Assembly: GCA_963749445.1 (NCBI GenBank)
Contig: CAVVMJ010000004.1
Coordinates: 93,015-157,014, forward strand
Length of the DNA: 64,000 bases
Reading direction: 5' to 3'
Source: an uncultured bacterium
GTDB taxonomy: Bacteria; Patescibacteriota; Doudnabacteria; UBA920
Part shown: positions 1 through 64,000 of the stretch, piece after piece
How positions within the stretch are numbered: the first letter of the stretch is position 1
Layout of the letters: every line of letters starts with the position of its first letter
Program-made: the position numbers and the translations under genes
The notes under the pieces: model-generated
The model's database searches: none
Told to the model about the DNA's origin: nothing
The model's input: the letters and a program-made list of their open reading frames with translations, nothing else

Positions 1-87
1 ATATTTTGTAGTCGCCTCATCAAAACCACAACTTACCGTGCAGCGATTTGTATATTTGTTTAGATTTGTATATTTGCGAACACTATC

Positions 88-1147
88 ATGAAAAACAAAA
101 TTTTTATTTTATTTATCGGCGTGTCCTTGTTGTCCGCCGGATGCAGCCTGTTTGGCGGCGGGCCGGTGGCCACGGGCGTGGCCAAAAGCGTTAACGGCGG
201 AACGGATTGGCAATTTAGCAATACTGTTAAAGCCCCGACTGCCGGGAGTTTGAGCCAGTCCAACATCGCCAAATTGGCGTTTGATCCGCAGAACCGCCAG
301 ATAGTTTACGCTGGAAGTGTAACCGACGGCTTATACAAGTCCGACGATTCCGGTGCCAGCTGGAGCCGGATTTTGTCCAAAATTTCCGTTTACGATTTTA
401 TGGTTAGTCCCGCCGACAGCAAGACCATTTATCGTGGCCGGGATTTTTAACGGCCAGGGCAAGGTTTTAAAAACCGCGGACGGCGGCGCCAGCTGGCAGG
501 AAATTTACAACCAGACGGGCTCGGAAAACGCGGTGAGAGCCATTGATTTGAACCCCGCGGCCGTGACGCAGATGATAATCGGCACAACTTCCGGCGACCT
601 CATTAAGAGTTCCGACGGCGGCCTGAGCTGGCAGCTCGCAAACAGTTTTAACGACCAAATTAACGGCGTGTTCTGGCGCAGCGGCGGCGTGTACGTGCTT
701 TTGCAAAATAAGGGTTTTTACCGCGGTTCAAGCGCGGCGGACAACTTTCAGGCCATTACCACGTCTTTAACCGGAAGCGCCGGGCAGTATAATTTGTATA
801 ACGCCGTGGCTTATGTTTTTAACCAAGCTTATGTTGATCCCGTATCGTCCAGCCTGCTTTACGTTACCACGAGCCATGGCTTGAATAAAAGCACGGACGG
901 CGGCGTAACCTGGGCCGCTGTGGCTTTGCCGACCCAGGCCAGCAACATGAGCCCGCAACCAATAACCGTTGCCCAGACCAGTAGCAATATCGTTTTTACC
1001 AGCATAGGCCCGGTAATTTACAAATCCACCAACGCAGGCAGCACCTGGCAGACCCAGACCATTGCCACCAACGGCTACATCAATTATATTTTAATAGATC
1101 CGGTTTTGCCGCAAATAGATTACGCCGGCGTGTATGTGGCGCAATAA
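88..1147 (+). CDS. BNR/Asp-box (Ycf48-like) repeat lipoprotein, apparently frameshifted near 430-436 (ORFs 88..450 and 353..1147 belong together)
   Basis: Lipoprotein signal MKNKIFILFIGVSLLSAGC; repeated S-x-D-G-G-x-(S/T)-W Asp-box motifs (GGTDWQ, DSGASWS, DGGASWQ, DGGLSWQ, DGGVTWA, AGSTWQ) continue across the frame break; removing one base near 'atttatCgtggcc' restores KTIYVAGIFNGQG. Confidence 0.6.
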
Positions 1148-1240
1148 TTTTGAAATTAACAAATTAAATAAAATTAAGTAAAATTGATCCGAACAATTTT
1201 ATTTAATTTTAAAATTTTAATTAATTTTATTTAATATACA

Positions 1241-1798
1241 ATGATTGACCAAATCATCAGCAAACATCAGGAAGAATTTAACAAAGTTATGGACCATTTT
1301 GGCCATGAACTTAACAGCGTGCGCACGGGCCGCGCCAATCCGGCGCTACTCTCCACTGTTATGGTTGAAAGCTATGGCAGCAGGATGCCCATTGAGCATC
1401 TGGCTTCGGTTTCCGTAACCGATGCCAAAACTTTAACCATCAGCCCGTGGGACAAATCCCAGCTCGGCGCCATAGATAAGGCCATTCAAATGGCGAATTT
1501 GGGCTTTAACCCTTCCAACGACGGCAACGTCATCCGCATCACTCTTCCGGCCATGTCCGAGGAGCGCCGCAAAGAAATGGTTAAAATGATCGGGCAAATG
1601 GGCGAGCAGGCGCGCATCGGCGTGCGCAACGTGCGCGAAACCATCATGAAAGAATTTAAAAAAGCCGAAAGCGACGGTAAAATTAGTAAAGACGATTTAA
1701 CCCACGGCCAGAAGAAACTGCAGGAATCGATTGATAAATTAAACGAAGAGATTAAGAAACTATCCGAAGTCAAAGAAAAAGAAGTGATGACGGTATAA
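1241..1798 (+). CDS. frr: ribosome recycling factor
   Basis: 185 aa; full-length RRF-like sequence (..VRTGRANPALL..VESYGS..PWDKS..RITLPAMSEERRKEMVK..). Confidence 0.93.
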   Translation: MIDQIISKHQEEFNKVMDHFGHELNSVRTGRANPALLSTVMVESYGSRMPIEHLASVSVTDAKTLTISPWDKSQLGAIDKAIQMANLGFNPSNDGNVIRITLPAMSEERRKEMVKMIGQMGEQARIGVRNVRETIMKEFKKAESDGKISKDDLTHGQKKLQESIDKLNEEIKKLSEVKEKEVMTV

Positions 1799-1907
1799 TT
1801 AGCGAATAGTGATTAGGGAATAGAGAATAGGATAAAACAGATTTACCATGCTGGAATTTTTCGGCCGATGATTATCACGAGCTTGAAAATATCCGGGATC
1901 CAGATAT

Positions 1908-3173
1908 ATGCTTGCCACGATACTTATTTTTATAATAATCCTTGGCGTTCTCATATTCGTCCACGAATTTGGGCATTTTGTGGTGGCCAAAAAAAGCGGG
2001 ATGAAGGTGGATGAGTTTGGGTTTGGGTTCCCGCCCAGGATGTTTGGGATTTATCAGGTTGACGGAAAATGGCGGTGGGTGTGGGGGCATAAAAATCCAT
2101 CGGCGACTCCAACCACCCCGTCCCGACTACGTCGGGACACCCCTCCTCAGCAAGGAGGGGAAGCTCCGCGGTTATCCCAGCAAAACTTCGGAGACTCTTC
2201 CCCTGATAAGGGGGAGTACCTCGCGAAGCGAGGGGAGGGGGTTGGAGATGAAACGGTTTACTCCATCAACTGGATTCCGCTAGGCGGGTTTGTGAAAATC
2301 CGCGGCGAGAATAATGAAAACGAGGATGACCCGCGTTCTTTTATCAACCGGCCGTTTTGGCCGCGGCTGGCTACTTTAGTGGCCGGCGTGTTTATGAATT
2401 TTGTGCTGGCTTGGGTGTTGATGTCAATCGGCGCGGGGATTGGCCTGCCCGCGGCCATCAGCAGTCCCAATGATTTGCCGGCCCACGCGCGTTTGGTTAA
2501 TCCCCAAATCGCCATCTTGGAGGTAATGCCCAATGCTCCGGCGGCCAAAGCCGGGCTAATGTCCGGCGATGTTATTTTGGATATAAATCACCAGCCTTTT
2601 GCCAGCGGCGAGGACATGAGTAATTATGTAAAAACGCACGCCGGCCAGAGTTTTTTATTTGACGTGGACCGCGACGGACAAAAATTATCCGTCAGCGTCC
2701 AGTCAATCGCCAATCCCGGCCCCAACCAGGGTCCAACCGGAATACAGTTAGCCAGCGTGGGCAAGCTGGTGTTCCCTTGGTATTTGGCGCCGTGGGAAGG
2801 GTTAAAGGTTTTGTATATTCAAACTTCCAGTTTCCTTTCGGGTTTGGGCCAGTTGATTACCGGTAAAGTGAGCGTTAGCAATTTAGGCGGCCCGGTAAAA
2901 ATCGCGCAAATAACCGGCCAGGTCCGGGCCATGGGTTTTGATTACCTGCTCCAGTTTGCCGCGTTTTTAAGCATTAATTTAGCGATTTTGAACATCCTGC
3001 CATTCCCGGCGCTAGACGGCGGCCGCGTGCTGTTTTTGATAATTGAAAAAGTCCGCCGCAAGCGCAATAATCAGGTCGTTGAACAATGGGTCAACACCAT
3101 CGGCTTCGCGCTTTTGATTTTGCTGATGGTCTTTGTTACGGCGCATGATGTTTTCAATATTTTTCACAAGTAA
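1908..3173 (+). CDS. rseP: RseP-like site-2 protease (M50 zinc metalloprotease with PDZ) carrying an in-frame palindromic repeat insertion
   Basis: HEFGHFVVAKK HExxH motif at N-term TM helix, PDZ-like segment (ILEVMPNAPAAKAGLMSGDVILDIN), C-terminal LDGG motif; residues ~TPTTPSRLRRDTPPQQGGEAPRL..SPDKGEYLAKRGEGVGD encoded by repeat element at 2109..2245. Confidence 0.85.
   Translation: MLATILIFIIILGVLIFVHEFGHFVVAKKSGMKVDEFGFGFPPRMFGIYQVDGKWRWVWGHKNPSATPTTPSRLRRDTPPQQGGEAPRLSQQNFGDSSPDKGEYLAKRGEGVGDETVYSINWIPLGGFVKIRGENNENEDDPRSFINRPFWPRLATLVAGVFMNFVLAWVLMSIGAGIGLPAAISSPNDLPAHARLVNPQIAILEVMPNAPAAKAGLMSGDVILDINHQPFASGEDMSNYVKTHAGQSFLFDVDRDGQKLSVSVQSIANPGPNQGPTGIQLASVGKLVFPWYLAPWEGLKVLYIQTSSFLSGLGQLITGKVSVSNLGGPVKIAQITGQVRAMGFDYLLQFAAFLSINLAILNILPFPALDGGRVLFLIIEKVRRKRNNQVVEQWVNTIGFALLILLMVFVTAHDVFNIFHK
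2109..2245 (+). repeat. RPE-like modular palindromic element, in-frame copy inside rseP
   Basis: ccaaccaccccgtc..gtcgggacacccctcctcagcaaggaggggaagctccgcg..ctcttcccctgataagggggagtacctcgcgaagcgaggggagggggttgg; nested hairpins and terminal inverted repeat ccaaccaccc/gggggttgg; highly similar to 28275..28407. Confidence 0.85.
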
Positions 3174-3185
3174 ACAGTAAGTGTT

Positions 3186-3802
3186 CCATCCCGACCGACG
3201 AGTGCAGCCGACCCGTTCGGCAATACTCAGGGTCGCCCTGAGCGAAGTCGAATGGGCGAGGAGTGGAGGGATCTGTTAAAATATATGCACTACTATGTAT
3301 ATATTATGTCCAGCTTAAGCGGAGTCTTATATATCGGATTTACTTCGGATTTAAGGAAAAGGGTATTTGAACATAAGAATGATATCGTTGAAGGATTTAC
3401 CAAGAAGTATAGGTGCCACAAACTAGTGTATTACGAGGCTGGTGAAAGTTTTGAAGGAGTGCTGGAACGTGAAAAGCAATTAAAGAAGTGGAGACGTGAT
3501 AAAAAAATTTGGCTGATCGAGAAAATTAATCCCACTTGGAAAGATTTAACCCCTGAGCTGGGAGTATAAAAATAATAAATAACAGATCCCTCCACTCCCC
3601 CTCGACTCGTTCCGATAAAGTCCGGATCTCACTCGGGGTCGGTCGGGATGGAAAGCCCCGTATTCCATTCCGAGCGAGCGGCAACAATAAGCAAATCGCG
3701 AGCCGAGGAATCTGTCAGACAAGATTACTTTATCAATTAAATTAATAGATCCCTCCACTCCGGCTGGCTTGGTATTGCGATGACAGCCGTCGGTCGGAAT
3801 GG
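3186..3802 (+). mobile_element. GIY-YIG nuclease cassette bounded by nested inverted repeats
   Basis: Perfect 18-bp IR GGAGTGGAGGGATCTGTT (3260-3277) / AACAGATCCCTCCACTCC (3581-3598) flank the ORF; outer IR ccatcccgaccgac (3186-3200) / gtcggtcgggatgg (3638-3651); extra partial copies at 3746-3761 and 3788-3802. Confidence 0.6.
3285..3569 (+). CDS. small GIY-YIG family nuclease (ORF track start 3252; likely start MHYYVYIM at 3285)
   Basis: YYVYIMSSLSGVLYIGFTSDLRKRVFEHKN...KLVYYE...REKQLKKW = GIY-YIG motif block. Confidence 0.75.
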   Translation: MHYYVYIMSSLSGVLYIGFTSDLRKRVFEHKNDIVEGFTKKYRCHKLVYYEAGESFEGVLEREKQLKKWRRDKKIWLIEKINPTWKDLTPELGV

Positions 3803-5061
3803 AGAAAATGATTATGAAACAATCACAATATTTCCTTAAAACATCAAAAACAACTCCAGCGGATGATCTTTCCATCAATGCCAAACTGCTGGAACAGGGC
3901 GGGTTTGTGCATAAGGAAATGGCCGGGGTGTACAGTTTTTTGCCTTTGGGCTGGCGGGTTTTATCCAAGATAGAAAACATCGTGCGCGAGGAAATGGATA
4001 AAATCGGCGGGCAGGAAATGCTGATGTCAGCGCTGCATCCCAAGGAAAACTGGGTTAAAACCGGAAGGTGGACCGCGCTGGACGTGTTGTTTAAGTTAAA
4101 ATCCCAGCATGGCAACGAATACGCGCTCGGCCCAACTCATGAGGAAATTGTTACGCCCGTGGCTTTACCCATTATCAGCTCCTATAAAGATTTGCCCCTT
4201 GCTGTTTATCACATCCAAACCAAATTCCGCGACGAGCCGCGCGCCAAGAGCGGACTTTTGCGCGGCCGCGAATTCCGGATGAAAGATTTGTACAGCTTCC
4301 ACGCCTCGGAGGAGGATTTGAATCAGTATTACGATAAAATCACGATCCCGGCTTACCAAAAAATTTACCAACGTCTCGGGCTGGACGCGCTGCTCACCGA
4401 AGCTTCGGGCGGTACGTTTTCCAAATTTTCCCACGAGTTCCAGGTGGAAACACAAAACGGCGAAGACACCATTTACATTTGCCAAAAATGCCGCTTGGCC
4501 AAAAACAAGGAAGTTTATCAGGAAGGCATTGAGTGCACCAACTGCGGGCCCACGACCTGGAAAGAAGCCATGGCTTCGGAAGTTGGCAACATCTTTAAAC
4601 TGCAACAGAAATATTCCTCGGCGTTTAACCTAAAATTCACCAATGCCGAAGGCAAGCAGGAATTGGTTTTGATGGGCTGTTACGGTTTGGGCACCACGCG
4701 CGTAATGGGCGTGATTGTGGAAAAATTCCACGATGATAAGGGCATTATTTGGCCGAAGGCGGTGACGCCGTTTCAGGTTCATTTATTAGATATCGCCCGT
4801 AGCGGGCGGATAGTATCCGCCCCTACGGAAGCGGATAAGATTTATCGGCAATTGCTTGATGCCGGGGTTGAAGTCCTGTATGATGACAGGGACCAGAGCG
4901 CCGGAGCAAAGTTTGCGGACTCGGATTTAATCGGCATTCCCACACGGATTGTCGTCAGCCCAAAAACTTTGGCCCAGCAATCGGTGGAACTAAAAAAGCG
5001 GTCATCCGATGAACATCAGTTAATCAAAATTTCCGGATTGCCGGCCGAATTATCCAAATAG
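3799..5061 (+). CDS. proS: prolyl-tRNA synthetase, short bacterial-type form lacking the INS editing domain, with a Cys4 insert
   Basis: N-term QSQYFLKTSKTTPADDLSINAKLLEQGGFV, class II motifs, C-terminal anticodon-binding domain; CQKCRLAK..CTNCGP insert where the editing domain normally sits. Confidence 0.88.
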   Translation: MEKMIMKQSQYFLKTSKTTPADDLSINAKLLEQGGFVHKEMAGVYSFLPLGWRVLSKIENIVREEMDKIGGQEMLMSALHPKENWVKTGRWTALDVLFKLKSQHGNEYALGPTHEEIVTPVALPIISSYKDLPLAVYHIQTKFRDEPRAKSGLLRGREFRMKDLYSFHASEEDLNQYYDKITIPAYQKIYQRLGLDALLTEASGGTFSKFSHEFQVETQNGEDTIYICQKCRLAKNKEVYQEGIECTNCGPTTWKEAMASEVGNIFKLQQKYSSAFNLKFTNAEGKQELVLMGCYGLGTTRVMGVIVEKFHDDKGIIWPKAVTPFQVHLLDIARSGRIVSAPTEADKIYRQLLDAGVEVLYDDRDQSAGAKFADSDLIGIPTRIVVSPKTLAQQSVELKKRSSDEHQLIKISGLPAELSK

Positions 5062-5135
5062 CGTAAAATAAAAATCAAAATTTAAAATTCCAAATCCGGC
5101 ATCAAACCATTGGGATTTTATTTTGTGATTTATAT

Positions 5136-5300
5136 AAGTGTCATCCCGGAATTTTCAGTTTCGGTATAATCAAGCCTGAAAATATCCGGGATCCAGTATC
5201 GGGACTTGACACGATAATTTCTTGTTCTGGATACCGGATATTTTTGACTTACTGATGTTATCCCCAAAGTCAAAAATTCCGGTATGACAAGAGAAAAGGC
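5136..5300. repeat. two tandem copies of the CCGGAATTTTT...AAAAATATCCGGGATCCAG hairpin-repeat family
   Basis: gtgtcatcccggaattttcag..ctgaaaatatccgggatccag and ccggatatttttgac..gtcaaaaattccggtatgacaag; related copies at 1846-1900, 15466-15532, 29286-29360, 50648-50815. Confidence 0.7.
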
Positions 5301-5330
5301 GCATGGACAGTCTGTAACGACAAAATAAAT

Positions 5331-6383
5331 ATGTTCAGAAAATTTTATCAGCGGTTTTCCAAAGACATTGCCATAGATCTCGGCACGGCCAATACCCTGG
5401 TTTACGTCAAGGGCAAGGGGATTGTGATTAACGAGCCGAGCGTGGTGGCGGTGAACCAGCGCACTAAACAAATTTTGGCTATCGGCTCGGAGGCGCGCAA
5501 AATGGTTGGGCGTACGCCGCCGCACATTGTAGCCACCCGGCCGCTGGTGGACGGCGTCATCAGCGATTTTGAAGTTACGGAAAGCATGCTGCGCTATTTT
5601 ATAGACAAAGTCCACGCGCAGACTTACACTTTTTTGCGGCGGCCGCGCGTGGTCATTGGCATCCCGAGCGGCGTGACCGAGGTGGAAAAGCGCGCCGTGG
5701 TGGACGCGGCCTTAAACGCCGGCGCCAGCGAGGCTTATTTGATAGAAGAGCCCATGGCCGCGGCCATCGGCGCCAGGCTGCCGGTGCAGGAAGCCATGGG
5801 CTGCATGATTGTGGACATCGGCGGCGGCACGGCGGAAATCGCGGTGATTTCCCTGGGCGGCATTGTGGTGTCCAAATCTTTGCGCATCGCCGGCGACGAA
5901 ATGGATCAGAACATCGTCCAGTACGCGCGGGAAAATTTTAACCTGCTTTTGGGCGAGCGCACAGCCGAACAGGTCAAAATCAACATCGGCAGCGCTTACG
6001 AGTTGAGCGAGCCGCTGTATACGCAAATGCGCGGCAGGGATCTGGTGTCCGGCTTGCCCAAGGAAGTGACCATTTCCGACACCCAGGTGCGGGAAGCCAT
6101 CATGCCCAGTCTGCGCACCATTGTCAATAACATCAAAAATGTCATAGAAGAAATTCCGCCCGAACTGATTTCGGACATTTTGGATAAAGGAATAATTTTG
6201 GCCGGCGGCGGCGCGTTGCTGAAGGGTTTGGACAAACTGGTGGGCGAAACCACCAAGATGCCGATTGTGGTGGCCGAAGATCCGCTGACCTGCGTGGTGC
6301 GCGGCGCGGGCATTGTGGTGGAAGATTTGGAAATCCTGCGGGACGTGCTGCTGCCGACGGATCTTGGGAAGATACTCAGGTAA
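5331..6383 (+). CDS. mreB: rod-shape determining protein MreB
   Basis: IAIDLGTANTLVYVKGKGIVINEPSVVAV...; actin-fold motifs; followed by mreC/mreD/mrdA. Confidence 0.95.
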   Translation: MFRKFYQRFSKDIAIDLGTANTLVYVKGKGIVINEPSVVAVNQRTKQILAIGSEARKMVGRTPPHIVATRPLVDGVISDFEVTESMLRYFIDKVHAQTYTFLRRPRVVIGIPSGVTEVEKRAVVDAALNAGASEAYLIEEPMAAAIGARLPVQEAMGCMIVDIGGGTAEIAVISLGGIVVSKSLRIAGDEMDQNIVQYARENFNLLLGERTAEQVKINIGSAYELSEPLYTQMRGRDLVSGLPKEVTISDTQVREAIMPSLRTIVNNIKNVIEEIPPELISDILDKGIILAGGGALLKGLDKLVGETTKMPIVVAEDPLTCVVRGAGIVVEDLEILRDVLLPTDLGKILR

Positions 6384-6384
6384 C

Positions 6385-6520
6385 CCAAAATGGTAATAAG
6401 TTGTAGGTTTTGGCAACCGGTACGGTTATAAATAAGTAGGGAGTAAGGCTCTGCCTAACTACAATTGACCTACAACCATACTGGCCGCCACACCTTACAA
6501 CTTATTACTATCAATCAACA
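6385..6520. repeat. large hairpin repeat, GGCGGCCAGTAC family (copy a)
   Basis: long imperfect inverted repeat around ...tactggccgccacacc...; related copies at 8010-8218, 16540-16655, 31222-31345, 36487-36605, each immediately downstream of a gene. Confidence 0.65.
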
Positions 6521-7320
6521 TGAGATTCATATACACCAAAACTTTTTTAGCCTTTGCCGCCTGTCTGGTGTTGGTGGCATTTTTGGTTTTTTTGCAGGCC
6601 AAAGGCTGGCTTTATCCCATAAGCGAGGCATTTTTGCAGGCGCCCCGGCCGGTTTACGCCATAACCCGCGGTATAGCCCGTCCGGTAAAAGGTTTTTTTG
6701 CCTCTATTTATTCCTTGCGCCAAATTGCCAAAGACAATTCGCAGCTGAAGCAGCAGGTGATGGCGCTGTCCCAGCAGGTGGCCGATTACGATCAACAAAA
6801 ACGGGAAAATGAGGCGCTGCGGCAGGAGCTGGGTTTCGTGAGTTCAGCCAAGTTTTCTTTGGTTCCCTGCGCCGTTTTGTCGGCTAACCCCGCCGGCCTG
6901 GCCAATACGCTGGTGCTCGGTTGCGGTTCGAATCAGGGCGTTATGGCCGGCCAGGCGGTGCTGTCGCAAGGGTATTTGGTGGCAAAAATCGTTTACGCCG
7001 ACAGGGGCGGCAGCACGGCGCTGCTCGCCACAGACTCCAAATTTACGGCGGATGCCCAGTTGAGCAAGACCGGCACGGCTGGGCTGGTTACGGGCTCTTA
7101 CGGCTCGGGGCTGCTGCTTGACCGCCTGTCGCAAAGCGATCAGGCTGAGAAAGGCTGGATGGTCGTGACCGCGGGCATCAACAATTTGGTGCCCAAGGGG
7201 ATTTTAATCGGCCAGGTGGACCAAATAGTTTCTTCCGCCAACGATTTGTTTAAAAAAGCCACCGTCTTGACGCCGATTGATTTTAACAATCTGAACTTTG
7301 TTTTCGTAGCAAAACCCTAG
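6520..7320 (+). CDS. mreC: rod-shape determining protein MreC
   Basis: N-terminal TM, coiled coil (LKQQVMALSQQVADYDQQKRENEALRQELGF), beta-rich C-term; operon context. Confidence 0.85.
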   Translation: MRFIYTKTFLAFAACLVLVAFLVFLQAKGWLYPISEAFLQAPRPVYAITRGIARPVKGFFASIYSLRQIAKDNSQLKQQVMALSQQVADYDQQKRENEALRQELGFVSSAKFSLVPCAVLSANPAGLANTLVLGCGSNQGVMAGQAVLSQGYLVAKIVYADRGGSTALLATDSKFTADAQLSKTGTAGLVTGSYGSGLLLDRLSQSDQAEKGWMVVTAGINNLVPKGILIGQVDQIVSSANDLFKKATVLTPIDFNNLNFVFVAKP

Positions 7321-7340
7321 ACCGCTGACCCGTTTGGCAA

Positions 7341-7372
7341 TGCTCAGGGTCACCTTGAGCAAAGCCGAAAGG
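7341..7372. repeat. CTCAGGGTCACCCTGAG palindrome-family copy
   Basis: gctcagggtcaccttgagc; other copies 3220-3250, 37521-37556, 49551-49600; often followed by 'gaatggacgctgaa' and short CAGCGACCAATCAGCG-type direct repeats. Confidence 0.6.
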
Positions 7373-7474
7373 TGAATGGACGCTGAATTTAACACCAACG
7401 CTGATTGGACGCTGAAGCGTCAAGTTCAGCTCAGCGACCAATCAGCGTACCCATCAGCGACCAATCAGCGGTAT

Positions 7475-8008
7475 ATGAAATACTTTGTATACATCTTGCT
7501 ATTAATCGTGCTCTGCGGCCTTCAGGCCGGGCTGGCGCAGGTTGTAAATATCCGCGGCCAAACCCCGCAGCTTTTGTTTTTATTGGTGTTTGTCTGGTCT
7601 TTGGACAAAAACGACCGGGATTATTTGTTTCTGACTTTGGGCGCCGGGCTGTTTTTGGATTTTTATTCCGGCGTCCCGGTGGGCAGCATAACCTTGCCGC
7701 TTTTGGCAATCAGCCTGCTGCTGCATCAACTGGTGGAAAATTTTTTGGCTTTGGAGCTCAGCCCGAAATTGTTGGCGGCTTTGCTGCTGCCGGCCCAGGC
7801 CGTGTTTTATGTACTGTATTTTTTTTGTTTGCGGTGGCTTCCCGGCTCGCGCCTGCCGGTTTTAATTCCCGGGCTGCGGTTTTTGGCCGGTAACTTTGTC
7901 ATCGCGTTCGCCTATAATTTGCTGTTTTTGTATCCCGTATTTTTATTGGTTGAATTTGTGAGGTCATTCATTCATCGCCATTTTGAGCGCGAATACAAAA
8001 TCCAGTAA
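7475..8008 (+). CDS. mreD: rod-shape determining protein MreD (likely start MKYFVYILL; ORF track start 7376 runs through repeats)
   Basis: polytopic hydrophobic protein immediately after mreC, before PBP2. Confidence 0.7.
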   Translation: MKYFVYILLLIVLCGLQAGLAQVVNIRGQTPQLLFLLVFVWSLDKNDRDYLFLTLGAGLFLDFYSGVPVGSITLPLLAISLLLHQLVENFLALELSPKLLAALLLPAQAVFYVLYFFCLRWLPGSRLPVLIPGLRFLAGNFVIAFAYNLLFLYPVFLLVEFVRSFIHRHFEREYKIQ

Positions 8009-8009
8009 A

Positions 8010-8218
8010 TCCTATTAATGGTAGCAAGGTATAGGGTGTGGCGGCCAGTACAGAAATAAGTAGCAAGGTATAAGGTGTGGCGTCCGGTGTGGTTGTAAGG
8101 AATAGGTTTTAGGTAACATATACCTTAAAACCTACTACTGCACCGGGCGCCAAAACTAATACCCTATTACCATTCCCCGTACCGGCCGCCATAACTTATA
8201 CCCTATTACATATTCTTC
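8010..8218. repeat. large hairpin repeat, GGCGGCCAGTAC family (copy b, duplicated arms)
   Basis: ggtgtggcggccagtacag...gtaccggccgccataactta. Confidence 0.65.
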
Positions 8219-8219
8219 A

Positions 8220-10166
8220 ATGCGTGATCCCTTCAAAGTTTACACTTCCTTAAGTAATCAAAAAAACCGGCGGCCGTTGGATTGGGACGAGTCGGCGGCG
8301 GATACCCAGTCCGGCGTGGATGACGTTTACGACAGCGACCGTCGCCCGCCTACCCTGCGCGCCCTGGCGGTTTTTGCCGCCCTGGCGTTTGTTTGCCTGG
8401 GGATGCGGATTTTTTATTTGCAGATTGTCCGCGGCCACGAGTTTCGGCTGTTGTCGGAAAACAACCGGATCCGAAGCCAAGTTGTGTTGGCCCCCCGCGG
8501 CAAAATTTTGGACAGAAGCGGACAGGTCTTGGCCCAAAACACGGCCAGCTTTAATTTGGTGGCCATCGCGTTTGATTTGCCTAAAATCGGGTTAAGCCAG
8601 GAAGTTACCGCCTTGGCTGCCGAATTCGGCTTGGACGCCGGCGACGTGCTGGATAAAATCAGTGCGGTGCCGAAAAATTCCATTGAGCCCATAGTTATCA
8701 AACAAAACGTCAGCCGGGACCAGAGCCTGTTGTTTGAAACCGAGTCCAGCCGGTTTTTGGGATTTTCCGTGGAAGAAATTCCGGTGCGGGATTACGCGGA
8801 TGCGCCGGCTTTTTCCCACGTTTTGGGTTATACCGGACTGCTTAGTCCGGGCGATTTGGTCGGGTTGGACCAAAATGCCTACGCCAGCGAAGACTATATA
8901 GGCAAGCTCGGCATTGAACAGCAGTATGAAAAATATCTCCACGGGCAAAACGGCCAGGATTTGGTGGAGGTTGACGCCACGGGCAAGCTGCTGGATGTCT
9001 TGGGGGAGAACCCGCCCGTTCCCGGCAATACGCTAATTTTGAATATTGACAAGGATTTGCAGGCCCAACTTTACGCGGCGCTGCAGGCCAATGTTGGTTC
9101 GCAGCGCGGCGCTGCTGTGGCCATTAATCCTAAAAACGGGCAGGTGCTGGCTTTGGTGAGCAGTCCGGGTTTTAACAATGATTTATTTGCTCCCGGCATC
9201 AGCCAGGCCGATTATCAGGCATTATTGAATGATAAAAATCAGCCGTTATTCAACCGCGCCATAGCCGGCACTTATCCGCCCGGGTCAACTTCCAAACCCA
9301 TGACCGCCACTGCCGGACTGCAGGAAGGGGTCATTACCGACAGTACTGTAATTTACGATAACGGCGTCATCACCGTGCCCAATCAGTTCGGCGGCGTGGC
9401 ATACGATTTCCACGGGTGGAAGCCCGGCGGCCTCGGGCCAATGACAGTGCGCAGCGCGATTGCCATGAGTTCCGACATCTTTTTTTATGAAGTAGCCGGC
9501 GGCAGCCCCAACGGCTCCCTGGCGGGTTTGGGCGCGGACCGCTTGGCCGAGTACTTCCGCAAATTCGGTTTGGGCAAACCGTTGGGCATTGACATCCAAG
9601 GCGAAAAGGGCGGGCTGGTGCCGGATCCGGCCTGGAAAATGAGTTATTACAATAACGACCCGCTCTTGGGCAAATGGTATTTGGGCGATACCTACCATAT
9701 GGGCATCGGCCAGGGCGATGTTTTGGTCACGCCGCTGCAGGCCGCGGAATGGACCGCCATTGTGGCCAACGGCGGCACGGGCTACGTGCCGGAAATCGCG
9801 CAAAAAGTGATGGATGAAAACGGCAAAGTTTTGTGGCAAAACCAGCCTAAAGTTTTGGTGTCCAATATTGCTTCGGCGGCCAATATGAAAATCGTACAGG
9901 AAGGCATGCGCCAGACCGTAACCGCGGGCACGGCCAAAGCGTTGATGTCTTTGCCGATAAGTTCAGCCGGCAAAACCGGCACTTCGCAGTTTGACGATTC
10001 CAATCCGGCCAAGACCCACGCCTGGTTTACGGTTTACGCGCCATACGAAGACCCGCAAATCGTGATTACGGTTTTGGTGGAGGCCGGCGGCGAAGGCAAC
10101 GCCGCGGCCGAACCCATCGTCAAAAACGCCTTGCAGTGGTGGGCGACAAATAGGTATAAGAAATAA
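8220..10166 (+). CDS. mrdA: penicillin-binding protein 2 (elongasome transpeptidase)
   Basis: STSKP (SxxK), SSD, KTGT motifs; N-terminal TM; follows mreBCD. Confidence 0.9.
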   Translation: MRDPFKVYTSLSNQKNRRPLDWDESAADTQSGVDDVYDSDRRPPTLRALAVFAALAFVCLGMRIFYLQIVRGHEFRLLSENNRIRSQVVLAPRGKILDRSGQVLAQNTASFNLVAIAFDLPKIGLSQEVTALAAEFGLDAGDVLDKISAVPKNSIEPIVIKQNVSRDQSLLFETESSRFLGFSVEEIPVRDYADAPAFSHVLGYTGLLSPGDLVGLDQNAYASEDYIGKLGIEQQYEKYLHGQNGQDLVEVDATGKLLDVLGENPPVPGNTLILNIDKDLQAQLYAALQANVGSQRGAAVAINPKNGQVLALVSSPGFNNDLFAPGISQADYQALLNDKNQPLFNRAIAGTYPPGSTSKPMTATAGLQEGVITDSTVIYDNGVITVPNQFGGVAYDFHGWKPGGLGPMTVRSAIAMSSDIFFYEVAGGSPNGSLAGLGADRLAEYFRKFGLGKPLGIDIQGEKGGLVPDPAWKMSYYNNDPLLGKWYLGDTYHMGIGQGDVLVTPLQAAEWTAIVANGGTGYVPEIAQKVMDENGKVLWQNQPKVLVSNIASAANMKIVQEGMRQTVTAGTAKALMSLPISSAGKTGTSQFDDSNPAKTHAWFTVYAPYEDPQIVITVLVEAGGEGNAAAEPIVKNALQWWATNRYKK

Positions 10167-10715
10167 ATGTCTCCACATATGAAACTAATTTTAATTGACG
10201 GCGGCCCGGCATCAGGCAAAAATACTCTAGGAGAATTATTATCTGATAAGCTTCGCAAGCTTGGAGGCAGGGCCGTGCTTTTGGATTTAGACGCGTATGT
10301 TGAAAAATTTAATCCCAAATGGATATGGGACAACGAGCAGGAAAAAGACAAAGACCAATTCCAAGCAAGGGTTGATATCTCTAAAGATATTGATAAATAT
10401 CTTTTAGGAGATTTTATTATTGTCGTAATTGGAGAAAGCTTTTTATCAAAAGATGACGTTATTCGTTTTGTGAAAAAATTAAAAGTAGCGTCTCCAGTCT
10501 ATCTATACCATCTAAGTGCCCCTTTTTTTCTAAGGGTGCAAAGACTGTATCAAAGAGGCCCTCATTCGTTGATTGATTTAGAAAAAGACCAAAAGGATCG
10601 TGATGCAGTCAGTCAATGGCCAGGGTACGTTTATGAGAACATCCATTCCCCGGAAGTAGACGCATCCAGATTACTATCGCTGATTCAAGAAGGCAACGGC
10701 TTACTAAATTTTTAG
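10167..10715 (+). CDS. P-loop kinase-like protein (zeta-toxin/chloramphenicol-phosphotransferase-like fold?)
   Basis: Walker A LIDGGPASGKNTLGEL; ~180 aa; AT-rich relative to flanks. Confidence 0.4.
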   Translation: MSPHMKLILIDGGPASGKNTLGELLSDKLRKLGGRAVLLDLDAYVEKFNPKWIWDNEQEKDKDQFQARVDISKDIDKYLLGDFIIVVIGESFLSKDDVIRFVKKLKVASPVYLYHLSAPFFLRVQRLYQRGPHSLIDLEKDQKDRDAVSQWPGYVYENIHSPEVDASRLLSLIQEGNGLLNF

Positions 10716-10747
10716 CCGGTTGGAAGTTTTTTTGTATTTTGGTTTTT

Positions 10748-10776
10748 TTGACATTTATTTGCTTATAATTTAGAAT
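10748..10776 (+). promoter_or_regulatory. sigma70-like promoter for vapB (TTGACA-17-TAGAAT)
   Basis: TTGACA at 10748-10753, 17-nt spacer, TAGAAT at 10771-10776, ATG at 10783. Confidence 0.5.
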
Positions 10777-10782
10777 ATCAGT

Positions 10783-11040
10783 ATGAAGCATCCAATTGTC
10801 ACTAAAATTAAAAACGGCAAGATTGCCTTGCCCAGGGAGTTTTTGAAGGACTGGAAGGAAGGCCAGGTGCTTTTTACCGAGTCTCCGGGCGGGTTTTTTA
10901 TTAAATCCATTACTCCGCCTTCTTTGAGTTCAATCGCGAAAAAATTAAGCAAAGCCGCGGCAAAGGCCAAAATTACTCCCAAGGATGTCCGGGAAGCCGT
11001 TTTATGGGCGAGAAAAAAGGTTTATGAGGGCCGTTCTTGA
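10783..11040 (+). CDS. vapB: AbrB/SpoVT-domain antitoxin (VapB/MazE-like)
   Basis: KIKNGKIALPREFLKDW swapped-hairpin motif; overlaps downstream PIN gene. Confidence 0.6.
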   Translation: MKHPIVTKIKNGKIALPREFLKDWKEGQVLFTESPGGFFIKSITPPSLSSIAKKLSKAAAKAKITPKDVREAVLWARKKVYEGRS

Positions 11041-11437
11041 CACAAATGTTTTAATCTCAGCTTTTTTGTTTGAAAAGCGGCTGGGTAAAATAGTCAGGCT
11101 CATAGAACAAGGAGTTATCATTCCTTGTTTTGTTGTATATACGTTTCAGGAATTCCAGAGTGTTTTGGGTTATGAAAAATTTAAACCCGTGGTAAAAGCA
11201 TCCGGCATTGACGTTGGGGAAATTATCCGTCAAATGCAAGACCGGGGAATAATTTTGAATGACCCAAAAATTGTCCCCAATGTGACTCCGGACACGCCGG
11301 ATAATTACGTCTTGGCCGCGGCAAAACTGTCGGAAGCCCAGTTTATAGTGACGGGTGACAAGCTATTATTGTCTTTGAAAAATTTTGAAGGTATTTCGAT
11401 TATAACGCCGCAGGAGTTTTTGCAAAAATTCAGATAA
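11024..11437 (+). CDS. vapC: PIN-domain toxin VapC (likely start MRAVLDTNVLI; ORF track start 10985)
   Basis: AVLDTNVLISAF PIN N-terminal acidic motif, ...IVTGDKLL; 17-nt overlap with vapB. Confidence 0.7.
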   Translation: MRAVLDTNVLISAFLFEKRLGKIVRLIEQGVIIPCFVVYTFQEFQSVLGYEKFKPVVKASGIDVGEIIRQMQDRGIILNDPKIVPNVTPDTPDNYVLAAAKLSEAQFIVTGDKLLLSLKNFEGISIITPQEFLQKFR

Positions 11438-11449
11438 CCAAAATAAAAC

Positions 11450-12283
11450 ATGATTATTGATGGCAAGAAAATTGCGTCCGCGATATTATTAGATTTGAAA
11501 CAAAAAGTCGGCCAATTGCCTTTCCAGCCGGTGTTTTGCGATGTGCTGGTGGGGGATAATAAGGTTTCGGCCAGTTATGTAAGGATGAAAGCCAAGGCCG
11601 CGGAAAGAATCGGGATTAAATTCCGCGCGGCGAATTTTTCGGCAGGTGTCGGCGTGCAGGATCTCATCGCGGAAATCAAATCCATCAGCCAAGAACCCAA
11701 CATGTGCGGCTTGATTGTGCAATTGCCGTTACCGAAAAATTTGCCGCGGCAGGAGATTTTGGATGCCATAAAGCCAGAAATTGACGTTGACTGCATGGGC
11801 AGCAAGAATTTGGCGGATTTTTATCGGGGAAATATCCGTTTTGCGCCGCCCACGGCCGTGGCCATAATGGCAATTTTGGAAAGTTTGGGCGTTGATTTAT
11901 CGGCAAAAAGGTTTTTGGTCGTCGGCCAGGGAGAATTAGTCGGCAAACCGGTGACTTTTTTGTTAAAGAAAAAAGGTTATAATACAGATATCGCGGACAT
12001 CAATACCGAGAATACCGATGAGCTTTTAAAATCAGCGGATGTAGTAATTTCCGCCACCGGCAAAGCGGGACTTATCACCGGCGAAAAAATCAAAAAAAGT
12101 TCTATTATTATTGATGCGGGCAGTTCTGAATCAAACGGCGGCATTGTCGGGGACGCGGATTTTGGCAGCGTTTCATCGGTGGTATCTTATTTATCGCCGG
12201 TCCCAGGCGGCGTCGGGCCGGTGACGGTGGCGATGCTGTTAGGTAACGTTGTAAAATCTGCAAAAAATAAACTAGTCATCTAA
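11450..12283 (+). CDS. folD: methylenetetrahydrofolate dehydrogenase/cyclohydrolase
   Basis: MIIDGKKIASAILLDLKQKV..., Rossmann VVGQGELVGKP, ..PVPGGVGPVTVAMLL. Confidence 0.9.
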   Translation: MIIDGKKIASAILLDLKQKVGQLPFQPVFCDVLVGDNKVSASYVRMKAKAAERIGIKFRAANFSAGVGVQDLIAEIKSISQEPNMCGLIVQLPLPKNLPRQEILDAIKPEIDVDCMGSKNLADFYRGNIRFAPPTAVAIMAILESLGVDLSAKRFLVVGQGELVGKPVTFLLKKKGYNTDIADINTENTDELLKSADVVISATGKAGLITGEKIKKSSIIIDAGSSESNGGIVGDADFGSVSSVVSYLSPVPGGVGPVTVAMLLGNVVKSAKNKLVI

Positions 12284-12368
12284 CAGTAACCGATTTCGGA
12301 AAATCGGATAAATCAGAAAAATCGGAAGCTCCGATTTATCCGACCTCCGACCTCCGACCTTCCGAACC

Positions 12369-13223
12369 ATGTCCAACTTTTTTATCCATCTTAACATCCT
12401 CCTCAACCGTTTTTTGATGTTTTTGGGCGTGCGCCGGCAGGGTGAGCGGTGGGGAATAGTTTATGACAGCGTCAGCAAAGAGCCGCTGGATCCGGTAATC
12501 GTCTGGCTGGTTGACGCCAAAACCGGCAAGCTCACGCAGACTTCGGTGACAGATTTGTCGGGTCGGTATAATTTTTTGGCCTACCCGGGCAAGTTTAAAA
12601 TTTTGGTCAGGAAAAGCAACTACAACTTTCCGTCGGCGTTGTCGGCCGGCGACCACGACGAAATTTACCGCAACCTTTACCACGGAGAATTTTTTGAGCT
12701 TTCGGGCGACAGCGATGTTATTCCGTTTAACATCCCCATGGATCCGGCCAGAGACGATTGGAACCAAACGGCCAAAAAGCCACTAATGTCTTTTTCGCCC
12801 TATGCCGAAAATTTGCTTGATCACCTGGCCTCGGTTCTGTTTTGGTTTGTTTTGGCGCTGGCCTTGGTGGCTTGGTATTTTAGGCCATCGTCCATAGTTT
12901 ACGGCTTTTTGATTTTTTACGCCGCGGTTTTTGTGCTGGCGCTGTTTTTGCCCAGGCCCCGCTGGTGGGGCAGGGTGTGGTTTAAGAAAACCGGCAACCC
13001 GGCATCCGGAGATGTCTTAGAACTTAGCTATGCCAAAATGCCCGAGGTCATTGTGGCTAAGGCCAATATTTACGAGGACGGCAAGTTTTTTTTGCGTTTG
13101 GACCCGGGCAAGTACATCTTGGAAATTAAAAACTATCCGCCCGAAGGAGGGGCCGCGGTTTTGTACAGGCGAACTTTGCGGGTTGGTTTGGAGCAGGTGG
13201 TGAATCGGGAGTTTGCAATTTAA
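12369..13223 (+). CDS. hypothetical membrane protein with CarboxypepD_reg-like beta-sandwich segments
   Basis: two TM helices flanked by beta-rich segments (..LSGRYNFLAYPGKFKILV.., ..GKFFLRLDPGKYILEI..). Confidence 0.35.
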   Translation: MSNFFIHLNILLNRFLMFLGVRRQGERWGIVYDSVSKEPLDPVIVWLVDAKTGKLTQTSVTDLSGRYNFLAYPGKFKILVRKSNYNFPSALSAGDHDEIYRNLYHGEFFELSGDSDVIPFNIPMDPARDDWNQTAKKPLMSFSPYAENLLDHLASVLFWFVLALALVAWYFRPSSIVYGFLIFYAAVFVLALFLPRPRWWGRVWFKKTGNPASGDVLELSYAKMPEVIVAKANIYEDGKFFLRLDPGKYILEIKNYPPEGGAAVLYRRTLRVGLEQVVNREFAI

Positions 13224-13249
13224 GGGATTTTTGCTATAATTAATTCATC

Positions 13250-13648
13250 ATGTCACAAAGAAAGAAAATCCTCTTGGTGGAAGACGATAACGCTTTACGC
13301 GCCACGCTTCGCGACCGGCTGCAGGGAGCGTATGAAATTTTTGAAGCCCCGGACGGCGAACTGGCGGTTTCCCAATGCGTTGACCACCGGCCGGACTTAA
13401 TTCTCCTGGATTTGCTGCTGCCCAGGCTGGACGGCTTTAAGGTTTTGGAGCGGATTAGGGCTTATCCCGACGCCAATGTGGCCAAAACGCCGGTGATTGT
13501 GTTGAGCAACCTTTGGAGCCAAAAGGACATATTGCAGGTCCAGGGCCTCAAAGTTAACGAATACTTTGTCAAAGCCCACACCAAAGTGGAAGATGTCGTG
13601 GTTCGTATCCGCGCGGTTTTCAAAAACAGCCCGGTTGGGCGGGTTTGA
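13250..13648 (+). CDS. stand-alone response-regulator receiver domain protein (paralog 1 of 3)
   Basis: KILLVEDD...D(LILLD)...PVIVLSNL...YFVK; CheY-like, no output domain. Confidence 0.85.
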   Translation: MSQRKKILLVEDDNALRATLRDRLQGAYEIFEAPDGELAVSQCVDHRPDLILLDLLLPRLDGFKVLERIRAYPDANVAKTPVIVLSNLWSQKDILQVQGLKVNEYFVKAHTKVEDVVVRIRAVFKNSPVGRV

Positions 13649-13948
13649 CCCAGCACCACTTTTCACCAATTGAATTTGTTGGATATCTTTAATTGGGGTG
13701 ATAGCTTTACCCCTCTGCCATCGACACTAGAGAAAAGTGGTGCTGGGTTGACAGGTTTTTTAGCATTTGGTATGATAAGCATACAAAAGGCCTGCAGGGC
13801 CTTTTAAAAACGGCAAACTTTTATTTAAAAATATAGCTGCCGTCCCGAGTCCTTGAATTTTAGGACGAGGGATCCCTTAAAAAATAGCGAATAGAGAATA
13901 GGATAAGGCACTTGTCTCTAAGCACTAAGCACTATATCACCAAACTAA

Positions 13949-14125
13949 ATGTTCCAATTCCTCATTGAAGTCAAAAACGAACTGGCCAAAGTGGTTTGGC
14001 CGACGCGGGCGGAAACCGCCAAATACACGGTTATTGTGATTGTGTTCAGCATAGCCGTGGCCGCGATTTTGGGGGCGTTTGACTACGGGTTGCTGCGGCT
14101 GTTTGCCATTATAGTTACCAAATAA
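13949..14125 (+). CDS. secE: preprotein translocase subunit SecE (58 aa, absent from ORF track)
   Basis: MFQFLIEVKNELAKVVWPTRAETAKYTVIVIVFSIAVAAILGAFDYGLLRLFAIIVTK; EVK.EL.KV.WPTR.ET motif; lies upstream of nusG-rplK-rplA. Confidence 0.75.
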   Translation: MFQFLIEVKNELAKVVWPTRAETAKYTVIVIVFSIAVAAILGAFDYGLLRLFAIIVTK

Positions 14126-14233
14126 TTCATCCGCCACTAATTTTTGTCGGAAATTCAGCAGCTTATAAAATTAGTAATCAATTTTTTGATTTTTCAGATG
14201 CCTGTTTTATCATCAAAAATTAGAGGCGGATAA

Positions 14234-14770
14234 ATGTTACCTCCCGGACACTTTGCCGGCGGCTATTTGGCAGCCGAAGCACTTTTACATATTACCAAGG
14301 CGGATTTGTCATCGGCTCAGGCTAATCAGTTGTTGTGGTGGGGCGCATTTTTTGCTTTTGCCCCCGATTTGGATACTTTTGCTAGCTTCATCAAAGAGCG
14401 CGCCTGGTTCGTTAAAAATCCCGCCAATAATCATCGCAAATTTGTCAGCCACGCGCCCTTGTTATGGCTTTTAGCCGGGTTGTTGGTTTATTTTTTTTCC
14501 GCCGATATATATTGGAAAAATGTCGGTTTACTGCTTTGGCTGGGCAGCTGGACCCACTTTTTGCTGGACTCCATTGAGTACGGAATTATGTGGCTGTGGC
14601 CGTTTAGCAATCGGATATTTGCCTTAAAAAACCGTGAACGCGAGTTCAATATCCAATCTCCAACTTTCCTTGTTTACTGGTGGAATTTTGTAAAATCATA
14701 TACTCGTACACTAACTTTTTATATTGAGTTATTGATAGTAGTTATAGCCTTGATTGTCTGCGTCCGTTAA
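14234..14770 (+). CDS. membrane-bound metal-dependent hydrolase-like protein (YdjM/DUF457-like)
   Basis: hydrophobic, conserved His (GSWTHFLLD); inserted between secE and nusG. Confidence 0.4.
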   Translation: MLPPGHFAGGYLAAEALLHITKADLSSAQANQLLWWGAFFAFAPDLDTFASFIKERAWFVKNPANNHRKFVSHAPLLWLLAGLLVYFFSADIYWKNVGLLLWLGSWTHFLLDSIEYGIMWLWPFSNRIFALKNREREFNIQSPTFLVYWWNFVKSYTRTLTFYIELLIVVIALIVCVR

Positions 14771-14810
14771 ATCTTTCAATCATTTAATCTTTCAATCTTT
14801 CAATTAATCT

Positions 14811-15356
14811 ATGGCCAGACAACAAGTCACCGGCGAGCGCCACTGGTACGTGCTCCACACTTACAGCGGCTACGAAGACAGCGTCGCCTACAATTTAAAG
14901 CAGAGAATCGAGTCCATGAATATGCAGGACAAGATTTTTGAGGCGATGGTGCCCAAAGAAAAAAAGATCAAGATTAAGGACGGCAAGCGCGTTACGGTTG
15001 AGGAAAAGATTTTTCCGGGCTATGTTTTGGTGGATATGATTGTCACCGACGATTCCTGGTATGTTGTCCGCAATACGCCCAATGTGACGGGTTTTGTGGG
15101 CAGCGGCACTATTCCGAGCCCGATTGACGATGAAGAGTTGGTGTATTTGAAAAAGCGCATGGGCGCGGACGAGCCCAAGTTCAAAGTGGAATTTTTGGTG
15201 GGCGACTTGGTTAAAATCCAGGACGGCCCGTTTAAGGATTACGAAGGCAAAGTCGGCTCGCTGGATGAGCAGCACGGCAAAGTCAAAGTTATGGTCACCA
15301 TCTTCGGCCGCGAAACGCCGGTGGAGTTGGATTTTTTGCAGGTTAAGAAGATATAG
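14811..15356 (+). CDS. nusG: transcription termination/antitermination factor NusG
   Basis: HWYVLHTYSGYEDSVAYNLKQRI...KIFPGYVLV...KOW region GDLVKIQDGPFKDYEGKV. Confidence 0.95.
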   Translation: MARQQVTGERHWYVLHTYSGYEDSVAYNLKQRIESMNMQDKIFEAMVPKEKKIKIKDGKRVTVEEKIFPGYVLVDMIVTDDSWYVVRNTPNVTGFVGSGTIPSPIDDEELVYLKKRMGADEPKFKVEFLVGDLVKIQDGPFKDYEGKVGSLDEQHGKVKVMVTIFGRETPVELDFLQVKKI

Positions 15357-15362
15357 AAGTAT

Positions 15363-15451
15363 GTGAAATCGCGAGTGCAGCCGAAGCGATCCCGCTAATA
15401 CCGTATAGTGTAAGGGATTGCTTCGGTCGGATGCACTCCCTCGCAATTTCC
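15363..15451. repeat. GAAATTGCGAG...CTCGCAATTTC nested-hairpin repeat family copy
   Basis: gtgaaatcgcgagtgcagccgaagcgatccc...ggattgcttcggtcggatgcactccctcgcaatttcc; other copies 16007-16083, 30193-30292, 44252-44336. Confidence 0.7.
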
Positions 15452-15535
15452 GATAATTTGTGTCCATCCCGGAATTTTTTGTGCCGATGGATAGCACAAG
15501 CCGCAAAAAATACCCGGGATCCAGAAAGTAATCGT

Positions 15536-15853
15536 ATGACAAAAAAAATTCTAGGCTGGATCATCTTTCTCGCAATATATATAATGGGGTACTATTATAT
15601 ATATTCACAAGGTTTAAGTGGGCCGAATTGCAAAGGGGCAGCTATCTGTTTTGATGTCTTTACGCCCGCGGCCAGTTTAATTGTCAAAGAGCTGTATTTG
15701 TTTTTGTGGCTTATATTATTCCCGATTTTTGCTCTCTCGTGGGTTTCGGTTAAAAGGAAATTCGGAGATAGAAAATGGACAAAAATTCTTGATTGGATAA
15801 TGATTGTAATCGGAATTTTGTTTATAGTTTATACAGCGTGGATGCATTTTTAA
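15536..15853 (+). CDS. small hypothetical membrane protein (start MTKKILGWIIFL)
   Basis: three hydrophobic helices; AT-rich; ORF track start 15431 lies in repeat DNA. Confidence 0.3.
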   Translation: MTKKILGWIIFLAIYIMGYYYIYSQGLSGPNCKGAAICFDVFTPAASLIVKELYLFLWLILFPIFALSWVSVKRKFGDRKWTKILDWIMIVIGILFIVYTAWMHF

Positions 15854-16006
15854 TTATTTTATCCCTAATTCATGACTCGCGCTTCTCGAATTATGAATAA
15901 AGAATAAAATTAAGTATATACCAAAGTATATACTTCGGTATATACTTTTAGAAAGGAATGGTTGGTTCCGATATTTATCGGGATCTCGATCGCACTAAAA
16001 AGTTTT

Positions 16007-16083
16007 GTGAAATTGCGAGTGCAGCCGAAGCAATCCCCTTAAATAATGAGATTGCTTCGTCGGATGCACTCCTCGCAATTTCC
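16007..16083. repeat. GAAATTGCGAG hairpin-repeat family copy
   Basis: gtgaaattgcgagtgcagccgaagcaatcccc..gattgcttcgtcggatgcactcctcgcaatttcc. Confidence 0.7.
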
Positions 16084-16112
16084 AGAGCAGCGGTCTACCA
16101 TCATAAAAATAT

Positions 16113-16538
16113 ATGGCTAAGAAAGTTAAGGTTCAGCTAAAATTACAGTTACCGGCCGGAAAGGCCACGCCGGCGCCGCCGGTGGGCACGGCTTTGGGCC
16201 CGCACGGCATTAATTTGGGCGCGTTTGTTAAGGATTTTAACGACAAGACCGCGGCAATGGGGGATACTATCGTGCCTATAGTTATGACGATCTACGAAGA
16301 TCGCAGTTTTTCGTTTATCTTAAAAACCCCGCCGGCTTCCAATTTGATTATGAAGGCCATCGGCCTGGCAAAAGGGTCCGCGAATCCATTAACGACAAAG
16401 GTCGGCAAGATCACCGCCAAGCAAGTGCGGGAGATTGCGGAAAAGAAAATGCCGGATCTAAACGCCAACGATATGGCCGCGGCGGAAAAAATTATCCGCG
16501 GCACCGCTAGGTCAATGGGGGTGGAAGTTATTGATTAG
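16113..16538 (+). CDS. rplK: 50S ribosomal protein L11
   Basis: [43 protein letters not shown]... Confidence 0.95.
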
Positions 16539-16539
16539 T

Positions 16540-16655
16540 AGTAGGTTATAAGGTATAGCGGCCAGTACAGTAATAAGGTATGGGTTTTAAGTGGCCTTAT
16601 TACCAATGCCTTACAACTAAACCGGCCGCCATAACCTATAACCATTAACCTAAAA
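16540..16655. repeat. large hairpin repeat, GGCGGCCAGTAC family (copy c)
   Basis: ttataaggtatagcggccagtac...aaccggccgccataacctataa. Confidence 0.7.
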
Positions 16656-16658
16656 TTT

Positions 16659-17426
16659 ATGGACATCCTTTGGTTAGTCGTCGTCATCTTCGTCTTCTTT
16701 ATCCTGCCGGCGTTCCGCATTATCCAGCAGTACCAAAAAGGCGTGGTGTTTAGGTTTGGAAAAATTGTGGGGCTGCGCGGCCCGGGGCTGACTATGGTCA
16801 TACCGTACATTGACAAAGTCAGGAAAGTGGATTTGCGCACCATTACTCTGCCCATACCGGCGCAGCAAATTATCACCAAGGACAACGTTTCCCTGAACGT
16901 CTCGGCCGTGGCTTATTACCAGGTCACGGACGCGGTTAAGAGCATTGTGGCCATAGAAAATGTTATGTCGGCCATTAACCAAATCGCGCAAACCACAATG
17001 CGCAACATTGTCGGCAAGTTCCAGCTGGATGAAATTTTGAGCGAGCGCGACACAATTAACCAGGAAATCCGCAGCGTGCTGGACGAACGCACTGAGCCGT
17101 GGGGTGTAGTGGTCTCTGTTGTGGAAATTAAAGACATTGAACTGCCGGAAAATATGCAGCGCGCCATGGCCAAACAGGCCGAAGCCGAACGCGAAAAGCG
17201 CGCCAAGATAATCGCGGCCGAAGGCGAATTTTTATCGGTCCAAAAATTGGCCGACGCCGCCGACGTCATTTCGGCGCACCCGATTGCACTGCAGCTGCGC
17301 AACCTCCAGACGATGGCTGAAATATCCGTAGAAAAAAATTCCACCATCATCTTCCCCGCGCAGTTTATGGGCACGCTTTCGGATATTAAAAAATTCATAG
17401 CGGACGAAAGCGCAAAAACGATTTAG
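16659..17426 (+). CDS. SPFH/band-7 (stomatin/QmcA-like) membrane protein
   Basis: N-terminal TM then IIQQYQKGVVFRFGKIVGLRGPGLTMVIPYIDKV...; C-terminal coiled coil; inserted between rplK and rplA. Confidence 0.8.
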   Translation: MDILWLVVVIFVFFILPAFRIIQQYQKGVVFRFGKIVGLRGPGLTMVIPYIDKVRKVDLRTITLPIPAQQIITKDNVSLNVSAVAYYQVTDAVKSIVAIENVMSAINQIAQTTMRNIVGKFQLDEILSERDTINQEIRSVLDERTEPWGVVVSVVEIKDIELPENMQRAMAKQAEAEREKRAKIIAAEGEFLSVQKLADAADVISAHPIALQLRNLQTMAEISVEKNSTIIFPAQFMGTLSDIKKFIADESAKTI

Positions 17427-17433
17427 CTGAAGC

Positions 17434-17531
17434 TTGATGGGCATCTTCGTGTTTCTACGACCGCTTACGATGGTTATCAGTTAACGATAAATTGAAGTTG
17501 GTGGTTGTTTTGGCAAGAAGATGCCCATCAA
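17434..17531. mobile_element. MITE-like 99-bp element, copy 1 (TIR TTGATGGGCATCTTCGTG)
   Basis: ttgatgggcatcttcgtg...cttgccaa motifs...aagatgcccatcaa; intergenic between SPFH gene and rplA leader. Confidence 0.85.
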
Positions 17532-17664
17532 CATAAAGTGTTAAATTATTTTAATTAATTTGTGGGACCTGTTTTAAGTGTAGCGCGCCGATTCATCGGC
17601 TGCAGCCCAATAAATTGGGCACACTACATAGCACGGGGCTTGCACCACGAAAGGAAAGTTTACG

Positions 17665-18345
17665 ATGAAAATCGCAAAAAGGGTCAAAGCCAACAATGAG
17701 TTGGTGGACAAGGAAAAGCTATACACGGCCGAAGAAGCCATTGAGCTGGCCAAAAAAACCGCGAATACCAAGTTTGTCGGGTCAATGGAAGTTCATGTCC
17801 GTTTGATGATCGATGCCAAAAAAACCGACCAGTCCATCCGCGGCATGGCAAACTTGCCGCACGGCACGGGCAAGAGCAAAAAAGTGGCGGCGTTTGTATC
17901 GGAAGCCAAGGAAAAGGAAGCCAAGGATGCCGGCGCCACTATAGTCGGGGGTGAGGAGCTAATCAAAAAAATCAAGGAATCGGAAAAGACGGACTTTGAT
18001 ATTGCCGTAGCAGAACCCTCTATAATGCCAAAATTGGCCCAAATCGCCAAGATTTTAGGACCCCGCGGCCTTATGCCCAACCCTAAAACCGGCACTGTCT
18101 CAGCCGATATTGGCAAGGTTATCCGCGAAATCGCGGGCGGTAAGGTGGATTTTAAGAACGATGACAGCGGCAATATCCACCAAATCATCGGCAAGAGCAA
18201 TTTTGACTCGGCCAAGCTTTTGGAGAATTTCCAGGCGTTCATCAAGGCCGTGCAATCGGCCAAGCCCGCGGCGGTTAAAGGGCAGTATATTGCTTCCGTG
18301 TCGCTAAATGCCACGATGGGACCGGGGATAAAAATAAAGATTTAA
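17665..18345 (+). CDS. rplA: 50S ribosomal protein L1
   Basis: MKIAKRVKANNELVDKEKLYTAEEAIELAKK...HGTGKSKKVAAF... Confidence 0.95.
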   Translation: MKIAKRVKANNELVDKEKLYTAEEAIELAKKTANTKFVGSMEVHVRLMIDAKKTDQSIRGMANLPHGTGKSKKVAAFVSEAKEKEAKDAGATIVGGEELIKKIKESEKTDFDIAVAEPSIMPKLAQIAKILGPRGLMPNPKTGTVSADIGKVIREIAGGKVDFKNDDSGNIHQIIGKSNFDSAKLLENFQAFIKAVQSAKPAAVKGQYIASVSLNATMGPGIKIKI

Positions 18346-18432
18346 AAGATTGACATGATTGAACAAGATTGACAAGAATGGTATGCTAATCTTGTCAATC
18401 TTTTAATTCATTTAAATCTTGTCAATTTCTTC

Positions 18433-18867
18433 ATGTACGACGATTCAAGCAAAAAAATTTTGGTGATTGAGGACGATTTGGACTACCGCAAATCCCTATA
18501 TGATTTGCTCGGCCACGAATTCAGTTTTATTGCGGCCGATGACGGCGAGCAGGGGATAGAGCGTCTGTTGGTGCACCGGCCGGATTTGGTAATTTTGGAT
18601 TTGTTGTTGCCCAAAATTGACGGCTTTGAAATTTTAAAAAGGATCCGCGAATACCCGGACGAAGGCATTAAAAAAACTCCGGTCATCGTATTAAGCAATT
18701 TGGCGGGTAACGAAGATTTTGTCAAGGCGCAGAATTGGAAAGTGGAGGCTTATTTTGTCAAATCCCATACCGAACTGGCTGAAGTCAAAGCAAAAGTCAA
18801 AGAGGTGGTCTATCAGGGCACCGGCGGTCCCAAAGAAGAGGTCATGGATTTTCGGGATATAGCGTGA
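18433..18867 (+). CDS. stand-alone response-regulator receiver domain protein (paralog 2 of 3)
   Basis: KILVIEDD..DLVILD..PVIVLSNL..YFVK. Confidence 0.85.
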   Translation: MYDDSSKKILVIEDDLDYRKSLYDLLGHEFSFIAADDGEQGIERLLVHRPDLVILDLLLPKIDGFEILKRIREYPDEGIKKTPVIVLSNLAGNEDFVKAQNWKVEAYFVKSHTELAEVKAKVKEVVYQGTGGPKEEVMDFRDIA

Positions 18868-18962
18868 GCGGAGCGAACAACAATATTTTTCTCCCCCTCT
18901 GGGGGAGATGGCCGCAGGCCAGAGAGGGTGTTTCTGGCAGGGGGGTTAAAAGTTTAAAAAAT

Positions 18963-18990
18963 GGCGGCCTTCGGCCGCCGTTTTGTTTTA
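18963..18990 (+). terminator. rho-independent terminator after receiver gene
   Basis: ggcggccttcggccgcc followed by gttttgtttt. Confidence 0.6.
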
Positions 18991-19194
18991 TTATTAATTT
19001 TTTGACGGCCGTCAAAAAATTAATAATTTGATTTACGTCTGCAAAAATTGATAGGTTATTTTTTTATTGGAGAAAGGATGGCAAAAAAGTTATCAAATTT
19101 TGAGGGGTGGAGGTGGGGGAGTTGACAGCGCAACTTCCCCCACCGTGTCGGCGATCGGCCGCGCGGGTGCGCGACGGATGCCGAAAATTACGCG

Positions 19195-19422
19195 CTAGTG
19201 AGGGATCGCGGGCTCAGAGGCGCTGTCCCTTAGCAGTGTGGCGACCTCACCGTTTTCGGGACGAAGTCCCTTGAAGCGTCTCCCGTCATCGTGCCGAACC
19301 TCCAAGTAGTAAGAGGGGCTCGACGCAAGGGGTCCCGTGAAGCTAAGGATGGTCACTCCGTCGACCCTAATCCCGACCCTGATTTCGGGAATTCTGACCG
19401 TAAGTGTTTCCTGCACGTACAT
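19195..19422 (-). CDS. small hypothetical protein in a GC-rich island (start MYVQETL with SD caggaggg)
   Basis: strong SD 5 nt before ATG; composition visibly more GC-rich than surrounding genome; no recognisable motifs. Confidence 0.3.
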   Translation of the reverse strand: MYVQETLTVRIPEIRVGIRVDGVTILSFTGPLASSPSYYLEVRHDDGRRFKGLRPENGEVATLLRDSASEPAIPH

Positions 19423-19510
19423 TGTGCCCTCCTGGGCGTTATGAAATTCGGCCGCAACTTCCGGCCGCAAAGATAATAATTACATAAACTATCATCTTTT
19501 CGACCACAAG

Positions 19511-19546
19511 ACAAAATCAAAAACCCCGGGCCGCGAGGCCCGGGGT
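19511..19546 (-). terminator. rho-independent terminator (minus strand)
   Basis: ccccgggcctcgcggcccgggg stem followed on minus strand by tttttgatttt. Confidence 0.6.
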
Positions 19547-19742
19547 TTGGAGTTTGAATCAACTTATATCAAAACTCTTCCCATGCCAAGCGGCGCCGGA
19601 GTAATAATAATGATTATGCTGTTGGAAGAATGTATTCTGCGCATTTGTGGTATTATAGCAGGGCAAAAATTTTTGTCAAATGAAGAAGCGGGCCAATGCT
19701 TCTTCTCCGTTGAAGCCTGGCCCGCCGTCGCTTTCCCTCCGG

Positions 19743-19946
19743 CTATCCACTACCCCCTTCTTGTTTTGGAATCATAACCGAATATTCTTCGACGCTGACA
19801 CGTTCATGCCCATCGGGCGTCTTGTTTATACGACGGTATATCAACGTCGTATGTGTTGCAGAGTTTCCAATTTGGAAAACCCTGCCTTTTGTCCCGTCGG
19901 GTAATTTCACCTCGACGATTCTTTTTCCGTCTCGGATGAGTTTCAT
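19743..19946 (-). CDS. small hypothetical protein (start MKLIRDGK, SD ggaggg)
   Basis: 67 aa, SD 6 nt upstream of ATG; terminator downstream. Confidence 0.35.
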   Translation of the reverse strand: MKLIRDGKRIVEVKLPDGTKGRVFQIGNSATHTTLIYRRINKTPDGHERVSVEEYSVMIPKQEGGSG

Positions 19947-20215
19947 TTTACCCTCCGAATTGGCCGTAAAAATTATGGCTAATTCGCAAGGTAAAACAAA
20001 AACCACCCATTGCGGTGGTGTGAGCAAAATGTAAGTTTTTTGTACTTTTTACATCTTGTTTATCCCAACCGCAAAGGCGACCATCTTAGTGGTCTTGGTC
20101 TTCTTGGTTGTGGCAAAAGCAAAATGCATATATTAAAATTTTATCAGCAGATTGTAATTTTGTCAAATGGGGACAAATGTAGTAGAATATCTTTGTGTCA
20201 ATTGTTAATCGTTAA

Positions 20216-20803
20216 TTGTCAATTGTTATGATATTATCAGACCGCGACATCAAAAAAGCCATTAAAGCCGGGCGCGTACAAATTACGCCAAAGCCTGATT
20301 TTAAGGTCCAGTTGGGACCCTGTTCCATTGACCTTCATTTAGGCGACAGGTTCGCGGTGTTTAAGCATTCCAGCAAAGCGTACGTGGATTTGAACAACCC
20401 GCTGACAATTAACAGCATCATGAGCGAAATCGTGGTGCCCAAGGGCGAGGCTTTTATAATGCAGCCCGGGGATTTTGCTTTGGCCACCACGGTGGAGAAT
20501 TTAAAGTTGGCAGATGACATAGTGGGTAAAATTGAGGGACGCAGTAGCCTTGGCCGGTTGGGGATAATTGTGCACGGCACGGCTTCCATATTTGATCCGG
20601 GATGGGACGGCAAGCCCACAATGGAGCTCGGCAATTTGGGCGTGATGCCCGTGGCTTTGTATCCGGGAATGCGCGTCTGCGCCTTTACTTTTGAGGAACT
20701 TTCGAGTCCCGCGGAAAACCCGTTTAATAAAAACCGGGCGCACAATATCTACAACAAACAAAAAGACGCCAGGCCGAAGATTACCAAGCGGACAATATTC
20801 TAA
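20216..20803 (+). CDS. dcd: dCTP deaminase
   Basis: MILSDRDIKKAI..GPCSIDLHLG...EGRSSLGRLGI.. typical Dcd/dUTPase-fold motifs. Confidence 0.9.
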   Translation: MSIVMILSDRDIKKAIKAGRVQITPKPDFKVQLGPCSIDLHLGDRFAVFKHSSKAYVDLNNPLTINSIMSEIVVPKGEAFIMQPGDFALATTVENLKLADDIVGKIEGRSSLGRLGIIVHGTASIFDPGWDGKPTMELGNLGVMPVALYPGMRVCAFTFEELSSPAENPFNKNRAHNIYNKQKDARPKITKRTIF

Positions 20804-20839
20804 TGCCGTTGATTAGTCACTGACGGGTCTGAAAATTTG

Positions 20840-20938
20840 TTGATGGGCATCTTCGTGGTTCCATAAACGCTAACTGATGATTATCGGCTAACTATAAATA
20901 ACGGCCGAAGATTGTTTTGGCAAGGAGATGCCCATCAA
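20840..20938. mobile_element. MITE-like 99-bp element, copy 2
   Basis: ttgatgggcatcttcgtggttccataaacg...ggcaaggagatgcccatcaa. Confidence 0.85.
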
Positions 20939-20970
20939 TCTTAAAACGTACGTCCTTCGTAAATATTTGG

Positions 20971-21456
20971 TTATCTTTCTAACTCCAAAAATGTGTATTT
21001 CAAGCCCTCATATTTGCCTTCCTGCCGGAAGGTGATTTTTTTGAATTGGTCAAGATAAGGCGGGAAAAAAGTGTCGGCCTCGTATTCTTTATCCACAAGC
21101 GTGATGTAAAGTTTGTCCGCGCGCGGCAAAAATTGGGCGTAGATGGAGCCGCCGCCGATAATGAATATCTCATCCGGTTCATTTTTTTTGGCCTCAATAA
21201 TCGCCTCATCCAAAGAATGAACCACAGTGCATCCATCGGCTTTGTAGTTTGCGTCTTTCGCGATAACAATATTGGTACGGTGGGGGAGCGGACGGCCCAA
21301 AGATTCAAAGGTTTTACTGCCCATAATAATGGCGTGGCCGTTCGTCAGCTCCTTAAAGCGTTTTAAATCTTCGGGAATATGCCAGAGCAACCGGTTATTT
21401 TTGCCGATGGCCAAATTTTTCGCCACCGCCCCGATCATGCTGATTTTTGGTTGCAT
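20971..21456 (-). CDS. folA: dihydrofolate reductase
   Basis: ISMIGAVAKNLAIGKNNRLLWHIPEDLKRFKELT..IIMGSKTFESLGRPLP.R.NIV. Confidence 0.9.
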   Translation of the reverse strand: MQPKISMIGAVAKNLAIGKNNRLLWHIPEDLKRFKELTNGHAIIMGSKTFESLGRPLPHRTNIVIAKDANYKADGCTVVHSLDEAIIEAKKNEPDEIFIIGGGSIYAQFLPRADKLYITLVDKEYEADTFFPPYLDQFKKITFRQEGKYEGLKYTFLELER

Positions 21457-21502
21457 TATTTTTTCTTGTCTAATATCATTTCCGGCCGGAAATGATATTA
21501 GA

Positions 21503-21928
21503 CTAAATAATTCCCGCTAATTTTTTTTCCACGGCATCCATAACTTCGTCCATGGATTGATAGCGGATCAGACTAAATAACGGGCTGTTAATACCCAAAA
21601 CAAAGCGGCTGACATTGGCGCTTTTATGCGCCACGCCCAAAACCGGTCGGTGGCTGTTTAAAGCAGTGGCAATTTCAAAGCCCAGGCCGATGGAAGGGTG
21701 GCTGCAATCCGCGACCATCAAATCGCAGTTTTTTGCTCCGGCGGAGTTATGCTCAAACACATCTTGGTTAGTGCCGTTTTCCGGTTCCCGAAAATCTATA
21801 ATCGAATATTTTTGCCCAAGAGTCTTTTTTAGCTTTTCGATTTCGTCCTTGTATTCCTGCGGCGCATGGGTGAGCCCGCAGCCGACGTATATTGTTTTTC
21901 CGCCTTTGGCGGGCGTAATCTTAGTCAT
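21503..21928 (-). CDS. nucleoside 2-deoxyribosyltransferase-like (Rossmann) protein
   Basis: IYVGCGLTHAP...DLMVADCSHPSIGLGFEIA pattern resembling NDT/flavodoxin-like nucleoside-processing family. Confidence 0.4.
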   Translation of the reverse strand: MTKITPAKGGKTIYVGCGLTHAPQEYKDEIEKLKKTLGQKYSIIDFREPENGTNQDVFEHNSAGAKNCDLMVADCSHPSIGLGFEIATALNSHRPVLGVAHKSANVSRFVLGINSPLFSLIRYQSMDEVMDAVEKKLAGII

Positions 21929-21961
21929 GGTTGATGGTTAATTTTTAGGTTGTGATTTGAG

Positions 21962-22060
21962 TTGATGGGCACCTTCGCTGTTCCACAATCGCTGATTGAT
22001 TGTTGTCGGATAGTGTAGGATTGAGATCGAAGATTGTGTTGGCAAGAAGGTGCCCATCAA
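21962..22060. mobile_element. MITE-like 99-bp element, copy 3 (slightly diverged TIRs)
   Basis: ttgatgggcaccttcgctgttccacaatcg...ggcaagaaggtgcccatcaa. Confidence 0.8.
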
Positions 22061-22066
22061 TCTTGA

Positions 22067-22399
22067 TTAATTAATAATCGTATGCTTGGGCAAAGCGGCC
22101 AAAACGGCAAAAATAATCAGCGTAAAAATTAGCAGCCAGCCTAAGGTGCAAAGGAAAAGTTTGATGCCTTCGGATTTTTTGCCATCCATATACCAAAGCA
22201 CGGGACGGCCTAAAACTAAGGAGCCGACTATGGCGGCGGACAGGACAAACAATGAAAGTATGGCAACGCCGGCGACAATCCCGTTGCCCGGCCCGAACCA
22301 GCGGTTTCCGTTGTTCATTATTAGGGCGACAAGGGCAATGTATGCTACGGTCCCTAAAGCGTGCAAAAATCCAAGAAGAGCGAGTTTTTTATTAGTCAT
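22067..22399 (-). CDS. hypothetical small membrane protein
   Basis: three predicted TM helices. Confidence 0.4.
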   Translation of the reverse strand: MTNKKLALLGFLHALGTVAYIALVALIMNNGNRWFGPGNGIVAGVAILSLFVLSAAIVGSLVLGRPVLWYMDGKKSEGIKLFLCTLGWLLIFTLIIFAVLAALPKHTIIN

Positions 22400-22461
22400 G
22401 ATTTTAGGATTATTTGATCAGTTTTGGTCAAATCCTACTATCCACTGTAAGATGATAGAAT

Positions 22462-22899
22462 TCAGCCTAAATTAATTTGCTTGATGAATGCCAGTGCGGA
22501 CATAATGGCGTTTTTGACATTGGGGAGGAGGTTTAAATTGTCTAATTTATTCAGATCCACCCATTCTGGCGTTGTTTCATTTTTTGCAGTAAGAGTGCCG
22601 GAATATTTGGAACACAAAAAGATTTCCATGGAAGCAAGCTTGGTTCCGTTCTTGAAAGTGATTACCGCTTCGTAATAGTTATTTGGGAATGGATGTAAAT
22701 CTTCCGTAGTCGTAAGTAATCCTGTCTCTTCCTTAAGCTCTCTAACGGCGGCATCAATAGCTTTTTCTCCGGGTTCCAGCCTGCCGCAGGGCAAGCCGTA
22801 AGTGTCATTTAGGTGTTCCGCTTCTTGCCCGTGTTTGACCAATAATACTTCGCTGTTTTTAAAGATTATCACCCCGGCTCCAATTTTTTCGGGTTTCAT
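22462..22899 (-). CDS. NUDIX hydrolase (start MKPEKIG; ORF-track N-term overlaps thyA)
   Basis: Nudix box GRLEPGEKAIDAAVRELKEETGL. Confidence 0.8.
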   Translation of the reverse strand: MKPEKIGAGVIIFKNSEVLLVKHGQEAEHLNDTYGLPCGRLEPGEKAIDAAVRELKEETGLLTTTEDLHPFPNNYYEAVITFKNGTKLASMEIFLCSKYSGTLTAKNETTPEWVDLNKLDNLNLLPNVKNAIMSALAFIKQINLG

Positions 22900-22948
22900 A
22901 TGTTTGCAATCTCCCATACTCCAGCGTATGGGAGATACGGAAAAATTG

Positions 22949-23941
22949 TTAGGATTTTTTTTGCACGAATTTTTTCCAGGAATCGGTGGCAAGCCCGCCG
23001 GTCGGGGAGAGTTCGGCTTTAATCGGCGGGTGCGCGTCATAGCCTTCAATTCTGGCGTGTTCGGGCTTGAAGTCGTCAATTTCCTTAACGGAAGGGTCAA
23101 GGATTAATTTTGGGAAAGCCTTGGGTTCGCGTTTAAGTTGTTCCTTAACAGCGTCAAAATGGTTTTCGTAAATATGGGCGTCGCCGAAAGTATGGATAAA
23201 CTCGCCGGGTTTATTGCCGGTAACCTGGGCCAAAATTACGGCTAAGAGCGCATAGCTGGCAATGTTAAACGGCACGCCCAAAAACATATCGGCGGTGCGC
23301 TGGTAGAGCTGCAGGCTAAGTTTGCCGTTTTTGACATTACATTGCCACATATTGTGGCAAATGGGGAACCGGCACGCTTCTTCGGGCAGGGCCATTTTAT
23401 ATAAATACTCGGGATTCCAGACGCTGACTAAGGTATTGTGCGCATCGGGATCATCACGCAGTTCGTTGACGAGCCACTGGACCTGATCCACCGTGCGCCC
23501 GTTTTTCCCCGGCCACCTGCGCCACATTTCTCCGTAAATATGCTTGAGCTCGCCGTGCTGTTTGGCAAATTCCGCATCCGCGGCAATCTTGGCTATAAAT
23601 TTATCCTTGGTCATTTCGGGCTCCTGTCCTTTTTCCATTTTTTCCCGATAGATTTTGTAAGGATAGTCATCCCAAATATGGACCCCGTTGTCAACCAAAT
23701 ATTTGATATTAGACTGGCCGGACAGAAACCAAAAGAGTTCTTGCAAAACGCCTTTCCAAAAAACTTTTTTTGTCGTCAATAGCGGGAAGCTTTCACTTAA
23801 GTCAAACCTAATCTGCTGGCCGAAAATACTGTAGGTAATAACCCCAGTGCCTTTGTCGGTTTGCTTAACGCCATTGTCTAAAATGTCTTGCAGAAGATTA
23901 AGGTATTGGTATTCGGGATGTTTGTCTTTCATAAATCTCAA
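22949..23941 (-). CDS. thyA: thymidylate synthase (ThyA family, long form with insert; dUMP-specific Asn retained)
   Basis: ..FPLLTTKKVFWKGVLQELFWFLSGQSN..PICHNMWQ (catalytic Cys)..LQLYQRTADMFLGVPFNIASYALL. Confidence 0.85.
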   Translation of the reverse strand: MRFMKDKHPEYQYLNLLQDILDNGVKQTDKGTGVITYSIFGQQIRFDLSESFPLLTTKKVFWKGVLQELFWFLSGQSNIKYLVDNGVHIWDDYPYKIYREKMEKGQEPEMTKDKFIAKIAADAEFAKQHGELKHIYGEMWRRWPGKNGRTVDQVQWLVNELRDDPDAHNTLVSVWNPEYLYKMALPEEACRFPICHNMWQCNVKNGKLSLQLYQRTADMFLGVPFNIASYALLAVILAQVTGNKPGEFIHTFGDAHIYENHFDAVKEQLKREPKAFPKLILDPSVKEIDDFKPEHARIEGYDAHPPIKAELSPTGGLATDSWKKFVQKKS

Positions 23942-23972
23942 ATTAGTTTAAATAGGTAAATTAAGGATAATT

Positions 23973-24109
23973 GCGGAGCCTCTCCTCCTATTTATAGGAG
24001 GAGTACCCTGCGTCAGCAGGGGGAGGTGGTATTAATACTTGCCGATTAGTACCACCTCGTCCCGCTTCGCGGGACACCCCTCCTATGCAAGGAGGGGAAT
24101 GCTCCGCGG
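23973..24109. repeat. RPE-like modular palindromic element, intergenic copy (modules in swapped order)
   Basis: gcggagcctctcctcctatttataggaggagtac...gtcccgcttcgcgggacacccctcctatgcaaggaggggaatgctccgcgg. Confidence 0.8.
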
Positions 24110-24136
24110 TTATTCTTAATAAAAAAGTACGGTCTT

Positions 24137-24820
24137 TTATTCAATGTTAAATATTTTCTCTGTGCCGTAGTAATCCTGCCAATTTTTGTTGTAATAGTCA
24201 AACATCCGCGCTAACCTATCCTGAGGCAATTCATCGAGGTTTAGCTCTTCCATCAGCCGACGCAATAGAGCCTTGGTTTCGTCAGCTTTATTTTTATCAT
24301 CTACCACCATTTCAAATTCCGACAAGTAGCCGTAGCCCGCGTTTTTGTCGATACTCACATTGGCGTTTTTATACTTGAACTCCTGCCGTTCCCGAGACCA
24401 TTTGGCTTGGTATTTGAATCCCGATTTCAGAACTAGCTTATCTAATTCTTCGATTGAGATGTTGGCTTTTGATTCCCATTCTAGGCGCGCGGTGCCGTTG
24501 GAACTTGTTGTATCGTCGACGGACGCTTTAATTACAAGTATGACTTTCCCATCAGCCCATCTCGTTCGCACGGAAAAATCCTTAGCTTTGTCCGCGAGTT
24601 CCTTGAATTTTGTCAGCTGATCTTTTTCAACGACATCTTTGGTATTTTCATAAAGCCGGTTTAAATTCCCGTCAACAAAATAATGGTTCAGCTGTTTATG
24701 CGAGCCGATTTCCACTAGTTTTGGGTCTGCCGCGCGCATTTTTCGCCTTAACTCATCGGTCTTTTCCTTACCCCCGAGCAAGCTCTTTATCTCAATTTCA
24801 AAATTATGATTTGTACTCAT
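24137..24820 (-). CDS. CYTH-domain protein (triphosphate tunnel metalloenzyme family)
   Basis: N-terminal EIEIKSLL (ExExK signature). Confidence 0.7.
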   Translation of the reverse strand: MSTNHNFEIEIKSLLGGKEKTDELRRKMRAADPKLVEIGSHKQLNHYFVDGNLNRLYENTKDVVEKDQLTKFKELADKAKDFSVRTRWADGKVILVIKASVDDTTSSNGTARLEWESKANISIEELDKLVLKSGFKYQAKWSRERQEFKYKNANVSIDKNAGYGYLSEFEMVVDDKNKADETKALLRRLMEELNLDELPQDRLARMFDYYNKNWQDYYGTEKIFNIE

Positions 24821-24843
24821 TTATTTTTGTCAATTTTGTTCAA

Positions 24844-25452
24844 TTATGTCAATTTTGTCATTTTTTTTAAATCTCCCTCTACAAACCGGTTGCGGGCAAA
24901 GCGGTACCAGTCAACGGGATCGGATTTTTTTATGGCTTTCCAGAGTTTTTTGGCCGATTTGGTATAAAACCGCGAATAAATGATTTTGCGGTTGTCGTCC
25001 CATGCCTTCATGTGCAGTTTGCCCGCGGCTTTTTGTTCCTGGATTTCAAAATCCACGTCCAGCCAGTCTGCGTCTTTGACAATTTTTGCTTCAATAGTTT
25101 TGCGTTCCTCGTATTCGCGCCACAGGGAAACCATTTCTTTTTCCAGCAAAGTGTTTTTAAAAATATCCTTGATTGCCTTTAGCTCATCGCGTTTGGTGTA
25201 TTGCCTGGAAATGTAATGCACGTCGCCGGTACGGCTTTCGGCTACGTCGTGGACCAACGCCATCTTCATTATTTTTGCCGTATTGCCTTTGCCCTCCATC
25301 TTATTTAAAATCAAGGCAATCCAAACTACCCGAAAATGATGGTCGGCCAAATTGGCAAAATCCGGCCCCAAAAACTGTTTCCAGGCGCGCTGGATAAAGC
25401 GCAAACAGCCGAGTTCGTATAAAAGTTCCAGGTCACGGTTATTTTTTGGCAT
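24844..25452 (-). CDS. HD-domain phosphohydrolase (YfbR-like 5'-deoxynucleotidase family)
   Basis: HFRVVWIAL...ALVHDVAESRTGD HD motif. Confidence 0.75.
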   Translation of the reverse strand: MPKNNRDLELLYELGCLRFIQRAWKQFLGPDFANLADHHFRVVWIALILNKMEGKGNTAKIMKMALVHDVAESRTGDVHYISRQYTKRDELKAIKDIFKNTLLEKEMVSLWREYEERKTIEAKIVKDADWLDVDFEIQEQKAAGKLHMKAWDDNRKIIYSRFYTKSAKKLWKAIKKSDPVDWYRFARNRFVEGDLKKMTKLT

Positions 25453-25500
25453 GTTTTGATTATAGCAAAATAAACCCCAAAATGCTATAATTTTAAGGCT

Positions 25501-26064
25501 ATGAAAAGCCCTCAAAAACAAGAGAAAATGATTATCGGCCTGGTCGGGGAAAAGCTGGCTGGCAAGGATACCTTGGCCAATTTTTTAGTGCAAAAATACG
25601 GGGCGTACCACGCGCGGTTTACCCATTTATTGGACGAGATTTTGAATATTTTGGATTTGCCGATTTCCCGCCGCAACGAAATAGATTTAGGCCTTGACCT
25701 GCGTAAAATTTTCGGCGAACGGGTTTTGGGCACAGCGCTTATCGGCCGTGTCCAAAAATCCAACGCGCCTATGGCGGTTATAAACGGTATTAGAATGGAC
25801 GAGATGGAAGTAGTCAAAAAAATCGGTGCGACAATTATTTACGTGACCGCTTCGCCGCAAATCCGCTATGAGCGTTATATGCAGCGGCACGAAAAAGTTG
25901 ATGACGGCAAAATGACTTTTGTAGAATTTTTGGAGCAGGAAAAAGAGCGAACCGAAATCGGCATTCCGGAACTGGGCGCTACGGCGGATTTTAAGATTGT
26001 GAATGAGGGGAGCGTGGAGGAGTTATATAAGCGAGTCGAAGAAATTCTAGAAAAGTTGACCTAA
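25501..26064 (+). CDS. deoxynucleoside monophosphate kinase-like P-loop kinase (T4 gp1-like pattern)
   Basis: IIGLVGEKLAGKDTLANFL resembles the G.K.SGKDT.A.F N-terminus of phage dNMP kinases. Confidence 0.5.
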   Translation: MKSPQKQEKMIIGLVGEKLAGKDTLANFLVQKYGAYHARFTHLLDEILNILDLPISRRNEIDLGLDLRKIFGERVLGTALIGRVQKSNAPMAVINGIRMDEMEVVKKIGATIIYVTASPQIRYERYMQRHEKVDDGKMTFVEFLEQEKERTEIGIPELGATADFKIVNEGSVEELYKRVEEILEKLT

Positions 26065-26213
26065 ATTGTCGTTAATCGGTGTACGGCGGCGCTGCGGGTA
26101 TCGGTAAGCGTCAAGCGGTTTACGGCCGCAAGCCGTGTGCCACCGGACGATACGCGCGGCGCTGACGATAAACGAATTACGATTCGGGTATTGGAATTTA
26201 TTTAGAATAATTT

Positions 26214-26930
26214 ATGAAACTTCCATTCGGAAAAAACAGAAAAGTTGGACTAATCAACCGCGGGCGATTAATCGTGCTGGACGGCATTGACGGCAGCGGC
26301 AAAAGCACGCAGCTAAAGATGCTTGATGATGAGCTAAAATTTATCGGCTACAAAACTGAGGTCATCCACTTTCCCCAGCACGGCAGTCGCTCTGCTGCCA
26401 TGGTTGACGATTATTTGGCCGGCAAGTTCGGTTCGGTGAATCCTTACGCCGCCTCGGCGTTTTACGCCGTGGACCGGTTTGAGGCCGGCCCGCGCATTGA
26501 AGCCTGGCTAAAAGAGGGCAAAGTGGTGCTGTCCGACCGTTACGTTACGGCCAATGCCGCGCACCAGGGCGGAAAAATCGTCGACCATTTTGAACGTTTA
26601 AAGTTTTTCAAGTGGCTGGATAATCTGGAATACACGGTGTTCGGCATCCCCAAACCCGACCTTAACATTATTTTAAATGTGCCTGCCGAGGCTGCCATCC
26701 AACTGCTAAAATTGCGCGCCGAAGACGCTCATCACGTAGACAAAATGCACGAACCTAACAAACAGCATCTGGTTAACAGCTATAACGCTTTTGTGGAAAT
26801 TTCGCGGCTGTTTCCCAACACTAAATTAATTGAATGCGTGCAGAATAACGAACTTCTGCCACCCGAGCAAATCCACAACAAAGTTTGGGATTTTGTCAGA
26901 AGAATAGCATTAAAGGATTTTAAGGCATAA
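26214..26930 (+). CDS. tmk: thymidylate kinase
   Basis: LIVLDGIDGSGKSTQ P-loop, DRY-like ..SDRYV.., lid region. Confidence 0.8.
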   Translation: MKLPFGKNRKVGLINRGRLIVLDGIDGSGKSTQLKMLDDELKFIGYKTEVIHFPQHGSRSAAMVDDYLAGKFGSVNPYAASAFYAVDRFEAGPRIEAWLKEGKVVLSDRYVTANAAHQGGKIVDHFERLKFFKWLDNLEYTVFGIPKPDLNIILNVPAEAAIQLLKLRAEDAHHVDKMHEPNKQHLVNSYNAFVEISRLFPNTKLIECVQNNELLPPEQIHNKVWDFVRRIALKDFKA

Positions 26931-26931
26931 A

Positions 26932-27387
26932 ATGGGTGAATTTTATCAGAATCTGGAAACACCGCGACAACAGAAGTTAAGGGGTTATGTTGATTATTTT
27001 GCCGATGCGATGGAAGCGGAAGACAAGGTGCCGGCGAATCTTGTAAAAAGATCATCTCACGATGAGGATTTGTTTAAGGTACAGGATAATTTTTTTCTGG
27101 ACATACATTTGCAGTTAGTTGACATTATAAATCCGGTAAATGCCTTGATATTGGATCCCGGCCATCTTGATGAATTGAAAAAGGGCGTGGACGAGATTAT
27201 AGAGATGATCGCGGAAAGCCGAATTTTAGAACACGATTTGACAGCTGATGATAGTCTTGGCGAAGCCGGCGTTTTTAACAAAAAGCGGGAACTTAGACAA
27301 AACCAAGTATATATATTGAATGGCATTATACTGAAGACAATTCGTATTTTGGAAGCGGAAAGAAAAGCTGATTATGGCCCTCATTGA
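26932..27387 (+). CDS. hypothetical protein
   Basis: ATG overlaps tmk stop (taaaATG); no recognisable motif. Confidence 0.3.
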   Translation: MGEFYQNLETPRQQKLRGYVDYFADAMEAEDKVPANLVKRSSHDEDLFKVQDNFFLDIHLQLVDIINPVNALILDPGHLDELKKGVDEIIEMIAESRILEHDLTADDSLGEAGVFNKKRELRQNQVYILNGIILKTIRILEAERKADYGPH

Positions 27388-27525
27388 GTGGCTGACATAT
27401 TGGAATCTTAAATGATGGAGTATTTAGCAAGCCCTTTTCAAAAGGGCTTTTTTTGTGTATAATTTTTTTACCCTTTTTGCCCCTGCTCCGGGGGCGGGGA
27501 GGGTTCTGGCTACTTTCGGGCTGAT

Positions 27526-27963
27526 ATGTATAAACAGACCGGAAGTAAGCGTTACCTTGTAATGCTTTGGGTAGGTAAGCATGCTAATCATCGTTTTGAG
27601 GAGATGGGCAGAGCGCTCTGCGTTGCTCCGGAAGCGCTTGTGTCGCTTCTTCTCGAAAATATGGTGCGCAGGCTTAAAAAACAACCTGACATTCTGCCAT
27701 GGGTGTCAAAGTTGTTTTTAGAGATTGGAGAACCTCCGGTTCATCCGATCCACGCCGACCTGAAGCATGAGGTTTATTTTACCCTGATAGGGCATGCTCA
27801 TGACCGCCGGCTGGCAGTCAGTGATCTCGCCAGCAGACTCTTGGCGGTAGGGCTGCCGTTTTGGGATTACCAGCCGGCCATTGGTTTGACCGGCAGGGCT
27901 CAGCAGGAGGAATTGAAGCGCGGGATCAGAATCGATCTTGCGCTTGAGTTTGCCCAGCTTTGA
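27526..27963 (+). CDS. hypothetical protein (GC-richer segment)
   Basis: ORF only; no recognisable motif. Confidence 0.25.
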   Translation: MYKQTGSKRYLVMLWVGKHANHRFEEMGRALCVAPEALVSLLLENMVRRLKKQPDILPWVSKLFLEIGEPPVHPIHADLKHEVYFTLIGHAHDRRLAVSDLASRLLAVGLPFWDYQPAIGLTGRAQQEELKRGIRIDLALEFAQL

Positions 27964-28021
27964 GTGCAGAGGTTCGCGTAAGTTTGCCGCGGCCTCTTTT
28001 TTTTGTCATAATACCTATGAA

Positions 28022-29254
28022 ATGAACGAACTCATCAAGCGGCTGGAAAATCTCAAATCCGAAATCTCAAATCTGAAATCCCATTTGGATTTGCCCCAAA
28101 AGGAGCAGAGGATCTTGGAATTGGAAGACAAGATGCAGGTTCCAAATTTTTGGAATGATAATGAAAACGCCCAAAGAATATCAAAGGATTATAACCAGTT
28201 AAAGCTGTTTGTTGATTTTTGGAAAGATTTGGAAAAGGATATCCAGGAAACACTGGATTTGGTTAAAGACACTCCAACCACCCCGTCTGCTTTGCAGACA
28301 CCCCTCCTTGAAAAGGAGGGGAATGCTCCGCATGTATCCCCGAACAAACGCGGAGCCTCTCCCCCTGACAAGGGGGAGTACTCCGCGAAGCGGGGGGAGG
28401 GGGTTGGAGATATAAAAATATCCGATGCGGATTATCTTAGGCAACATACGGAACAGCTGGAGGAACAATACCGCAAAAACCGTTTTGTTGCGCTGCTTTC
28501 CAAAAAATACGACGACCACAACGCAATTTTTTCTCTGCACAGCGGCGCCGGGGGGCTTGACGCCCAGGATTGGGCGGAAATGCTCCTGCGGATGTTTTTA
28601 CGCTATTGTGAACGCCGGGGATTTATTACAGAAATTTTAGAATCAAACCGCGGAGCGGAAGGCGGCATTAAATCGGCTGTTGTGGAAGTTCACGGGCCGT
28701 ATGCTTACGGCTTGCTAAAAAGCGAGGCCGGCGTTCATCGGCTTGTCCGATTGTCGCCGTTTAATCCCGCGCACACCCGCGAAACCTCTTTCGCGCTTTT
28801 GGAAGTTTTGCCGCTTTTGGAAGATGTAGAAAAAATTGACATCGACCCCAAAGATTTAAAAATAGAAGCCAATACCGCCTCTGGCCACGGCGGGCAATCG
28901 GTCAATACCACTTATTCCGCCATCCGGATTACGCATATTCCCACCGGCCTTAAAGTCAGCATCCAAAACGAGCGCTCCCAGCACCAAAACCGCGAAATCG
29001 CCATGAAAATTTTGATGGCTAAGTTGAAAACTTTGGAAGAGGAAAAATTGCAACAGGAAAAACTGGAAATTCGTGGGGAATTTAAATCGGCCGAATGGGG
29101 AAACCAAATTCGCTCCTACGTTATCCATCCCTACAAACTGGTCAAAGACCACCGTACCGGTTTTGAAACCTCAGACCCGGATAGCGTTCTAAACGGTGAA
29201 CTGGACGAGTTTGTGGAAAGATATTTGGAAAAAACCGCGGTGACCGCTGAATAG
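28022..29254 (+). CDS. prfB: peptide chain release factor 2 (single uninterrupted ORF) with in-frame palindromic repeat insertion
   Basis: GGQ (SGHGGQSVNTT), SPF motif (RLSPF) = RF2; start MNELIKRLENL; residues TPTTPSALQTPLLEKEGNAPHVSPNKRGASPPDKGEYSAKRGEGVGD encoded by repeat 28275..28407. Confidence 0.9.
   Translation: MNELIKRLENLKSEISNLKSHLDLPQKEQRILELEDKMQVPNFWNDNENAQRISKDYNQLKLFVDFWKDLEKDIQETLDLVKDTPTTPSALQTPLLEKEGNAPHVSPNKRGASPPDKGEYSAKRGEGVGDIKISDADYLRQHTEQLEEQYRKNRFVALLSKKYDDHNAIFSLHSGAGGLDAQDWAEMLLRMFLRYCERRGFITEILESNRGAEGGIKSAVVEVHGPYAYGLLKSEAGVHRLVRLSPFNPAHTRETSFALLEVLPLLEDVEKIDIDPKDLKIEANTASGHGGQSVNTTYSAIRITHIPTGLKVSIQNERSQHQNREIAMKILMAKLKTLEEEKLQQEKLEIRGEFKSAEWGNQIRSYVIHPYKLVKDHRTGFETSDPDSVLNGELDEFVERYLEKTAVTAE
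28275..28407 (+). repeat. RPE-like modular palindromic element, in-frame copy inside prfB
   Basis: ccaaccaccccgtc..gacacccctccttgaaaaggaggggaatgctccgc..gcggagcctctccccctgacaagggggagtactccgcgaagcggggggagggggttgg. Confidence 0.85.
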
Positions 29255-29469
29255 ACGCTGATATGTACGCTGATCTGTCGCTGAAACCCAATGTGTCCAT
29301 CCCGGAATTTTTTGCGCTGATGATTATCATGGGTCGCAAAAAATATTCGGGATCCAGGCACACGTTTCTTTCCCTTTTGCCAATTTTTTGGTACAATGTA
29401 CTTATAAACATCGCTTTGAAATAAATACTGACCGGCTGATAAGCGTATCAGCTGATAAGCTTGTAAGCT

Positions 29470-30111
29470 ATGATCAAGTTTGAAAATGTCGGCAAGCATT
29501 ATGACGGCGTCAAGGCTTTGGATGGCATTGATTTGCGAATCCACCACGGCGAGTTTATTTCGCTGGTGGGCATGAGCGGCGCGGGAAAAACCACATTGCT
29601 GCGCCTGATTATCGGCGAAGAGCATTTGGATACTGGCAGGATTTTGATTGACGATATAGATATTACCAAAGTACCCAAGCGCGATTTGCCTTATTTGCGC
29701 CGAAAAATCGGCATGGTCTTCCAAGACATCAAGCTGTTGCCGCGCCGGACGGCTTTTGAAAACGTGGCTTTTGCTATGGAGGTCTGTGGGCACAAAAAGG
29801 AAAAAATCGCCCAAGACGTGCCGAAAATTTTGGATTTAGTCGGCCTTTTGCATAAAACCGACCATTTTCCTTACCAAATGTCCGGCGGGGAAAAACAGCG
29901 CACAGCCATTGCGCGCGCTTTAGCCCATAGGCCGGTGCTGCTTTTGGCTGACGAACCCACAGGCAATTTGGACGAGGTCAACTCCAACGAAGTTTTGGAT
30001 TTGTTGCTAAAGATTAACGAGCTGGGCACCACGGTTATTCTGGCCACCCACGCCTCGGATTTAGTCAACAGAATCAACAAGCGGGTGATTACCATGGAGG
30101 GGGGAGGATAA
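29470..30111 (+). CDS. ftsE: cell-division ABC ATPase FtsE
   Basis: MIKFENVGKHYDG..GMSGAGKTT..LSGGEKQR..LLLADEPTGNLD. Confidence 0.9.
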   Translation: MIKFENVGKHYDGVKALDGIDLRIHHGEFISLVGMSGAGKTTLLRLIIGEEHLDTGRILIDDIDITKVPKRDLPYLRRKIGMVFQDIKLLPRRTAFENVAFAMEVCGHKKEKIAQDVPKILDLVGLLHKTDHFPYQMSGGEKQRTAIARALAHRPVLLLADEPTGNLDEVNSNEVLDLLLKINELGTTVILATHASDLVNRINKRVITMEGGG

Positions 30112-30192
30112 TTAAGCAGCAGCAGACGGGTAAATACGAGTTATAACACAAGCGGCGCCAACGATTAACGAGTAACAAAATTTAAAATATCG

Positions 30193-30292
30193 GAAATTGC
30201 GAGCCCTAAGTGCACCCGAAGGGCGCGGCAATCCCTCTCTTTAATAGGATTGCTTCGTCGCCAGACAAAGCCCTGGCTCCTCGCAATTTCAC
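30193..30292. repeat. GAAATTGCGAG hairpin-repeat family copy (between ftsE and ftsX)
   Basis: ggaaattgcgagccctaagtgcacccgaagggcgcggcaatccc...ggattgcttcgtcgcc...ctcctcgcaatttcac. Confidence 0.7.
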
Positions 30293-30302
30293 TCCTTGAT
30301 TT

Positions 30303-31220
30303 ATGCTGGATTCCATCTCATTTTTGCGCGTCATAAAAACCGGCTTCACCAATTTTTGGCGCAACCTGTGGCTGTCGGCGGCCGCCACCATGGTTATGAC
30401 CGTAACCCTGGTGATTTTTGCCATTATGTTTTTGATGTTCGGCCTCACCAGCTACTCCATCAAGACCATCCAGAATACCGTGGACATCAGCGTTTACTTT
30501 AAAGTCGGTTTGGATGAAGGCCAGATTATGAAAATCAAAGGTGATTTGCAAAACGATTCGCGTATCAAAGACGTCGTTTACACTTCCCAGCAACAGGCGT
30601 TTGACCAGTTCAAGCAGCGCCACGCCGGCGATCCTTTAATTCAGGAGTCGCTCAACGAGCTCACGGAAAATCCTCTGCCCGCGACTTTGAACATCAAAAC
30701 TTATAATCTTTCCGACTATCCGGCCGTGTCGCAGGAATTGCAGGGTTCGGATTATAAAAATTTTATTGACAAAGTGAATTTTGAGGACAACCGTGCGGTC
30801 ATTGACCGTTTGGACAAAATTTTGCGCTTTATTACCACATTCGGCGTGGGACTGGTCGCGGTGTTTTCGCTGATCGCGATTTTGGTAATTTACAATACCA
30901 TCACCCTGACCATTTACAACCGCAAGGAAGAAGTGGAGATTATGCGGCTGGTGGGAGCGACTAACTGGTATATCCGCGGGCCGTTTTTGGTGGAAAGCTT
31001 GCTTTACGCCATCGGTTCCACCATTTTGACCGGCCTGGTATTTGCCCCGGTATTTAGCCAGGTTTTGCCGCGGATTGCCAATTACGTTAACCCGCAGCTC
31101 AACGTCCTGCATTCCAATTTTTTCAATTTTTGGTATTTGGAGCTTTTACTTTTGGTGATTTCCTTGTTGTTGGCCGTGATTTCCACCATGCTGGCAATCC
31201 GGAAGTATCTTAAAATATAG
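30303..31220 (+). CDS. ftsX: cell-division permease-like protein FtsX
   Basis: 4 TM helices, large periplasmic loop; follows ftsE. Confidence 0.85.
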   Translation: MLDSISFLRVIKTGFTNFWRNLWLSAAATMVMTVTLVIFAIMFLMFGLTSYSIKTIQNTVDISVYFKVGLDEGQIMKIKGDLQNDSRIKDVVYTSQQQAFDQFKQRHAGDPLIQESLNELTENPLPATLNIKTYNLSDYPAVSQELQGSDYKNFIDKVNFEDNRAVIDRLDKILRFITTFGVGLVAVFSLIAILVIYNTITLTIYNRKEEVEIMRLVGATNWYIRGPFLVESLLYAIGSTILTGLVFAPVFSQVLPRIANYVNPQLNVLHSNFFNFWYLELLLLVISLLLAVISTMLAIRKYLKI

Positions 31221-31221
31221 T

Positions 31222-31345
31222 TGTATAGTTGTAAGGTATAAGGCGTGGCGGCCGGTACGGTTATTGGGATATGGTCTTGGGTGACTTATGCCCTATTACT
31301 TATTACTACACTGGCCGCTATTCCTTATAACCTATGACTTTCAGG
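31222..31345. repeat. large hairpin repeat, GGCGGCCAGTAC family (copy d)
   Basis: ggcgtggcggccggtacgg...cactggccgctattcc. Confidence 0.65.
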
Positions 31346-31528
31346 GGAATTTGACAAACTTATAGCATCGGGTATACTAACAAAGAGCCCAAATAGCGAC
31401 TCTCGCGAACCGGGGCTTTTTTTGTTAGTAGTAATCCCAAATAAACAAATCAACACAAATATACAAATACTGGCAACCCGCAGCAATTTGTATATTTGTT
31501 TATATTTGTATATTTGCGAACACTACAT

Positions 31529-31974
31529 ATGAAGGTAATATTTATCAAGGATACACCGGGCCAGGGAAAAGGGGTGAAATCAAGGATGTCAGCGAAGGGT
31601 TTGCCCAGAATTTTTTGATACGCAAAGGCTTGGCTCAAGTCGCGACCGCCGATATCCAGGCCAAGATCGCCAAGGAAGCCAAAGAGGCGGAAAATAAGAA
31701 ATTAAAAGAAATTGGGAAATTGCAGGCTTTGAAATCGGAACTGGAAAAGCGTACCTTTACGGTTAAAGTCAAAGTCGGGGAAAAGGGCCAGATTTTCGGC
31801 AGCGTGCAGGAAAAGGATATTGCGGCCGCTGTGTCGGCTAAGCTTAATTATCCGCTGGAAAAGAACCAGATTAACATCGAAACTCCGATTAGGCAAACCG
31901 GCGAACATCAGGTCAAAGTAAAATTGGGCGGCGGTATTATTGCCGTGATCAAGATTAATGTGGAAGCGATGTAA
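31529..31974 (+). CDS. rplI: 50S ribosomal protein L9, apparent -1 frameshift in gggaaaagggg run (~31565-31575)
   Basis: frame A MKVIFIKDTPGQGK then frame B RGEIKDVSEGFAQNFLIRKGLAQ... matches L9 N-terminus across shift; ORF track shows only 31615..31974. Confidence 0.8.
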
Positions 31975-32054
31975 TCTTTCGCGGATACGCGGATATCACG
32001 GATAACACCGACCGCGAAATCCGCGCCATCTGCGTATCCGCGAACCAAACAATT

Positions 32055-33038
32055 ATGGATAACAACCTACCGCAAACTAATCTGCCAAGCAACAATCAGC
32101 TGCCGGAAAAACCCTCCATTTGGGTCACTAACCCGCACTTAAAAATGCTTTTGCTGGTTTTGATTTTTGTGTTTTTGGGTTGCGGGATTTTTTTGGTGGT
32201 ATTACAGCAATTGCAAATGAATTATCGGAAAACCATAAATGTTTCGGACTTGCCTAAACATCAGGTCAAACAAATTGTCTTGGCCGACGGCCGTCTGCAG
32301 GTGGACAACCCTAAAGAAGGGGACACAGTAGGCCAAACTTTTACTGTTTCCGGTTATGCGCAGGGGTGGTTTGAGGCCACGATCGCGGTAAAAGTTTTTG
32401 ACAACAACGAAAATCTACTTTACCAAAACAGTGTAATGGCTTCCGGGGACAATTACGGCCAGCCCGCGCCGTTTAACGGTAAGATAACTTTAACCGGTAC
32501 TTCAACCGCACCGGCCGGGAGGATTGAGTTTAATGATTATTCCCAAAAAGACGGGAATTTGGCATACCAGAAAGTCGTTCATATCAAGTTTGGTGATTAT
32601 AAGGCCATTGACACGACGGGGTGGAAAACCTATAAAAATGACCAGTATGGGTTTGAGTTACAGTACCCGCCAGATTGGAATTTTGAAATGATGCCCAGAT
32701 ACAATAAAGACGGTTCCGTTGCAGTCGGTTTATTTGATTTTGCTTTTACCCATCAGGGCGCTCTTGTCCGAATGTTGGTGTCGCCGTTGGGTGGTAGCGC
32801 ATACAGCCCGAGCCAACTTAAAAAAACTGAAAATTTAGACATGAATGGAAGCACAGTGAGAAAGAGTGAATTCGGAGATACAAATGGAACCTATGGCATT
32901 ATTGTTGATCAGTTTAACAACACGCAATACCCGCTTTTTGAAATTTGGTTCGGTCCGATTAATGCGAATGAGTATTTAAGTTTAAAAGATATTGCCCAAT
33001 TTGATCAAATGTTTTCAACTTTTAAATTTACCAAATAA
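32055..33038 (+). CDS. hypothetical membrane-anchored protein with Ig-like (Gmad2-like) beta domain
   Basis: single N-terminal TM; GDTVGQTFTVSGYAQGWFEATIAVKVFD beta-sandwich-like segment. Confidence 0.35.
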   Translation: MDNNLPQTNLPSNNQLPEKPSIWVTNPHLKMLLLVLIFVFLGCGIFLVVLQQLQMNYRKTINVSDLPKHQVKQIVLADGRLQVDNPKEGDTVGQTFTVSGYAQGWFEATIAVKVFDNNENLLYQNSVMASGDNYGQPAPFNGKITLTGTSTAPAGRIEFNDYSQKDGNLAYQKVVHIKFGDYKAIDTTGWKTYKNDQYGFELQYPPDWNFEMMPRYNKDGSVAVGLFDFAFTHQGALVRMLVSPLGGSAYSPSQLKKTENLDMNGSTVRKSEFGDTNGTYGIIVDQFNNTQYPLFEIWFGPINANEYLSLKDIAQFDQMFSTFKFTK

Positions 33039-33108
33039 TATTTAAGATTCCCGCTTTCGCGGGAATGACAAATTAAAAATTGAAAATTAAGAATTAAAAA
33101 ATTTATCT

Positions 33109-34806
33109 ATGTCCTACCACATCAAGGCTCGCAAGGCCAAAAAACTCAATACCAAATTTATTTTCGTGTCCGGCGGGGTTATATCCTCAGTCGGCAAGGG
33201 GATTACAGTGTCATCAATTGCCATGCTGCTGGAGTCGCGCGGTTATCGCGTGGCGCCGGTGAAGGCGGATATGTATTTAAACGTGGACGCCGGCACCATT
33301 CGCCCGCAGGAACACGGCGAAGTCTTTGTGACCAAAGACGGAGTGGAAACCGACCAGGACTTGGGGAATTACGAACGCATGATGAATACGGATTTGTCCA
33401 GTTCCAACTATATTACCAACGGCCAGGTTTACCAGACCATCATCCAAAAAGAGCGGAACTTTGAATACGCCGGCGAAGACGTGGAAATCGTGCCGCACGT
33501 GCCTGAGGAAATTATCCGCCGTTTGGAAAAAGCCGCGGTGGAGCGCCGTGCGGATTTTGTGATTGCGGAAATCGGCGGCACGGTAGGGGAGTACCAGAAT
33601 GTTTTGTATATGGAAGCCAATCGCATTATGAAATACCGTGACAACCGCGATGTTATTCACGTGCACGTCGGTTATTTGCCTACGCCGCCCAGTGTCGGGG
33701 AAATGAAGTCCAAGCCCGTGCAAACCTCGGTGAGGATTTTAAACGGCAGCGGCATTCAGCCGGATTTTTTGGTTTGCCGTGCCGAGAAACCGCTGGACGA
33801 CCGCCGCAAAGAGACTTTGGCCTGGGTGACCAGCGTGCCAGCCCAAAACATCATCAGCGCGCCGGACGTTGACACCATTTACCGCGTGCCCATGAATTTT
33901 GAACAGCAGCATTTGACCGACAAAATTCTGGCTAAATTCGGCATGAACCCGGGCAGGCATGATTTGGCCAAGTGGAAAAATTTGCTTAGCCGGGTGAGCC
34001 GCGTCAGCGCCGGCAGCAAAGAGGTCAACATTGCCGTGGTCGGCAAATATTATGAAACCGGCGCTTACAAACTGGCCGACGTTTACATTTCGGTGGTGGA
34101 AGCCATTAAGCACGCGTCCTGGAATAACGGCGTCAAGGCAAAACTGAGCTGGGTTTCCAGTTTGGATGTGGAAAAACAAGGCGCCAAAGCGGTGCTGGAA
34201 AAGTTTGACGGCATTGTGGTACCCGGGGGCTTTGGCACGCGCGGCACGGAGGGGATGATAGAAACCGTTCGTTATGCCCGCGAGAACAAAATTCCTTATC
34301 TCGGATTATGTTACGGCATGCAAATGGCCACCATCGAGTTTTCAAGAAATGTCGCCGGGCTCAAATCGGCAAACACCACCGAGGTTGATGACGACACCCC
34401 GCATCCGGTTATTCACATTATGCCGGATCAGGAAAAAAAGATGCTCAACCGCGAATACGGTGCGAGTATGCGTTTGGGCGGCTGGGACTGCGTAATTGCC
34501 AGAAACACCAAGACTGAAAAAGCGTATTTAGATGCAGGGCTTATAAAAAAATCGGGAATCGCTAAAATAAGCGAACGCCACCGCCACCGGTTTGAATTTA
34601 ACAACGCTTACCGCGAGCAACTGGTCAAAGCCGGTCTGGTTATATCCGGGACTACTCCCGACGGTAAGCTGGTGGAAATAGTTGAACTTAAAGATCACCC
34701 GTACTTTGTGGGCAGCCAATTCCACCCCGAATTCCAATCCCGCCCGCTCAGCCCGCATCCGCTGTTTGATGGCTTTGTTAAAGCTGCGGTGAAGATAAAG
34801 AAATAA
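33109..34806 (+). CDS. pyrG: CTP synthase
   Basis: KFIFVSGGVISSVGKGI..; GATase domain LGLCYGMQ..H..E. Confidence 0.95.
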   Translation: MSYHIKARKAKKLNTKFIFVSGGVISSVGKGITVSSIAMLLESRGYRVAPVKADMYLNVDAGTIRPQEHGEVFVTKDGVETDQDLGNYERMMNTDLSSSNYITNGQVYQTIIQKERNFEYAGEDVEIVPHVPEEIIRRLEKAAVERRADFVIAEIGGTVGEYQNVLYMEANRIMKYRDNRDVIHVHVGYLPTPPSVGEMKSKPVQTSVRILNGSGIQPDFLVCRAEKPLDDRRKETLAWVTSVPAQNIISAPDVDTIYRVPMNFEQQHLTDKILAKFGMNPGRHDLAKWKNLLSRVSRVSAGSKEVNIAVVGKYYETGAYKLADVYISVVEAIKHASWNNGVKAKLSWVSSLDVEKQGAKAVLEKFDGIVVPGGFGTRGTEGMIETVRYARENKIPYLGLCYGMQMATIEFSRNVAGLKSANTTEVDDDTPHPVIHIMPDQEKKMLNREYGASMRLGGWDCVIARNTKTEKAYLDAGLIKKSGIAKISERHRHRFEFNNAYREQLVKAGLVISGTTPDGKLVEIVELKDHPYFVGSQFHPEFQSRPLSPHPLFDGFVKAAVKIKK

Positions 34807-35179
34807 TCATGGCTGAATTTGAGAACGGTCCGCAAGAGGCAAAAATAGTGATCTTAATGAGATTAGGCGCGCGTTATTTCGACTTGGGCTTCTTGGAGAA
34901 TGTACGTCTAAAGCTCGAGAAATGGCAAATAAGTACCCTGATAATTGTCAGCATTGCATATTGTACCATATATTATCCGGAGGAGGCGCGGCGGCCGTTG
35001 AGCCGTCATTTTTAGATTTTCCAAATAATGAAATTGAGAAATTTTTAAGGGAAATGGCAACAAAACACGGTATTGCGAGCTGAAACAATGTAAAATTATA
35101 CAATTTAGCTTGACAGTTTTTTTATAGATGATATAATTTTAATGTCGATAAAATCCTACTTGTAGGAAATTCTACTTTT

Positions 35180-35425
35180 ATGGCAAGCCATCATCAGCTA
35201 AAAAAATTTTACGGCGCAACGACCCTGGGAGAAAAAGGCCAGGTGGTTATTCCCGTGGAAGCGCGCAAACTTATGAAACTCAAGGTGGGGGAGAAGCTGC
35301 TGGTTTTCGGCAAGGGCAATGATATGCTGGCTTTGGCTAAAGTTGGCCAAATCCACAAGTTTGCGGAAGAATTAAGCCAGCGGCTGGACAGCATTAAAAC
35401 GATTATCAAAAAGAGCGGGAAGTAA
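35180..35425 (+). CDS. AbrB/MazE-family (SpoVT/AbrB domain) small DNA-binding protein
   Basis: GQVVIPVEARKLMKLKVGEKLLVF. Confidence 0.55.
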   Translation: MASHHQLKKFYGATTLGEKGQVVIPVEARKLMKLKVGEKLLVFGKGNDMLALAKVGQIHKFAEELSQRLDSIKTIIKKSGK

Positions 35426-35434
35426 TTCAACCAG

Positions 35435-35533
35435 TTGATGGGCATCTTCTTGCCAACACAATCCTCGACCGTTGTTTGTCATTATTCGATGATTATCAGT
35501 TGGCGATTGTGGAACCACGAAGATGCCCATCAA
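35435..35533. mobile_element. MITE-like 99-bp element, copy 4 (opposite internal orientation)
   Basis: ttgatgggcatcttcttgccaacacaatcctcgacc...gtggaaccacgaagatgcccatcaa. Confidence 0.85.
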
Positions 35534-35669
35534 TCGAAAGTTAAAATTATGGACATTATCCAGGTAAAAAATCTTACCATCCGCCTTCGCTCCCGACTTC
35601 GCCAAGGCTTCGTCGGGTAAGAAAGCTTCGGCGGATCTCTGCCGGATTTTTAAAATTTTCCGATTTATT

Positions 35670-36485
35670 ATGACTATGAGCGATAACAATATTATTAAGG
35701 TTAGTAATCTTTCGAGGAAATTCGGGGATTTTAAGGCTGTGGATAACATTTCCTTTGAGGTCAAACAGGGTGAAATTTTCGCTTTTTTGGGGCCGAACGG
35801 AGCGGGAAAATCCACGACCATTAAAATGCTGACAACTTTGCTTAATCCGACTCGCGGCAGCATTGAGCTTAACGGTTTTAACCCCGTAAAAAACGCCAGC
35901 GCGGTGCGCAAGGCTTTTGGCATCGTCTTCCAGGACCCGAGCCTGGACGACGAGTTGACTGCCTGGGAGAACATGGAATTCCACGGCGTGCTTTACGGCG
36001 TGCCCAAAAAATTGCGCCGAGAAAGAATTGAACAACTGATGAATTTTGTGGAGCTGTGGGACCGCAAAGACAGTTTGGTCAAAGAATTTTCCGGCGGCAT
36101 GAAGCGCCGTTTGGAAATCGCCCGCGGGCTGCTCCACCATCCCAAAGTCTTGTTTTTGGACGAACCGACCATTGGGCTGGATCCGCAAACCCGGAACCAC
36201 ATGTGGAATTATTTGCTGGAGCTAAACAAATCCGAAGGCATAACGGTATTTTTTACCACCCACTATATGGAAGAGGCAAGCAAGATTGCCCAGCGGATTG
36301 CCATTATTGACCACGGCAAAATTGTGGCCACCGGCACCACGGAAGCCTTGCAGGCGCAAACCCAAACCGCTTCTTTGGAAGACGCGTTTTTAAAGCTGAC
36401 CGGCAATGTCATCCGCGACGAGGAAGCCAGCGCCACGGACCGCCTGCGCGCGCACCGGCAGTGGCGCGGCGGCGGCCGACGATAA
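35670..36485 (+). CDS. ABC transporter ATP-binding protein (ABC-2/DrrA-like)
   Basis: GPNGAGKSTT, LSGGMKRRL, LFLDEPTIGLDP. Confidence 0.9.
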   Translation: MTMSDNNIIKVSNLSRKFGDFKAVDNISFEVKQGEIFAFLGPNGAGKSTTIKMLTTLLNPTRGSIELNGFNPVKNASAVRKAFGIVFQDPSLDDELTAWENMEFHGVLYGVPKKLRRERIEQLMNFVELWDRKDSLVKEFSGGMKRRLEIARGLLHHPKVLFLDEPTIGLDPQTRNHMWNYLLELNKSEGITVFFTTHYMEEASKIAQRIAIIDHGKIVATGTTEALQAQTQTASLEDAFLKLTGNVIRDEEASATDRLRAHRQWRGGGRR

Positions 36486-36486
36486 G

Positions 36487-36605
36487 GTTTTGGTTGTAAG
36501 GTATGGCGGCCAGTATAGTAATAGGTTTTGGGTTGTAAGTAACTTATAACTTTTTACCTACAACTATACTGGCGGCCACAACTTAAAGCTTATTACTTTT
36601 TAAAA
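36487..36605. repeat. large hairpin repeat, GGCGGCCAGTAC family (copy e)
   Basis: gtatggcggccagtatagtaatagg...ctatactggcggccacaactt. Confidence 0.7.
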
Positions 36606-36607
36606 CC

Positions 36608-37354
36608 ATGAAAACCATCTACATAATGTGGCTTAGGGAACTGAAGCGCTATTTCCGTTCCAAATCTAGAATGATCGGGTCTTTGGGCCAGCCGATATTG
36701 TTTTTGCTGGCTTTAGGCTATGGGCTTGGCGCGACTTTCCAAAAAGCCGGCGAGGGTAATTATATTAATTTTTTGGCGCCCGGCGTGATTGGCATGAGCA
36801 TTATTTTTACCTCCATTTTTTCCGGCATTCAGGTAATTTGGGACCGTCAGTTCGGGTTTTTAAAAGAGACCATGGTTGCGCCGGTTTCGCGCTTTAACAT
36901 TATGATCGGCCGCACGCTTGGCGGCGCCACCATAGCGACGCTGCAGGGAATTATTGTGTTTTGCCTGGCTTTGGTTCCGGGTTTTCGGCCGTACAATTGG
37001 GCGCTGGTTTTTCCGCTGGTGTTGGTGATGCTGCTGGTCGGGACCATGTTTACGGCTTTGGGAACTGCCATTGCTTCTCAGCTGGAGGATATGCAGGGTT
37101 TTCAGCTGATTATGAATTTTTTGGTGATGCCGTTATTTTTCCTGTCCGGCGCTTTGTTTCCGCTTACGGGCTTGCCAAGCGCGCTGTTAATCGTAACTAA
37201 AGTTGACCCTTTGTCTTACGGCATTGACGCTTTTAGGATACTTCTTTCCCACGCCGGAACCTCCAGTTTGGGTTTGGACCTTTCCGTGCTTTTTGTAATT
37301 ACTTTGGTATTTTTATCAGTTGGCAGTTATTTGTTTTCCAAGATTGAAATTTAA
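36608..37354 (+). CDS. ABC-2 type transporter permease
   Basis: 6 TM helices, follows ABC ATPase. Confidence 0.8.
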   Translation: MKTIYIMWLRELKRYFRSKSRMIGSLGQPILFLLALGYGLGATFQKAGEGNYINFLAPGVIGMSIIFTSIFSGIQVIWDRQFGFLKETMVAPVSRFNIMIGRTLGGATIATLQGIIVFCLALVPGFRPYNWALVFPLVLVMLLVGTMFTALGTAIASQLEDMQGFQLIMNFLVMPLFFLSGALFPLTGLPSALLIVTKVDPLSYGIDAFRILLSHAGTSSLGLDLSVLFVITLVFLSVGSYLFSKIEI

Positions 37355-37591
37355 GGCCACCGGCCACCCTCGGAATATCGGCAAAACCGCGGAGCCTCTC
37401 TCCTTTTGAGGAGAGATGTCCCGCGCTTTGTTTAAGAATTATAATAGCCAAAGCGAGGGACAGAGAGGTTGCCTGGCTTGATTATTGCAACCTCTCCCTA
37501 GCCTCCCCTCACCACTTCGGCTTCGCTCAGGGTGACCCTGAGCCTTGCCGAAAGGGTCAAAAGGGGAGGGAGCTCCGCAGATAATCCAAAT

Positions 37592-37623
37592 AAAAAACTC
37601 TCCAAATCGGAGAGCTTTTTATT
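37592..37623. terminator. bidirectional rho-independent terminator (after permease on +, after rpmA on -)
   Basis: aaaaaactctccaaatcggagagcttttt. Confidence 0.65.
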
Positions 37624-37633
37624 ATCAGAAAAT

Positions 37634-37915
37634 TTATCTGGCCGCGACCACGTTGACAATTTTTGTCTTCCGCAAATTACCGTGGAAGCGTTTTGTCATC
37701 CGGTGCTGGAATTTAACCAAACCGTCCATCATGGAATACAGGGTGGAGTCGCCGCCGATTTTAACATTTTTGCCGGGCGTGTATTTGGTGCCTTTTTGGC
37801 GGACAATAATTTGGCCTTTTTTAACGGCCTGGTCGCCGAAAATTTTAACGCCTAAGCGCTTACTTACCGAATCGCGGCCTAAAGCTGTACTGCCGCCTGC
37901 TTTTTTATGAGCCAT
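37634..37915 (-). CDS. rpmA: 50S ribosomal protein L27
   Basis: [32 protein letters not shown]. Confidence 0.9.
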
Positions 37916-37988
37916 TGTTTACCTAGCATTTAGCATATAGCAATTAGCATTTAGCTTAACCGCTAACTGCTAACCGCTAGTTGCCGTA

Positions 37989-39332
37989 TTAAGATTTTTC
38001 AAAAATTATAATTTCCCTTGCCACAATCTGGTCTTTCCGGTCGTAAATTGCCGTGCCCCTGTCAGTTAATTTGAGAAAGGGGAGCTTGTGTGCTATTGCG
38101 GCCGGAATAATATCCATCAAATTATATCCTAAAGCCGCGGCAAAGTCAAGGCTTGGGAACATTTCGTAGGCGTCGCGGTTTTTGCGGTAAGCGGGCAGGC
38201 ACATCACAATTTTGCCTTGCTTCGGCAGGAATTTGGCAAATTCTTTGAAACTGGCTTTGTAAAGTTTTTCCAGTTCCTTAAAGTTTTTGGCGATTTCGTC
38301 AGTTTTTGGATATTGGCCGTAGAGCGGCCCGAGCGTGCCTTCGGTGACAATCGCGGCGATTTGGTTTTTGGATTTTTCAATTAAGCCGGCGACTTTAGCC
38401 GCGTCCGAAACCTCCACGCCGTATTTGCCCGGCGCGATTTTGTAGCGATTGCGGAACCATTCCAAATTTTGCTCACTGCCACGGATGGCGATTTTGTTGA
38501 TGTCGCTGCCTATCATCCGGTATCCTAAAAGCAGGCCTTCCTGGATAATGGTGCCAATGCCGCAGAACGGATCCAAAATTGTCTCGCCGGCTTTGGTGCC
38601 GGCCAGATTGAGCATTATCTGCGCCACTTTGGGCGGAATCATGCCTTGCTTTTCGTCACGGGCCGGGCGCTGGTAATCGCGGCGGCCGTAATCTTCAAAA
38701 TCCTGCACGCAAAGGGTCTTGGCCACGTGCACCGCGTTTTTGGAGGCCAGTAAACAAATCTCCGCGCCTTTTTGCAGTAGCAAATTTTTGGTAACCACCA
38801 CCGAGGCCAAAGACAGGGAATTAAATTCCGGCAAAACCAGGCGCACGCTTTCGCCCATGTCGGTAAGCGAATTTTTTATCATCATGCCCAGGCGCTTGGG
38901 TTCGGCGAAGATGTTGTTGAAAATTTTATCAGTGGCACCCGGGCGAGCTGGGGCGGGCCGTTTGGCCAAGTCCATATCCAACAAATAAACGCTGACGCCG
39001 AACTGGATTTTGCCTTTGTAGTTTTTAAAAAATTGTTTTTTGATGACGCTGGGCTTAAAGTAGTGACGGAGCGCGAAGTTTACCGAGTCCTGTTCGCGTT
39101 TTCTGACGCTGTCTGAAACCAGCAGAATTTTAATCACCCCGCCGAGTTTTTTTTGCAGCTTTTCGGTTTGCAGGGGAGTGTCAGTTTCAACCATCAAGAC
39201 TTCCGGCGAAGCCTCCAGCAGCTTAACCGGCGTTCCCGACAAGCCCAAAACCGGATCCGGCCTTTCCAATACTGCCAAAAGTTCAGCCACGGATAAAGTA
39301 TAAACCCTCCCTAAAACAAAAGCGTATTTCAT
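37989..39332 (-). CDS. THUMP-domain RNA (tRNA m2G-type, Trm11/TrmN-like) methyltransferase
   Basis: N-terminal THUMP-like region, SAM motif I ILDPFCGIGTIIQEG, motif IV-like region. Confidence 0.65.
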   Translation of the reverse strand: MKYAFVLGRVYTLSVAELLAVLERPDPVLGLSGTPVKLLEASPEVLMVETDTPLQTEKLQKKLGGVIKILLVSDSVRKREQDSVNFALRHYFKPSVIKKQFFKNYKGKIQFGVSVYLLDMDLAKRPAPARPGATDKIFNNIFAEPKRLGMMIKNSLTDMGESVRLVLPEFNSLSLASVVVTKNLLLQKGAEICLLASKNAVHVAKTLCVQDFEDYGRRDYQRPARDEKQGMIPPKVAQIMLNLAGTKAGETILDPFCGIGTIIQEGLLLGYRMIGSDINKIAIRGSEQNLEWFRNRYKIAPGKYGVEVSDAAKVAGLIEKSKNQIAAIVTEGTLGPLYGQYPKTDEIAKNFKELEKLYKASFKEFAKFLPKQGKIVMCLPAYRKNRDAYEMFPSLDFAAALGYNLMDIIPAAIAHKLPFLKLTDRGTAIYDRKDQIVAREIIIFEKS

Positions 39333-39379
39333 CTTAACAAATTTGTGTTATACTAAATTAAATGGTTTGGTCTGCGGTC

Positions 39380-39478
39380 TTGATGGGCATCTTCATGGTT
39401 CCACAAACCTCAATCAATAACTATCCGGTAATGATAAATAACGGTCGAGGGTTGTATTGGCATGAAGATGCCCATCAA
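39380..39478. mobile_element. MITE-like 99-bp element, copy 5
   Basis: ttgatgggcatcttcatggttccacaaacc...ggcatgaagatgcccatcaa. Confidence 0.85.
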
Positions 39479-39499
39479 GCGAGACAGAGTTTAATCAGA

Positions 39500-39901
39500 A
39501 TGTTCACTTACGTCGAAATCAAAAGCTGGCTTTCAGAAAAAGAAAATAAGCAGAAAATCATTTATGGTATCTGCTTTATTTTAGTGTTTATTATCGGTTT
39601 CGGCACCGGAAAGCTTAATCAGGATAGTTACGGGTTAACATCACAAAAGCAAGTTAATTATAGCACAAAATCAACATCAAATCCAGCTCCGGCCGCCGCT
39701 AGCAAGGCGGGGGACAACGCCACTTTGGTTAAAGGCACCAGCACGCCGGCCAGCTGTGTGATTAAGGGCAATATCAACTCCAAAGGTTATAAAATTTACC
39801 ACGTTCCCGGCGGCCAGTATTATAAAATCGTCAAACCCGAGCAGTGTTTTAATACGGAAGCCGAGGCTCAGGCCGCGGGATTTGTGAAGTCTTCTCGGTA
39901 A
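39500..39901 (+). CDS. small membrane-anchored protein with conserved Cys-containing C-terminal motif
   Basis: start MFTYVEIKS after MITE; TM helix; C-term CVIKGNINSKGYKIYHVPGGQYYKIVKPEQCFNTEAEAQAAGF. Confidence 0.35.
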   Translation: MFTYVEIKSWLSEKENKQKIIYGICFILVFIIGFGTGKLNQDSYGLTSQKQVNYSTKSTSNPAPAAASKAGDNATLVKGTSTPASCVIKGNINSKGYKIYHVPGGQYYKIVKPEQCFNTEAEAQAAGFVKSSR

Positions 39902-39934
39902 GATTGAGATTATGGAGTTATATTATATTTATGT

Positions 39935-40033
39935 TTGATGGGCATTTTCGTGGTTCCACAAACCGCAATTAATAATTATTGGATGACGATAAACAACGGT
40001 CGAGGATTGGGTTGACACGAAGATGCCCATCAA
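39935..40033. mobile_element. MITE-like 99-bp element, copy 6 (abuts the 5' end of the desulfurase gene)
   Basis: ttgatgggcattttcgtggttccacaaaccg...gacacgaagatgcccatcaa. Confidence 0.85.
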
Positions 40034-40065
40034 AGCTATGTATTTTTAAAATTCTTATAATCATT

Positions 40066-41307
40066 TTGCCTAAAGCGAAGAAATTAAAGAATTCAATTTA
40101 CCTTGATTACGCCGCGACCACGCCGGTTGACCCGGCGGTTTTAGATGCGATGCGGCCTTATTGGAGCAAGGCTTTTGGCAATCCCAGCAGCCTTTATAAA
40201 CAGGGGATGGAGGCAAAAAAGGCGGTTGATAATTCCCGAAAAACCATCGCGGATATTTTGGGAGCACGGCCATCGGAAATTATTTTTACCGCCGGCGGCA
40301 CGGAAAGCTGTAACCTCGCCATACTAGGAGTTGCCAATATGGCGAGACGAAAGAACACGAACAGAAAGACGAAAAAACACGAAAAATTTCATATCATCAC
40401 TTCTTCGATTGAGCACCATGCCGTGTTAAAACCAATTGAGGCACTGAAAGGGGAGGGGTATAAAATTACCATCCTTGATGTTGATTCTGACGGGCTGATA
40501 AATATCAGGGGTTTGGAAAAAGCAATTCGTCCGGAAACTGTTTTGGTTTCTATTATGTATGCCAACAATGAGATCGGAACAATAGAGCCAATCACGGAGA
40601 TAGGGAAGCGGATAGCACGGATTAATATCGATCGCAGAAAGAAAAATCATCCGCCAATCATTTTTCACACCGACGCGTGCCAGGCAGCCGGCAGTTTGGA
40701 TTTGAAAGTTAACCGGCTAAATGTGGACTTGATGTCAGTCAACGGCAGTAAAATTTATGGTCCAAAACAAAGCGGCTTTTTATTTGTTAGGAACGGGGTG
40801 AATTTAAAGCCATTGATTTACGGCGGCGGACAGGAGCGGAATTTGCGCAGCGGCACGGAAAACGTTGCGGGCATTGTCGGTTTAGCTAAAGCTTTGGCGT
40901 TGGCACAGAAAAATAGAAAAATAGAGAATAAGAGAATTAGTAGATTACAGTCCTATTTTATCGATGAGCTGACCAAAATCCAGGGGGTTCAACTAAATGG
41001 CCCTGTGGCTGGCAACCAAAGGCTGGCTAACAATCTTAACGTAACGATTAAAGGCGTGGAAGGCGAAGCCTTGATGTTGTATTTGGACGCTTATGGGATT
41101 GCGGTTTCCACGGGCAGCGCCTGCACTACCGGCCTGGCTGACCCATCCCATGCCCTGATGGCTATCGGATGTACTCCGGAGCAGGCCAAGAGCAGTATCC
41201 GGTTGACTATGGGCAAACAGACCACCAAAAGGCAGATTGATTATGTGTTAAAGGCTTTGTCGCCGTTAATAAAGCAGCTTCGGAAAACCAAAAACTTTTT
41301 ATTATAG
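40066..41307 (+). CDS. cysteine desulfurase (IscS/NifS family); probable TTG start just after MITE
   Basis: YLDYAATTP, PLP-Lys region SVNGSKIYGPK, catalytic Cys STGSACTTG; Lys-rich insert RRKNTNRKTKKHEK. Confidence 0.8.
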   Translation: MPKAKKLKNSIYLDYAATTPVDPAVLDAMRPYWSKAFGNPSSLYKQGMEAKKAVDNSRKTIADILGARPSEIIFTAGGTESCNLAILGVANMARRKNTNRKTKKHEKFHIITSSIEHHAVLKPIEALKGEGYKITILDVDSDGLINIRGLEKAIRPETVLVSIMYANNEIGTIEPITEIGKRIARINIDRRKKNHPPIIFHTDACQAAGSLDLKVNRLNVDLMSVNGSKIYGPKQSGFLFVRNGVNLKPLIYGGGQERNLRSGTENVAGIVGLAKALALAQKNRKIENKRISRLQSYFIDELTKIQGVQLNGPVAGNQRLANNLNVTIKGVEGEALMLYLDAYGIAVSTGSACTTGLADPSHALMAIGCTPEQAKSSIRLTMGKQTTKRQIDYVLKALSPLIKQLRKTKNFLL

Positions 41308-41575
41308 ACGTACGGTTAATTAAAAATATTGTTTTTGACAACATCGGGGGAGTGTAGCCTTAATAAAAAACCGTCCTTATAATCAAGGGCGGATTTTTTA
41401 TGAAAAAATTTTTACCAAAGCAAAATATTTTTGATTCAATAATCAGTAATTGGGCTATTTATTGGGGTATTAGGGAAAGACCGATAAATTGACTCAAGGG
41501 GATAGCCAAACAAAAATATCTATCACGTCGCGCAATGTATCTTCTGCGACGAGCAATATAAGAAAGTCCTATAAA

Positions 41576-42655
41576 TTAACGGATCGGGCCAAATTGTTGA
41601 TAGCAGCCTAAGACTTTAGGCGCGTAATTTCTACTTTCATTATAACCGGTATTTGGCACATTATGCGCGGTATCGTCGTACAGGCATTCCCACGCTCTCA
41701 TTGGATTAGTGCCATCACAACTGGTGCCTGTACAGTCAACGCTTTGCGCGCAAGCTTTTGTTCCGCCATTATAACCGGCGGCGATATTTAAAACTCCGCT
41801 GCAGCTTGACGAAAGGGTTTGAAGATATTGGGCTCCGAGGCAAATAACCTGGCTGGCGTTGCTTGGATTGGTAAGCCAGCCGGAATCGACAGTTACGTTG
41901 ATGCCGCAGGCCGATTTATAACTGGAGTTGTTAGCTGTATCAACTTGTAGCTGCATTAATCCGTAAGAATTAGCCCCGGAGGCCGCACCGGGCTTACAAG
42001 ACGATTCATTGACCATAATTGCTTTAATTAAGGAGGCCGCATCTACTCCGCTGATGGAAACTTTTTGTGCGGCAGCGGTGATAGCATTGTTATATTGATC
42101 ACAAGCGGAATTTGTACATGAGAGACCTGACGGCGCTTGGCAGATAGCGGCGTTTACCGTAGCCGCCCCTCCTGCCGCCGGCGCTCCTGTAGTCGGGGTT
42201 GTCACTCCCGGCGTCACTACTACGCTGGGCGGTTGGATGGATTGGAAGCGCAAGAGGTCGGGATTTAAAGCCCTAAGCAGGACATAGCCGCCAAACAGAA
42301 TGACCATGGCCGTTATGGAGCTGATAAACATGCTTTTAGCGTTGTCTATGGTTTCCTGGTTGCCATCTGATGCCATGTATCGGTACCCGGCGATGACAAT
42401 GAACAAAATCGCCACCACGCTGCCCGCGGCAATGGCGAAACGGTAAAGTTTGTTAATGCAGGTAAATAAATCCGTGCCGACCGTATTGGTGGGCGCGCAA
42501 AGATATTGCTCAATCTGGCTGGAAACGCCGGAATACACAGGCGGGTTGGTCACCGAAGGCGAATTTTGCGCGTAAGCCAAATTGATGTGTGCCAACAAAA
42601 GCTGTGTCGCAATCAGGATAATAAAGAAAGTTTTAATCTTTTGGCGTTTATTCAT
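41576..42655 (-). CDS. secreted fusion protein: N-terminal TrbC/VirB2-like pilin-type double-TM domain + C-terminal lytic transglycosylase (SLT) domain
   Basis: signal peptide, two adjacent hydrophobic helices (AIAAGSVVAILFIVIAGY / ITAMVILFGGYVLL), Thr/Pro-rich linker, SLT motifs ..IMVNESSCKPG..SYGLMQLQ.. Confidence 0.5.
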   Translation of the reverse strand: MNKRQKIKTFFIILIATQLLLAHINLAYAQNSPSVTNPPVYSGVSSQIEQYLCAPTNTVGTDLFTCINKLYRFAIAAGSVVAILFIVIAGYRYMASDGNQETIDNAKSMFISSITAMVILFGGYVLLRALNPDLLRFQSIQPPSVVVTPGVTTPTTGAPAAGGAATVNAAICQAPSGLSCTNSACDQYNNAITAAAQKVSISGVDAASLIKAIMVNESSCKPGAASGANSYGLMQLQVDTANNSSYKSACGINVTVDSGWLTNPSNASQVICLGAQYLQTLSSSCSGVLNIAAGYNGGTKACAQSVDCTGTSCDGTNPMRAWECLYDDTAHNVPNTGYNESRNYAPKVLGCYQQFGPIR

Positions 42656-42669
42656 TTTAGCGTGTTATG

Positions 42670-42768
42670 TTGATGGGCATCTTCGTGCCAATGCAACCCT
42701 CGACCATTGTTTATCGTCGGCCGATAATTACCGTCTGACGTTTGTGGAACCACGAAGATGCCCATCAA
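42670..42768. mobile_element. MITE-like 99-bp element, copy 7
   Basis: ttgatgggcatcttcgtgccaatgcaaccctcgacc...gtggaaccacgaagatgcccatcaa. Confidence 0.85.
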
Positions 42769-42785
42769 TCGTAAACCCTATTTAT

Positions 42786-44195
42786 TTATTGCGCTGGCAA
42801 AAAATCCAATGGGTTATAAGTATAGCCGTAAGGGATTTTATACGGGCCGTAAATTTTGGTGTAAGCTCCGGATTTAACCCCGAAACCATCAACATCGTAA
42901 ACCCCGAAGTGCGCGTGGTATCCCCTCTCCGGACCGTAAAGTTTGGCGGTGGTGTTGCCGGTGTTGCCCTCGTAACCAATAAGATCGCCTTGTTTGACGG
43001 ACTGACCCGGAGAGACTATAAAGCTGCGAAAGTGCGCGTAAAGGGTAATAATGTTAACTTGGCCGTTTGGGCCGCTGAGCGAATGTTTGATGGCGACCCA
43101 GTTGCCGAATTCCGTATCCGAGCGGTCTGTGTCATAAACCACACCGTCGGCCGCGGCGTAAACCGGCGAACCGGCCGGCCCGGCAACATCTATGCCGTTG
43201 TGAAAAGTATAGCCTAAAGCGGTAAAACCGGTGTTGCCGTACCCTTGGGTCAAAATGCCGTCAACCGGCCACTCCAGAAGCCCGGCTCCGGCCGGCGTGG
43301 CTTTGTTGCCGAGCTTGGCGCGGATTTGGTTGTCCAAATCGTTGACTTCTTTTTGCAAGTCAGCCGCGCTTTGCTTGCTGGAGACAAGAAGTTTTTGATA
43401 GTTACTTTCCAGCCCGCGGGTCTGGTTGAGCAGCTGCTGTTTTTGGTCGCGCTGTTCGGACAGCGAATCTTGGGTAATTTGCAGCTCGTTTTGTAATTCC
43501 TGCAGGGTTTTTAGTTGTGCCTTTAAGCTGTCTTGCGTGGACTGAAGCTGGGCCTTTAAGTCTTTGATTTTTTGCACCAGCTGGTAAATTTTGTCCTGGT
43601 AGTCCTTGGTGTACTGGATTTGGTCCAAAAAATCGGAAAGGTTGTCGCTGCCGATTGTGGTTTTCAGCCCGTATTCGGTGTCGTATTCGTTTAGCTCTAC
43701 GATGAGCGCGGACAGGATTTGCCGGTTTTGGGCGATTTCGTTATTTTTTTCTTCTATGGCCTGCTCTAGCTGCTGGATTTGCAAATTGACGTCGTCTTCT
43801 TGGGTTTGCTTGGCTTCTATTTCCAGCTGGGTGGAAGCGATTTGTTTGTCAAAAACCAGAATGGCGTTTCTGAGCGTGTCGGCGGATTTTTGCGTCGTTG
43901 CGATTTGCTGCTGGTACTGCTTAATTTGCCGGTTTATCTGGTCCAGCTTGATTTGGTTGGCGGATTTTTGGGCGTTTAAATCGTCAACGCTGGTGTCCGC
44001 TCTGACAACAGAAAAACTTAAAACCAGCGCCAAAATAAGGATGAAGGCGAATTTTGGTTTTACCCGCCTAAATTTGAAAGAGTTGATGGGAAAAATGCCG
44101 TGGCCGTTTTTGTTTGGTGCAAGGGCGTTTTTTCCATCACGGGAGATTTTTTCAAATTTTGGCGGGTTAATGTTGGTTTCTTTTCCATAAAGCAT
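42786..44195 (-). CDS. M23 (LytM) peptidase with long N-terminal coiled coil (EnvC-like)
   Basis: N-terminal TM, ~280 aa Q/L-rich coiled coil, C-terminal HNGIDV...LYAH (HxxxD / HxH M23 motifs). Confidence 0.8.
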   Translation of the reverse strand: MLYGKETNINPPKFEKISRDGKNALAPNKNGHGIFPINSFKFRRVKPKFAFILILALVLSFSVVRADTSVDDLNAQKSANQIKLDQINRQIKQYQQQIATTQKSADTLRNAILVFDKQIASTQLEIEAKQTQEDDVNLQIQQLEQAIEEKNNEIAQNRQILSALIVELNEYDTEYGLKTTIGSDNLSDFLDQIQYTKDYQDKIYQLVQKIKDLKAQLQSTQDSLKAQLKTLQELQNELQITQDSLSEQRDQKQQLLNQTRGLESNYQKLLVSSKQSAADLQKEVNDLDNQIRAKLGNKATPAGAGLLEWPVDGILTQGYGNTGFTALGYTFHNGIDVAGPAGSPVYAAADGVVYDTDRSDTEFGNWVAIKHSLSGPNGQVNIITLYAHFRSFIVSPGQSVKQGDLIGYEGNTGNTTAKLYGPERGYHAHFGVYDVDGFGVKSGAYTKIYGPYKIPYGYTYNPLDFLPAQ

Positions 44196-44251
44196 CGGTT
44201 AAATTATACTACAATTTTGGGGTTTTGGCAATTTTGGGCTTAATTGTATCA

Positions 44252-44336
44252 GAAATTGCGAGCCCCGATGCAGAGGGGCGCGGCAATCCCGTAAAATGTC
44301 GGGATTGCTTCGTCGGATGCACTCCTCGCAATTTCC
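44252..44336. repeat. GAAATTGCGAG hairpin-repeat family copy
   Basis: gaaattgcgagccccgatgcagaggggcgcggcaatccc...gggattgcttcgtcggatgcactcctcgcaatttcc. Confidence 0.7.
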
Positions 44337-44343
44337 GGATATT

Positions 44344-45888
44344 TTAAGACAATTTTTTTATGGCGCATTTTATCCGGCTCAAAATTTCCGGCTTGCCTGG
44401 TCCAATTGCTAAAGTCGCGGCCACCTCAAACGGCCCCGGGCTTTTGTCCGCTCCAGTCAAAGCGACCCTTAGCGGCCACAGGACTGAACCATTGTCAAAA
44501 TTATTATCCAATATAAATTTTTTGATTTGCGTTTCCAGATTTTCGCGGCTGAAATCCGTCATCAAGTTAAATAAATCGGATAATTCCTGCAAAGCCTGTT
44601 TGGTTTTTTCTTTATTCGATTTTTTCCAGACGAGTAGCCCGGCGTCGTAATCAGGCGCCGCAAAAAAGTAGCGCGTCCTCTCCCCTATCTCGGAAAGTTT
44701 TTTGAGGCGTTCTTTTTCCAACGTTGTTATGGCAGTTAGGTAATTTTTTCCAGACGTATTTTTAACGGCCGTTAAAAATACGTCTGTTTTGCCGATTGTT
44801 AAATCGTTTTGCCAATAGGGAATAAGCCGGTCAGTTAACTCTTCTATCGGCATTTGGCGGACGTAATGGCTGTTTACCCAATCCAGTTTGTTAATGTCAA
44901 AAATCGCGGGAGATTTGTTGATTTTTGCCAAATCAAAATCGCCGATCAATTCTTTCATCGACGGATAAAATTCTTTTTCGGTTTTTGGGTTCCAGCCCAA
45001 AAACGCCACAAAATTTATCAGTGCTTCTTTTAAATAGCCTTTAGCCAAAAAATCTTCCACCAATACGTCACCCTGGCGTTTGCTTAATTTGGTTTTATCC
45101 GGATTGACGATTAACGGCAAGTGCGCGAACTGCGTCGGCTCCCAGCCGAGCGCCTGGTAAATCAGCAAATGCTTGGGTGTGGACGGAATCCATTCCTCGC
45201 CGCGGATCACGTGGCTGATTTGCATATAATGGTCGTCCACAACCACGGCCAAATGATAGGTTGGGAAGCCGTCGGATTTAATGATGACCTGATCATCCAA
45301 AATTTTGTGTTCATAGGTAATGTCGCCATAAACAATATCGTGAACCACAGTTTGGCCTTCCAGTGGGATGGCAAAACGGATTACCGGATTTTTACCCGCG
45401 GCCTTGAATTCCTCAAGTTGTTTTTTTACTTCGTCGGCTTTTAAATTCCGGCAGTGCCGGTCGTACATCGGCGGTTTTTTTAAAGCCGTTTGTTCCTTGC
45501 GCAAATCTTCCAGCCTTTGCTCGCTGCAAAAACAATAATAGGCTTTGCCTTTGGCGATTAATTCCTGCGCGTGCCGCTGATATTTATCAAGCCGTTTGGA
45601 TTGCAGATATGGCCCAAATTTACCCCTCTCCCCTACTCCGTCGTTATTTTGTAAATAAAAACCTTCATCAAATTCCACGCCCAAGGTTTTCATCACGCCT
45701 AATAAATTTTCCAGCGCGCCTTCCACTAACCGATTCTGGTCGGTATCTTCAATCCTTAAAATATTAACGCCGTTGTTGTGGCGCGCGAAAAGATACGCGA
45801 ACAGCGCGGTGCGCAAACTGCCAATGTGAACAAACCCCGTGGGGCTGGGCGCGAACCGCGTGCGTATTGCGGAATTTTTATCAGTCAT
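44344..45888 (-). CDS. gltX: glutamyl-tRNA synthetase
   Basis: IRTRFAPSPTGFVHIGSLRTALF (HIGH), KLSKR (KMSKS). Confidence 0.95.
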   Translation of the reverse strand: MTDKNSAIRTRFAPSPTGFVHIGSLRTALFAYLFARHNNGVNILRIEDTDQNRLVEGALENLLGVMKTLGVEFDEGFYLQNNDGVGERGKFGPYLQSKRLDKYQRHAQELIAKGKAYYCFCSEQRLEDLRKEQTALKKPPMYDRHCRNLKADEVKKQLEEFKAAGKNPVIRFAIPLEGQTVVHDIVYGDITYEHKILDDQVIIKSDGFPTYHLAVVVDDHYMQISHVIRGEEWIPSTPKHLLIYQALGWEPTQFAHLPLIVNPDKTKLSKRQGDVLVEDFLAKGYLKEALINFVAFLGWNPKTEKEFYPSMKELIGDFDLAKINKSPAIFDINKLDWVNSHYVRQMPIEELTDRLIPYWQNDLTIGKTDVFLTAVKNTSGKNYLTAITTLEKERLKKLSEIGERTRYFFAAPDYDAGLLVWKKSNKEKTKQALQELSDLFNLMTDFSRENLETQIKKFILDNNFDNGSVLWPLRVALTGADKSPGPFEVAATLAIGPGKPEILSRIKCAIKKLS

Positions 45889-45929
45889 ATTCGTCGTATA
45901 AGTCTTATTTGTCCTATTATTTTACCATT

Positions 45930-47378
45930 TTAAGCCAAATCTTTCAAATCATCCATGACTATTTTTGTCAGGCTGGCTCTTTCGGAATGGATAGCTTTGT
46001 CCAGTTGGTCGACCGGAACCCATCGAAAACCCATAAACTCGTGATGATCAACATAAACTTTGTCATCCGCGCCTAAAAATTTAAAATAGGCAATATTTTG
46101 AACCTGCCCGATGTTTTTATGCCTGCGGTTGTGCCAAAATTTACGCGCGGCGTTATTCCAAATGTAAGTGTTGGTATGCGGGGAGATTTTGATAAATTCT
46201 AAATTTTTTATTCCGGTTTCTTCCAGGGCTTCTCTTTTTGCCGCTTGTATTAGATTTTCTGTGCCGTCTATTCCTCCTTGCGGCAACTGCCAGTAATTTG
46301 CTCTCTTTAAATTTTCTTTTGTCGTCATAACATCGACGTGGAAATTTTTGGGGTCGCGCTGGCAAACCAGGACTTCATTTTTTTTATTAAGAATGGCTAT
46401 CGCGATGTTCGGCCTTAAGGGCAGGTTCGCAAAAACTTTATAGTGCCACAGGGCGGATGCCAGGCCGAAAGTCGCGTTAATAATTCTGGGCAGGCGCTTG
46501 GGCTGGGTGAACAGGCGCCAGAGCCATTCCAGGCCCGTTCGGCGCAAAAAACGCGGCGGCTGGGGCTGTTTGCCGGCGATGTAGTCAAATGTTCCGCCCA
46601 GGCCGACAACCAGTTTTATGGGCAAATCCGGCAAGTTTTTGGCAATCCACTTTTCCTGCCTGATTGGACCGAAGGCCACAAACAAGAGGTCAGGCGCCGC
46701 CTTTTTTATGTCCTCGATAATGGTCGGGTTATCAGGGTTTTTGTTTGACCACCCGGCCACCTTGAGTTTACTAGCTGATTTGCTTATTAGCTTATCAGCT
46801 GCTAATTTTGGTGTGTCGCCGAATCCGCCTAAAAGGTAAACTGATAAATTATTATCAACAGCCAGTTTTGCCAAATCCCAAACCAAATCTGCGCCGGGGA
46901 TTTTTTCTTTCATACCACCTCCCCCGCCTGCGGCGGGTACTCCTCCTATGATAGGAGGAGAGCTCCGCGTGTCATCCGAGGATAGCTGCGGAGCGTCCCC
47001 TCCTAAAGTAGGAGGGGTGGCCGCGTTAGCGGACGGGGTGGTATTGTAAATAAATTTTGGATAAAAAACTATCGCCGCCAAACTGTATTTAATTTGCCAC
47101 GCTGCCTGCAGAATTTTTCCCCAGTAGGATTTGGCGGTAAGAGGAATTGATAAATATCGGGCGGCCCAAAACAAACCAATGCCGTCGGGCACGGCAATGT
47201 CAGCGGAATTTAAAATTTGCATCACTTCCGGGTCCAGCAACGCGGCGCGTAAAAACTCGGAGTACGGCGTGATTAGCCAGGTTTTTTGCCCGTTTTTTAT
47301 CTGCTGGCGTAAGCGTTCAAGCAATTCGGCTTTCGTCAGCGCGTCAATTTTCAATCCCGCGATGTCGATTTTGTCCAT
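45930..47378 (-). CDS. WecB/TagA/CpsF-family glycosyltransferase fused to C-terminal NUDIX hydrolase, with in-frame repeat insertion (start MDKIDIAGL; ORF track extends to 47750)
   Basis: TagA-like LITPYSEFLRAALLDPEVMQILNSADIAVPDGIGLFWAAR; Nudix box GGIDGTENLIQAAKREALEETGI; residues ATPPTLGGDAPQLSSDDTRSSPPIIGGVPAAGGGGG encoded by repeat 46915..47042. Confidence 0.6.
   Translation of the reverse strand: MDKIDIAGLKIDALTKAELLERLRQQIKNGQKTWLITPYSEFLRAALLDPEVMQILNSADIAVPDGIGLFWAARYLSIPLTAKSYWGKILQAAWQIKYSLAAIVFYPKFIYNTTPSANAATPPTLGGDAPQLSSDDTRSSPPIIGGVPAAGGGGGMKEKIPGADLVWDLAKLAVDNNLSVYLLGGFGDTPKLAADKLISKSASKLKVAGWSNKNPDNPTIIEDIKKAAPDLLFVAFGPIRQEKWIAKNLPDLPIKLVVGLGGTFDYIAGKQPQPPRFLRRTGLEWLWRLFTQPKRLPRIINATFGLASALWHYKVFANLPLRPNIAIAILNKKNEVLVCQRDPKNFHVDVMTTKENLKRANYWQLPQGGIDGTENLIQAAKREALEETGIKNLEFIKISPHTNTYIWNNAARKFWHNRRHKNIGQVQNIAYFKFLGADDKVYVDHHEFMGFRWVPVDQLDKAIHSERASLTKIVMDDLKDLA
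46915..47042 (-). repeat. RPE-like modular palindromic element, in-frame copy inside tagA-NUDIX gene
   Basis: reverse complement reads ccaccccgtccgctaacgcggccacccctcctactttaggaggggacgctccgc...cgcggagctctcctcctatcataggaggagtac...gcgggggaggtgg; same translation frame as copies in rseP/prfB. Confidence 0.8.
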
Positions 47379-47431
47379 AATTGAATTATATCCTATTTTA
47401 GCCTGATTTGATAGCATTTTTTTGATCTTTC

Positions 47432-47725
47432 GTGTATAATCCCAATATGGAATCCATAGGAAAAATCGCCAAATTTCCATCAGCAAAACCAAAAAAAGAC
47501 GTCCATCTCCACTCACCGGCCCACCTTTTGGCCGATGAATTATGCCACAAGCTGAATGACAAAAAACATTTTGGTTTTTATTTAAAGATGGCGACTTTGT
47601 ACGATCACAATTGGCTGCGCGGTTTGGCCGGGCAGGTGCTGGAAGGCAAAAATGTGGCCACGCCCGGAAGGTTGTTTGCGTATTTGATAAAGAAGCATAA
47701 CCAAGAGTCAAGAAGCAAGAATTAA
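47432..47725 (+). CDS. hypothetical small protein
   Basis: ORF only. Confidence 0.25.
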   Translation: MYNPNMESIGKIAKFPSAKPKKDVHLHSPAHLLADELCHKLNDKKHFGFYLKMATLYDHNWLRGLAGQVLEGKNVATPGRLFAYLIKKHNQESRSKN

Positions 47726-47730
47726 GAGTC

Positions 47731-48207
47731 ATGATATTACCTATTCTCACTTATCCCAATGAAGTTTTAAGGAAGCCGACCGAGCCGGTGAGCTTTCCTT
47801 TGTCTAAAGATATTATCAAGCTGACCCAGGACATGATAGACACGGTGCGCAAGGCTGAAGGCATCGGCTTGGCCGCGCCGCAGGTCGGCCGGAGCGTCAA
47901 AGTGATTATCATTAACCTGGAAAAAAACGGCGTGCCGATTTTTCCGCTTTACAACGCGCGCGTAATGTCAAAGGGTTTTAAAAAGGTGGAAGTTGAGGAA
48001 GGCTGTCTGTCCATTCCCGGAGTTTACGGTATGGTCAAGCGGCCAAAAAAAGTCAAAATCCAGGCGCAAAATATGGAAGGCAAAAAAATTACTTTTACCG
48101 ACGACGGCTGGATTTCCCGAGTCTGCCAGCATGAAATTGACCACATCGACGGCATACTCATCATCAATTTGATAAAAAAATACACCCAGGGCGAGGAAAA
48201 AGTTTAG
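47731..48207 (+). CDS. def: peptide deformylase
   Basis: GIGLAAPQVG, EGCLSIPG, QHEIDHIDG. Confidence 0.9.
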   Translation: MILPILTYPNEVLRKPTEPVSFPLSKDIIKLTQDMIDTVRKAEGIGLAAPQVGRSVKVIIINLEKNGVPIFPLYNARVMSKGFKKVEVEEGCLSIPGVYGMVKRPKKVKIQAQNMEGKKITFTDDGWISRVCQHEIDHIDGILIINLIKKYTQGEEKV

Positions 48208-48328
48208 GAGTGGAAGAAACAGAAGCTCTTGTAACAATTGTGTTTCAATTTTATTTCTATCTTATTTCAACTTTATATCCGAAATACAATAGAAATAAAT
48301 GGAAATACAATAGAAATAAATTGTTCAG

Positions 48329-48865
48329 ATGAAATTCATAAAGGATTTATTAATTTTTGAAATCCAGACCACGGGACAGGATGTGGACAAAGACAACGTT
48401 ATCCAACTGGCGGCGATTTTGCTGGACAAAGACAATTTATTGGAAAAGAACAATTATAATTCCTACATCCGTGTCAGTTTTTTGGACAGCGTGATTAACG
48501 AGCACAGCAAACTCCTGCATTGCGATTATGAAAGTTTAAAGCGCAGCCCGAAAGTTTATGACGCAATAAAGCAATTTCATAATAAATTCGGCACCAATCT
48601 TTTACTCGCTGCCAATAACTTAAACAAACTTTTATTTTTAAAAGCCGGTTTTAAAAAAGCCGCGGTGCCGTTTGATTACGACCCGCATATTCTGGAATTA
48701 TGGACGCTCGGTTACGTCTATACCCTAAATTACGGATTAAAAAAGATGCCGACTTTTACCACGTTTATGGATTATTTTAAGCTCAAGCAAAAGCGGCCTT
48801 GGGACGCCATGGAACAAGTCAGGCTGGAAGCGGAGGTGTTTAGGAAGATAATTAAGGAAGTTTAA
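48329..48865 (+). CDS. DEDDh 3'-5' exonuclease-like paralog with degenerate catalytic residues
   Basis: aligns with downstream paralog but DxE -> FEIQ and H...D -> WDAMEQ. Confidence 0.5.
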   Translation: MKFIKDLLIFEIQTTGQDVDKDNVIQLAAILLDKDNLLEKNNYNSYIRVSFLDSVINEHSKLLHCDYESLKRSPKVYDAIKQFHNKFGTNLLLAANNLNKLLFLKAGFKKAAVPFDYDPHILELWTLGYVYTLNYGLKKMPTFTTFMDYFKLKQKRPWDAMEQVRLEAEVFRKIIKEV

Positions 48866-48935
48866 AAAGTTCTCAGTTCTCAGTTCTCAGTTATCAGTTA
48901 TCAGTACTCAGTTATCAGTACTCAGTGCTCTGCTG
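48866..48935. repeat. tandem heptamer-like repeats (CTCAGTT/ATCAGTT/ACTCAGT)
   Basis: ctcagttctcagttctcagttatcagttatcagtactcagttatcagtactcagtgctc. Confidence 0.7.
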
Positions 48936-48969
48936 TGTACTGTGAACTGATAATTAAGCAATACAACCC

Positions 48970-49536
48970 ATGGATTTTCACAAAGACATCCTGCTCATAG
49001 ACACCGAATTTTCCGGGTTTGACGTGCCTAAAAAACACGATTTGCTGCAAATCGCGGCCGTGCTTTTGGATAAAAAAACCTTAAAAGAAAAAAAGTCTTT
49101 TAATATTTATATCAAACCGGCCAAATGGAAAACCCGCGACCAGGAATCAATGGCCGTAAATAAAATTACTTTTGATATGGTTAAAGGCGCGCCGCCGCTG
49201 AAAAAGGCCATTAGGAAATTTAACCGCGCGTTTCCGCACAACGTCACCCAGGCTTTTTATGTCGGGTACAACGACAAAAGGATTTTATTGGACGCTTATA
49301 AAAGAGCGGGGCTAAAGTGGCCGTTTGATTACCATTATTTTGATTTGTGGGGATTGTTTTATGCCGTGCTGGCCAAAAATAATCGGTTAACATCCAAAAA
49401 AGATTTTGCCGGGTTTGGTTTGGAAAGTTTGATAAAAATGATGAATATTAAGATAGATAAAAACCAGATGCACGACGCGTTGGTTGACTGCAGGTTGGAG
49501 GCGGAAATATTGAGGAGAGTAATAGCCGCTGAATAA
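48970..49536 (+). CDS. DEDDh 3'-5' exonuclease (DnaQ/RNase T-like)
   Basis: Exo I LLIDTEFSG, Exo II YVGYNDKRILL.. , Exo III HDALVDCRLEAEIL. Confidence 0.7.
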   Translation: MDFHKDILLIDTEFSGFDVPKKHDLLQIAAVLLDKKTLKEKKSFNIYIKPAKWKTRDQESMAVNKITFDMVKGAPPLKKAIRKFNRAFPHNVTQAFYVGYNDKRILLDAYKRAGLKWPFDYHYFDLWGLFYAVLAKNNRLTSKKDFAGFGLESLIKMMNIKIDKNQMHDALVDCRLEAEILRRVIAAE

Positions 49537-49667
49537 ACGCTGACCCATTCGACGATGCTCAGGGTCACCCCGAGTATCGTCGAGGGAAGACGGGTACGCT
49601 GAATGGACGCTGAAAAGCGCGATTCAGCGACAAATCAGCGTAGTAATCAGCGACAAATCAGCGGGAT

Positions 49668-50590
49668 ATGAAAATTATATTTTTCGGCACGGCGAACGTG
49701 GCGCTGCCGATTTTGGAAAATTGAATAAGCAACATCAAGTTTTGGCCGTGGTCACCAATCCCGATGCCGCGGTCGGCCGGTCGCAAAGTCTAGAGGAAAC
49801 GCCAGTTTCGGCTTTGACTAGGGATTTAAAATTGCCCACATTTAAGCCGGAAACGGTTAAAGACAACCAGGAATTCATCGGCCAGCTAAAAAATCTCGGA
49901 GCGGATGTGTTTGTGGTCGTGGCTTTCGGCACCATTATGCCGGCGGAAGTCATAAATATGCCACCGTTAAAAACCATAAACGTGCATTTTTCGGCGCTGC
50001 CCAAATACCGCGGGCCGTCCCCCATCCAGTCCGCTTTGCTCAACGGCGACAAGCAAACCGGCACCACAATTTTTATTTTGGATGAACAAATTGACCACGG
50101 GCCGCTGCTGGCCCAAAAAATCGCGGACATTGAACCCGATGACAATTATTTTACGTTATCGGACCGGCTCGCCCACGTGTCCGCGGATTTATTGATGGAA
50201 ACATTGTCCGATTATCAGCCGGGCAAAATAACTCCCCTGCCCCAGGATGAATCGCAGTCATCGTATACTAAAATTATTACCAAGCAGGCCGGAAAAATTG
50301 ACTGGACCCAATCAGCCACTCAAATTTACAACCAGCTGCGGGCTTTTTACATTTGGCCAGGGATTTGGACAACGTGGAAGGGCAAGAAAATTAAAATTCT
50401 TGATATTCATCCGACGGGAAGTTCGTCGGATGCCGGAAATCCCGGCACAGTACTGCCAGGAGGCAGGGTTTTGTGCGGCGGCAACACCATCCTTCAAATC
50501 AAAACGCTCCAACCGGAGGGCCGGAGCGAGATGGATATTGACAGTTTTTTGAATGGGTACCGGGATTTTGTTGGGAGCAAACTGGAATAG
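49668..50590 (+). CDS. fmt: methionyl-tRNA formyltransferase, apparent -1 frameshift at ggaaaattg (~49716-49722)
   Basis: frame A MKIIFFGTANVALPILE then frame B (L)NKQHQVLAVVTNPDAAVGRS...HFSALPKYRGPSPIQSALLNGD; joined matches Fmt N-terminus. Confidence 0.85.
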
Positions 50591-50647
50591 CCTAATTGAA
50601 AGATTTAAAGATTGAAAATTGAAAGACTGCGGAAATTAAGGATTTTT

Positions 50648-50815
50648 TAAAATTTTATTGGTGTCATCCCGGAATTTTTCGCGTACCGGATTATTATCGG
50701 CCGCGAAAAATATCCGGGACTCAGTATACGGTATCTGGATTCCAGATATTTTTGATATTTTTGGTTGCCGATGATTTTCCAATTTTAACCAAAAATTCCG
50801 GAATGACACAAGGGC
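50648..50815. repeat. CCGGAATTTTT hairpin-repeat family, composite copy
   Basis: gtgtcatcccggaatttttcgcg...cgcgaaaaatatccgggactcag...ccaaaaattccggaatgacacaag. Confidence 0.7.
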
Positions 50816-50824
50816 GGATTTTTT

Positions 50825-51616
50825 TTATTTAAGGTATTTCTGTTTGTTTATCAAGTGCTCGTCGTAAGTCCCGGCAAACACAGCCTGGCCGGTTTTGGGG
50901 TCGGTCAAAAAGTAAAAGTAATTGCTGGCGGTCGGATACAGGGCAGCCATAATGGAAGACAGTGAAGGGTCGCAAATCGGCCCGGGCGGCAGGCCAAGAT
51001 TGTTGTAGGTGTTGTAATCCGGCAGGCTTTGTTGTTGGCTAAAGGCTACGGTAGCGTCGCTCTGTAGAGGCATTTTGGCGTTGAGTCGGTTATAAAAAAC
51101 CCCCGAGATCATCGCGCGGTCTTCGGTTTTGCCTGACTCTTTTTCTATGATTGAGGCCAGCGTAACAATTTGGTAGGCCGTCATTTTTTGCTTGGCCGCC
51201 TGCTGTTGCATATCAGCCGTAAACTTTACGCTAAAGTTATCCACCATTTTTTTAATGATTTCACTGGCCTGAAGGCTTTCATCGGTCTGGTAAACTGCCA
51301 CGCGGTAAGTGTCCGGAAACAAGAAGCCTTCCAAACCGGCGGTTTTTGGCTTGGACGACAGGATTGGGTAAGCGGAGACATCAAACTTTCCAGCAGCGTT
51401 TAAAAAATCGCTTCTTTTTAACAGGCCCTTTTGTTCCAGGTAATCGGCGATTTGCGCGTTAGTCCAGCCCTCGATAATCGTTATTTGCGTTTCCGGCGCT
51501 TTGGCTTCTTGCCGCTGTTGCCTGAGGTTTTGCCTGTATCGGAAAAGGCCGTAGCCAATGAGGCTACCGCCAACAATCAGAAATATAAAAACGGTAATGG
51601 CGATTTTTTTAATCAT
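50825..51616 (-). CDS. mltG: endolytic murein transglycosylase MltG/YceG
   Basis: N-terminal TM; YceG-like core (..GLEGFLFPDTY.., ..LASIIEKES..). Confidence 0.85.
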   Translation of the reverse strand: MIKKIAITVFIFLIVGGSLIGYGLFRYRQNLRQQRQEAKAPETQITIIEGWTNAQIADYLEQKGLLKRSDFLNAAGKFDVSAYPILSSKPKTAGLEGFLFPDTYRVAVYQTDESLQASEIIKKMVDNFSVKFTADMQQQAAKQKMTAYQIVTLASIIEKESGKTEDRAMISGVFYNRLNAKMPLQSDATVAFSQQQSLPDYNTYNNLGLPPGPICDPSLSSIMAALYPTASNYFYFLTDPKTGQAVFAGTYDEHLINKQKYLK

Positions 51617-52053
51617 TCCCCGATAATCTTAAGTCGCACTTCGCGCGTTCGGCCGCCGTCGGTTTCCACAAAGAAGATGCTTTGCCTGCCGCCGAGCACC
51701 AGCTGGGCTTTTTCCACAATCAGGCTTTCCGACGAGCCGAGCAAAAAAGCCTTAACATGCGCGTGGCCGTTGGAGCGCTCGTTGGGCGCCACGTTTTGGC
51801 GCACTTCAAACAGGTCGTGGCTGTAGCTGATATCCAGCGGCACCAGGCGGTACAGGGTTTTCATGATGTCCTGCATCAGCAGAGGCTCGTTGTGGTTAAG
51901 GCGCACCGCGGCTGTGGTGTGCGGGCAAAAGATTACCGCGATCCCCTCTTTGACGCCCGATTCAATCACCGCGGTTTGGACATAGGAGGTAATATCCACC
52001 AGTTCAAATTGCTTTTTGGTTTCCAGATTGAGTTTTTTAGAGTAGGTTTTCAT
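51613..52053 (-). CDS. yjbQ: YjbQ/UPF0047 family protein
   Basis: ..IFCPHTTAAV..NE...D...H..HV.. conserved pattern. Confidence 0.7.
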   Translation of the reverse strand: MKTYSKKLNLETKKQFELVDITSYVQTAVIESGVKEGIAVIFCPHTTAAVRLNHNEPLLMQDIMKTLYRLVPLDISYSHDLFEVRQNVAPNERSNGHAHVKAFLLGSSESLIVEKAQLVLGGRQSIFFVETDGGRTREVRLKIIGE

Positions 52054-52181
52054 AGGGTTTTGATTTATTTTTAAACGATTTTATTTAGCCAAATTGCGAT
52101 ATTCATCACCATTGATGATCTGAAACAATTTTTTTGCGAGCCAGACATTTCACTTTAAAGCGTTGGGTTAATTATAGCACA

Positions 52182-53835
52182 TTAAGGTTTGGCGGCGGGA
52201 ATATTTTGGTTTTGCGCCAAATCCAGCAAAGTGGTTTTGGTGAGGTTGGTATGGATGGGGACGGTAAAGATGAATTTTGAGCCTCTTCCCTCCCCCGTGC
52301 TTTCAGCCCAGATTTTGCCTTTGTGCTGCCCAATTACTATTTTGGCCACGTAAAGGCCGAGTCCCAGTCCGGCGCTTTGGTTAATTGACCCCTTGCCGCG
52401 GGTGTATTTTTCAAAAATCAGCCCCTGTTCTTCGCGCGCAATGCCCTTGCCGGTGTCGGCAACTTCAAAACGCAAATCATTGCCGTCTTGCCGCAGCTGA
52501 ATGCGGATAGTGCCTTTTTTGGTGTATTTAATCGCGTTATCAATTAAATTATTCATAACCTGCCGCAGTTTTTCCTTGTCCGCCATAATTTTGGGTAAAT
52601 GGTTTACGGGCGGCTGGTAAACAAGTTCCAGATGTTTTTCCTGGGCAATCGGCTGGAGCTGTTCCAAAGTAATATTTGCCAGTTCGGCCACGTCGGTTTC
52701 CTCAAACAAAAATTCCATTTTGCCGCGCTCAATGCGCGAAACGTTAAGCATATCGTCAATTAAGGAAATCAGCGAATTGTTGGTGCGGAAAGTTTTTTCT
52801 ATAATCTCCTTGGTTTTCCGCCTCCAGCTTGCCGTAATCTCCGGCCAAAATCGCGGCCAAATACCACTTAACCGTGGCCGGCGGGGTGCGCAGCTGATGC
52901 GAGGCGATGGAAATAAACTCCGCCCGCGCCTGGTCCAGGATTTTAAGCTGCTCGTTGGCGGCTTCCAATTGTTTGGTCAAAATTTGCAATTGCTCTCTTT
53001 GTCTTACCTCAATAAGTACGCTTTTGATCAAGAATATGCTGAATATTAAAATGAGAAGGCCGATAATGCTTTGCAGTATCAAATTTGTGAGGTCTTTTGC
53101 CAAAAGTATTTGCCACAAGCTGGTGAATAATAGGAAGAAAGAAGCGATTTCCGTAGCAATAACTTTTATATTTAACAATTTATGCCTCAGAATCGCATAT
53201 GAAGTCGCGATAATGGTGGGCATAACGTAGAATGGCGAATAGATGGTGAGGGATGAGTTATTAAATAGTACTATAGCCAGATAGAGGAAGGATAAGATAA
53301 AGGTGTACGTTAGAGTCAGGCCGATTGAAATCGATCTCCACTGTTTTTTTTCCAGTCCAACGGAAGCTATGTATTTTTTGATCATCAGGTAAAAAGTCAA
53401 CAGGGAAGCGCTAAGAATGGAGAAGCCGTAGTAAGGCATCAGTATTCCCGTTTGCGGCAACGGAATATTATTAACAACGCCCACCGTTTTAAAAATAAAA
53501 GGCGTCAACGGCAGGATTGTTAGTGAACCGCCCCAGACCAAAAGCAGTAAGAGATCTCTTTTTTTGACAATAAATTCCTGTTTTGGAAAATTATAGACAA
53601 AGAGAAAAAATGAAAAAATAGTCGGTATGGCAAAAACCATTACCAAGCGGATCCATTGCAAAGATTCCATTGGATTTATTGTCAGGGCCAAATAATTGCA
53701 AATGAGCCAGCCGCAGTTGGACAGCGAGTGAATCAAAAATAAAACATTGGTTTTACTGCTGGTATCGTGCAAGTAAACCAAAAAACCTAAATAGACAATA
53801 ATGAATGCCGACAGGCAGGTTAAAAAAAGATTCAT
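52182..53835 (-). CDS. sensor histidine kinase (7TM sensor + HisKA + HATPase), apparent frameshift near 52780-52790 splitting ORFs 52756..53835 and 52182..52751
   Basis: H-box SIASHQLRTP; after shift ..NNSLISLIDDMLNVSRIERGKMEF.. X-box; N/G1/G2 boxes (NLIDNAIKYT, DTGKGI, GLGLGL). Confidence 0.75.
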
Positions 53836-53836
53836 T

Positions 53837-54982
53837 CTATTTTTTCCGTTTAATTTGGCGAAGCGGTTGGCGTGTTGTTTTTTTGACTAGCCAAGTTTTT
53901 GTAGCGGCTTGTGTTAGGACAGTTGGCTCCAGACTGTATCGGCCGCTTGGGATTTTTGTTCCCAAAAGTATATGCCTGGTTAAATAGGCCAAAACCGCAC
54001 CGCTTAGGCTGGCTGCAGACCCCAATTGTGGCCAAGCGAATAGCGTTTTGCCGATTTCACGCAATGACTCCTGCACGCGCGGAGGCATATTTTCCTGCCC
54101 GATGATCCTTGTGACCAGTTTGATGACTTCTTGCGGTTTATAATGTGTGAATTCTTCCATGGTAAAATCTCCGAGCAGCCCATTAAAAATTTTTAAGTTT
54201 TGATCTAAGTCATAGCGTTCAATATCCACTATCCCCCATTCCCCAACATCGGTGGCCATAAGAAGTGCGGTTTTAGATTGTCTGGCTTTGAGACGCAGCC
54301 GGATTTTCATCTCCAGGCTGTCTACTTGGTCAATTAGAAGGTCAGATGCCGGAATTTTGTCGGCTTTGTCGCCATCGACAAACTCATCCAGGTTACTGTG
54401 GGTTAGTCCTTCCGGGTAAATAAAAATATTGGTGTACGGATCAATCTCGGCAATTTTTCTGGCAAAATAAAGTGCTTTATTAGTTCCGATGGAGGAAAAA
54501 CCCGCGGGTAAACGGTTAAGGTTAGAGCCAGATATTTCGTCGAAATCGGCCAATTTGATATTTTTTGCTCCGCCAGTCAGCGCAATAGAAAGGGCGGCGT
54601 GGCTGCCGACGCTCAATCCGGCAATGGCCACGGTGCTATTATAAAATTTTTGCTGCTCTGCGCTCAGGATCATATTTTTGTTGCGTGCGGTGCGGATTTC
54701 CTGATGCAAATCCGGTTCCAGATAATGGACAAGAGTTTGCTTCCAGTCAAAGTAAAACCAGACGCCGCACTCTCCCAGTTTTTTACCTTTTTTGTGATTG
54801 TCTATAAATTTCGCTAAGCTTGTCTCATGCCCTTTTTTAAACCGGTATTTGGGGTTTCTGATAAAAAATAATTCTTCCAGCAAATTTTGGTAATAATCAT
54901 GAATAAGACGAACCGGGTATTTCCTTCGGAAGTCCCGTAATTTTTTTTTAGTCGGGTCAAATGTAATTAATTTAAATTTCAT
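53837..54982 (-). CDS. ThiF/MoeB/E1-like adenylyltransferase-family protein with N- and C-terminal extensions (start MKFKLITFD, ATGA-coupled to upstream gene)
   Basis: Rossmann VAIAGLSVGSHAALSIALTGGAKNIKLADFDEISGSNLNRL. Confidence 0.7.
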   Translation of the reverse strand: MKFKLITFDPTKKKLRDFRRKYPVRLIHDYYQNLLEELFFIRNPKYRFKKGHETSLAKFIDNHKKGKKLGECGVWFYFDWKQTLVHYLEPDLHQEIRTARNKNMILSAEQQKFYNSTVAIAGLSVGSHAALSIALTGGAKNIKLADFDEISGSNLNRLPAGFSSIGTNKALYFARKIAEIDPYTNIFIYPEGLTHSNLDEFVDGDKADKIPASDLLIDQVDSLEMKIRLRLKARQSKTALLMATDVGEWGIVDIERYDLDQNLKIFNGLLGDFTMEEFTHYKPQEVIKLVTRIIGQENMPPRVQESLREIGKTLFAWPQLGSAASLSGAVLAYLTRHILLGTKIPSGRYSLEPTVLTQAATKTWLVKKTTRQPLRQIKRKK

Positions 54983-54984
54983 GG

Positions 54985-56496
54985 TCAGATTTTGGCTGGC
55001 GTTGCCTGTTTTTGCAACCATTTTTGTTTGCTCCCGCTTTTAAAATATTTTTCGTGATTGTAGTCCCAAAAAATTAAGCGCGGCCTGGTTCGTTGGATTA
55101 AAAGATGCTTGGTCAGTTCTCTATATTCAGAATTGTTCTCTAAGAGGTTATTTACTATGGCATGCTCTGTGGATTCTTGTAGTTTTAAAGTGCTACCATG
55201 GCTGGGTTTTAATTCTAAATTAATTTCAAATTGTTGGTTTTGTTTGCGGTCGTAGACCACCGCCATGCTGAATTTGCCGGTGAGGTATTTTAAGAGCTTT
55301 TTATTTTCTAAGGCTTGCTTGATGGTTTGGGGGTAAATTTGGAGGCCATAAAAGCTTACCGAGAAATCATTTCGTTCGTATAAGGAAACGAGAGGGAGGC
55401 TTTCCAGTTTAATATGTTTTGCCTCTGCTTCTTTTGCCAGATTTATGCCGAAAGCCGCAAATATTTTTTTAACCCGTTCTAAATCCATCACGTTGCCTGT
55501 ATCCCCTATCTGATAGCGGATCAGCGGCGTGGCGCTGTCTGCGGTCAGAAACAATTCCCCGTTCTCCTCCTCAAAAGCAGCAAACAGCGGGTTAAATTGA
55601 CCTAAAGTGGGAACCTTGGCTCCATGCTTGAAGATTTTTTGAAAAATATTGGGGTATTTAAGTGCCAAACGTTTAATGAGCATGCATGTCGGGGTTTCCC
55701 AAGCGATTACGCCGGCTTCGCTGCATCCGTACATATTTCCAGTATCACGATAAGGATCTCTCATGCCAATTTCGGCGGCGAGGTAGTCGCGGAAGTTTTC
55801 GGTAAATGTTTCCCCGCCAAACAGCAAGCGCAGGTGCATTTTTTTAAGATTAATGTTTTGCTGTTTTGCCTCGTCGATAACGTCTTTAATAAACGGTGGG
55901 TAGCCGACTAAAATTACGGAATCGTATAAAGGGGCGAGTTTTGTGAAGCTTTTAAAAATTTCAATTTTGTTTATGCCCGTAGGGATGATACTAACAATAC
56001 AACCGCGCTCTCCCGCCAGAGTGACAGCATCATATGTAAGAACACCGGCTAGCCATAAGCCTAACCCGTAGGCGTCTATAAACAAGGTTTTGGTGTTGGG
56101 TTTACCCAGCTTTAAAAAATACTCAATCCACGTGGAATACTGCCGGGCTAGATTATTGCTGCGGTAAAAATATACTGGCATTCCGGTGGAACCTGAGGTC
56201 GCGCATAACGACAGTCCTTTAGTTTTAAAAATGTTCGGCCATGTCATCTCGTGAAGGGGAAAGATGCGAAAATAGTTATTTTTATTCATCGCCGGCAATC
56301 CTTTAAAATCTTGGTATGATTTTATTTTTTTTGGATTGATTTTGTGCTGCTTGAGAAATTTTCGGTAGGCTGGCACGTTTTGGGCGGCATGCTGGAAAAG
56401 CTTTAGGCTGATACTTTGTTGCTGTTTTTGCCAGAAATTGCAGCTTTTGATGCCGTAAAACTTAAATAATTGTTTAGTATTCAATTTTGGGTTCAT
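54985..56496 (-). CDS. PaaK/LuxE/F390-synthetase-like adenylate-forming enzyme
   Basis: ATSGSTGMPVYF (P-loop-like AMP-binding motif of PaaK family), ..YGCSEAG.. Confidence 0.6.
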   Translation of the reverse strand: MNPKLNTKQLFKFYGIKSCNFWQKQQQSISLKLFQHAAQNVPAYRKFLKQHKINPKKIKSYQDFKGLPAMNKNNYFRIFPLHEMTWPNIFKTKGLSLCATSGSTGMPVYFYRSNNLARQYSTWIEYFLKLGKPNTKTLFIDAYGLGLWLAGVLTYDAVTLAGERGCIVSIIPTGINKIEIFKSFTKLAPLYDSVILVGYPPFIKDVIDEAKQQNINLKKMHLRLLFGGETFTENFRDYLAAEIGMRDPYRDTGNMYGCSEAGVIAWETPTCMLIKRLALKYPNIFQKIFKHGAKVPTLGQFNPLFAAFEEENGELFLTADSATPLIRYQIGDTGNVMDLERVKKIFAAFGINLAKEAEAKHIKLESLPLVSLYERNDFSVSFYGLQIYPQTIKQALENKKLLKYLTGKFSMAVVYDRKQNQQFEINLELKPSHGSTLKLQESTEHAIVNNLLENNSEYRELTKHLLIQRTRPRLIFWDYNHEKYFKSGSKQKWLQKQATPAKI

Positions 56497-56507
56497 AGAG
56501 GCGACGG

Positions 56508-57524
56508 CTAGTTAAAAATTATTTGTGTCAAGGGTAAGCGCGGCGCAAACGGCGGGATTTTTTCGCAATATCCTAAACGGAAAAAAAGTTGAGGCCTCTC
56601 ATTGATATTCAGCAGTTGTTGCAGCCTGCGGAAATGGTTGCCAATTTCAATTGGCGCTGCCAGCAACGCGAGTCGCAAATTTTGGATTTCCGTTTCCACC
56701 GCCATTTTTTCAAAAATATCCCCGCACCGGAGCCACGCGGCGGCGTTGTCTTCAGGCGTGCTTAAAACCATAAAAGCTTGTGAGGCATAAAGCATGTCGC
56801 CGGCCATTTTGGACTGGCTGCCGCCCAAAGGTAGATGTTTAATAGCCCAAGGCATAAAAAAAGAAAACACCCAAGGAATGCCGATATTGTAGCCTGGCAT
56901 GCCGTCCGTGTATTTTTTCAAGCTGGGTTTGATCCAACGCGACAATTCATCAATGAACGCTTTATCCTTAAAGGCATCTGTTGTGGCTTGTTCCGCGATT
57001 GTTTGCGCGATCTGTTTTTGTTTCGCGTCGACGATGGCATCGGCACGGACATCTTGTCCAGCAATATCGATAATTTTTTGTAGGGTTTGTTCGGCGATGG
57101 GGCGATTGTCATATTTGAACCGGTTGCAGCGGCGGGTTAAAATAGCTTTAAGCCGGATTGCGTCATAACGGGAAGGCGTTAGATTGGTAAAGGAGACTAC
57201 GGCGATGGGGATATCACTGGAAGCAGGCTGAGGTTTTAAGTTGTATTGGTAATTTAAGCCCAGGGCATCCGAAGCTATTATCACGTTGGCTAGTGCGGCT
57301 CCGAGACTGATATAAAACTCCCGCCCTGTCGGATCGGAAGCGGCTAGTTTTCTGGTCCAGTTCGCCCAAAGTTCAATAGTTTGGCCGGCGCACTTAAAAA
57401 GCCAAGGTTGAGTGTTATGGCTGGAAGGCGCGAGTGTCGCTAAAAATGTCAAATAACGAAGCTTTTCTATATCTGGCAGTCCAGCAAAGTGCTCTAATGC
57501 TATATAGTTTGTTCGCGTATACAT
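56508..57524 (-). CDS. nitroreductase-family protein (tandem nitroreductase fold; SagB/Acg-like)
   Basis: LAPSSHNTQPW motif, 338 aa consistent with double nitroreductase domain. Confidence 0.55.
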   Translation of the reverse strand: MYTRTNYIALEHFAGLPDIEKLRYLTFLATLAPSSHNTQPWLFKCAGQTIELWANWTRKLAASDPTGREFYISLGAALANVIIASDALGLNYQYNLKPQPASSDIPIAVVSFTNLTPSRYDAIRLKAILTRRCNRFKYDNRPIAEQTLQKIIDIAGQDVRADAIVDAKQKQIAQTIAEQATTDAFKDKAFIDELSRWIKPSLKKYTDGMPGYNIGIPWVFSFFMPWAIKHLPLGGSQSKMAGDMLYASQAFMVLSTPEDNAAAWLRCGDIFEKMAVETEIQNLRLALLAAPIEIGNHFRRLQQLLNINERPQLFFRLGYCEKIPPFAPRLPLTQIIFN

Positions 57525-57616
57525 TTATTTTTATTTTTTTATCTTTTTGGAAGGGTTTCCCCTTTATTATAGCATAAAAATAGAATATATGCTATAATCT
57601 GCCAGAGGGGAGAAAC

Positions 57617-58021
57617 ATGCCAGAATTGAAACAAAAGAAAATTTTAGTGGTGGAGGACGATTCGGCTATGCGGGAGATTGTTACCCACAAGCTTATCTCC
57701 CACGGTTTTGCCGTTAACCAGGCGGAAGACGGCCGGCAGGCCTTGGAGGTTTTTATCGCGGAAAAGCCGGATTTGGTTTTGCTGGATTTGCTGTTGCCGG
57801 AACTTGACGGTTTTCACGTGCTGCAAGCTATCCGGAACAATCCCGATTTGGCTTTGGCCAAGACGGCCGTGATTGTGCTAAGCAACCTGTGGAGTAACAA
57901 GGATATTTTGAGCGTTCAGGCATTGCATGCCGACGCGTTTATGGTCAAGGCTTATTTTACGACTGAAGAGATTTTGGCCAAGGTCAATGAGATTTTGCTT
58001 TTGCACGAAAAAACCGGTTGA
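57617..58021 (+). CDS. stand-alone response-regulator receiver domain protein (paralog 3 of 3), divergent from HK operon
   Basis: KILVVEDD..DLVLLD..AVIVLSNL.. Confidence 0.85.
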   Translation: MPELKQKKILVVEDDSAMREIVTHKLISHGFAVNQAEDGRQALEVFIAEKPDLVLLDLLLPELDGFHVLQAIRNNPDLALAKTAVIVLSNLWSNKDILSVQALHADAFMVKAYFTTEEILAKVNEILLLHEKTG

Positions 58022-58027
58022 CGGTTG

Positions 58028-58126
58028 TTGATGGGCACCTTCGTGCCAATACATCACTCGACCGTTATTTATCACTAACCGATAATTATCAGTTGGATTT
58101 TGTGGAACCGCGAAGGCGCCCATCAA
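58028..58126. mobile_element. MITE-like 99-bp element, copy 8 (diverged right TIR)
   Basis: ttgatgggcaccttcgtgccaatacatcactcgacc...gtggaaccgcgaaggcgcccatcaa. Confidence 0.8.
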
Positions 58127-58365
58127 ACTCTAGGGACTGCTGCACTAACCTGTTGGTAAAGTTAATCGATAAACGGCAAAATTATCGATAAACGCTAATG
58201 TTTACCGGCGCTTGATGATTAACTGATTAGCATAAAAGCAAAACTGATTTCATAAACGAAATTAGTAACGAAAAAATACACAAAATCGCCTGTAGCTACA
58301 GGCGATTTTGATTTATCCACCAACAGATATATGCACCAGTCCCAAACTCTAAATTCATCCATCCA

Positions 58366-58398
58366 AATCAAAAACCCTCCGAACGCCGGAGGGTTTTT
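58366..58398. terminator. bidirectional rho-independent terminator downstream of hup
   Basis: aaaaaccctccgaacgccggagggttttt. Confidence 0.7.
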
Positions 58399-58408
58399 AA
58401 AATTGCGA

Positions 58409-58681
58409 TTACAGGATGCTGTCTTTGGCGGCTTTGGCTACGCGGAATTTTACCACGGTCTTGGCGGCAATCTGGATGCTTTCGCCGGTCGCGGGGTTTC
58501 TGCCCATTCTGGCGGCGCGGTGCTTCTTTTGCAGTTTGCCCAAACCCGGAATGGTGAATTCGCCGGACTTTTTGGTTTCGGCGTAGGCGATGCCCACTAA
58601 CGCGTCCAGCATTTCGCCGGCTTGTTTGCGGGTCACGCCGAGCTTGTCGGCCAGGGCCTGCAAAGTCTCTGACTTGGTCAT
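58409..58681 (-). CDS. hup: DNA-binding protein HU
   Basis: ..GEFTIPGLGKL....RMGRNPATGE.I.I....V.F. Confidence 0.9.
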   Translation of the reverse strand: MTKSETLQALADKLGVTRKQAGEMLDALVGIAYAETKKSGEFTIPGLGKLQKKHRAARMGRNPATGESIQIAAKTVVKFRVAKAAKDSIL

Positions 58682-58958
58682 GGATTTTGTGTCCTTTTTC
58701 TCTTTTCCCTCCCCTCCGTGCCCGTCTCGCTCTCGGCGAGCCGAGGCGGAGGGAGGGATAAAGAGGGGTAAAAGATTTAATGATTTTTTAACTATGGTAA
58801 GTTTAGCAAAAAGGCCAATAAAATCAAGGATTTTTTGCCAATGTCAAGGGTTTTAAAGGGGTTTTTAGAGTTTTATGTAGATGAATTTTTAAATTAAGGC
58901 TTATTTATAAGGAAATAATTTTTAAGCAACCTCTAGGTTTTTTTTAAATATCCACAGA

Positions 58959-60005
58959 TTAAGGTAACAGCAGCATGCCGTCCCCAAAGGAGAAGAAACG
59001 GAGGCGGCAATTGATGGCGCGTTGATACAAATCAAGAATAGTTTTTCGACCAGCAAAAGCGGAGACCATCATCAGGAGACTCGATTTGGGTACGTGAAAG
59101 TTGGTAATGAGGCCGTTAATGAATTTGAATTTGTAGCCTTCCCGGATGAAGAGGTCGGTGTTGCCCGTCAGTTTACTCAGATGATTATCGGCTGCGGCGG
59201 ATTCAAGCGTGCGCGCGACCGTGGTGCCCACGGCAATAATGGGGCGGCCTTGGGCTTTGGCAAAATTGAGGAAGGTGGCGGTTTCGCGGTCGATGGAATA
59301 AAATTCCTGATGAAGTTTGCCGGTTTTAAGATTATCCTCGCGTAGAGGCGCAAATGTCCCGAGGCCGACATCCAACCGTACGAATTTTACGCCAATCCTC
59401 TGTTTGAGCAAATTATTCATCAGGCGTTTGGTAAAATGCAAAGATGCGGTTGGCGCGGCCACGGACAGGCCGATTTTGGCAAAGATTGATTGGTATTGCT
59501 CCCGTTTTTGTTTTTCGGTCAGCGGAGAATTCTTGATGTATGGCGGCAACGGCGTGTAGCCGTATTTTTTGATGATATCCGGCAACTGTGATAAAGAAAA
59601 AGAGGGTTTTAAGAAATAAAATTGGCCAGCTTTTTTTACGACTCGCAGCGTCGGTTTCTTAAACTCACGGCCGTGAATAAAGCAAAGCAGAGTTTTGGGG
59701 GTGAGTTTCCTATTAGTCAAAACTTTGATCAAGTTTTTATCACGCGAAATATAAAGTAGCTCCACTTTGCCCCCGGTCGGTTTTTGCGTGATTAAGCGCG
59801 CGGGCCAGACTTTGGTGTGGTTAAAGACCAAGACGGTATTGTTGGGCAGATATTTGCCTAGATTGGAAAATCGATCAAACCTGATTTTTTTTGATCGGCG
59901 ATTATAAATCAAAAGCCGCGCGTTGTCGCGGGGTTTGGCCGGTGATTGGGCGATTAGTTCCGGCGGCAGGTAATAGTTGTATTTTTTTAGGAATTTGTCG
60001 AGCAT
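58959..60005 (-). CDS. queA: S-adenosylmethionine:tRNA ribosyltransferase-isomerase
   Basis: YNYYLPPELIAQSPAKPRDNARLL...LLYI.., full-length QueA. Confidence 0.9.
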   Translation of the reverse strand: MLDKFLKKYNYYLPPELIAQSPAKPRDNARLLIYNRRSKKIRFDRFSNLGKYLPNNTVLVFNHTKVWPARLITQKPTGGKVELLYISRDKNLIKVLTNRKLTPKTLLCFIHGREFKKPTLRVVKKAGQFYFLKPSFSLSQLPDIIKKYGYTPLPPYIKNSPLTEKQKREQYQSIFAKIGLSVAAPTASLHFTKRLMNNLLKQRIGVKFVRLDVGLGTFAPLREDNLKTGKLHQEFYSIDRETATFLNFAKAQGRPIIAVGTTVARTLESAAADNHLSKLTGNTDLFIREGYKFKFINGLITNFHVPKSSLLMMVSAFAGRKTILDLYQRAINCRLRFFSFGDGMLLLP

Positions 60006-60021
60006 TTATTATAGTTGTTAG

Positions 60022-60121
60022 TTGATGGGCATCTTCGTGCGGCTATAACAGTTAGCGGATGGTTATCAATTGGCGTATCCATCATCACAAACTAAACTAT
60101 AACCTCGAAGATGCCCATCAA
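60022..60121. mobile_element. MITE-like 99-bp element, copy 9
   Basis: ttgatgggcatcttcgtgcggctataac...cctcgaagatgcccatcaa. Confidence 0.85.
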
Positions 60122-60990
60122 GCTATAATATGTATCACCTCAACCAGGCCCCAAACGGCCAGGCCAATAAACACCAGCGTGCCCAAAAATGATACCCATG
60201 CGTTGCGTACCGCGGCCGTGGTTTTGGCCGGGCTGACGAACAGGGCGATGTTCAGCGCGGTGTGCGCGGCCAAAACGCCCACGGAAAAACCAAAAACGTT
60301 GACTATGGAAAACAAGGGCACATAACCGGCAAAGTCATCCAAACCCAGTAAGAACGGAACGGTAAAAGCAAACCACAATAGATTTTTCCAGGGCAGGCTT
60401 TCATCAGCTTTAAGTTTTTTCCCAAGGTCGGGAAGAATTTTGGAAGTCAGCGGCCGGGTGATTTTTAAAATGACGGATAAAAATCCATCAAGCGTCAAAT
60501 ATACCGCGCGCTTTACTCCCCCGCTTGCTTCCCAGCTCACAAAATGTTCCAGCCCGCCGTAAGCCAACTCAAACAAAACCAGCGCCGCCACAAAAATCAT
60601 AATTGCCAAAAGCCAGTGGATTTGCCTGAAAAATATCCACAGAACCAAAATCAAAATTGTGCCCAAAGTGTTGCCCAAAGCCGTGCCGATTTCAATGGCA
60701 ATCCGGTTTTTCCAGCCGGAATTGGCCGACATCAGCCGCCCCATAAAAATGGCAAAATCCACGGAGGTTTTCAGGTAAATAATCGCGCCGACCAAAACAT
60801 CGCTCCAGCGCAAAACTGGAGAGATATTTCCTGCAGCAGGCAAAAGATTCAGGCCTTTGACCGTCAGCCACAGCAGCGCCGATAGGCAGGCCAAAACGAC
60901 CAGAGTTAAAGCTAGCGGAATGATTTGTTCCACAACCAGGCCGGGTTTTTTTATCAGGGACATACAATCAGTAATTGAGTAACCAATCAA
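60118..60990 (-). CDS. integral membrane protein (TerC/DUF475-like, two repeat halves)
   Basis: 8+ TM helices; repeated D-F-A motifs (SVDFAIFMG / LDDFAGYV). Confidence 0.4.
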   Translation of the reverse strand: MIGYSITDCMSLIKKPGLVVEQIIPLALTLVVLACLSALLWLTVKGLNLLPAAGNISPVLRWSDVLVGAIIYLKTSVDFAIFMGRLMSANSGWKNRIAIEIGTALGNTLGTILILVLWIFFRQIHWLLAIMIFVAALVLFELAYGGLEHFVSWEASGGVKRAVYLTLDGFLSVILKITRPLTSKILPDLGKKLKADESLPWKNLLWFAFTVPFLLGLDDFAGYVPLFSIVNVFGFSVGVLAAHTALNIALFVSPAKTTAAVRNAWVSFLGTLVFIGLAVWGLVEVIHIIA

Positions 60991-61711
60991 ATTTCCACTC
61001 CCAACCGTGTTTATAGCCGCCTTTTAGAAACATTTTTGAAAGAATTTTCAGCAATTGCTGTTGGGTTTTAATGTCTCCCTGTTTGGCTATTTTTGTTATC
61101 ATTTTGATAAATTTCGCTTGGGAAATAGGAATTTTTTTTAGAGGCTCGCGTTTTAACTCCCATTTTAGGTATTTATAATAAGGTTTAAGCCGCCCGTGCC
61201 AGGCAAATACCGCGTTTAGCATCGGCTGGATGGATTCGTTACCTTCCAGCCTGGAAGCCAGCAAATCTCCGTCGCGATGGGTTTTTATAGAGCGGTATAC
61301 CTGGTTAATGTAGTGATCTATGCTGTCTTTTATAAATTGTTTTTTATATTTTGCCGGAAGAGAACCTTTTTCGTCAACAATTTTTTGTATCTTACCCGTT
61401 TTGTCTAAAGGCGCTTTTAATCTTGCAAAATTGTATCTGTCCCAAGCATAATTTCCTCCCCATGATGCATAGTTTTTAAAAGCATTCAATTCCATTACAA
61501 AGAGATCAAAGTCAAGCTTGCGGAATCTGAGGAGACTCTTTACGATTTTTTTTGGGGTTTTATTCTTTACCACAAGGAATACATCGTAATCAGAGTGTTT
61601 TGTAACTTTACCTTTCCCTCTTGAGCCGGTTAAAATTATCCCAATAACGTAAGGATTTGATTTTGCCTCGTTTAAAAGATTCTTATAGTGTTTGTCTAAA
61701 TTAACAGGCAT
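60968..61711 (-). CDS. polymerase-beta superfamily nucleotidyltransferase (KNTase/ANT/Lnu-like)
   Basis: GS-x10-DYD motif: GIILTGSRGKGKVTKHSDYDVFLVV; helical C-terminal domain. Confidence 0.55.
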   Translation of the reverse strand: MPVNLDKHYKNLLNEAKSNPYVIGIILTGSRGKGKVTKHSDYDVFLVVKNKTPKKIVKSLLRFRKLDFDLFVMELNAFKNYASWGGNYAWDRYNFARLKAPLDKTGKIQKIVDEKGSLPAKYKKQFIKDSIDHYINQVYRSIKTHRDGDLLASRLEGNESIQPMLNAVFAWHGRLKPYYKYLKWELKREPLKKIPISQAKFIKMITKIAKQGDIKTQQQLLKILSKMFLKGGYKHGWEWKFDWLLNY

Positions 61712-61715
61712 AAAA

Positions 61716-63005
61716 TTAGGTCAAATATTTTTTATTTTTTAATTTTTCGGGTAGATAAGAATCTTTGTCGTATTTTCCGTAATCTTTGCCGTAGTCCAGT
61801 TTTTCCATTAATTTGGTGACGGGGTTGCGGATTTTTAAGGGCACGGGGAGATTGCCTTCTTTTTTGACGTCGGCCAGCGCGGCCATGTAAGCGTTATAAG
61901 CGCTGCGGTCTTTCTTGCATAGTGAAAGATACGCGACGCCTTGGGCGAGATTTTCCCGGCATTCGGGGTAGCCGATGGTTTCGCAGGCGCGGAATACGGC
62001 ATTGGCCACTACCAAAGCGGTAGGCTGCGCGAGCCCAATATCTTCCGAAGCGAATACTACCATCCGGCGCGCAATGAATAACGGATCCTCTCCGGCTTCT
62101 ACCATCCGCGCCAAATAATAGAGGGCGGCATCGGGCTGCGAAGCGCGCATGCTTTTTATAAAAGCGGAAATGACGTTATAGTGTTCCTCTCCGGCTTTGT
62201 CGTAGCGCAGGAATTTGGATTGCAGGGTATCTTTAAGGGATTGTAAAGTTATTTTACCGTAAAGTTTTTTGGTGTTTTCAATCATACTAATGGCTTGGCG
62301 CGCGTCGCCATTGGACATTTGCACCAGCCACGATTTTGCGTCAGAACTGATTGCCGAGGGTTCCCCTCGGCTTCGGGTTTTCTTAGTCCGAGGGGAACCC
62401 TCGGTCGCCAACATTGCTTGATCGATTATCTTTCCAATATCCTCATCTCTTAATTCTTCCAGCACAAACACGCGGCAGCGGGAAAGCAGCGGAGCGATGA
62501 CTTCGAAGGATGGGTTTTCGGTGGTTGCGCCTATCAGATATAATTTTCCGGTTTCCACGGAAGGTAGTAAAAAGTCCTGCTGGGCTTTGTTGAAACGGTG
62601 AATCTCATCGAGGAATAATATTTTGGGTTTTTGTGTCCCCTTCTCCCCTGGCGAGGGGAGATGTCGCGAATGCATCTGAGCGACAGAGAGGTCGAACGGC
62701 TGTTGCCCGCCAGATTCTTGATTTTTATCAAAGGAGTCTTTTTTCGAGTCGTTCTCCACAATTTTTTTAATGTCGTCTTTGCTGGCGCTGACTGCGGACA
62801 GCTCAAAATATTCCGCGTTGAGGGCTTTGGCATATATCCGCGCCAAAGTGGTCTTTCCCACCCCGGGCGGCCCCCAAAAAATAAAACTGAACAAATGTTT
62901 TTGCTCAATGGCAATCCTTAAAGGCTTGCCCGGGCCGACCAGATGCTCTTGGCCGACAAAGTCCTTTAAGGACGTGGGGCGGATTTTATTGGCTAATGGT
63001 TCCAT
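61716..63005 (-). CDS. rarA: replication-associated recombination protein A (MgsA/RarA AAA+ ATPase) with two in-frame palindromic insertions
   Basis: Walker [10 protein letters not shown], Walker [12 protein letters not shown], sensor regions; extra segments encoded by palindromes at 62340-62405 and 62630-62705. Confidence 0.9.
62340..62405. repeat. palindromic insertion inside rarA (in frame)
   Basis: cgagggttcccctcggcttcgggttttcttagtccgaggggaaccctcggtcg; encodes [18 protein letters not shown]. Confidence 0.6.
62630..62705. repeat. degenerate RPE-like palindrome inside rarA (in frame)
   Basis: ccccttctcccctggcgaggggagatgtcgcg; encodes ..[14 protein letters not shown].. Confidence 0.6.
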
Positions 63006-63061
63006 ATGCCGCTGATCTGACGCGGATCAGCTACGCGGATTAAACGCTGATAAAAGTGCGA

Positions 63062-64000
63062 TTATTTTTTATTATACTCCCCCACCCGGTAAAGTTCCAG
63101 ATATTGGCCGGAGAACAATTTTTGGGAATTTTGTGAAAATTGCTGCGAGGGCGCGTACATTTGGAACAGCTGCGCGGGAACAATCAGCAAGTATGGCTCC
63201 GCGGGAGTCGTGCCGGGCAGTTGCGCGATTTGTTTGCCGGCGTAAAAAGGTAGGGTTTCGTTCCATGTCCATAAATAGCTATAGGACTTTTGCTCCGGTG
63301 GCGCCGCGGCAATATCCTGGCCGATAATTTTTTCTTCATCGGCCACAAAAATATCCTCGGCCATGCCGGCGCGATAATAAAAACATTGCCAAATAACGTT
63401 TGCGGCCCCGGCCAAAAATAGCAGAAGTAAAAATCCCAAAAAGATTTTTTTTACCCAGCTTTTTTGCAGACTCTTGTACATCAAACCAAAAACAATTGCT
63501 AAAAATATCGAAAAATAAGGATAAAGCGGTTCTAGGTAATAAAACAGTTTGGTTTTGGCAATGGCAAAGACCGTAAAAATAAACGCGGCCAAAGCCAGCA
63601 TGGCAAAACCCGCCCGAAACAACTGGCTGTTTTTTTCGCGGGTTGCAAAAGCCGCCGCCGCAAACCAAATTGCCGCTAAAACAAACACGGCCATCCACGG
63701 TTCCACCAGCAAAAATAAGAATCTGATATAGTTCCAAACCGTAATATTGCCTCCCAAAATCGGCGAGGCAAAACGCTGGAGTACGTGATAAAACAAATAA
63801 TCATGCCAAAATTGCAGGCCAAACCGCGCGCTTTCGTACCAGTGCCAAGGGACAATAATCGCGCCTGCTAAAATTAGGCCGCCCCAAAAAAAGCGGTTTT
63901 TGAGCCAACCCCAGTTTTTGTAGATTAAACTTAGTATCAATATCAGCGGCAAGGGAAACAAGCCGACCAGGTTTTTGGTCAGGGCGGACAGACCCAGGGT
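63062..64000 (-). CDS. GT39/ArnT-like membrane glycosyltransferase, C-terminal portion (N-terminus runs off window end)
   Basis: polytopic, aromatic-rich TM helices; ORF remains open to position 64000. Confidence 0.45.
   Translation of the reverse strand, partial: TLGLSALTKNLVGLFPLPLILILSLIYKNWGWLKNRFFWGGLILAGAIIVPWHWYESARFGLQFWHDYLFYHVLQRFASPILGGNITVWNYIRFLFLLVEPWMAVFVLAAIWFAAAAFATREKNSQLFRAGFAMLALAAFIFTVFAIAKTKLFYYLEPLYPYFSIFLAIVFGLMYKSLQKSWVKKIFLGFLLLLFLAGAANVIWQCFYYRAGMAEDIFVADEEKIIGQDIAAAPPEQKSYSYLWTWNETLPFYAGKQIAQLPGTTPAEPYLLIVPAQLFQMYAPSQQFSQNSQKLFSGQYLELYRVGEYNKK

Follow-up and report, generated by a model that had tools for sequence, protein, structure and literature searches.

The 64-kb stretch of DNA analysed here (the window) contains several copies of a GC-rich, nested-palindromic repeat, three of which lie in frame inside conserved protein-coding genes. 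We consider it probable that this repeat is non-autonomous selfish DNA of the REP/MITE class that behaves like the Rickettsia palindromic elements (RPEs) and resides in a Candidatus Doudnabacteria-like host. The host is a member of the Patescibacteria, as judged from its closest RF2 and RarA homologues and from where the element occurs. The RPE-like behaviour suggested in the preliminary description, namely in-frame palindromic insertions in conserved genes that are absent from orthologues, is therefore found in an unrelated, small-genome lineage.

Copies and architecture of the repeat

The identities proposed earlier for the host genes (rseP, prfB, tagA-NUDIX, and rarA) were borne out by their Pfam domains (Table 1). 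The start of tagA-NUDIX is likely near position 47417, and the 606-aa ORF that begins at GTG 47750 is probably too long. Copies of the element in rseP, prfB, and tagA-NUDIX, together with one intergenic copy between thyA and a CYTH gene, were confirmed both by alignment and with an nhmmer profile built from the three genic copies, whose E-values are far beyond chance. Their modules, terminal repeats, and peptides agreed with the preliminary description, and the intergenic copy indeed carries the modules in swapped order, M2 before M1. Because thyA and the CYTH gene are both on the minus strand, the units of this copy are antisense to the flanking transcription. The nucleotide similarity between copies persisted after careful alignment (nhmmer, and alignments of 19 and 23 copies): copies with an identical architecture in unrelated genes are 62–90% identical over approximately 135 nt. 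The G+C content of the element is 65–70%, compared with 46% for the genome. The insert in rseP encodes (T)PTTPSRLRRDTPPQQGGEAPRLSQQNFGDSSPDKGEYLAKRGEGVG(D), predicted peptides from the RF2 insert or its junctions include DTPTTPSALQTPLLEK and EGNAPHVSPNK, and the tagA-NUDIX copy measures 129 nt from ACCACC to GGTGGT.

Table 1. Host genes, element copies, and related palindromic inserts in the window (element coordinates include the extended terminal inverted repeats)
Feature	Position	Strand	Details
rseP, site-2 protease (M50 + PDZ)	1908..3173	+	Pfam
Full element M1-M2, tail-to-tail dimer	2107..2247	+	In frame in rseP; 141 nt, 47 codons; nhmmer E 9e-38
Solo M3 variant unit	18885..18935	+	Intergenic, just after response-regulator gene; E 8e-7
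Head-to-head dimer (M2, spacer, M1)	23960..24123	+	Intergenic; nhmmer halves E 8e-14, 3e-10
prfB, RF2 (PCRF + RF-1)	28022..29254	+	Pfam; one continuous frame from Met 28022
Full element	28272..28409	+	In frame in prfB (RF2); 138 nt, 46 codons; nhmmer E 6e-38
Mosaic, GCGGAGC...GCTCCGC brackets	37375..37588	+	Intergenic; M3 unit + repeat family D10 copy
tagA/wecG-NUDIX fusion (WecG + NUDIX)	45930..47417	-	Pfam
Full element, ATACCACC...GGTGGTAT subfamily	46912..47044	-	In frame in tagA-NUDIX; nhmmer E 4e-34
rarA/mgsA (MgsA)	61716..63005	-	Pfam; 100% identical to database protein P0121
Different palindromic insert	62354..62404	-	In rarA; perfect 17-bp arms, 17-nt loop; encodes 16-letter stretch
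Solo M3 variant unit	62637..62699	-	In frame in rarA, Walker A to Walker B; E 2e-13

The element is a nested, inverted dimer of a two-hairpin unit of approximately 60 nt, giving four hairpins and a central stem. Each unit consists of a head, (CTCCA)ACCACC, a variable hairpin A, a conserved hairpin B (CCCCTCCT-n5-AGGAGGGG), and a tail, GCTCCGC-nn-TATCC. Tail-to-tail dimers (M1-M2) are 129–145 nt long and have sense frames without stops; head-to-head dimers, solo units, and arrays also occur. The terminal inverted repeats are CTCCAACCACC/GGTGGTTGGAG or ATACCACC/GGTGGTAT, and in the alignments of 19 and 23 copies the borders are sharp and the flanks unrelated, across more than 15 distinct genes.

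All four full copies fold far better than shuffled sequence (z of -7 to -13), and none of 200 shuffles folded as well as the real copies. The DNA fold of the rseP copy has an energy of -44.4 kcal/mol (z = -7.3) and the RNA fold of the intergenic copy -106 kcal/mol (z = -12.8); the z-scores of the prfB and tagA-NUDIX copies are -8.9 and -8.0. The hairpins are kept by compensatory changes: 95.8% of cells are paired, compared with 57–66% in slid controls, and nine pairs have changed on both sides, a result equalled by 0/500 shuffles. Hairpin A was analysed copy by copy, since RNAalifold missed it in the alignment because of indels; it takes 16 distinct stems in 23 copies, nearly all of which still form hairpins, with GC-rich stems of 4–8 bp and loops of mostly 3–4 nt. 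Its head is CGTC in 17 of the 23 copies, TGTC in one, and CCTC in one, and its tail is CCA in 14 and ACA in 7. Hairpins B and C are conserved in both sequence and structure, although the search patterns demanded exactly those stems. The hairpins pair a Shine–Dalgarno-like AGGAGG with CCTCCT, and a tally of pair types gave 18 G.U wobble pairs on the sense strand and 10 A.C pairs. No Rfam family reached its gathering score in the window, and on the element only sub-threshold hairpin look-alikes were seen.

The degenerate relatives that had been listed in addition to these copies were sorted into two groups. Three of them, at 62637–62699 (rarA), 37395–37476, and 18885–18935, are units of a separate variant, M3, whereas those at 62354–62404 and 27440–27500 do not belong to the family. 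At locus L077, M3 stands in place of M1 beside a normal M2, and M3 is therefore part of the same modular superfamily. The mosaic region at 37375–37588 resembles the main element weakly (E 0.002–0.08) and matches the M3 unit at E 2.6e-10. The main-element profile had no nhmmer match at 62354–62404, and this different hairpin lies outside the main family. Nor was there an nhmmer match at 27440–27500, part of which reads as an ordinary stem followed by a T-run after the preceding ORF. GC-rich islands did not discriminate further inserts in the window, because ordinary coding DNA locally reaches 66% G+C.

Insertion sites, reading frame, and encoded peptide

Comparison with orthologues showed that the segments in RF2 and RarA are insertions. 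Most RF2 orthologues (75–83% identical, 360–365 aa) do not contain the segment, and the corresponding site is empty in a syntenic relative (L145). Likewise, RarA orthologues of 376 aa have neither of the two rarA segments. The rarA copies proposed earlier are thus true insertions, but one, within a segment of approximately 35 aa, is an M3 variant unit and the other a different hairpin, rather than the element of approximately 135 bp; the latter insert occurs in one orthologue (P0122) and is missing from many others. Three RF2 proteins bear inserts of different subfamilies at what looks like one position and fall into different neighbour-joining clades of a tree without support values. This points to recurrent insertion at one RF2 loop, although a single ancient event, with later losses and gene conversion, could instead have produced the pattern. 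Some insertions are common to species-level MAGs.

When mapped onto solved homologues, the inserts fall at loops or junctions. Residues 47–113 of the RseP query face residues 45–48 of Aquifex RseP (9j82), approximately 75 extra residues of TagA lie at the residue-80 junction of structure 7mpk, and the prfB insert is located between two long helices of RF2 domain 1. The insert adds approximately 45 residues rich in Pro, Ser, Thr, and Gly, which are probably disordered. In an AlphaFold model of RF2, which was poor overall (mean pLDDT 54) and confident only in domain 1 around the insert, residues 87–131 had pLDDT values below 50 and no secondary structure, with 10-residue block means of 31–37 across 91–130.

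The genic copies had been described as read in the same frame. In all three, the phase of the host ORF is the same before and after the element, but the rseP and prfB frames differ between hairpins A and B; the difference is confined to this interval because a -4 and a +1 indel cancel. Among full copies located well inside ORFs of ≥150 aa, all 32 were in the sense orientation, 25 in phase 2 and 7 in phase 3, and a second, independent ORF-calling pass gave 33 sense and no antisense genic copies. The 32 copies are all stop-free and keep the host frame, with internal indels compensated inside the element, whereas intergenic copies carry stop codons and AT-rich centres. All genic full copies are tail-to-tail dimers except that at L022, whose halves are head-to-head, in frame. 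Between co-directional genes, by comparison, 12 copies were sense and 14 antisense. Because orientation is unbiased there, the sense bias within genes looks like selection on the translated product, and insertion coupled to transcription is unlikely. Stop codons were rejected as the cause of the bias, since open frames are equally frequent in antisense and in unselected sense, and replication-coupled insertion was rejected because, in 3 of 24 cases, the gene that the element follows is on the C-rich strand.

The peptide sequence is not conserved, because internal frame switches that are restored downstream (e.g., PPAKEEYP vs PPIIGGVP) change it. At the DNA level, the M1 half of orthologous insertions in Dus and DUF6580 proteins is 87–91% identical, compared with approximately 55–76% in most flanking blocks. 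In a set of 5.8 billion proteins, no match to a short peptide profile reached E ≤ 0.01, the query being too short for a database of that size, and an exhaustive search of representative proteins returned 12 proteins, one of which is an unrelated eukaryote-like repeat protein.

Distribution and proposed mode of spread

Outside the window, the M1 core was located at 20 loci, spread over five Candidatus Doudnabacteria MAGs. The M2 core is present in at least 120 metagenome stretches, and many metagenome contigs carry further copies. Host proteins named by Pfam are TGT, Dus, DUF6580, TatD, AlaRS, PolA, a Zn-dependent alcohol dehydrogenase, an ATP-grasp enzyme, RecG, RF2, a Mur ligase, transketolase, and an ABC transporter; sequence reading adds a Dus with two copies and MnmA-like, ATP synthase gamma-like, and ThrRS-like proteins. 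In the Doudnabacteria genomes every full copy lies inside a gene, and most of these genes are housekeeping genes. The exact 24-nt M1 core was also found once each in a Saccharibacteria MAG, a betaproteobacterial MAG, a Prevotellaceae MAG, and Larkinella soli. These occurrences, and the CGTC head and CCA tail that hairpin A shares with the REP superfamily to which RPE-4 and RPE-6 belong (PMC3733652), leave the independent emergence suggested in the preliminary description no more than a possibility. The element had no match in plasmid and phage collections, and IMG/VR contained no match for the M1 core and one for the M2 core; these searches therefore did not point to a phage or plasmid as vector.

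No transposase or RAYT was detected by Pfam among approximately 65 ORFs of the window, and a tblastn search of 0.93 Mb of related loci, a weak test with an IS200 TnpA query, gave no IS200-like match. The flanks of 19 aligned copies contain no direct repeat indicative of a target-site duplication; RF2 sites with and without the insert could not be used for this purpose, because the loop has diverged. No target motif was found in the insertion sites. A small GIY-YIG protein (3252–3569) was considered as a mobiliser but gained no support, since its homologues in two Doudnabacteria loci do not adjoin elements. Since neither an enzyme for mobilisation nor a target-site duplication or motif came to light in these searches, it is the distribution of the copies that points to mobility. 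Movement by a single-strand, hairpin-recognising (HUH/RAYT-like) enzyme, or by template switching in the host, would agree with both the hairpin ends and the missing target-site duplications. The best identity between non-orthologous copies in one genome is 85.6%, and no sign of recent or ongoing transposition was seen.

We infer the translation of the insert, its near-neutrality, and its mode of movement, and propose the following course of events. Copies would insert in either orientation, as their unbiased orientation between genes suggests, and, spacer DNA being scarce in a compact genome, many would land in genes. Those that survive would be copies that keep the frame, lie in the sense orientation, and occupy a tolerant surface loop. 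Such copies would then be transcribed, translated into approximately 45 probably disordered residues, and inherited across species. The peptide is, on this view, a passenger, and it is the DNA or RNA hairpin structure that is conserved.

Several other explanations must be weighed against selfish spread. It is unlikely, in our estimation, that the element spreads without any transposase, by ectopic gene conversion or hairpin-primed template switching, with its stems maintained by quasi-palindrome correction rather than selection. Such spread would agree with the missing target-site duplications in the 19 aligned copies, with the lack of a transposase gene in the window and of an IS200-like match in the weakly tested 0.93 Mb of loci, with the modular shuffling of M1, M2, and M3 (head-to-head, tail-to-tail, solo, and arrays), and with the presence of different subfamilies at the same RF2 site; CGTC-type REPs, too, are reported to lack a dedicated transposase (PMC3733652). 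However, sharp borders and terminal inverted repeats amid unrelated flanks at more than 15 distinct genes are not easily explained by conversion alone, as homology is lacking in the flanks, and a transposase could lie elsewhere in the genome, outside the window. There is also a small chance that the repeat is an exapted functional element under positive selection, serving either through mRNA or DNA hairpins (ribosome pausing, co-translational folding, mRNA stability, or a protein-binding cruciform) or through a flexible-linker peptide. The strictly sense orientation of genic copies, the compensatory changes in the stems, and the conservation of hairpins B and C, although these stems were required by the search patterns, are in keeping with this idea, and the greater conservation of the M1 half than of its coding flanks in the Dus and DUF6580 insertions, together with retention across species-level MAGs, could mean function rather than neutrality. 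Nevertheless, close orthologues of the same essential proteins manage without the insert, the hosts are functionally unrelated, the peptide is unconserved with internal frame switches, and homogenisation by gene conversion or the needs of a mobility mechanism would also preserve hairpins. The wobble pairs show no clear strand asymmetry, which argues against selection on the mRNA strand alone.

It is very improbable that the insert escapes translation as an intron-like RNA, through intein-like peptide removal, or by ribosomal bypass. The fold is indeed very stable, and GC-rich mobile hairpins bypassed by ribosomes ("byp" elements) are known from yeast mitochondria and provide a precedent. In contrast, no Rfam ribozyme or intron matched the element, and stop-free, frame-keeping genic copies (32/32) with compensated indels alongside intergenic copies with stops and AT-rich centres are expected only if ribosomes read through the insert. 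The probability that these segments are ordinary lineage-specific, low-complexity loops that resemble one another by convergence or chance is negligible. Their Pro/Gly/Ser/Thr-rich, low-complexity peptides, and the empty result of the peptide-profile search, would be expected of such loops; this reading is refuted, however, by the nhmmer E-values, by the RF2 orthologues without the segment, and by the multi-copy alignment, with its 62–90% identity and identical architecture in unrelated genes, and one copy also lies between genes. A broader version of the selfish reading, which we regard as rather doubtful, is that of a palindrome specialised in dwelling within genes, with its hairpins under nucleic-acid selection, and able to move between phyla, since the core also occurs in Saccharibacteria, a betaproteobacterium, and Bacteroidota. 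The tail-to-tail form may have evolved a stop-free, benign sense frame that allows it to colonise the coding sequence of essential genes in streamlined genomes, where intergenic refuge is almost lacking, and the hairpins may serve a putative single-strand DNA transposase or the tuning of host mRNA translation through SD/anti-SD pairing.

Relation to known palindromic repeats

With this element, the residence of selfish DNA within protein-coding genes, classically seen as a peculiarity of Rickettsia, extends to the Candidate Phyla Radiation, where it affects core machinery (RF2, RseP, AlaRS, PolA, RecG, TGT, Dus, and Mur ligase). Part of the variation in protein length among Patescibacteria, and of their "lineage-specific insertions", is accounted for by this repeat, a warning to annotators and structure predictors that such segments are repeat-derived. 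The many 45-residue loop insertions, together with insert-free orthologues, constitute a natural experiment on the tolerance or recruitment of new segments. Given its modular two-hairpin unit, CGTC head, and lack of both a target duplication and a known transposase, the element also offers a lead on RAYT-less REP mobility.

An RPE insert in Gmk of R. conorii is on the surface of a protein that is expressed. RPEs are palindromic repeats of 105–146 bp, RPE-1 to RPE-8 (Ogata 2000, 2002, as summarised in PMC2229807). The present element (129–145 nt) resembles RPEs and the WPEs of Wolbachia in being a palindrome with terminal inverted repeats that forms a long stem-loop, in occurring both between genes and in frame within housekeeping genes of a small-genome bacterium, with the insert absent from orthologues, and in having no clear target-site duplication and no linked transposase; this likeness is drawn from descriptions of RPEs rather than their sequences. 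It differs in its host (Patescibacteria, not Rickettsia or Rickettsiales), in its G+C content of 65–70% in a 46% G+C genome, in its build of two inverted 60-nt units with four hairpins and a central stem, which also occur as solo units, head-to-head dimers, and arrays, and in its Pro/Gly/Ser/Thr-rich peptide, predicted to be disordered.

The group of CGTC-tagged REPs includes RPE-4, RPE-6, and the Neisseria dRS3 (Di Nocera et al. 2013, PMC3733652). Hairpin A of the present element has a CGTC/TGTC head in 18/23 copies and a CCA tail in 14/23, as in that group; further shared traits are inverted dimers, intragenic dimers or clusters that encode 20–82 aa, hosts that include DNA repair enzymes, tRNA synthetases, and tRNA-modification enzymes, and no known dedicated transposase (PMC3733652). 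The stems of CGTC REPs are 8–9 bp long and open with two A/T pairs, with loops of 4–5 nt, whereas those of hairpin A here are 4–8 bp and GC-rich, with loops of mostly 3–4 nt; each unit here adds a second, sequence-conserved hairpin and a GCTCCGC tail (PMC3733652). CGTC REPs form mainly head-to-head dimers, as does the intergenic copy in the window, whereas the genic copies here are tail-to-tail except that at L022, and Patescibacteria are not among the hosts named in the available part of that report (PMC3733652).

Among other repeats found fused to genes, the MITEs ERIC/RU-1, the 107-bp Correia element, and QMITE1/2 of Coxiella are 100–200 bp long with terminal inverted repeats and are sometimes in frame. 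They are, however, mostly intergenic, TA or another target sequence is usually duplicated, and where they are fused to genes it is mostly at the ends or in hypothetical genes (PMC2229807, PMC2759123, PMC5896051). Of the traits of IS-derived MITEs, the element has the terminal inverted repeats and not the target-site duplication (19 aligned copies).

REPINs are inverted doublets of REPs, each with a GTAG head, that are mobilised by RAYT, a Y1 HUH transposase. The present element likewise consists of hairpin repeats paired in inverted orientation into a mobile doublet that folds as one long hairpin, and it has no target-site duplication, but its units have no GTAG at either end, and no RAYT was found among the window ORFs (Pfam) or in related loci (weak tblastn search with an IS200 TnpA). 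In fungal mitochondria, GC-rich palindromic mobile clusters also occur, some in frame in protein genes such as yeast VAR1; the yeast GC clusters are organellar, much shorter, and lack the two-unit modular architecture. REPs and MITEs inside genes have already been described in several phyla, which makes the phenomenon less unusual than the preliminary description assumed; the element represents a novel family within a known kind of selfish DNA, RPE-like or intragenic REP-like, here in a phylum that is new for it.

Copies, architecture, and folding of the element

Direct reading and alignment placed the same palindromic element at four sites of the window, as the preliminary description had proposed, with three copies within genes and a rearranged copy in an intergenic spacer. 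Searched with a profile of the three genic copies, the window returned these at E-values of 6e-38, 9e-38, and 4e-34, and the intergenic copy as two halves at 8e-14 and 3e-10. By Pfam, the host proteins were M50+PDZ (RseP), PCRF+RF-1 (RF2), WecG+NUDIX, and MgsA/RarA. Two inverted units of ~60 nt, M1 and M2, with four hairpins (A to D) in all, make up the element, a long imperfect palindrome. Each unit comprises a head, (CTCCA)ACCACC; a sequence-variable hairpin A, usually with CGTC at the start and CCA or ACA at the end; a conserved hairpin B (CCCCTCCT-n5-AGGAGGGG in M1, CTCCTCCT-n4-6-AGGAGGAG in M2); and a tail, GCTCCGC-nn-TATCC. The units are arranged tail to tail (M1-M2) in genes and head to head (M2, spacer, M1) in the window intergenic copy. 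The genic copies had been described as read in the same frame, and the phase of the host ORF was indeed equal at entry and exit in all three; however, a 4-nt deletion and a 1-nt insertion that offset each other put rseP and prfB in different frames from hairpin A to hairpin B. Three of the supposed degenerate relatives proved to be a variant unit, M3 (CCTCTC-TCCCC-n-GGGGAGA-TG-hairpin-CAGAGAGG), with more members in other loci. In one retrieved locus (L077), M3 takes the place of M1 beside a normal M2, and M3 therefore falls within the same modular superfamily. In contrast, the second rarA segment is a separate perfect hairpin, and 27440-27500 was not a family member on sequence reading and a profile search of the window.

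As a single strand, the element folds into a multi-branched cloverleaf or one long hairpin, with energies far below those of shuffled controls: -44.4 kcal/mol (z -7.3) for the rseP copy as DNA, and, as RNA, -85.7 (z -8.9) for prfB, -82.9 (z -8.0) for tagA-NUDIX, and -106.1 kcal/mol (z -12.8) for the intergenic copy. In a 23-copy alignment, standard pairs made up 95.8% of pair cells and nine pairs had changed on both sides; none of 500 shuffles reached the observed values, and slid controls were 57-66% paired. Hairpins A and D had 16 and 10 distinct stems, respectively, nearly all keeping the hairpin form, whereas the invariance of hairpins B and C is uninformative because the search patterns had fixed both. 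The tally of pair types gave no clear strand asymmetry of wobble pairs (sense strand, G.U 18 vs A.C 10), so that it fits an RNA-level and a DNA-level role of the structure alike.

Coordinates of the element, related units, and other repeats (window positions unless a retrieved locus, L, is named)
Feature	Position	Strand	Context
Element copy	2107-2247	+	rseP
Element copy	28272-28409	+	prfB
Element copy	46912-47044	-	tagA-NUDIX
Rearranged element copy	23960-24123		intergenic, thyA / CYTH-domain gene
M3 unit	62637-62699		rarA
M3 unit	37395-37476		
M3 unit	18885-18935		
Perfect hairpin	62354-62404		rarA
M1-like units	L018 4310-4540; L002 180-310; L020 3630-3710; L024 5950-6190		outside Doudnabacteria
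M2-unit tandem arrays	L118 197-2520		metagenome contig
TTGATGGGCATCTTC...GAAGATGCCCATCAA repeat	17433-17531, 20839-20944, 21961-22060, 35434-35539, 39379-39484, 39934-40039, 42669-42774, 58027-58132, 60021-60072		
..GGTATAAGGTnTGGCGGCCAGTAC.. repeat (D4-D6, D9)	6390-6511, 8016-8212, 16533-16652, 31223-31341, 36481-36599		intergenic
D10 repeat (GACCCGTTCGGCAATGCTCAGGGTCACCCTGAGC...)	3206-3266, 7323-7369, 37502-37559, 49538-49583		every copy directly past a gene end
D11 repeat (TGTCCATCCCGGAATTTTTTG...)	15459-15524, 29292-29357, 50659-50724 (and 1857-1892)		
D17/18 repeat (GCAATCCC..GGGATTGCTTCGTCGGATGCACTCCTCGCAATTTCC)	16030-16086, 30228-30260, 44283-44339		
D20 repeat (TCAGCGACCAATCAGCG repeats)	7431-7480, 29243-29285, 49623-49673		
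GIY-YIG ORF	3252-3569		adjoins a D10 copy
Response-regulator receiver genes	13250-13648, 18433-18867, 57617-58021		stand-alone

Distribution, host genes, and orientation

The M1 core, searched as an exact 24-nt pattern in species-representative genomes, was found at 24 loci, 20 of them in five Ca. Doudnabacteria MAGs. All 15 full-length copies scored in these MAGs were in sense orientation within long ORFs, and a sixteenth locus (L022) carried both halves in frame in swapped order. The hosts named by Pfam were TGT, TatD, AlaRS, PolA, a Zn-dependent alcohol dehydrogenase, an ATP-grasp enzyme, RecG, RF2, Mur ligase, transketolase, an ABC transporter, and, at the same site in two genomes each, Dus and DUF6580. 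The remaining M1 cores lay in a Saccharibacteria MAG, a betaproteobacterial MAG, a Prevotellaceae MAG, and Larkinella soli; therefore, the unit extends beyond Doudnabacteria. The M1-like units of these genomes keep the common head, hairpins, and GCTCCGC tail, and stand in tandem in the betaproteobacterial MAG (66% G+C), as a head-to-head dimer in the Saccharibacteria MAG, and singly in the other two. At least 120 metagenome stretches carried a match to the M2 core pattern, with a G+C content of 30-58% among the matches listed. One metagenome contig (L118) holds tandem arrays of M2 units with an AT-rich spacer (period ~92 nt, >13 copies); conservation of the spacers sets these arrays apart from CRISPR. 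When 1.84 billion representative proteins were searched exhaustively by HMMER for the peptide profile, just 12 reached E ≤ 0.001, including, on sequence reading, Dus with two copies, MnmA-like, ATP synthase gamma-like, and ThrRS-like proteins, PolA, and Mur ligase; the in-frame form is thus globally rare. The 427-aa Dus P0241 of the representative library carries two in-frame copies, at residues 32-81 and about 193-240.

In a census of full copies, 32 lay well inside ORFs no shorter than 150 aa; every one of these was in sense orientation and none antisense, with 25 in phase 2 and 7 in phase 3. One further copy, sense and in phase 1, lay near an ORF start. The 20 outside long ORFs were all metagenomic and more divergent (median score, 44 vs 84), several with AT-rich, stop-containing centres. 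Full copies inside genes were sense in 33 cases and antisense in none, and for solo or partial units the counts were 20 and 7. Stop codons did not account for this bias, as antisense frames were open in 5-11 of 23 copies, equal to unselected sense frames; nor did replication direction, as the window and 2 of 21 further loci have the element following a gene on the C-rich strand. Insertion coupled to transcription is unlikely, since 12 units were sense and 14 antisense between co-directional genes and the window intergenic copy is antisense to both adjacent genes. The simplest reading of the sense-only bias would be random insertion followed by selection on the translated product.

Insertion sites, mobility, and other repeats

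The expectation that the extra segments are absent from orthologues was borne out by most RF2 and RarA orthologues. RF2 homologues of Patescibacteria, some named Ca. Doudnabacteria, share 75-83% identity outside the segment and are mostly 360-365 aa long, vs 410 aa in the window, and the RF2 site is empty in a relative (L145) syntenic with the window from ~24 to 39 kb. The window RarA is 100% identical to a database protein from a 198,939-bp contig, and most of its orthologues (376 aa) lack both extra segments. Two database RF2s, P0001 and P0002, bear related inserts at the same loop as the window prfB. A single old insertion into this loop followed by losses is still conceivable; however, a neighbour-joining tree of non-insert columns, without support values, placed the three insert-bearing RF2s in three separate clades amid insert-free relatives, the P0002 insert groups by subfamily with the window tagA copy and not with the prfB copy, and other relatives have different short Pro/Gly-rich inserts in the loop. 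These sequence comparisons point to repeated insertion into one permissive RF2 loop. The window RF2 gene (28022-29254) is one uninterrupted frame from Met, and the programmed +1 frameshift site that is common in bacterial prfB was not apparent in its sequence.

The mapping of inserts proposed in the preliminary description located that of RF2, in a predicted model, between two long domain 1 helices (residues 47-82 and 133-160; pLDDT 81-92), with residues 87-131 at pLDDT <50 and without secondary structure; the model is poor elsewhere (mean pLDDT 54). In structure alignment, RseP residues 47-113 stand opposite residues 45-48 of Aquifex RseP, and TagA has ~75 extra residues relative to structure 7mpk, at its residue-80 junction. 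The insert peptides differ through internal frame switches that are restored downstream, as with SSPPAKEEYPALAGGGG vs RSPPIIGGVPRAAGGGG in orthologous Dus insertions, and the M1 half shares 87-91% DNA identity between species-level MAGs vs ~55-76% in most flanking coding blocks. The conserved entity is probably the DNA or RNA structure, with the peptide as a passenger.

The borders of the element are sharp and the flanks unrelated between copies; no target-site duplication or target motif was visible in the flanks of the aligned copies. In the ~65 window ORFs, Pfam found no transposase; apart from one small GIY-YIG protein, the genes were all housekeeping. A tblastn search of 0.93 Mb of loci for IS200-like TnpA, itself a weak test, was negative. 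Plasmid and phage collections gave zero matches to the element and IMG/VR a single one. Identity among non-orthologous copies of one genome peaks at 85.6% and thus gives no sign of recent activity.

The window holds further repeats (families D1-D3 and I1-I10 for the palindromic TTGATGGGCATCTTC...GAAGATGCCCATCAA repeat of ~100 nt). Nearly all nine copies of this repeat lie in intergenic spacers, a very high density for 64 kb of a small genome; the ..GGTATAAGGTnTGGCGGCCAGTAC.. repeat occurs in direct and inverted copies, and many intergenic spacers of the window hold a member of D11, D17/18, or D20. The GIY-YIG protein next to a D10 copy (105 aa; Pfam E 2e-14) has homologues in two Doudnabacteria loci, and no link of D10 or this protein to the main element was seen. 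The three response-regulator genes have a 94-nt DNA stretch in common (D7). The segments 18868-20215 and 58130-58960 lack ORFs of at least 100 aa and contain GC-rich, strongly folding stretches (e.g., 19101-19253 and 58601-58771); Rfam gave nothing at threshold in either and no gathering-score match in the whole window. A second, seemingly repeat-derived peptide, NPHP(D/N/S)P(L/S)P...(K/R)GEG, recurs in loops of differing housekeeping proteins of related genomes (RF2 P0008, P0009, and P0015; RarA P0124; Dus in L013). Several insert families seem, judging from these peptides, to colonise proteins in this lineage.

Comparison with known palindromic elements

Elements of this kind are known already, and our literature searches turned up none described from Patescibacteria. 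The window element may have emerged independently in the Doudnabacteria lineage, although the M1 core is also present in other groups. Rickettsia palindromic elements (RPEs) are 105-146 bp long, have terminal inverted repeats, and are fused in frame into 19 conserved genes; an RPE-bearing Gmk is translated (PMC2229807). The behaviour of the window element matches that account, as had been claimed. It also matches that of REPs found within genes by Di Nocera et al., who describe CGTC-tagged REPs, RPE-4 and RPE-6 among them, that form dimers, lie within DNA-repair and tRNA-related genes, and have no dedicated transposase (PMC3733652). Compared with these CGTC REPs, hairpin A has the same CGTC head and CCA tail, but its stem and loop dimensions differ and the window element has a second conserved hairpin; because of these differences, we file it neither as an RPE nor as a CGTC REP. 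The element works like RPEs and CGTC REPs and is set outside both classes.

Follow-up and report, generated by a model that had tools for sequence, protein, structure and literature searches.

A small nuclease gene enclosed by inverted repeats can be read in two ways: the repeats may be the ends of an element that moves, or they may be what the enzyme recognises. This question is raised by a locus in a Doudnabacteria-like Patescibacterium, which we analysed within a stretch of 64,000 nucleotides (hereafter the window), about a third of a 199-kb contig. A reading made from the letters alone (the sequence-only reading) had described a 95-aa GIY-YIG open reading frame (ORF) between rseP and proS, bracketed by perfect 18-bp inverted repeats, and had proposed a homing or selfish element whose ends also occur as solo copies. 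The gene at the center of this proposal is the following.

3285-3569, plus strand: ssnA homologue, encoding a single-domain GIY-YIG protein of 94 amino acids; stop codon 3567-3569

The likely start codon is the ATG at 3285 (MHYYVYIM...). The GIY-YIG assignment of the sequence-only reading stands, while the length is corrected to 94 residues, encoded by 3285-3569. A longer reading of 105 residues, from the ATG at 3252, runs through a hairpin and is unlikely. It is this 105-aa form that gene callers recorded, which explains why an exact look-up of the 94-aa sequence returned no record. The flanking genes encode, on the left, an M50 site-2 protease with a PDZ domain (rseP-like) and, on the right, a class II prolyl-tRNA synthetase, in agreement with the neighbours named earlier. 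PF01541 is the sole Pfam match in the protein (E=1.3e-14, residues 3-74). The gene is present in a single copy, as no second ssn gene was found in the 64-kb window. The closest match by sequence in the PDB is a distant UPF0213 protein (PDB 1ZG2, E=1e-4), and no structure of SsnA was found in this search.

The family to which the gene would belong was described recently. Neisseria meningitidis SsnA has 94 residues, consists of a single GIY-YIG domain, and was placed in cd10448 (Chenal et al., Nat Commun 2025, PMC11893778). It binds an oriented hairpin, the NTS (CGTCATTCCCGCGMAVGCGGGAATCYRG, a subset of dRS3), as single-stranded DNA (ssDNA) only, with no binding to duplex DNA, RNA, or the reverse strand, and its cut falls a few nucleotides to the 5' side of the repeat in a reaction that requires Y6, Y17, and E64 (PMC11893778). 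Cleavage is sensitive to the three bases ahead of the palindrome, and binding to the C that follows it (PMC11893778). Binding and cutting that are confined to ssDNA, strand-specific, and located 5' of the repeat were demonstrated for four family members, with no cleavage of double-stranded DNA by the members tested (PMC11893778). Flanking "Ssn-related motifs" (SRM) accompany homologues from across the bacteria, and in Neisseria the enzyme reduces transformation by NTS-bearing DNA (PMC11893778). The Patescibacterial phylum is unmentioned in that work (PMC11893778).

We compared the window protein with Neisseria using the N. gonorrhoeae chromosome (L094). A tblastn search against this chromosome gave E=5e-19, within the published criterion for Ssn homology of E<1e-10 (PMC11893778). 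Pairwise BLASTP against the 94-aa ORF at L094:601-885 gave 47% identity (E=8e-29); this ORF has Y6, Y17, and E64 and sits among NTS repeats. In the alignment, the catalytic Y6, Y17, and E64 of SsnA correspond to Y6, Y16, and E63 in the window protein, and these residues are invariant across 42 homologues. Homologues range in size from 85 to 125 residues. The Pfam match, the alignment of the catalytic residues, and the direct comparison with Neisseria settle the fold and the family. Judged from these sequence comparisons together with the repeats described below, the ORF at 3285-3569 is very probably a member of the Ssn family (SsnA-like, cd10448) flanked by its own hairpin repeats.

The same comparisons bear on the idea of a free-standing homing endonuclease gene of the I-TevI or Seg type, with the inverted repeats incidental. 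The GIY-YIG domain, a weak likeness to a group I intron endonuclease model, and the variable presence of the gene at one locus are all features that such an element would share. The only NCBIfam match is to TIGR01453, at 17.3 bits against a cut-off of 56, and the 94-aa protein carries neither a DNA-binding nor a linker domain. Its site is a chromosomal spacer between housekeeping genes, with no intron, intein, or phage context. A comparison with plasmid and phage sequences found no close phage relative, with one match at 37% identity (E=5e-6); the plasmid matches were chiefly to large replicons, nearly all non-mobilizable. Homing also does not predict the hairpin flanks, which are conserved across phyla, and the tested family members do not cut double-stranded DNA (PMC11893778). 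We consider a homing gene hardly credible here. A group I intron remnant was rejected separately, being far too short and without an Rfam match.

Two copies of the 18-mer GGAGTGGAGGGATCTGTT enclose the gene, one at 3260-3277 and the other, as the exact reverse complement, at 3581-3598; a third, differing at one position, is found at 3744-3761. With up to three mismatches, the window holds three matches where 0.02 would be expected by chance; in its exact form the 18-mer is unique to the ssnA locus. Outside this pair lies a 16-mer, TTCCATCCCGACCGAC, at 3184-3199, with a perfectly inverted partner at 3638-3653 and weaker copies at 3663-3678 and 3789-3804 (four matches versus 0.38 expected). The repeat cluster is no assembly artefact, as positions 2144-7458 of the window (5.3 kb) recur with 100% identity in an independent assembly (L095, run ERR10755942). 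The 18-mer and the 16-mer are the 3' and 5' arms of one kind of hairpin module, which we call type 1 and which occurs four times.

3184-3277, plus strand: module A, SRM-like type-1 hairpin upstream of ssnA, with 5' arm TTCCATCCCGACCGAC (3184-3199) and 3' arm GGAGTGGAGGGATCTGTT (3260-3277)
3581-3653, minus strand: module B, type-1 hairpin just past the ssnA stop codon, inverted relative to module A
3663-3720, plus strand: module C, degenerate type-1 hairpin
3742-3804, minus strand: module D, type-1 hairpin, sharing about 90% identity with the one module that lies downstream in the related assembly L001

Both inverted pairs noted earlier, the 18-bp pair around the ORF and a second, nested pair, were thus recovered, the second as the perfect 16-bp pair. 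The partial copies that had been listed at 3746-3761 and 3788-3802 are real and correspond to the two arms of module D. The sequence-only reading overlooked the degenerate fourth module, C.

The type-1 consensus is 5'-TTCCATYCCGA(C/G)CGA-[variable interior]-GAGGRATCTGT-3', present as A(+), B(-), C(+), and D(-). The order is therefore a sense hairpin (A), the gene, an inverted hairpin (B), and then a gene-less inverted doublet (C/D). Each module folds as a hairpin closed by ATCCC/GGGAT; in module C the closing stem is ATTCC/GGAAT, with both sides changed and the pairing kept. The interior of module A is about 64 nt longer than in the related assemblies L003 and L092 and contains a nested hairpin-like piece, GTCGCCCTGAGCGAAGTCGAATGGGCGA. 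Module B is the counterpart of the downstream module of L003/L092 with an insertion of 21 nt. The 3' arm of module A contains GGAGG 14 nt ahead of the ssnA start codon, and the outer end of module D provides GGAG directly upstream of the likely proS start at 3814.

Hairpins of this general kind are found elsewhere in the window. In total, 12 hairpins are present in the 64 kb, all intergenic or apparently so. The eight outside the ssnA locus comprise seven of a second type and one that resembles the Neisseria repeat. Type-2 hairpins have the form GTCATYCCGGAATTTTT-[inner stem]-AAAAATAYCCGGRATCCA, with a long, A/T-rich inner stem.

1843-1904, plus strand: T2a, type-2 hairpin in the frr-rseP spacer, of the form ..CATGCTGGAATTTTT..GAAAATATCCGGGATCCA
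5138-5197, plus strand: T2b, type-2 hairpin in the proS-mreB spacer, first half of an inverted doublet
5226-5290, minus strand: T2c, type-2 hairpin in the proS-mreB spacer, second half of the T2b/T2c doublet
15461-15525, plus strand: T2d, type-2 hairpin with tag GTCCAT, apparently intergenic
29294-29358, plus strand: T2e, type-2 hairpin with tag GTCCAT, intergenic
33046-33072, minus strand: short, canonical NTS hairpin like those of Neisseria (TGTCATTCCCGCGAAAGCGGGAATC), located in the spacer that follows an ORF ending at 33038
50661-50725, plus strand: T2f, type-2 hairpin, intergenic, first half of an inverted doublet
50734-50809, minus strand: T2g, type-2 hairpin, intergenic, second half of the T2f/T2g doublet

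T2d falls within a mechanically called ORF (15431-15853) whose true start is probably later. The two type-2 arm patterns are enriched in the window, with 10 matches versus 1.3 expected and 7 versus 0.5 expected. A covariance model built from type 2 scored 64-80 bits on its seven source copies and found none beyond these across the window; a weak match at 31973-32049 is a different palindrome and was rejected. The same model matches both flanks of an ssn gene in another Doudnabacteria genome, L014 (E ~6e-8), which indicates that type 2 is also a genuine Ssn-associated hairpin. In the window genome, type 2 may go with the SsnA described here or with a second paralogue outside the 64 kb.

The modules could instead act as RNA, through pairing of untranslated regions or as attenuators, terminators, or mRNA stabilisers, so that their link to the gene would be regulatory only. 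Modules A and D do fold better than expected (z-scores of -2.1 and -2.5), the GGAGG in the 3' arm of module A precedes the start codon by 14 nt, and the short hairpin at 33046 comes after a stop codon. Modules B and C, on the other hand, fold no better than shuffled sequences. Rfam (at gathering thresholds) and a tRNA/tmRNA scan of the whole window returned nothing, leaving the modules without an Rfam match. Scanning for promoters and terminators turned up no signal specific to the modules, none of which was found with a T tract. Irrespective of gene direction, hairpins are found in either orientation and in arrays that alternate. Their conserved asymmetric features, the 5' tag and the 3' C, correspond to what was mapped as determining ssDNA binding and cleavage by SsnA, which does not bind RNA (PMC11893778). 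Taken together, a purely RNA-level function appears very improbable.

If the hairpins are Ssn targets, they would be expected to relate to the motifs described for the family. The published SRM pattern, HGTCWYN(0-2)YYVSBRHN(0-5)WNVSBRGN(0-2)RNCYNB, and the published NTS pattern gave 0 matches in the 64-kb window. The SRM pattern also misses most homologous loci, matching the upstream flank in 20/84 and the downstream flank in 18/84. We read these misses, from the flanking sequences, as reflecting the narrowness of the pattern and not as evidence against membership. The type-1 hairpins escape it because of their TTCCAT tag and long interiors.

The flanks of homologues were examined directly. 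Searching a single genome for each species with an alignment of homologues as the query yielded 590 confirmed homologous stretches, of which 80 were kept (49-63% identical). These span Acidobacteria, Proteobacteria, Patescibacteria, Omnitrophota, Bacteroidota, Chloroflexota, Clostridia, Planctomycetota, Cyanobacteria, and others; the rseP-proS context is common to just one of these wider loci. The upstream flank typically reads TGTCAT-stem-loop-stem-C(CAG), for example TGTCATTCCCGCGAAAGCGGGAATCCAG, with the reverse complement downstream. Hairpins were detected as a TC[AG]T tag with an exact stem of at least 5 nt starting from its A/G, the whole spanning no more than 110 nt; these settings also picked out the type-2 hairpins of the window. 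Of 84 gene copies, 57 have an oriented hairpin upstream within 140 nt, 52 have an inverted one downstream, and 41 have both, against 7 and 4 in shuffled flanks; the two-sided layout is almost absent from shuffles. The base following the 3' arm is C in 101/109 hairpins, which comprise 46 distinct stems. Among the 46 distinct short hairpins, double-sided changes occur in five of the eight stem pairs (35 cells versus 4.8 after shuffling); this set was preselected for near-perfect pairing, so that only these compensatory counts are informative. Across all loci, adjacent hairpins alternate in orientation in 45 cases versus 14.

The window locus has the same layout, with A(+) and B(-) as inverted hairpins on the two sides of the gene. 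Its hairpins retain the CAT of the tag, an ATYCC/GGRAT-type stem, and the C that follows. They differ in having TTCCAT in place of GTCAT, a tag two bases longer (TGTTCCAT versus TGTCAT), interiors of 27-62 nt, and a tandem GA/AG beside the closing stem. On these grounds, we infer that the type-1 hairpins would be substrates of the window SsnA.

Whether the cassette moves is best addressed through relatives at the same position. The gene order frr - rseP - gene - proS - mreB is kept in relatives of the host, and proteins 85% and 81% identical to the window SsnA are encoded at the same locus in the Patescibacterial assemblies L001, L002-L009, and L092. The cassette occupies the interval from rseP to the following gene in four related lineages; the ssn-positive relatives include GCA_964363335.1, GCA_964477745.1, and the genome of L001. 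Between the window, L001, L003, and L092 the hairpin arms do not vary, while the interiors differ by insertions and deletions. Upstream, the module grows from a minimal 29-nt hairpin in L003/L092 through L001 to the window, where it is about 64 nt longer again. Downstream, module B of the window matches the module of L003/L092, and module D matches that of L001. Among these lineages SsnA is 81-85% identical, compared with 51-53% for RseP (about 51-57% over all lineages with the gene at this locus), 66-68% for Frr, and 73% for ProS; it is conserved about as well as MreB (85%). The contrast between SsnA and RseP favors long vertical inheritance under strong constraint over recent mobility.

Empty sites were sought through ProS homologues on long contigs, a comparison that the sequence-only reading had called for. 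Three relatives with the same gene order (L090, L091, and L093) have clean rseP-proS sites with neither a GIY-YIG gene nor a hairpin. In L090 (GCA_016218585.1) one base separates the rseP stop codon from the next ORF, and L091 (GCA_003151625.1) and L093 (GCA_034680565.1) are likewise empty. No hairpin remnants were found at these three sites. The extra DNA in the occupied L092 amounts to the cassette plus about 13 nt, the boundaries of the insertion or deletion lie within 6-8 nt of the hairpin tags, and no target-site duplication is visible at the boundaries between occupied and empty sites. By pairwise identities, L001, which carries the cassette, is nearest to L091, which lacks it (ProS 86% and MreB 97% identical), L003/L092, which carry it, are near L090, which lacks it, and the window is the outgroup. 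Presence and absence are thus interleaved, which requires either at least three clean losses or at least three gains at the same spot. In addition, the frr-rseP and proS-mreB spacers of L001 contain hairpin doublets that differ from those of the window, and the ssn-negative relatives, over the 6 kb compared, have no hairpin doublets there.

These data allow the proposal of mobility to be weighed in a specific form, in which the cassette would be an autonomous mobile element and the gene-less inverted doublets its non-autonomous miniature derivatives. SsnA would cut 5' of the outward-facing hairpins and host functions would complete excision or insertion, making the system a GIY-YIG counterpart of IS200/IS605 or RAYT/REPIN. 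Several observations are consistent with this: the presence or absence of whole cassettes interleaved in the host tree, the remnant-free empty sites, the doublets specific to each lineage in orthologous spacers of the window and L001 and missing from ssn-negative relatives, the insertion of about 64 nt with its nested hairpin-like piece in module A, and the alternation of neighbouring hairpins (45 versus 14). The boundaries 6-8 nt from the tags also recall the Neisseria cut a few nucleotides 5' of the hairpin, and the authors of that work themselves remark on the IS-like NTS-ssnA-NTS layout and draw the parallel with RAYT/REP (PMC11893778).

Against mobility stand the single gene copy in 64 kb, the absence of any observed target-site duplication or excision junction, and the lack of close phage homologues, with plasmid matches falling mainly on large, nearly all non-mobilizable replicons. 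The position is constant across lineages and SsnA has diverged less than most of the neighbouring proteins, a pattern for which a gene retained by the host is the better fit, and three independent losses explain the distribution equally well. The hydrolytic chemistry is a further difficulty: enzymes of the GIY-YIG superfamily act by hydrolysis and are not known to carry out strand transfer. We regard an autonomous mobile element as unlikely, although considerably less so than a homing gene or an RNA-level function. If it were true, it would imply a way of transposing or excising DNA whose mechanism is unrelated to that of HUH, DDE, and recombinase elements, with units gained and lost whole in Patescibacterial genomes. 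Established element classes were also considered and rejected. A classical IS or MITE was set aside, with no transposase domain, one gene copy, and no visible duplication, as was membership in RAYT/REPIN, with Y1_Tnp absent and GIY-YIG the only Pfam match.

Of the original proposal, a defined unit whose ends occur alone holds up well: the cassette is present or absent as a whole, and gene-less hairpins occur as C and D and at eight further positions. The label of a homing or selfish element survives in part, as a discrete unit, and is not borne out with respect to a homing type, a transposase, or recent mobility. It had been suggested that repeats unique to the locus, with diverged flanks in relatives, would speak for plain vertical descent; what we find is that the arms are invariant in relatives and that the hairpin family is dispersed, even though the exact 18-mer is unique.

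The best-supported reading, given the sequence comparisons, is an Ssn gene with its cognate ssDNA hairpins, which appears to have been long retained at the locus under strong constraint. Accounting for the repeats in the same way, their arms would form Ssn-target hairpins (SRM), sense upstream and inverted downstream as in NTS-ssnA-NTS, and they are best read as oriented copies of an ssDNA hairpin target rather than transposon termini. By extension from the tested family members, the enzyme would bind a specific oriented hairpin on ssDNA and cut a few nucleotides 5' of it (PMC11893778); we infer by this analogy that the window protein would bind ssDNA only and cleave beside its hairpins. It could then act on single strands that bear the hairpin, such as incoming transforming DNA. 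Action on incoming or exposed single strands is plausible for a Patescibacterium that depends on DNA uptake.

This assignment would extend the Ssn and hairpin system, characterised in 2025 in Proteobacteria only, to a bacterium of the candidate phyla radiation. It adds two new hairpin variants, the first marked by a TTCCAT tag and long interiors, the second by its A/T-rich inner stem, and indicates that the published search pattern overlooks real family members. The locus and its relatives offer ready-made candidate pairs of enzyme and substrate for the ssDNA tools under development from the Ssn family, and the presence/absence data and lineage-specific doublets bear on the present or past mobility of such cassettes. 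For annotation, the assignment would explain a class of small genes labeled "GIY-YIG nuclease family protein" as well as spurious N-terminal extensions that arise when gene callers read through hairpins.

Compared with known systems, the window protein shares with the UPF0213 / YhbQ / BH0048 proteins (PDB 1ZG2) a small stand-alone GIY-YIG architecture, but these are distant and belong to a different subfamily, and we know of no report of hairpin repeats associated with them. With the I-TevI and Seg homing endonucleases it has the catalytic domain in common, whereas those enzymes have a DNA-binding domain, cut duplex DNA, and are located in introns or phages. The IS200/IS605 elements are similarly compact, and their enzyme recognises subterminal ssDNA hairpins and cuts beside them; their ends, however, lie on the same strand and are not inverted, and their enzyme is an HUH TnpA; neither TnpA nor TnpB is present here. 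The parallel with REP/REPIN sequences and their RAYT (TnpA-REP) covers a single-copy, vertically inherited nuclease gene between inverted flanking hairpins and the same hairpins scattered through intergenic regions, often as inverted doublets or alternating arrays. The enzymes themselves differ, as RAYTs have an HUH/Y1 transposase fold and form covalent intermediates, whereas the window protein is a GIY-YIG hydrolase unrelated to them in sequence.

The closest resemblance is to Neisseria. The hairpin at 33046-33072 has the core ATTCCC-N8-GGGAAT and the GTC tag of the NTS subset of the Neisseria dRS3/NIME repeats; it is the one short copy in the window, the other eleven hairpins being longer variants. 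With the Neisseria Ssn/NTS system the locus shares a 94-aa protein (47% identity) with the catalytic Tyr/Tyr/Glu, inverted flanking hairpins, intergenic copies, and the conserved 5' tag and C after the 3' arm. It differs in its Patescibacterial host, in the TTCCAT tag and long interiors of its hairpins, and in the additional, dispersed type-2 hairpins.

The spacers frr–rseP and proS–mreB hold different hairpin types in different genomes. L001, an ssn-positive relative, has a hairpin type of its own (GCGTCATCCTGAGC...GAAGGATCTC), which forms an inverted doublet in each of the two:

L001, 1531–1693: inverted hairpin doublet, frr–rseP spacer
L001, 4618–4781: inverted hairpin doublet, proS–mreB spacer

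The same two spacers are occupied by type-2 hairpins in the window. This suggests that the hairpins of these spacers either arrived independently or turn over rapidly.

Small genes at the locus also vary. Most relatives, ssn-positive (L003, L092) and ssn-negative (L090, L091) alike, have an ORF of 178–209 aa upstream of proS, following rseP or ssnA, for which a Pfam search returned no match:

L003, 3404–3940: 178–209-aa ORF class
L092, 1978–2514: same class
L090, 1962–2504: same class
L091, 1885–2514: same class

The ORF is absent from the window, L001 and the ssn-negative L093; the corresponding interval of the window (3654–3813) holds hairpin modules C and D, an inverted doublet, instead. 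Between frr and rseP, L003 (1476–1781) and L004–L006 contain a small gene of the PDDEXK_3 nuclease fold (PF13366), an insertion confined to one lineage. It is a further small stand-alone nuclease gene, patchily present at this locus.

At window 3799–3816, module D and the beginning of proS meet: the earliest in-frame ATG (3799) falls within the outer end of the module. Judging by the relatives, the true proS start is likely to be 3814, in which case GGAG at 3801–3804, within the module D arm, would be the proS ribosome-binding site.

Within rseP, we observed an in-frame, GC-rich insertion of ~140 nt (window 2107–2247), and RseP is 421 aa long in the window versus 372 aa in most relatives. The insertion comprises several small perfect palindromes (GTCCCGAC/GTCGGGAC, CCCCTCCT/AGGAGGGG and AGGGGAAG/CTTCCCCT), with CTCCAACCACC/GGGGGTTGGAG at its two ends, and has the look of a palindromic repeat that the coding region tolerates. 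An unrelated palindrome, also GC-rich (TTCGCGGATACGCGGATATCACGG...CGCGAAATCCGCGCCATCTGCGTATCCGCGAA), is found between genes at window 31973–32049.

The ssn ORFs themselves are frequently called too long (105–125 aa versus ~94 aa), because gene callers read upstream through the hairpin, which places spurious N-terminal extensions in databases:

L095 (independent assembly of the window locus, run ERR10755942), 1109–1426: upstream-extended ssn ORF
P0003, P0020, P0045 and other records: upstream-extended ssn ORFs

In Neisseria, ssnA and NTS repeats are present on L094 (NZ_CP119140.1), a plasmid-collection entry labelled as an N. gonorrhoeae plasmid, yet chromosome-sized (2,168,363 bp). The NTS repeats closest to ssnA in this record deviate from the simple sense–gene–inverted layout, since a sense-orientation NTS lies directly 3' of the ssnA stop codon.

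Follow-up and report, generated by a model that had tools for sequence, protein, structure and literature searches.

We describe a family of palindromic repeats of about 114 nt that occupies operon spacers in a 64-kb stretch of bacterial DNA (64,000 nucleotides, hereafter the window). We propose that these repeats are a non-autonomous palindromic mobile element of the MITE, REPIN or ERIC kind that has spread in one Doudnabacteria-like lineage of Patescibacteria, a reading to which we assign a probability of roughly 0.6. The family is previously undescribed, and it belongs to a known kind, the bacterial interspersed palindromic (MITE/REP-like) repeats. Homologues of MreC, of an SPFH protein and of PBP2 place the window in the Patescibacteria (CPR), near genomes labelled Candidatus Doudnabacteria, and an identical 5.3-kb contig is present in a Logan assembly. 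CPR/Patescibacteria genomes are usually called small and streamlined, and our search of the literature found no description of interspersed palindromic repeats in this group. The family sits at the tightest possible positions, including those within ribosomal-protein operons, yet it is tolerated there and at least once conserved. Its placement constitutes a natural experiment on how much structure a polycistronic mRNA can bear between coupled genes, and on whether selfish palindromes can be co-opted.

Copies of the repeat in the window

The initial annotation, made from the letters alone, had recognized a repeat at five sites, and all five indeed contain it. An HMM built from these sites recovers exactly the same sites in the 64 kb, with E values of 1e-28 to 1e-34 for full copies and E>2 for the next match. 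The two-arm core pattern occurs three times in the window against 0.00 occurrences expected by chance, and a 12-mer allowing at most two mismatches occurs 14 times against 3.7 expected. The copies and the gene strings that host them are:

6392-6509, minus strand: copy 1, in the mreB/mreC spacer, inverted relative to the family consensus (HMM E 2.8e-28)
8020-8053, plus strand: left (basal) arm of the outer copy at mreD/PBP2 (HMM E 6e-7)
8059-8172, plus strand: complete inner copy nested in the outer copy at mreD/PBP2 (HMM E 1.6e-33)
8176-8211, plus strand: right (basal) arm of the outer copy at mreD/PBP2 (HMM E 9e-6), with the PBP2 ATG at 8220
16537-16650, plus strand: copy at rplK/SPFH, located by the HMM, with the SPFH ATG at 16659
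31227-31340, plus strand: copy after ftsX (HMM E 2.6e-34), with the ftsX stop at 31218-31220
36485-36598, plus strand: copy at ABC ATPase/ABC-2 permease (HMM E 1.3e-33), with the permease ATG at 36608
5331-10166, plus strand: host operon mreB-mreC-mreD-PBP2, with a repeat in every internal spacer; that of mreC/mreD holds two other repeat families (7323-7480)
16113-18345, plus strand: host gene string rplK-SPFH-rplA, with a different palindromic family in the SPFH/rplA spacer (17433-17545)

The five sites hold six elements. The stretch 8010-8218, which had been counted as one long copy, resolves with the HMM into a full inner copy (inner match 8052-8177) and two flanking half-length matches, and thus contains two elements, nested symmetrically. 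In the outer element, the apical ~46 nt have been replaced by the inner copy. Since the derived motifs GTAGCAAGGTATA and ATACCCTATTAC are common to the inner copy and the outer arms, the two are sisters that arose by local duplication. The mreB copy is inverted with respect to the others (leave-one-out orientation score of -15.6 bits).

The elements fit closely between their genes. At copy 1, the mreB stop ends 8 nt upstream (6383) and the mreC ATG lies 10 nt downstream (6520). The first two bases of the rplK/SPFH copy are the AG of the rplK TAG stop (16536-16538), and the copy at the ABC ATPase/ABC-2 permease junction begins at the last base of the TAA stop (36483-36485). The described succession of stop codon, repeat and co-oriented gene stands, except that between the copy after ftsX and the next gene there is a further spacer of 265 nt with a promoter-like site. 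Pfam agrees with the names given to mreB, mreC, PBP2, rplK, ftsX, the ABC ATPase and the ABC-2 permease. The gene called mreD owes its name to synteny only and has no Pfam match, and the gene 3' of rplK is, according to Pfam, an SPFH/Band-7 gene and not rplA. For the studied family itself, searches of Rfam, viral contigs and phage records gave no match; at a permissive threshold, Rfam returned only sub-threshold matches to miRNA-precursor-like hairpins.

Hairpin structure and sequence conservation

Each element is a single imperfect palindrome of ~114 nt (~115) with 54 potential pairs in one register. The GC-rich core GGCGGCCRGTA / TACYGGCCGCC is set in arms that are otherwise A/T-rich, and the element contains no ORF. 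The termini AGTAATAAG...CTTATTACT are complementary and the whole element is an inverted repeat, with the end sequence AGTAATAAGTTATAAGG. Long-stem hairpins had been claimed for the family, and RNA folding confirmed them: the copies fold at -45 to -52 kcal/mol (z -4.8 to -8.2), none of 200 shuffles folds as well as the real copies, and the nested pair at mreD/PBP2 reaches -91 kcal/mol. Because the element is a palindrome, the two strands fold alike, the reverse about as well as the forward.

An alignment of 16 copies over 120 columns, almost without gaps (alignment A7), was used to examine this structure across several species. RNAalifold consensus structures computed on MAFFT alignments were weak and uninformative, and an explicit single-register structure on the gap-free alignment was used instead. 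Pairing throughout A7 obeys a single register (i+j=121). When the 54 pairs are imposed together, standard pairs occupy 73.7% of cells, compared with 28-42% when the partner is slid, and 16 pairs are invariant across the 16 copies. The ends of the element are conserved as AGT...ACT (A7 columns 4-6 and 115-117).

Covariation was not found. The 73.7% of paired cells compares with 74.8 ± 0.8% when the 3' letters are shuffled among copies, with 466 of 500 shuffles equal to or above the observed value; the covariation score of 0.127 lies under the shuffled mean of 0.142; and left arms complement their own right arm (16.5) no better than the right arms of other copies (19.4). Since pairing shows no covariation, the hairpin is real and inherited from a palindromic founder, and compensatory maintenance has no positive support; the compensatory base-pair changes that characterize a structured RNA are absent from these copies. 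Nor did a functional strand emerge. Mismatch types G·U and A·C number 85 and 55, with no consistent bias, and 11 of 17 copies fold more weakly in the sense than in the antisense direction (p=0.17). A periodicity of ~3.5/7 nt among conserved columns, apparent by eye only, was set aside as not significant (lag 7, p 0.05-0.10).

Placement of the copies and probable transcription through them

A stricter core pattern found twelve true copies, spread over the JGI metagenome loci L125-L132 (eight in all), which also bear the window's other repeat families. Contigs reached via protein homologues yielded five more copies (three in L135, one in L138 and a decayed one in L137), so that 17 copies are available beyond the window in related contigs, of which one is decayed and two are identical. 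A looser pattern, GCGGCCRGTAY..AYYGGCSGCY, was discarded; run over genome contigs, it gave 120 matches, mostly in high-GC genomes, none of which was a true copy by the HMM. The lineage sequence examined amounts to ~150 kb, and the copy counts and placement reported here apply to these sequences.

Within this ~150 kb the family is strictly intergenic. The location noted in the window, between co-oriented genes and just after a stop codon, is shared by 17 of 17 aligned copies and by the three copies at new sites in L135 and L138. The end of the upstream stop and the left anchor are 8-30 nt apart (mode 12); on the other side, the downstream start lies 19-23 nt past the right anchor in 10 of 15 cases. 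TAG occupies A7 columns 3-5 in 7 of 16 copies and is the upstream stop in at least four independent cases; of all stop codons in the window, just 21% are TAG. Ribosomal-protein operons (S10/spc/alpha junctions) contain seven of the copies. The junctions with copies are:

Ribosomal-protein junctions: L23/L2, S19/L22, L24/L5, S14/S8, ?/L36, L36/S13, S11/S4 and S21/YqeY
Other junctions: atpB/(atpE), HlyD/MFS and bactofilin/kinase

The orientation of the element matches gene direction in 14 of 17 copies by leave-one-out scores; among copies scoring >3 bits, later ones included, forward copies outnumber reverse ones by 11 to 2 (two-sided p about 0.02). ORFs take up about 85% of the window, most of whose genes point the same way as their neighbours, and the tidy placement of the family is largely the residue of purifying selection in a compact genome.

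A role as intra-operon terminators or attenuators had been suggested for the repeats. No T/U tract follows any copy, a terminator scan places nothing at the stems of the five sites, and the combination of a short GC-rich stem and a T/U tract that defines an intrinsic terminator is lacking at all five. Promoter-like sites were not found inside the elements either; a strong one at 31351-31378, just after the ftsX copy, is the sole one nearby. Essential, co-expressed genes, separated by 2-40 nt in relatives, lie directly downstream, and the junctions that disfavour termination are mreB/mreC, mreD/PBP2, L23/L2, S19/L22, L24/L5, L36/S13 and S11/S4. With no U-tract, no internal promoter and essential genes downstream, the elements must be transcribed through, and the suggested role in termination or attenuation is not supported.

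Filled and empty junctions among relatives

L122 (GCA_964474825.1) and L124 have the same gene order as the window, and the studied family is absent from 20 kb of both. The mreB/mreC junction measures 40 nt in L122 and 28 nt in L124, the mreD/PBP2 junction 6 and 2 nt, and the rplK/SPFH junction 17 and 89 nt, the latter of unrelated sequence. The mre junctions are empty in L133 and L137 too, that of mreD/PBP2 included in L137. Because the junctions of syntenic relatives are empty and only 2-40 nt long, the window copies must have inserted into operon spacers that were very short.

The set of filled spacers also differs among related species whose divergence is similar (SPFH about 80% nucleotide identity). 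L135 has copies at folD/cpd and secE/ydjM, where the window has unrelated spacer sequence, and L138 carries the studied family at mreD/PBP2 and another hairpin family at mreB/mreC. Sister copies are found as well: the near-identical L127b and L127c flank rpmJ, and L130a, L130b and L126a are about 90% alike. The placement of the repeats had been taken to speak for a function rather than for random insertions, an opposition that proves false given the empty orthologous sites and the presence/absence differences among species. Since relatives' junctions are empty and species differ in filled sites, the elements are insertions of the MITE/REPIN kind. Like MITEs, they are small, non-coding and multi-copy, have terminal inverted repeats and occur at sites that are filled or empty among relatives; like REPINs, they consist of two inverted halves that form one long hairpin of ~100 nt.

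No transposase of the IS630, IS200/IS605 or RAYT type was detected among the about 55 window ORFs scanned, and no RAYT gene is present in the window or the fetched loci. L137 contains an IS1595-family transposase gene (5190-6050), between a response-regulator gene and secE, that is absent from the window; this IS1595 was rejected as a parent element because its ends are unrelated to the repeat. A TA target-site duplication seemed convincing on inspection, but TA occupies fixed flanking columns in half or fewer of the copies (8 of 16 on the left, 3-4 of 16 on the right). Being self-complementary, TA may there be the terminus of the inverted repeat, and the empty sites of relatives are too diverged to be aligned with filled ones.

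Constraint on the rplK/SPFH copy

The copy at rplK/SPFH is shared by three contigs. Those of L131 and L135 are identical to each other, with junctions and orientation as in the window, and the window copy matches them at 105 of 120 positions (87.5%) without indels. In the same comparison, third codon positions of the flanking genes show 54-60% identity, and four-fold sites in five genes are identical at 180 of 327 (55%). The Jukes-Cantor K is 0.14 substitutions per site in the repeat against 0.69 at four-fold sites (binomial P=2e-14), so that this copy evolves about five times slower than four-fold synonymous sites. The 14 substitutions fall in family-variable columns (mean entropy 1.10 vs 0.57 elsewhere, p=4e-4), and only one of them hits an invariant column. 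About five pairs are lost and about three gained by the substitutions between orthologs. A probable third ortholog, in L137, is a decayed copy of 58% identity that has lost the GC core.

For this one orthologous pair, the sequence comparison is read most economically as purifying selection, position-specific in nature, that acts on resident copies in lineages in which the family remains alive. The main caveat to constraint is parallel insertion at the same hot-spot spacer, which is possible because different families independently reach the same spacers. The mreB/mreC spacer illustrates such independent colonization, holding the family ATTTGTATATTTGTTTA.. in L138 and the studied family in the window.

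Comparison with known palindromic repeats

Analogues that share these properties have been reviewed (PMC10969869, PMC2229807, PMC3116915, PMC8049555), and nothing that we found supports filing the family under ERIC, Correia or REPIN. The ERIC/IRU elements of Enterobacteriaceae and Vibrionaceae, imperfect palindromes of 127 bp, are similar in length, and as in the studied family the whole element is one imperfect palindrome. ERIC elements are intergenic and co-transcribed with genes, frequently directly 3' of one; they occur in both orientations with orientation-dependent effects on mRNA, their copies are conserved between species, and a transposase is not known for them (PMC10969869). The family described here is set apart by a host of an unrelated phylum and by having no match in Rfam or in the sequence collections. 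Unlike ERIC, it fills the whole stop-to-start spacer in tight operons, with the stop often lying in the stem.

The Correia elements (CREE) of Neisseria present a second analogy. These are MITE-like elements of about 100-150 nt with long inverted ends that form hairpins and are co-transcribed, and their mobilisation is visible as strain and site differences (PMC2649163). In contrast to the studied family, they are characterized by 26-bp terminal repeats around a core that is not palindromic, by a clear TA duplication and by an IHF site and end promoters; IHF or promoter motifs like those of Correia elements were not seen in the elements studied here.

REPINs, too, are ~100-nt hairpins of two inverted halves that are intergenic and locally clustered, and they form vertically inherited populations that are persistent and conserved over long times (PMC3116915, PMC8049555). 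REP sequences carry a GTAG (or CGTC) tetranucleotide tag at one end (PMC3733652), and REPINs are mobilised by RAYT transposases. Such a tag is not conserved in the studied family, where GTAG appears in the first 14 columns of A7 in 4 of 16 copies and CTAC in the last 14 columns in 0 of 16, and the arms are not themselves short palindromes. The description of the repeats as REP-like is apt if taken broadly, for interspersed palindromes that are co-transcribed with operon genes, and inapt as regards the GTAG/CTAC tag of REP. Finally, the Rickettsia palindromic elements (RPE) are comparable as palindromic repeats that proliferate in a small, host-dependent genome, but the studied family is intergenic throughout ~150 kb and has no sequence similarity to RPE. 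In-frame insertion into genes of the RPE type is displayed by a different family of the same window.

Proposed mechanism and alternative explanations

The 20 nt upstream of most ORFs in the window are A/T-rich and almost never contain a GGAGG-type Shine-Dalgarno (SD) motif, and many genes abut or overlap, which suggests that initiation in this host is SD-independent with heavy reliance on translational coupling.

The element has gone into very short operon spacers, and its surviving copies are confined to the interval from a stop codon to the following start. We propose that each copy is transcribed within the polycistronic mRNA and read through, and that the base of the RNA hairpin would bring the upstream stop and the downstream start side by side, with the stem often beginning with the three stop-codon bases and the start lying 7-11 nt past the last pair. 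A ribosome terminating at a stop in the stem base, or at most 10 nt from it, would have to melt the basal pairs, and the opening stem would free 15-25 nt ahead of the next start. Termination-reinitiation coupling, we infer, might thereby be preserved or even enforced in an SD-poor lineage; with coupling preserved, insertions would be tolerated even in ribosomal-protein operons. Liang, Rudd and Deutscher reportedly found in 2015 that, in E. coli, REP sequences near stop codons influence how the gene upstream is translated. In the studied family, a role has probably been taken on by some copies, be it in RNA processing or stability, in the control of coupling or as a protein-binding site.

It is possible, if unlikely, that the repeats are instead host-beneficial REP-like RNA elements, with RNase III/E sites or 3'-exonuclease barriers that set per-gene stability and protein ratios, and that their mobile origin is only history. 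Such a role would account for the strong constraint on the orthologous rplK/SPFH copy and for the orientation bias with respect to transcription (11 vs 2). It would also suit the operons concerned, which need their products in unequal amounts, and Correia and ERIC elements do exactly so in Neisseria and Yersinia (PMC2649163, PMC10969869). However, compensatory covariation is absent, the substitutions between orthologs break about five pairs and gain about three, and the energies of folding in sense and antisense direction do not differ consistently (11/17, p=0.17). In addition, close relatives run the same operons without the element, and one probable ortholog has decayed.

We consider it doubtful that the elements have been domesticated, serving in this SD-poor lineage as a device for translational coupling and dosage in essential operons or as the binding site of a dedicated protein, and kept by position-specific purifying selection. 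If this were true, former selfish DNA would have become part of the operon architecture of an ultra-small genome.

An improbable alternative is a DNA-level site, where a protein would recognize the conserved bases, above all the inverted pair of GGCGGCCRGTA cores, in duplex or cruciform form. Candidates would be a nucleoid protein, gyrase, a receptor for DNA uptake or the transposase of the element itself, and such recognition would explain the conservation. That conservation is indeed position-specific, symmetric on both arms and free of covariation, and BIME/REP and Correia elements are known to bind IHF, gyrase and Pol I (PMC2229807, PMC10969869). Yet no candidate protein was identified, conservation spans the whole 114 nt and not one footprint, a symmetric DNA site is not expected to show an orientation bias, and about one copy per 10 kb is a low density for an uptake sequence.

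Intrinsic terminators or attenuators inside operons are very improbable, for although the hairpins are stable and lie directly 3' of genes, and the ftsX copy with its ensuing promoter-like site could mark an operon end, the stems are A/T-rich, 54 pairs long and interrupted by mismatches, unlike terminators with their 5-15 GC-rich pairs, T-tracts are missing, the terminator scan was negative at the stems, and essential, normally coupled genes follow directly without a promoter, including at the seven copies within ribosomal-protein operons.

Other repeats and neighbouring loci

At least seven hairpin or repeat families are present in the 64 kb and occupy most of its operon spacers. By BLAST alone, repeat families make up no less than 4.2% of the window and no less than 17% of its non-ORF DNA, and the spacers of L122 and L124 are compact; for a CPR genome, that of the host is unusually rich in repeats. 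Metagenome assemblies are fragmented by such repeats, and the closest relatives lie on 1-3-kb contigs. They can also mislead gene callers, several window ORFs being extended into repeats. Families other than the one under study include:

17433-17545, 20839-20944, 21961-22060, 35434-35560, 39379-39479, 39928-40033, 42656-42775, 58026-58132 and 60021-60072: palindrome TTGATGGGCATCTTCG...CGAAGATGCCCATCAA, ~100 nt
2106-2249, 28271-28411, 46909-47022 and 24051-24113: in-ORF family GACACCCCTCCT..AGGAGGGG.., ~115-140 nt
3206-3271, 7323-7384, 37495-37559 and 49538-49583: short family GACCCGTTCGGCAATGCTCAGGGTCACCCTGAGC
7431-7480, 29243-29285 and 49623-49673: tandem-like short family TCAGCGACCAATCAGCG
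46-95 and 31419-31526 in the window, 6136-6256 in L138: A/T-rich hairpin family ATTTGTATATTTGTTTA..

The palindrome TTGATGGGCATCTTCG...CGAAGATGCCCATCAA is the most abundant, with 8-9 intergenic copies; its sequence is unrelated to that of the studied family, and it is also found in L135 and other relatives. In the window, the spacer that follows the ftsX copy contains the A/T-rich family ATTTGTATATTTGTTTA.., which in L138 fills the mreB/mreC spacer. The families GACCCGTTCGGCAATGCTCAGGGTCACCCTGAGC and TCAGCGACCAATCAGCG jointly fill the mreC/mreD spacer. The ORF at 7376-8008 (mreD) encodes 210 aa, compared with 177 aa for the MreD of relatives, so the called start probably runs into these repeats.

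The family GACACCCCTCCT..AGGAGGGG is associated with changes in coding sequence. An M50 protease gene (1908-3173) has a 46-aa in-frame insert exactly at such a repeat, which is lacking in L122 and L124, and a different insert, of 45 aa, lies nearby in L138. In a release-factor gene (27938-29254, 438 aa), the PCRF domain is stretched at another copy. These inserts look like RPE-style in-frame palindromic insertions. A GIY-YIG nuclease-domain ORF (3252-3569, 105 aa) is situated between the M50 protease gene and a prolyl/threonyl-type tRNA synthetase gene; it is directly preceded by a repeat copy (3206-3251), and relatives have other small ORFs at this location.

Two further stretches are conserved between species. 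A 181-nt non-coding segment at 19513-19693 is 90% identical to L135 8489-8669, far above neutral expectation; ARAGORN found no tRNA and Rfam no match at gathering score in it, and it may be an unannotated small RNA or leader. The ~260 nt upstream of rplK (15852-16112, compared with L135 3857-4096) are about 79% conserved, like coding sequence, which would fit a structured leader of the L11/L1 operon; Rfam reports none there. Downstream of rplK, the SPFH/Band-7 (slipin) gene at 16659-17426 lies between rplK and rplA in the window, in L122 and L124 and in L134-L137, and so splits an otherwise near-universal gene pair throughout this Patescibacteria group.

Follow-up and report, generated by a model that had tools for sequence, protein, structure and literature searches.

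The 64-kb stretch of DNA analysed here (the window) harbors nine full-length copies of a 98–100 bp element with inverted TTGATGGGCATCTTC ends, and we think it somewhat probable, though with no great confidence, that this element is a REPIN-like foldback repeat whose hairpin base is recognised in trans and which spread without target duplication or was co-opted by the host. Our search of the window for TTGATGGGCAYCTTCGTG with up to 3 mismatches returned 18 matches against 0.10 expected from shuffles; each match had 0–2 mismatches and together they form nine inverted pairs. A family profile HMM recovered the same nine copies and zero extra, scoring eight of them at E-values of 1e-22 to 1e-29 and the copy at 60022 at 5e-10, and it detected no fragments or decayed copies in the window, where the next matches had E > 1. 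Both searches bear out the nine copies and the start positions reported in the initial annotation. The grouping of all nine into one family holds for their common ends, but the copy at 60022 belongs to a different interior subfamily. The copies make up ~1.4% of the window and are spaced 0.5–15 kb apart in unrelated gene contexts, which rules out tandem duplication of one locus. All nine lie outside Pfam/NCBIfam-supported genes, as the intergenic location originally given to them had it.

Each element consists of two inverted ends of 15–18 nt, TTGATGGGCATCTTC(GTG), separated by an AT-rich and poorly conserved spacer of ~65–69 nt. The 18-bp terminal inverted repeats first described are real as inverted ends, but near-invariance is confined to the outer 15 nt: positions 16–18 are variable, and the inverted repeat extends to 18–21 bp in many copies. 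Across 45 elements from the window and its relatives the ends are alike, and total length stays at 96–104 bp (one of 109) despite unrelated interiors. By interior, the eight remaining window copies together with eleven from relatives form subfamily A, and 11 copies of the 45-element set with a non-palindromic interior form subfamily B; beside these there are many singleton interiors without detectable similarity. In subfamily A conservation is far stronger in the arm TTTGTGGAACCAC than in the opposite arm GTGCCAAyACAA, so that a conserved asymmetric 4x4 internal loop (CCAA/GAAC) remains and, because the arms are asymmetric, the orientation of the whole element can be read. No common orientation for A and B emerged, as HMM cross-scores were equal both ways and gave no mapping; a "second palindrome" beside one end failed as an orientation guide as it is not conserved in B. 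The nine copies are as follows.

Copy 1, 17434 to 17531, minus strand: 98 bp, subfamily A, RNA fold −46.7 kcal/mol (z −9.6); 7 nt beyond a Band_7/HflK-like gene's stop, with rplA following after 133 nt; in reference orientation (5'-end...GTGCCAAyACAA...TTTGTGGAACCAC...end-3') the element reads on the minus strand.
Copy 2, 20840 to 20938, minus strand: 99 bp, subfamily A; between the convergent genes dcd (stop 36 nt off) and folA (stop 32 nt off).
Copy 3, 21962 to 22060, minus strand: 99 bp, subfamily A, ends with the compensated variant CACCTTC/GAAGGTG; junction filled too in the relative L017 (670–768), where the element is inverted.
Copy 4, 35435 to 35533, plus strand: 99 bp, subfamily A; an AbrB-family gene stops 9 nt before it and an ABC ATPase gene follows after 136 nt.
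Copy 5, 39380 to 39478, minus strand: 99 bp, subfamily A; between a divergent methyltransferase-like gene and sunset-domain protein gene; the mechanical ORF 39362–39901 reads through it in-frame, with an alternative ATG at 39500.
Copy 6, 39935 to 40033, minus strand: 99 bp, subfamily A; 33 nt past the stop of the sunset-domain gene and just upstream of a TATAAT box (40055–40060) and the probable nifS start.
Copy 7, 42670 to 42768, plus strand: 99 bp, subfamily A, terminal stem perfect over 18 bp; between two minus-strand genes, 17 nt from an M23 peptidase stop and 14 nt from a transglycosylase start.
Copy 8, 58028 to 58126, plus strand: 99 bp, subfamily A; 6 nt past the stop of a response-regulator gene, at the right border of a ~6-kb segment (52.1–58.1 kb) absent between YjbQ and HU in five relatives.
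Copy 9, 60022 to 60121, strand not assigned: 100 bp, different interior subfamily, nearest to L019_714; 16 nt upstream of the queA start, its end overlapping the stop of ORF 60118–60990 by 4 nt and supplying that stop codon (the TCA of CATCAA); junction filled too in the relative L014 (3991–4090).

All nine copies fold as RNA into a single long imperfect hairpin (−37 to −47 kcal/mol, z −5.9 to −9.6), and the two copies folded with DNA parameters gave z-scores of −5.6 and −6.3. The perfect stem is limited to the outer 15 bp; roughly half of the elements have a mismatch at position 16, positions 17–18 are usually paired, and pairing further inward is irregular. Imperfect palindromes occur in the canonical end (GATG-GG-CATC) and in the conserved arm of subfamily A (GTGG-AA-CCAC), and subfamily B and the L043 variant lack these cores. 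Internal submotifs found in either orientation had been taken as the sign of an invertible or recombining core. They are mainly explained by whole elements lying in both orientations, with the copies at 17434, 20840, 21962, 39380 and 39935 pointing one way and those at 35435, 42670 and 58028 the opposite way. What is left of that proposal is the site at 21962, which carries an inverted element in L017, so that inversion in situ is possible there.

The ends of the element are far better conserved than its interior. Among the eight A-type window copies, 7 of 240 end positions (2.9%) differ from the consensus compared with 99 of 504 interior positions (19.6%), making the ends ~7-fold better conserved (Fisher p = 2e-11). 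Where the ends do change, they tend to change together. At position 10 there are six A-T to G-C replacements and a single unpaired case, position 11 shows five double changes and zero single-sided ones, and overall 13 of 21 stem pairs have double changes, a level of co-variation reached by 0 of 500 shuffles. Even the divergent ends TTGATGGGAACCATCAGGGA (L014), TTGATGGGCACTTGCTTTGCC (L018) and TTGAAGGGAGTCT (L043) are still self-complementary. Most of the copies from outside the window were retrieved with a pattern fixing end positions 1–9 and 13; conservation at these positions is partly imposed there, and the unbiased evidence is that of the window copies and the free positions. These data suggest that the ends are kept intact by purifying selection at individual loci.

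The density of copies had been read as a sign of a recently active transposon, and this reading did not survive. Pairwise identity between the interiors of window copies is only 54–81% (median 72%), so the family is not recent. Further, two window copies occupy junctions that are also filled in relatives whose flanking genes are ~67–68% identical (21962 with L017_670, and 60022 with L014_3991), with the ends intact in both. These common filled junctions could also be hot spots of independent insertion and not inheritance. Comparison of the window with fetched loci by blast did confirm that the element has moved or been lost over evolution, since presence and absence differ between related genomes: L003_4549 fills a junction that is empty in the window at 31975–32054, copies in L009, L006 and L030 fill one that is empty at 13224–13249, and L013_1116 and L014_8623 fill one that is empty in the window at 51613, where the YceG and YjbQ genes overlap. 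No clean empty site was found in the syntenic relatives L003, L009, L012 and L013 (70–80% identical), whose junctions are rearranged beyond simple insertion, so that insertion boundaries cannot be derived from them. On this evidence the family is old, has been gained or lost at many sites, and is not recently active.

Our scan for the exact pattern, which took a single genome from each of 185,579 species, gave one match each in three genomes, namely two Saccharibacteria-labelled MAGs and one Doudnabacteria MAG, while a relaxed scan of metagenome contigs found the element on 32 contigs. In these MAGs and contigs the common ends bound unrelated interiors at a length of 97–104 bp. Collections of plasmids, phages and viral contigs had zero matches. 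In the scans made, the family is therefore confined to MAGs with a Patescibacteria label and to metagenome contigs that bear no label, and its copy number there is mostly low. The window itself (G+C 42–51%) carries a "sunset domain" protein and is co-linear with L003, a Candidatus Doudnabacteria contig, at 70–79% nucleotide identity over ~10 kb. The best homolog of its QueA among 5.8 billion proteins is 71% identical, and the named matches are from Doudnabacteria or "Patescibacteria group", which places the host among the CPR/Patescibacteria as a Doudnabacteria-like organism. In four relatives with 67–71% QueA identity, ~77 kb around queA contain one copy (L043), compared with nine in 64 kb here. 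The family has expanded in this host lineage, since elsewhere it was usually found at low copy.

If the selection on individual loci is taken as the starting point, the element may be a non-mobile hairpin of host function (for example a protector of transcript ends, a stand-in for a terminator, or a site bound by an RNase or another protein) that arose repeatedly or spread by recombination. We consider this unlikely, although its position in the genome suits such a role. Copies mostly lie 0–10 nt past a stop codon and closer to that stop than to the next start, and the TGA inside TTGATGG is the stop codon of the gene in four cases. In keeping with the earlier remark that several copies abut gene starts or stops, several window copies lie 6–9 nt past a stop and the one at 60022 provides a stop codon itself. 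In each of the five window copies with co-directional flanking genes the sense strand gives the more stable fold, subfamily B is oriented alike relative to its neighboring genes in 6 of 6 clear cases, and the same junction can hold other hairpins in relatives, such as a GC-rich perfect palindrome upstream of queA in L041 and L042. Canonical terminator-like sites are also not enriched in the window (16 versus 12.3 expected). However, no U/T-tract follows the hairpin past CATCAA and the terminator scan does not call the elements. Folding shows no overall sense versus antisense bias (15 versus 13, p = 0.57), the orientation of subfamily A relative to transcription is only 7:4, and copies are also found between divergent genes (39380) and, in L009, in a 5' leader between a TATAAT box and the start codon. 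Rfam gave zero matches at the gathering score over the whole window and only sub-threshold, generic miRNA-precursor hairpins at relaxed thresholds; a tRNA scan returned nothing relevant, and the best candidate for an outward promoter in the element, a 9/12 match (TCGACC-17-GATAAT), was not above background. A strict identity over 15 nt across lineages would be unusual for a purely structural RNA, and multi-copy families with the same arbitrary interiors imply copying and not convergence.

We also observed at least five further families of intergenic hairpin repeats in the window. Spacers occupied by the focal family or another hairpin family number 26 of 38 among those of at least 100 bp and 28 of 53 among those of at least 40 bp. 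One of these families (6393–6511 and others) begins with GTAG. Another repeat family, a ~142-bp multi-hairpin element resembling RPE (~2108–2249, ~28270–28411 and ~46914–47045), sits in-frame and in the same orientation in M50 protease, release-factor and WecG-NUDIX genes. The release-factor ortholog in L003 lacks the 47 repeat codons. Palindromic repeats thus insert at the DNA level in this lineage, which strengthens the case for a mobile focal family. Given that CPR/Patescibacteria genomes are regarded as streamlined, nine copies and at least five further families within 64 kb stand out, and the full-text literature that we searched nowhere described populations of REP-, REPIN- or MITE-like repeats from these bacteria. 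A literature search with the end sequence returned only unrelated primers. In genome annotation, the elements lead to wrongly extended ORFs and to small proteins that do not exist, and they mark rearrangement borders, as the copy at 58028 does at the edge of its 6-kb island.

A more speculative reading, to which we would give little weight, is that the hairpin is the substrate, not of a RAYT or DDE transposase, but of a hitherto undescribed CPR-specific host system in which a structure- and sequence-specific protein reads the 15-bp stem base and the asymmetric loop and both propagates and uses the element, with several populations of hairpin replicators being maintained. If this were true, the hairpin would be a possible transcript-end or processing signal in a genome where canonical terminators are not enriched, and hairpin replicators would fill more than half of the larger spacers and even lie in-frame in essential genes.

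The initial annotation had called the element MITE-like, and part of this description stands since the element is a dispersed, non-coding, intergenic repeat with terminal inverted repeats. A classic MITE, that is, an IS deletion derivative moved by a DDE transposase binding the 18-bp ends and recently active, would further agree with the small size and high local density of the copies, with their presence and absence between relatives, and with subfamilies that have the same ends and different interiors. Yet neither target-site duplications nor a parent element or transposase could be found, and we regard a classic MITE as quite unlikely. The flanks were inspected for the target-site duplications that had been proposed as a check, and direct repeats of at least 2 bp bordered 0 of 45 elements; the search covered 2–8 bp, and ~3 would be expected by chance at 2 bp. 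Words common to the 12-nt flanks were likewise close to a shuffled-partner control (3.47 versus 3.23). The proposed search for a cognate transposase or a parent with matching ends covered 64 kb of host genome plus the loci of relatives, 251 kb in total, and found no longer element, no autonomous element, no unpaired long-range terminal inverted repeat and no genuine solo ends. No transposase or recombinase domain was detected by Pfam/NCBIfam in ~70 window ORFs or in the neighbors of copies in L001–L003, and regular expressions for the HUH...Y1 motif had no match in six frames of the 251 kb. A recent MITE is also at odds with interiors that are 54–81% identical, ends conserved in situ ~7-fold better than interiors would be unexpected for dead copies, and a constant length across unrelated interiors counts against it too.

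The two ends might instead be paired 15-bp operators in duplex DNA, ~84 bp (8 helical turns) from each other and bound by a protein that loops DNA or organises the nucleoid. We find this very improbable. The constant centre-to-centre spacing of the ends (~84 bp), the imperfect palindrome GATG-GG-CATC held by the canonical end and the AT-rich, bendable interior would all suit such a protein, but co-variation that preserves complementarity between the ends, even in very different variants, would be needless for independent sites; the L043 variant has lost the internal palindrome, and no candidate regulator is linked to the copies.

Finally, a protein-coding or in-frame insertion element of the RPE type, in which the translation MGIFVVPQ...EDAHQ matters, has next to no likelihood, for although 99 nt is a multiple of three, ORF 39362–39901 reads through the copy at 39380 in-frame and another window repeat family is truly in-frame in three genes, it is essentially refuted by stops (even the best frame is free of them in only about half of A copies and few B copies), lengths of 96–104 are not all multiples of three and all nine window copies lie outside domain-supported coding regions. 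The same stops rule out the element itself as protein-coding, and the peptides of the MGIF(V/M)VPQ...EDAHQ type in the ORF track are, as had been noted, translations of the element and not genes.

Returning to the REPIN-like foldback repeat, its recognition in trans would rest on a stem of fixed sequence together with internal-loop nucleotides that are asymmetric and conserved (in subfamily A, those of the TTTGTGGAACCAC arm). A protein encoded elsewhere in the genome would do the recognising, and it may have copied the element or moved it, infrequently, to sites between genes, mostly directly downstream of stop codons. The element would thereby have spread without duplicating its target, and the copies would then be long-lived, with their ends held intact by selection. 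In this reading, recognition of the hairpin as a single strand and the existence of an enzyme acting in trans, HUH/RAYT-like or other, are inferences, as would be any benefit to the host. Host co-option of a REPIN-like element must be taken seriously. With no RAYT among the genes of the 64 kb of host genome examined, we do not assign the element to the REPIN/RAYT system. The focal family shows the signature of REPINs, with selected ends, co-varying arms, fixed length and persistence, in a very distant lineage, and is so far without a recognisable partner enzyme. If present, such an enzyme could be found by phylogenetic profiling since copy number differs strongly among relatives.

Several known systems have features in common with this family. 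RPE of Rickettsia, often found inside genes in-frame, and ERIC/IRU of enterobacteria are abundant palindromic repeats of ~100–150 bp. The focal family is likewise an abundant palindromic repeat of such a size in a small genome but, unlike RPE, it is intergenic, and it has no sequence similarity to RPE or ERIC/IRU. The sites named attC in integrons are imperfect palindromes of 57–141 bp, located just 3' of ORFs, whose recognised form is the folded single strand; sequence conservation is limited to the stem base, and the strand is defined by asymmetric unpaired bases. The imperfect palindrome, the conserved stem base, the asymmetric unpaired bases and the location just 3' of ORFs are all reminiscent of attC. 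However, the focal ends are TTGATGG/CCATCAA rather than the RYYYAAC/GTTRRRY core sites, and the copies have housekeeping neighbors with no cassette array and no integrase domain in the scanned ORFs.

Bacterial MITEs such as Correia/NEMIS and QMITE1/2 are similarly small, non-autonomous, bounded by terminal inverted repeats, intergenic and multi-copy, they form hairpins when transcribed and they can abut genes. The Correia/NEMIS elements of Neisseria are MITEs with long terminal inverted repeats and a TA target-site duplication. QMITE1 and QMITE2 of Coxiella are ~400 and ~190 bp long, and QMITE2 has direct repeats of 7–9 bp (PMC5896051). In contrast to Correia and QMITE2, target duplications are seen in 0 of 45 focal elements, and no parent IS was found. 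The sizes of ~400 and ~190 bp, the direct repeats of QMITE2, the unrelated sequence and the CPR host together rule out that the family is a Coxiella QMITE.

The closest parallels are with REPINs, which are mobilised by RAYT tyrosine transposases and have been described in Pseudomonas and enterobacteria (Bertels & Rainey 2011, PMC3116915, PMC3337134). REPINs are extragenic and consist of inverted, conserved REPs around a less conserved, hairpin-forming spacer, with a dominant spacing of 71 bp and an element length of ~89 bp; their copies are diverse, there are several families per genome, and very slow duplication goes together with long vertical persistence (PMC3337134; bioRxiv 10.1101/2021.07.10.451892). 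The focal family differs from them in that no RAYT or other HUH gene was present in the sequence searched here, its host is a reduced Patescibacteria genome rather than one of the Pseudomonas or enterobacteria of the REPIN papers, singlets are nearly absent (only L019_683 and L043_6916), and the internal palindrome of its end is short and not conserved in variants. A 5' GTAG-type tetranucleotide beside the REP hairpin is a feature of E. coli-type REPs, whereas the focal ends lack 5' GTAG, beginning with TTGATGGG between variable flanks. The likeness lies in the two inverted, conserved short ends and the less conserved spacer that still folds, in a total length of ~90–110 bp with a dominant fixed spacing, in the extragenic location in both orientations, and in diverse, long-lived copies that share one genome with several other families.

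The ~99-bp focal element can lie in opposite orientations at one and the same junction. At position 670-768 of L017, one of the loci retrieved from related genomes and metagenome contigs (the L-numbered loci), the element is inverted relative to its flanking genes when compared with the syntenic window copy at 21962-22060. Aligned in the inverted sense, the two elements match ungapped at 70 of 99 positions; in the same sense the alignment is gapped and gives 66 of 105. Either the element flipped in place by recombining at its inverted ends, or the two copies inserted independently. Where the flanking genes are co-directional, all six clear cases of the non-palindromic subfamily B (L008, two copies in L015, L016, L028 and L029) point the same way with respect to them, as do 9 of 10 once weaker calls are counted, while the orientations of subfamily A, the main interior type of the window, divide 7:4. 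The bias of subfamily B could stem from strand-specific insertion or from an orientation-dependent function.

Two solo canonical left ends were found, each immediately upstream of a complete element (L019 683-713 and L043 6916-6932); the one in L043 adjoins a B-type element, both of whose ends are changed, to TTGAAGGGAGTCT and AGACTCCCTTCAA. Upstream of queA, the spacer holds the focal element in the window (copy 60022) and in L014, whereas L041 (4889-4950) and L042 (4707-4768) carry another palindrome there, GAGGGGAGCCCTCTGGGG....CCCCAGAGGGCTCCCCTC, which is perfect and rich in GC. A focal element has inserted between a TATAAT box and the start codon on the reverse strand of L009, at about 1040-1090. 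In the window, TATAAT boxes lie only ~5-10 nt before probable start codons at 13224-13252 (response regulator, 13250) and 40055-40068 (nifS TTG, 40066), a proximity suggesting that these genes are transcribed as leaderless mRNAs.

Focal copy 58028 lies at the right border of a ~6-kb segment (52100-58100) flanked by YjbQ and HU, two genes that adjoin each other in the relatives L014, L037, L041, L043 and L044. The segment has the lowest G+C of the window (0.42) and encodes a two-ORF histidine kinase, a ThiF-like gene, a nitroreductase-like gene, a response regulator and a 503-aa ORF that had no Pfam match.

The window has 38 spacers of 100 bp or more, and 26 of them contain the focal element or another of the window's repeat families. 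These families include a second long hairpin of ~115-125 nt (z −3.5 to −5.9 in DNA folding), which starts GTAG.AAGGTATA.GG.GTGGCGGCC and has the inverted partner at its other end, and whose copies directly follow stop codons:

6393-6511, GTAG-type hairpin, 3' of mreB
8021-8212, doubled, 3' of ORF 7376-8008
16538-16652, 3' of rplK
31228-31341, 3' of an ftsX-like gene
36486-36599, 3' of an ABC ATPase gene

The genes rplK and rplA are usually neighbours within one operon. Here (16113-18345) they are separated by a Band_7/HflK-like gene (16659-17426), preceded by the GTAG-type repeat and followed by focal copy 17434.

Four further families are listed below, and some of the last three recur in relatives (L015, L008). 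One copy of the first, a conserved motif with a hairpin, GCTCAGGGTCACCCTGAGC, at its centre, lies immediately upstream of an ORF (3252-3569) for a small, stand-alone GIY-YIG nuclease.

3206-3251, 7323-7368, 37506-37551 and 49538-49583, ~46-nt GCTCAGGGTCACCCTGAGC motif
15459-15524, 29292-29357, 50659-50724 and 5121-5155, intergenic CATCCCGGAATTTTTT...AAAAAATACCCGGGAT
15362-15459, 16006-16086, 30228-30260 and 44283-44345, intergenic GCAATCCC...GGGATTGCTTCGTCGGATGCACTCC
40-85 and 31480-31525, 46-nt intergenic pair, 96% identical

Finally, a ~142-bp multi-hairpin repeat, ACTCCAACCACCCC...GGGGGTTGGAGAT, is present within three housekeeping ORFs and as one further, partial copy:

~2108-2249, in the M50 protease ORF 1908-3173
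~28270-28411, in the release factor ORF 28019-29254
~46914-47045, minus strand, in the WecG-NUDIX ORF 45930-47750
24040-24107, partial copy

Its orientation and reading frame are identical across the three ORFs, the encoded peptides resemble TPTTPS...SPPDKGEY.AKRGEGVGD, and the 47 repeat codons are absent from the release-factor orthologue of L003 (670-1773). The ~142-bp repeat has inserted in-frame into genes of a CPR bacterium, in the manner of RPEs.
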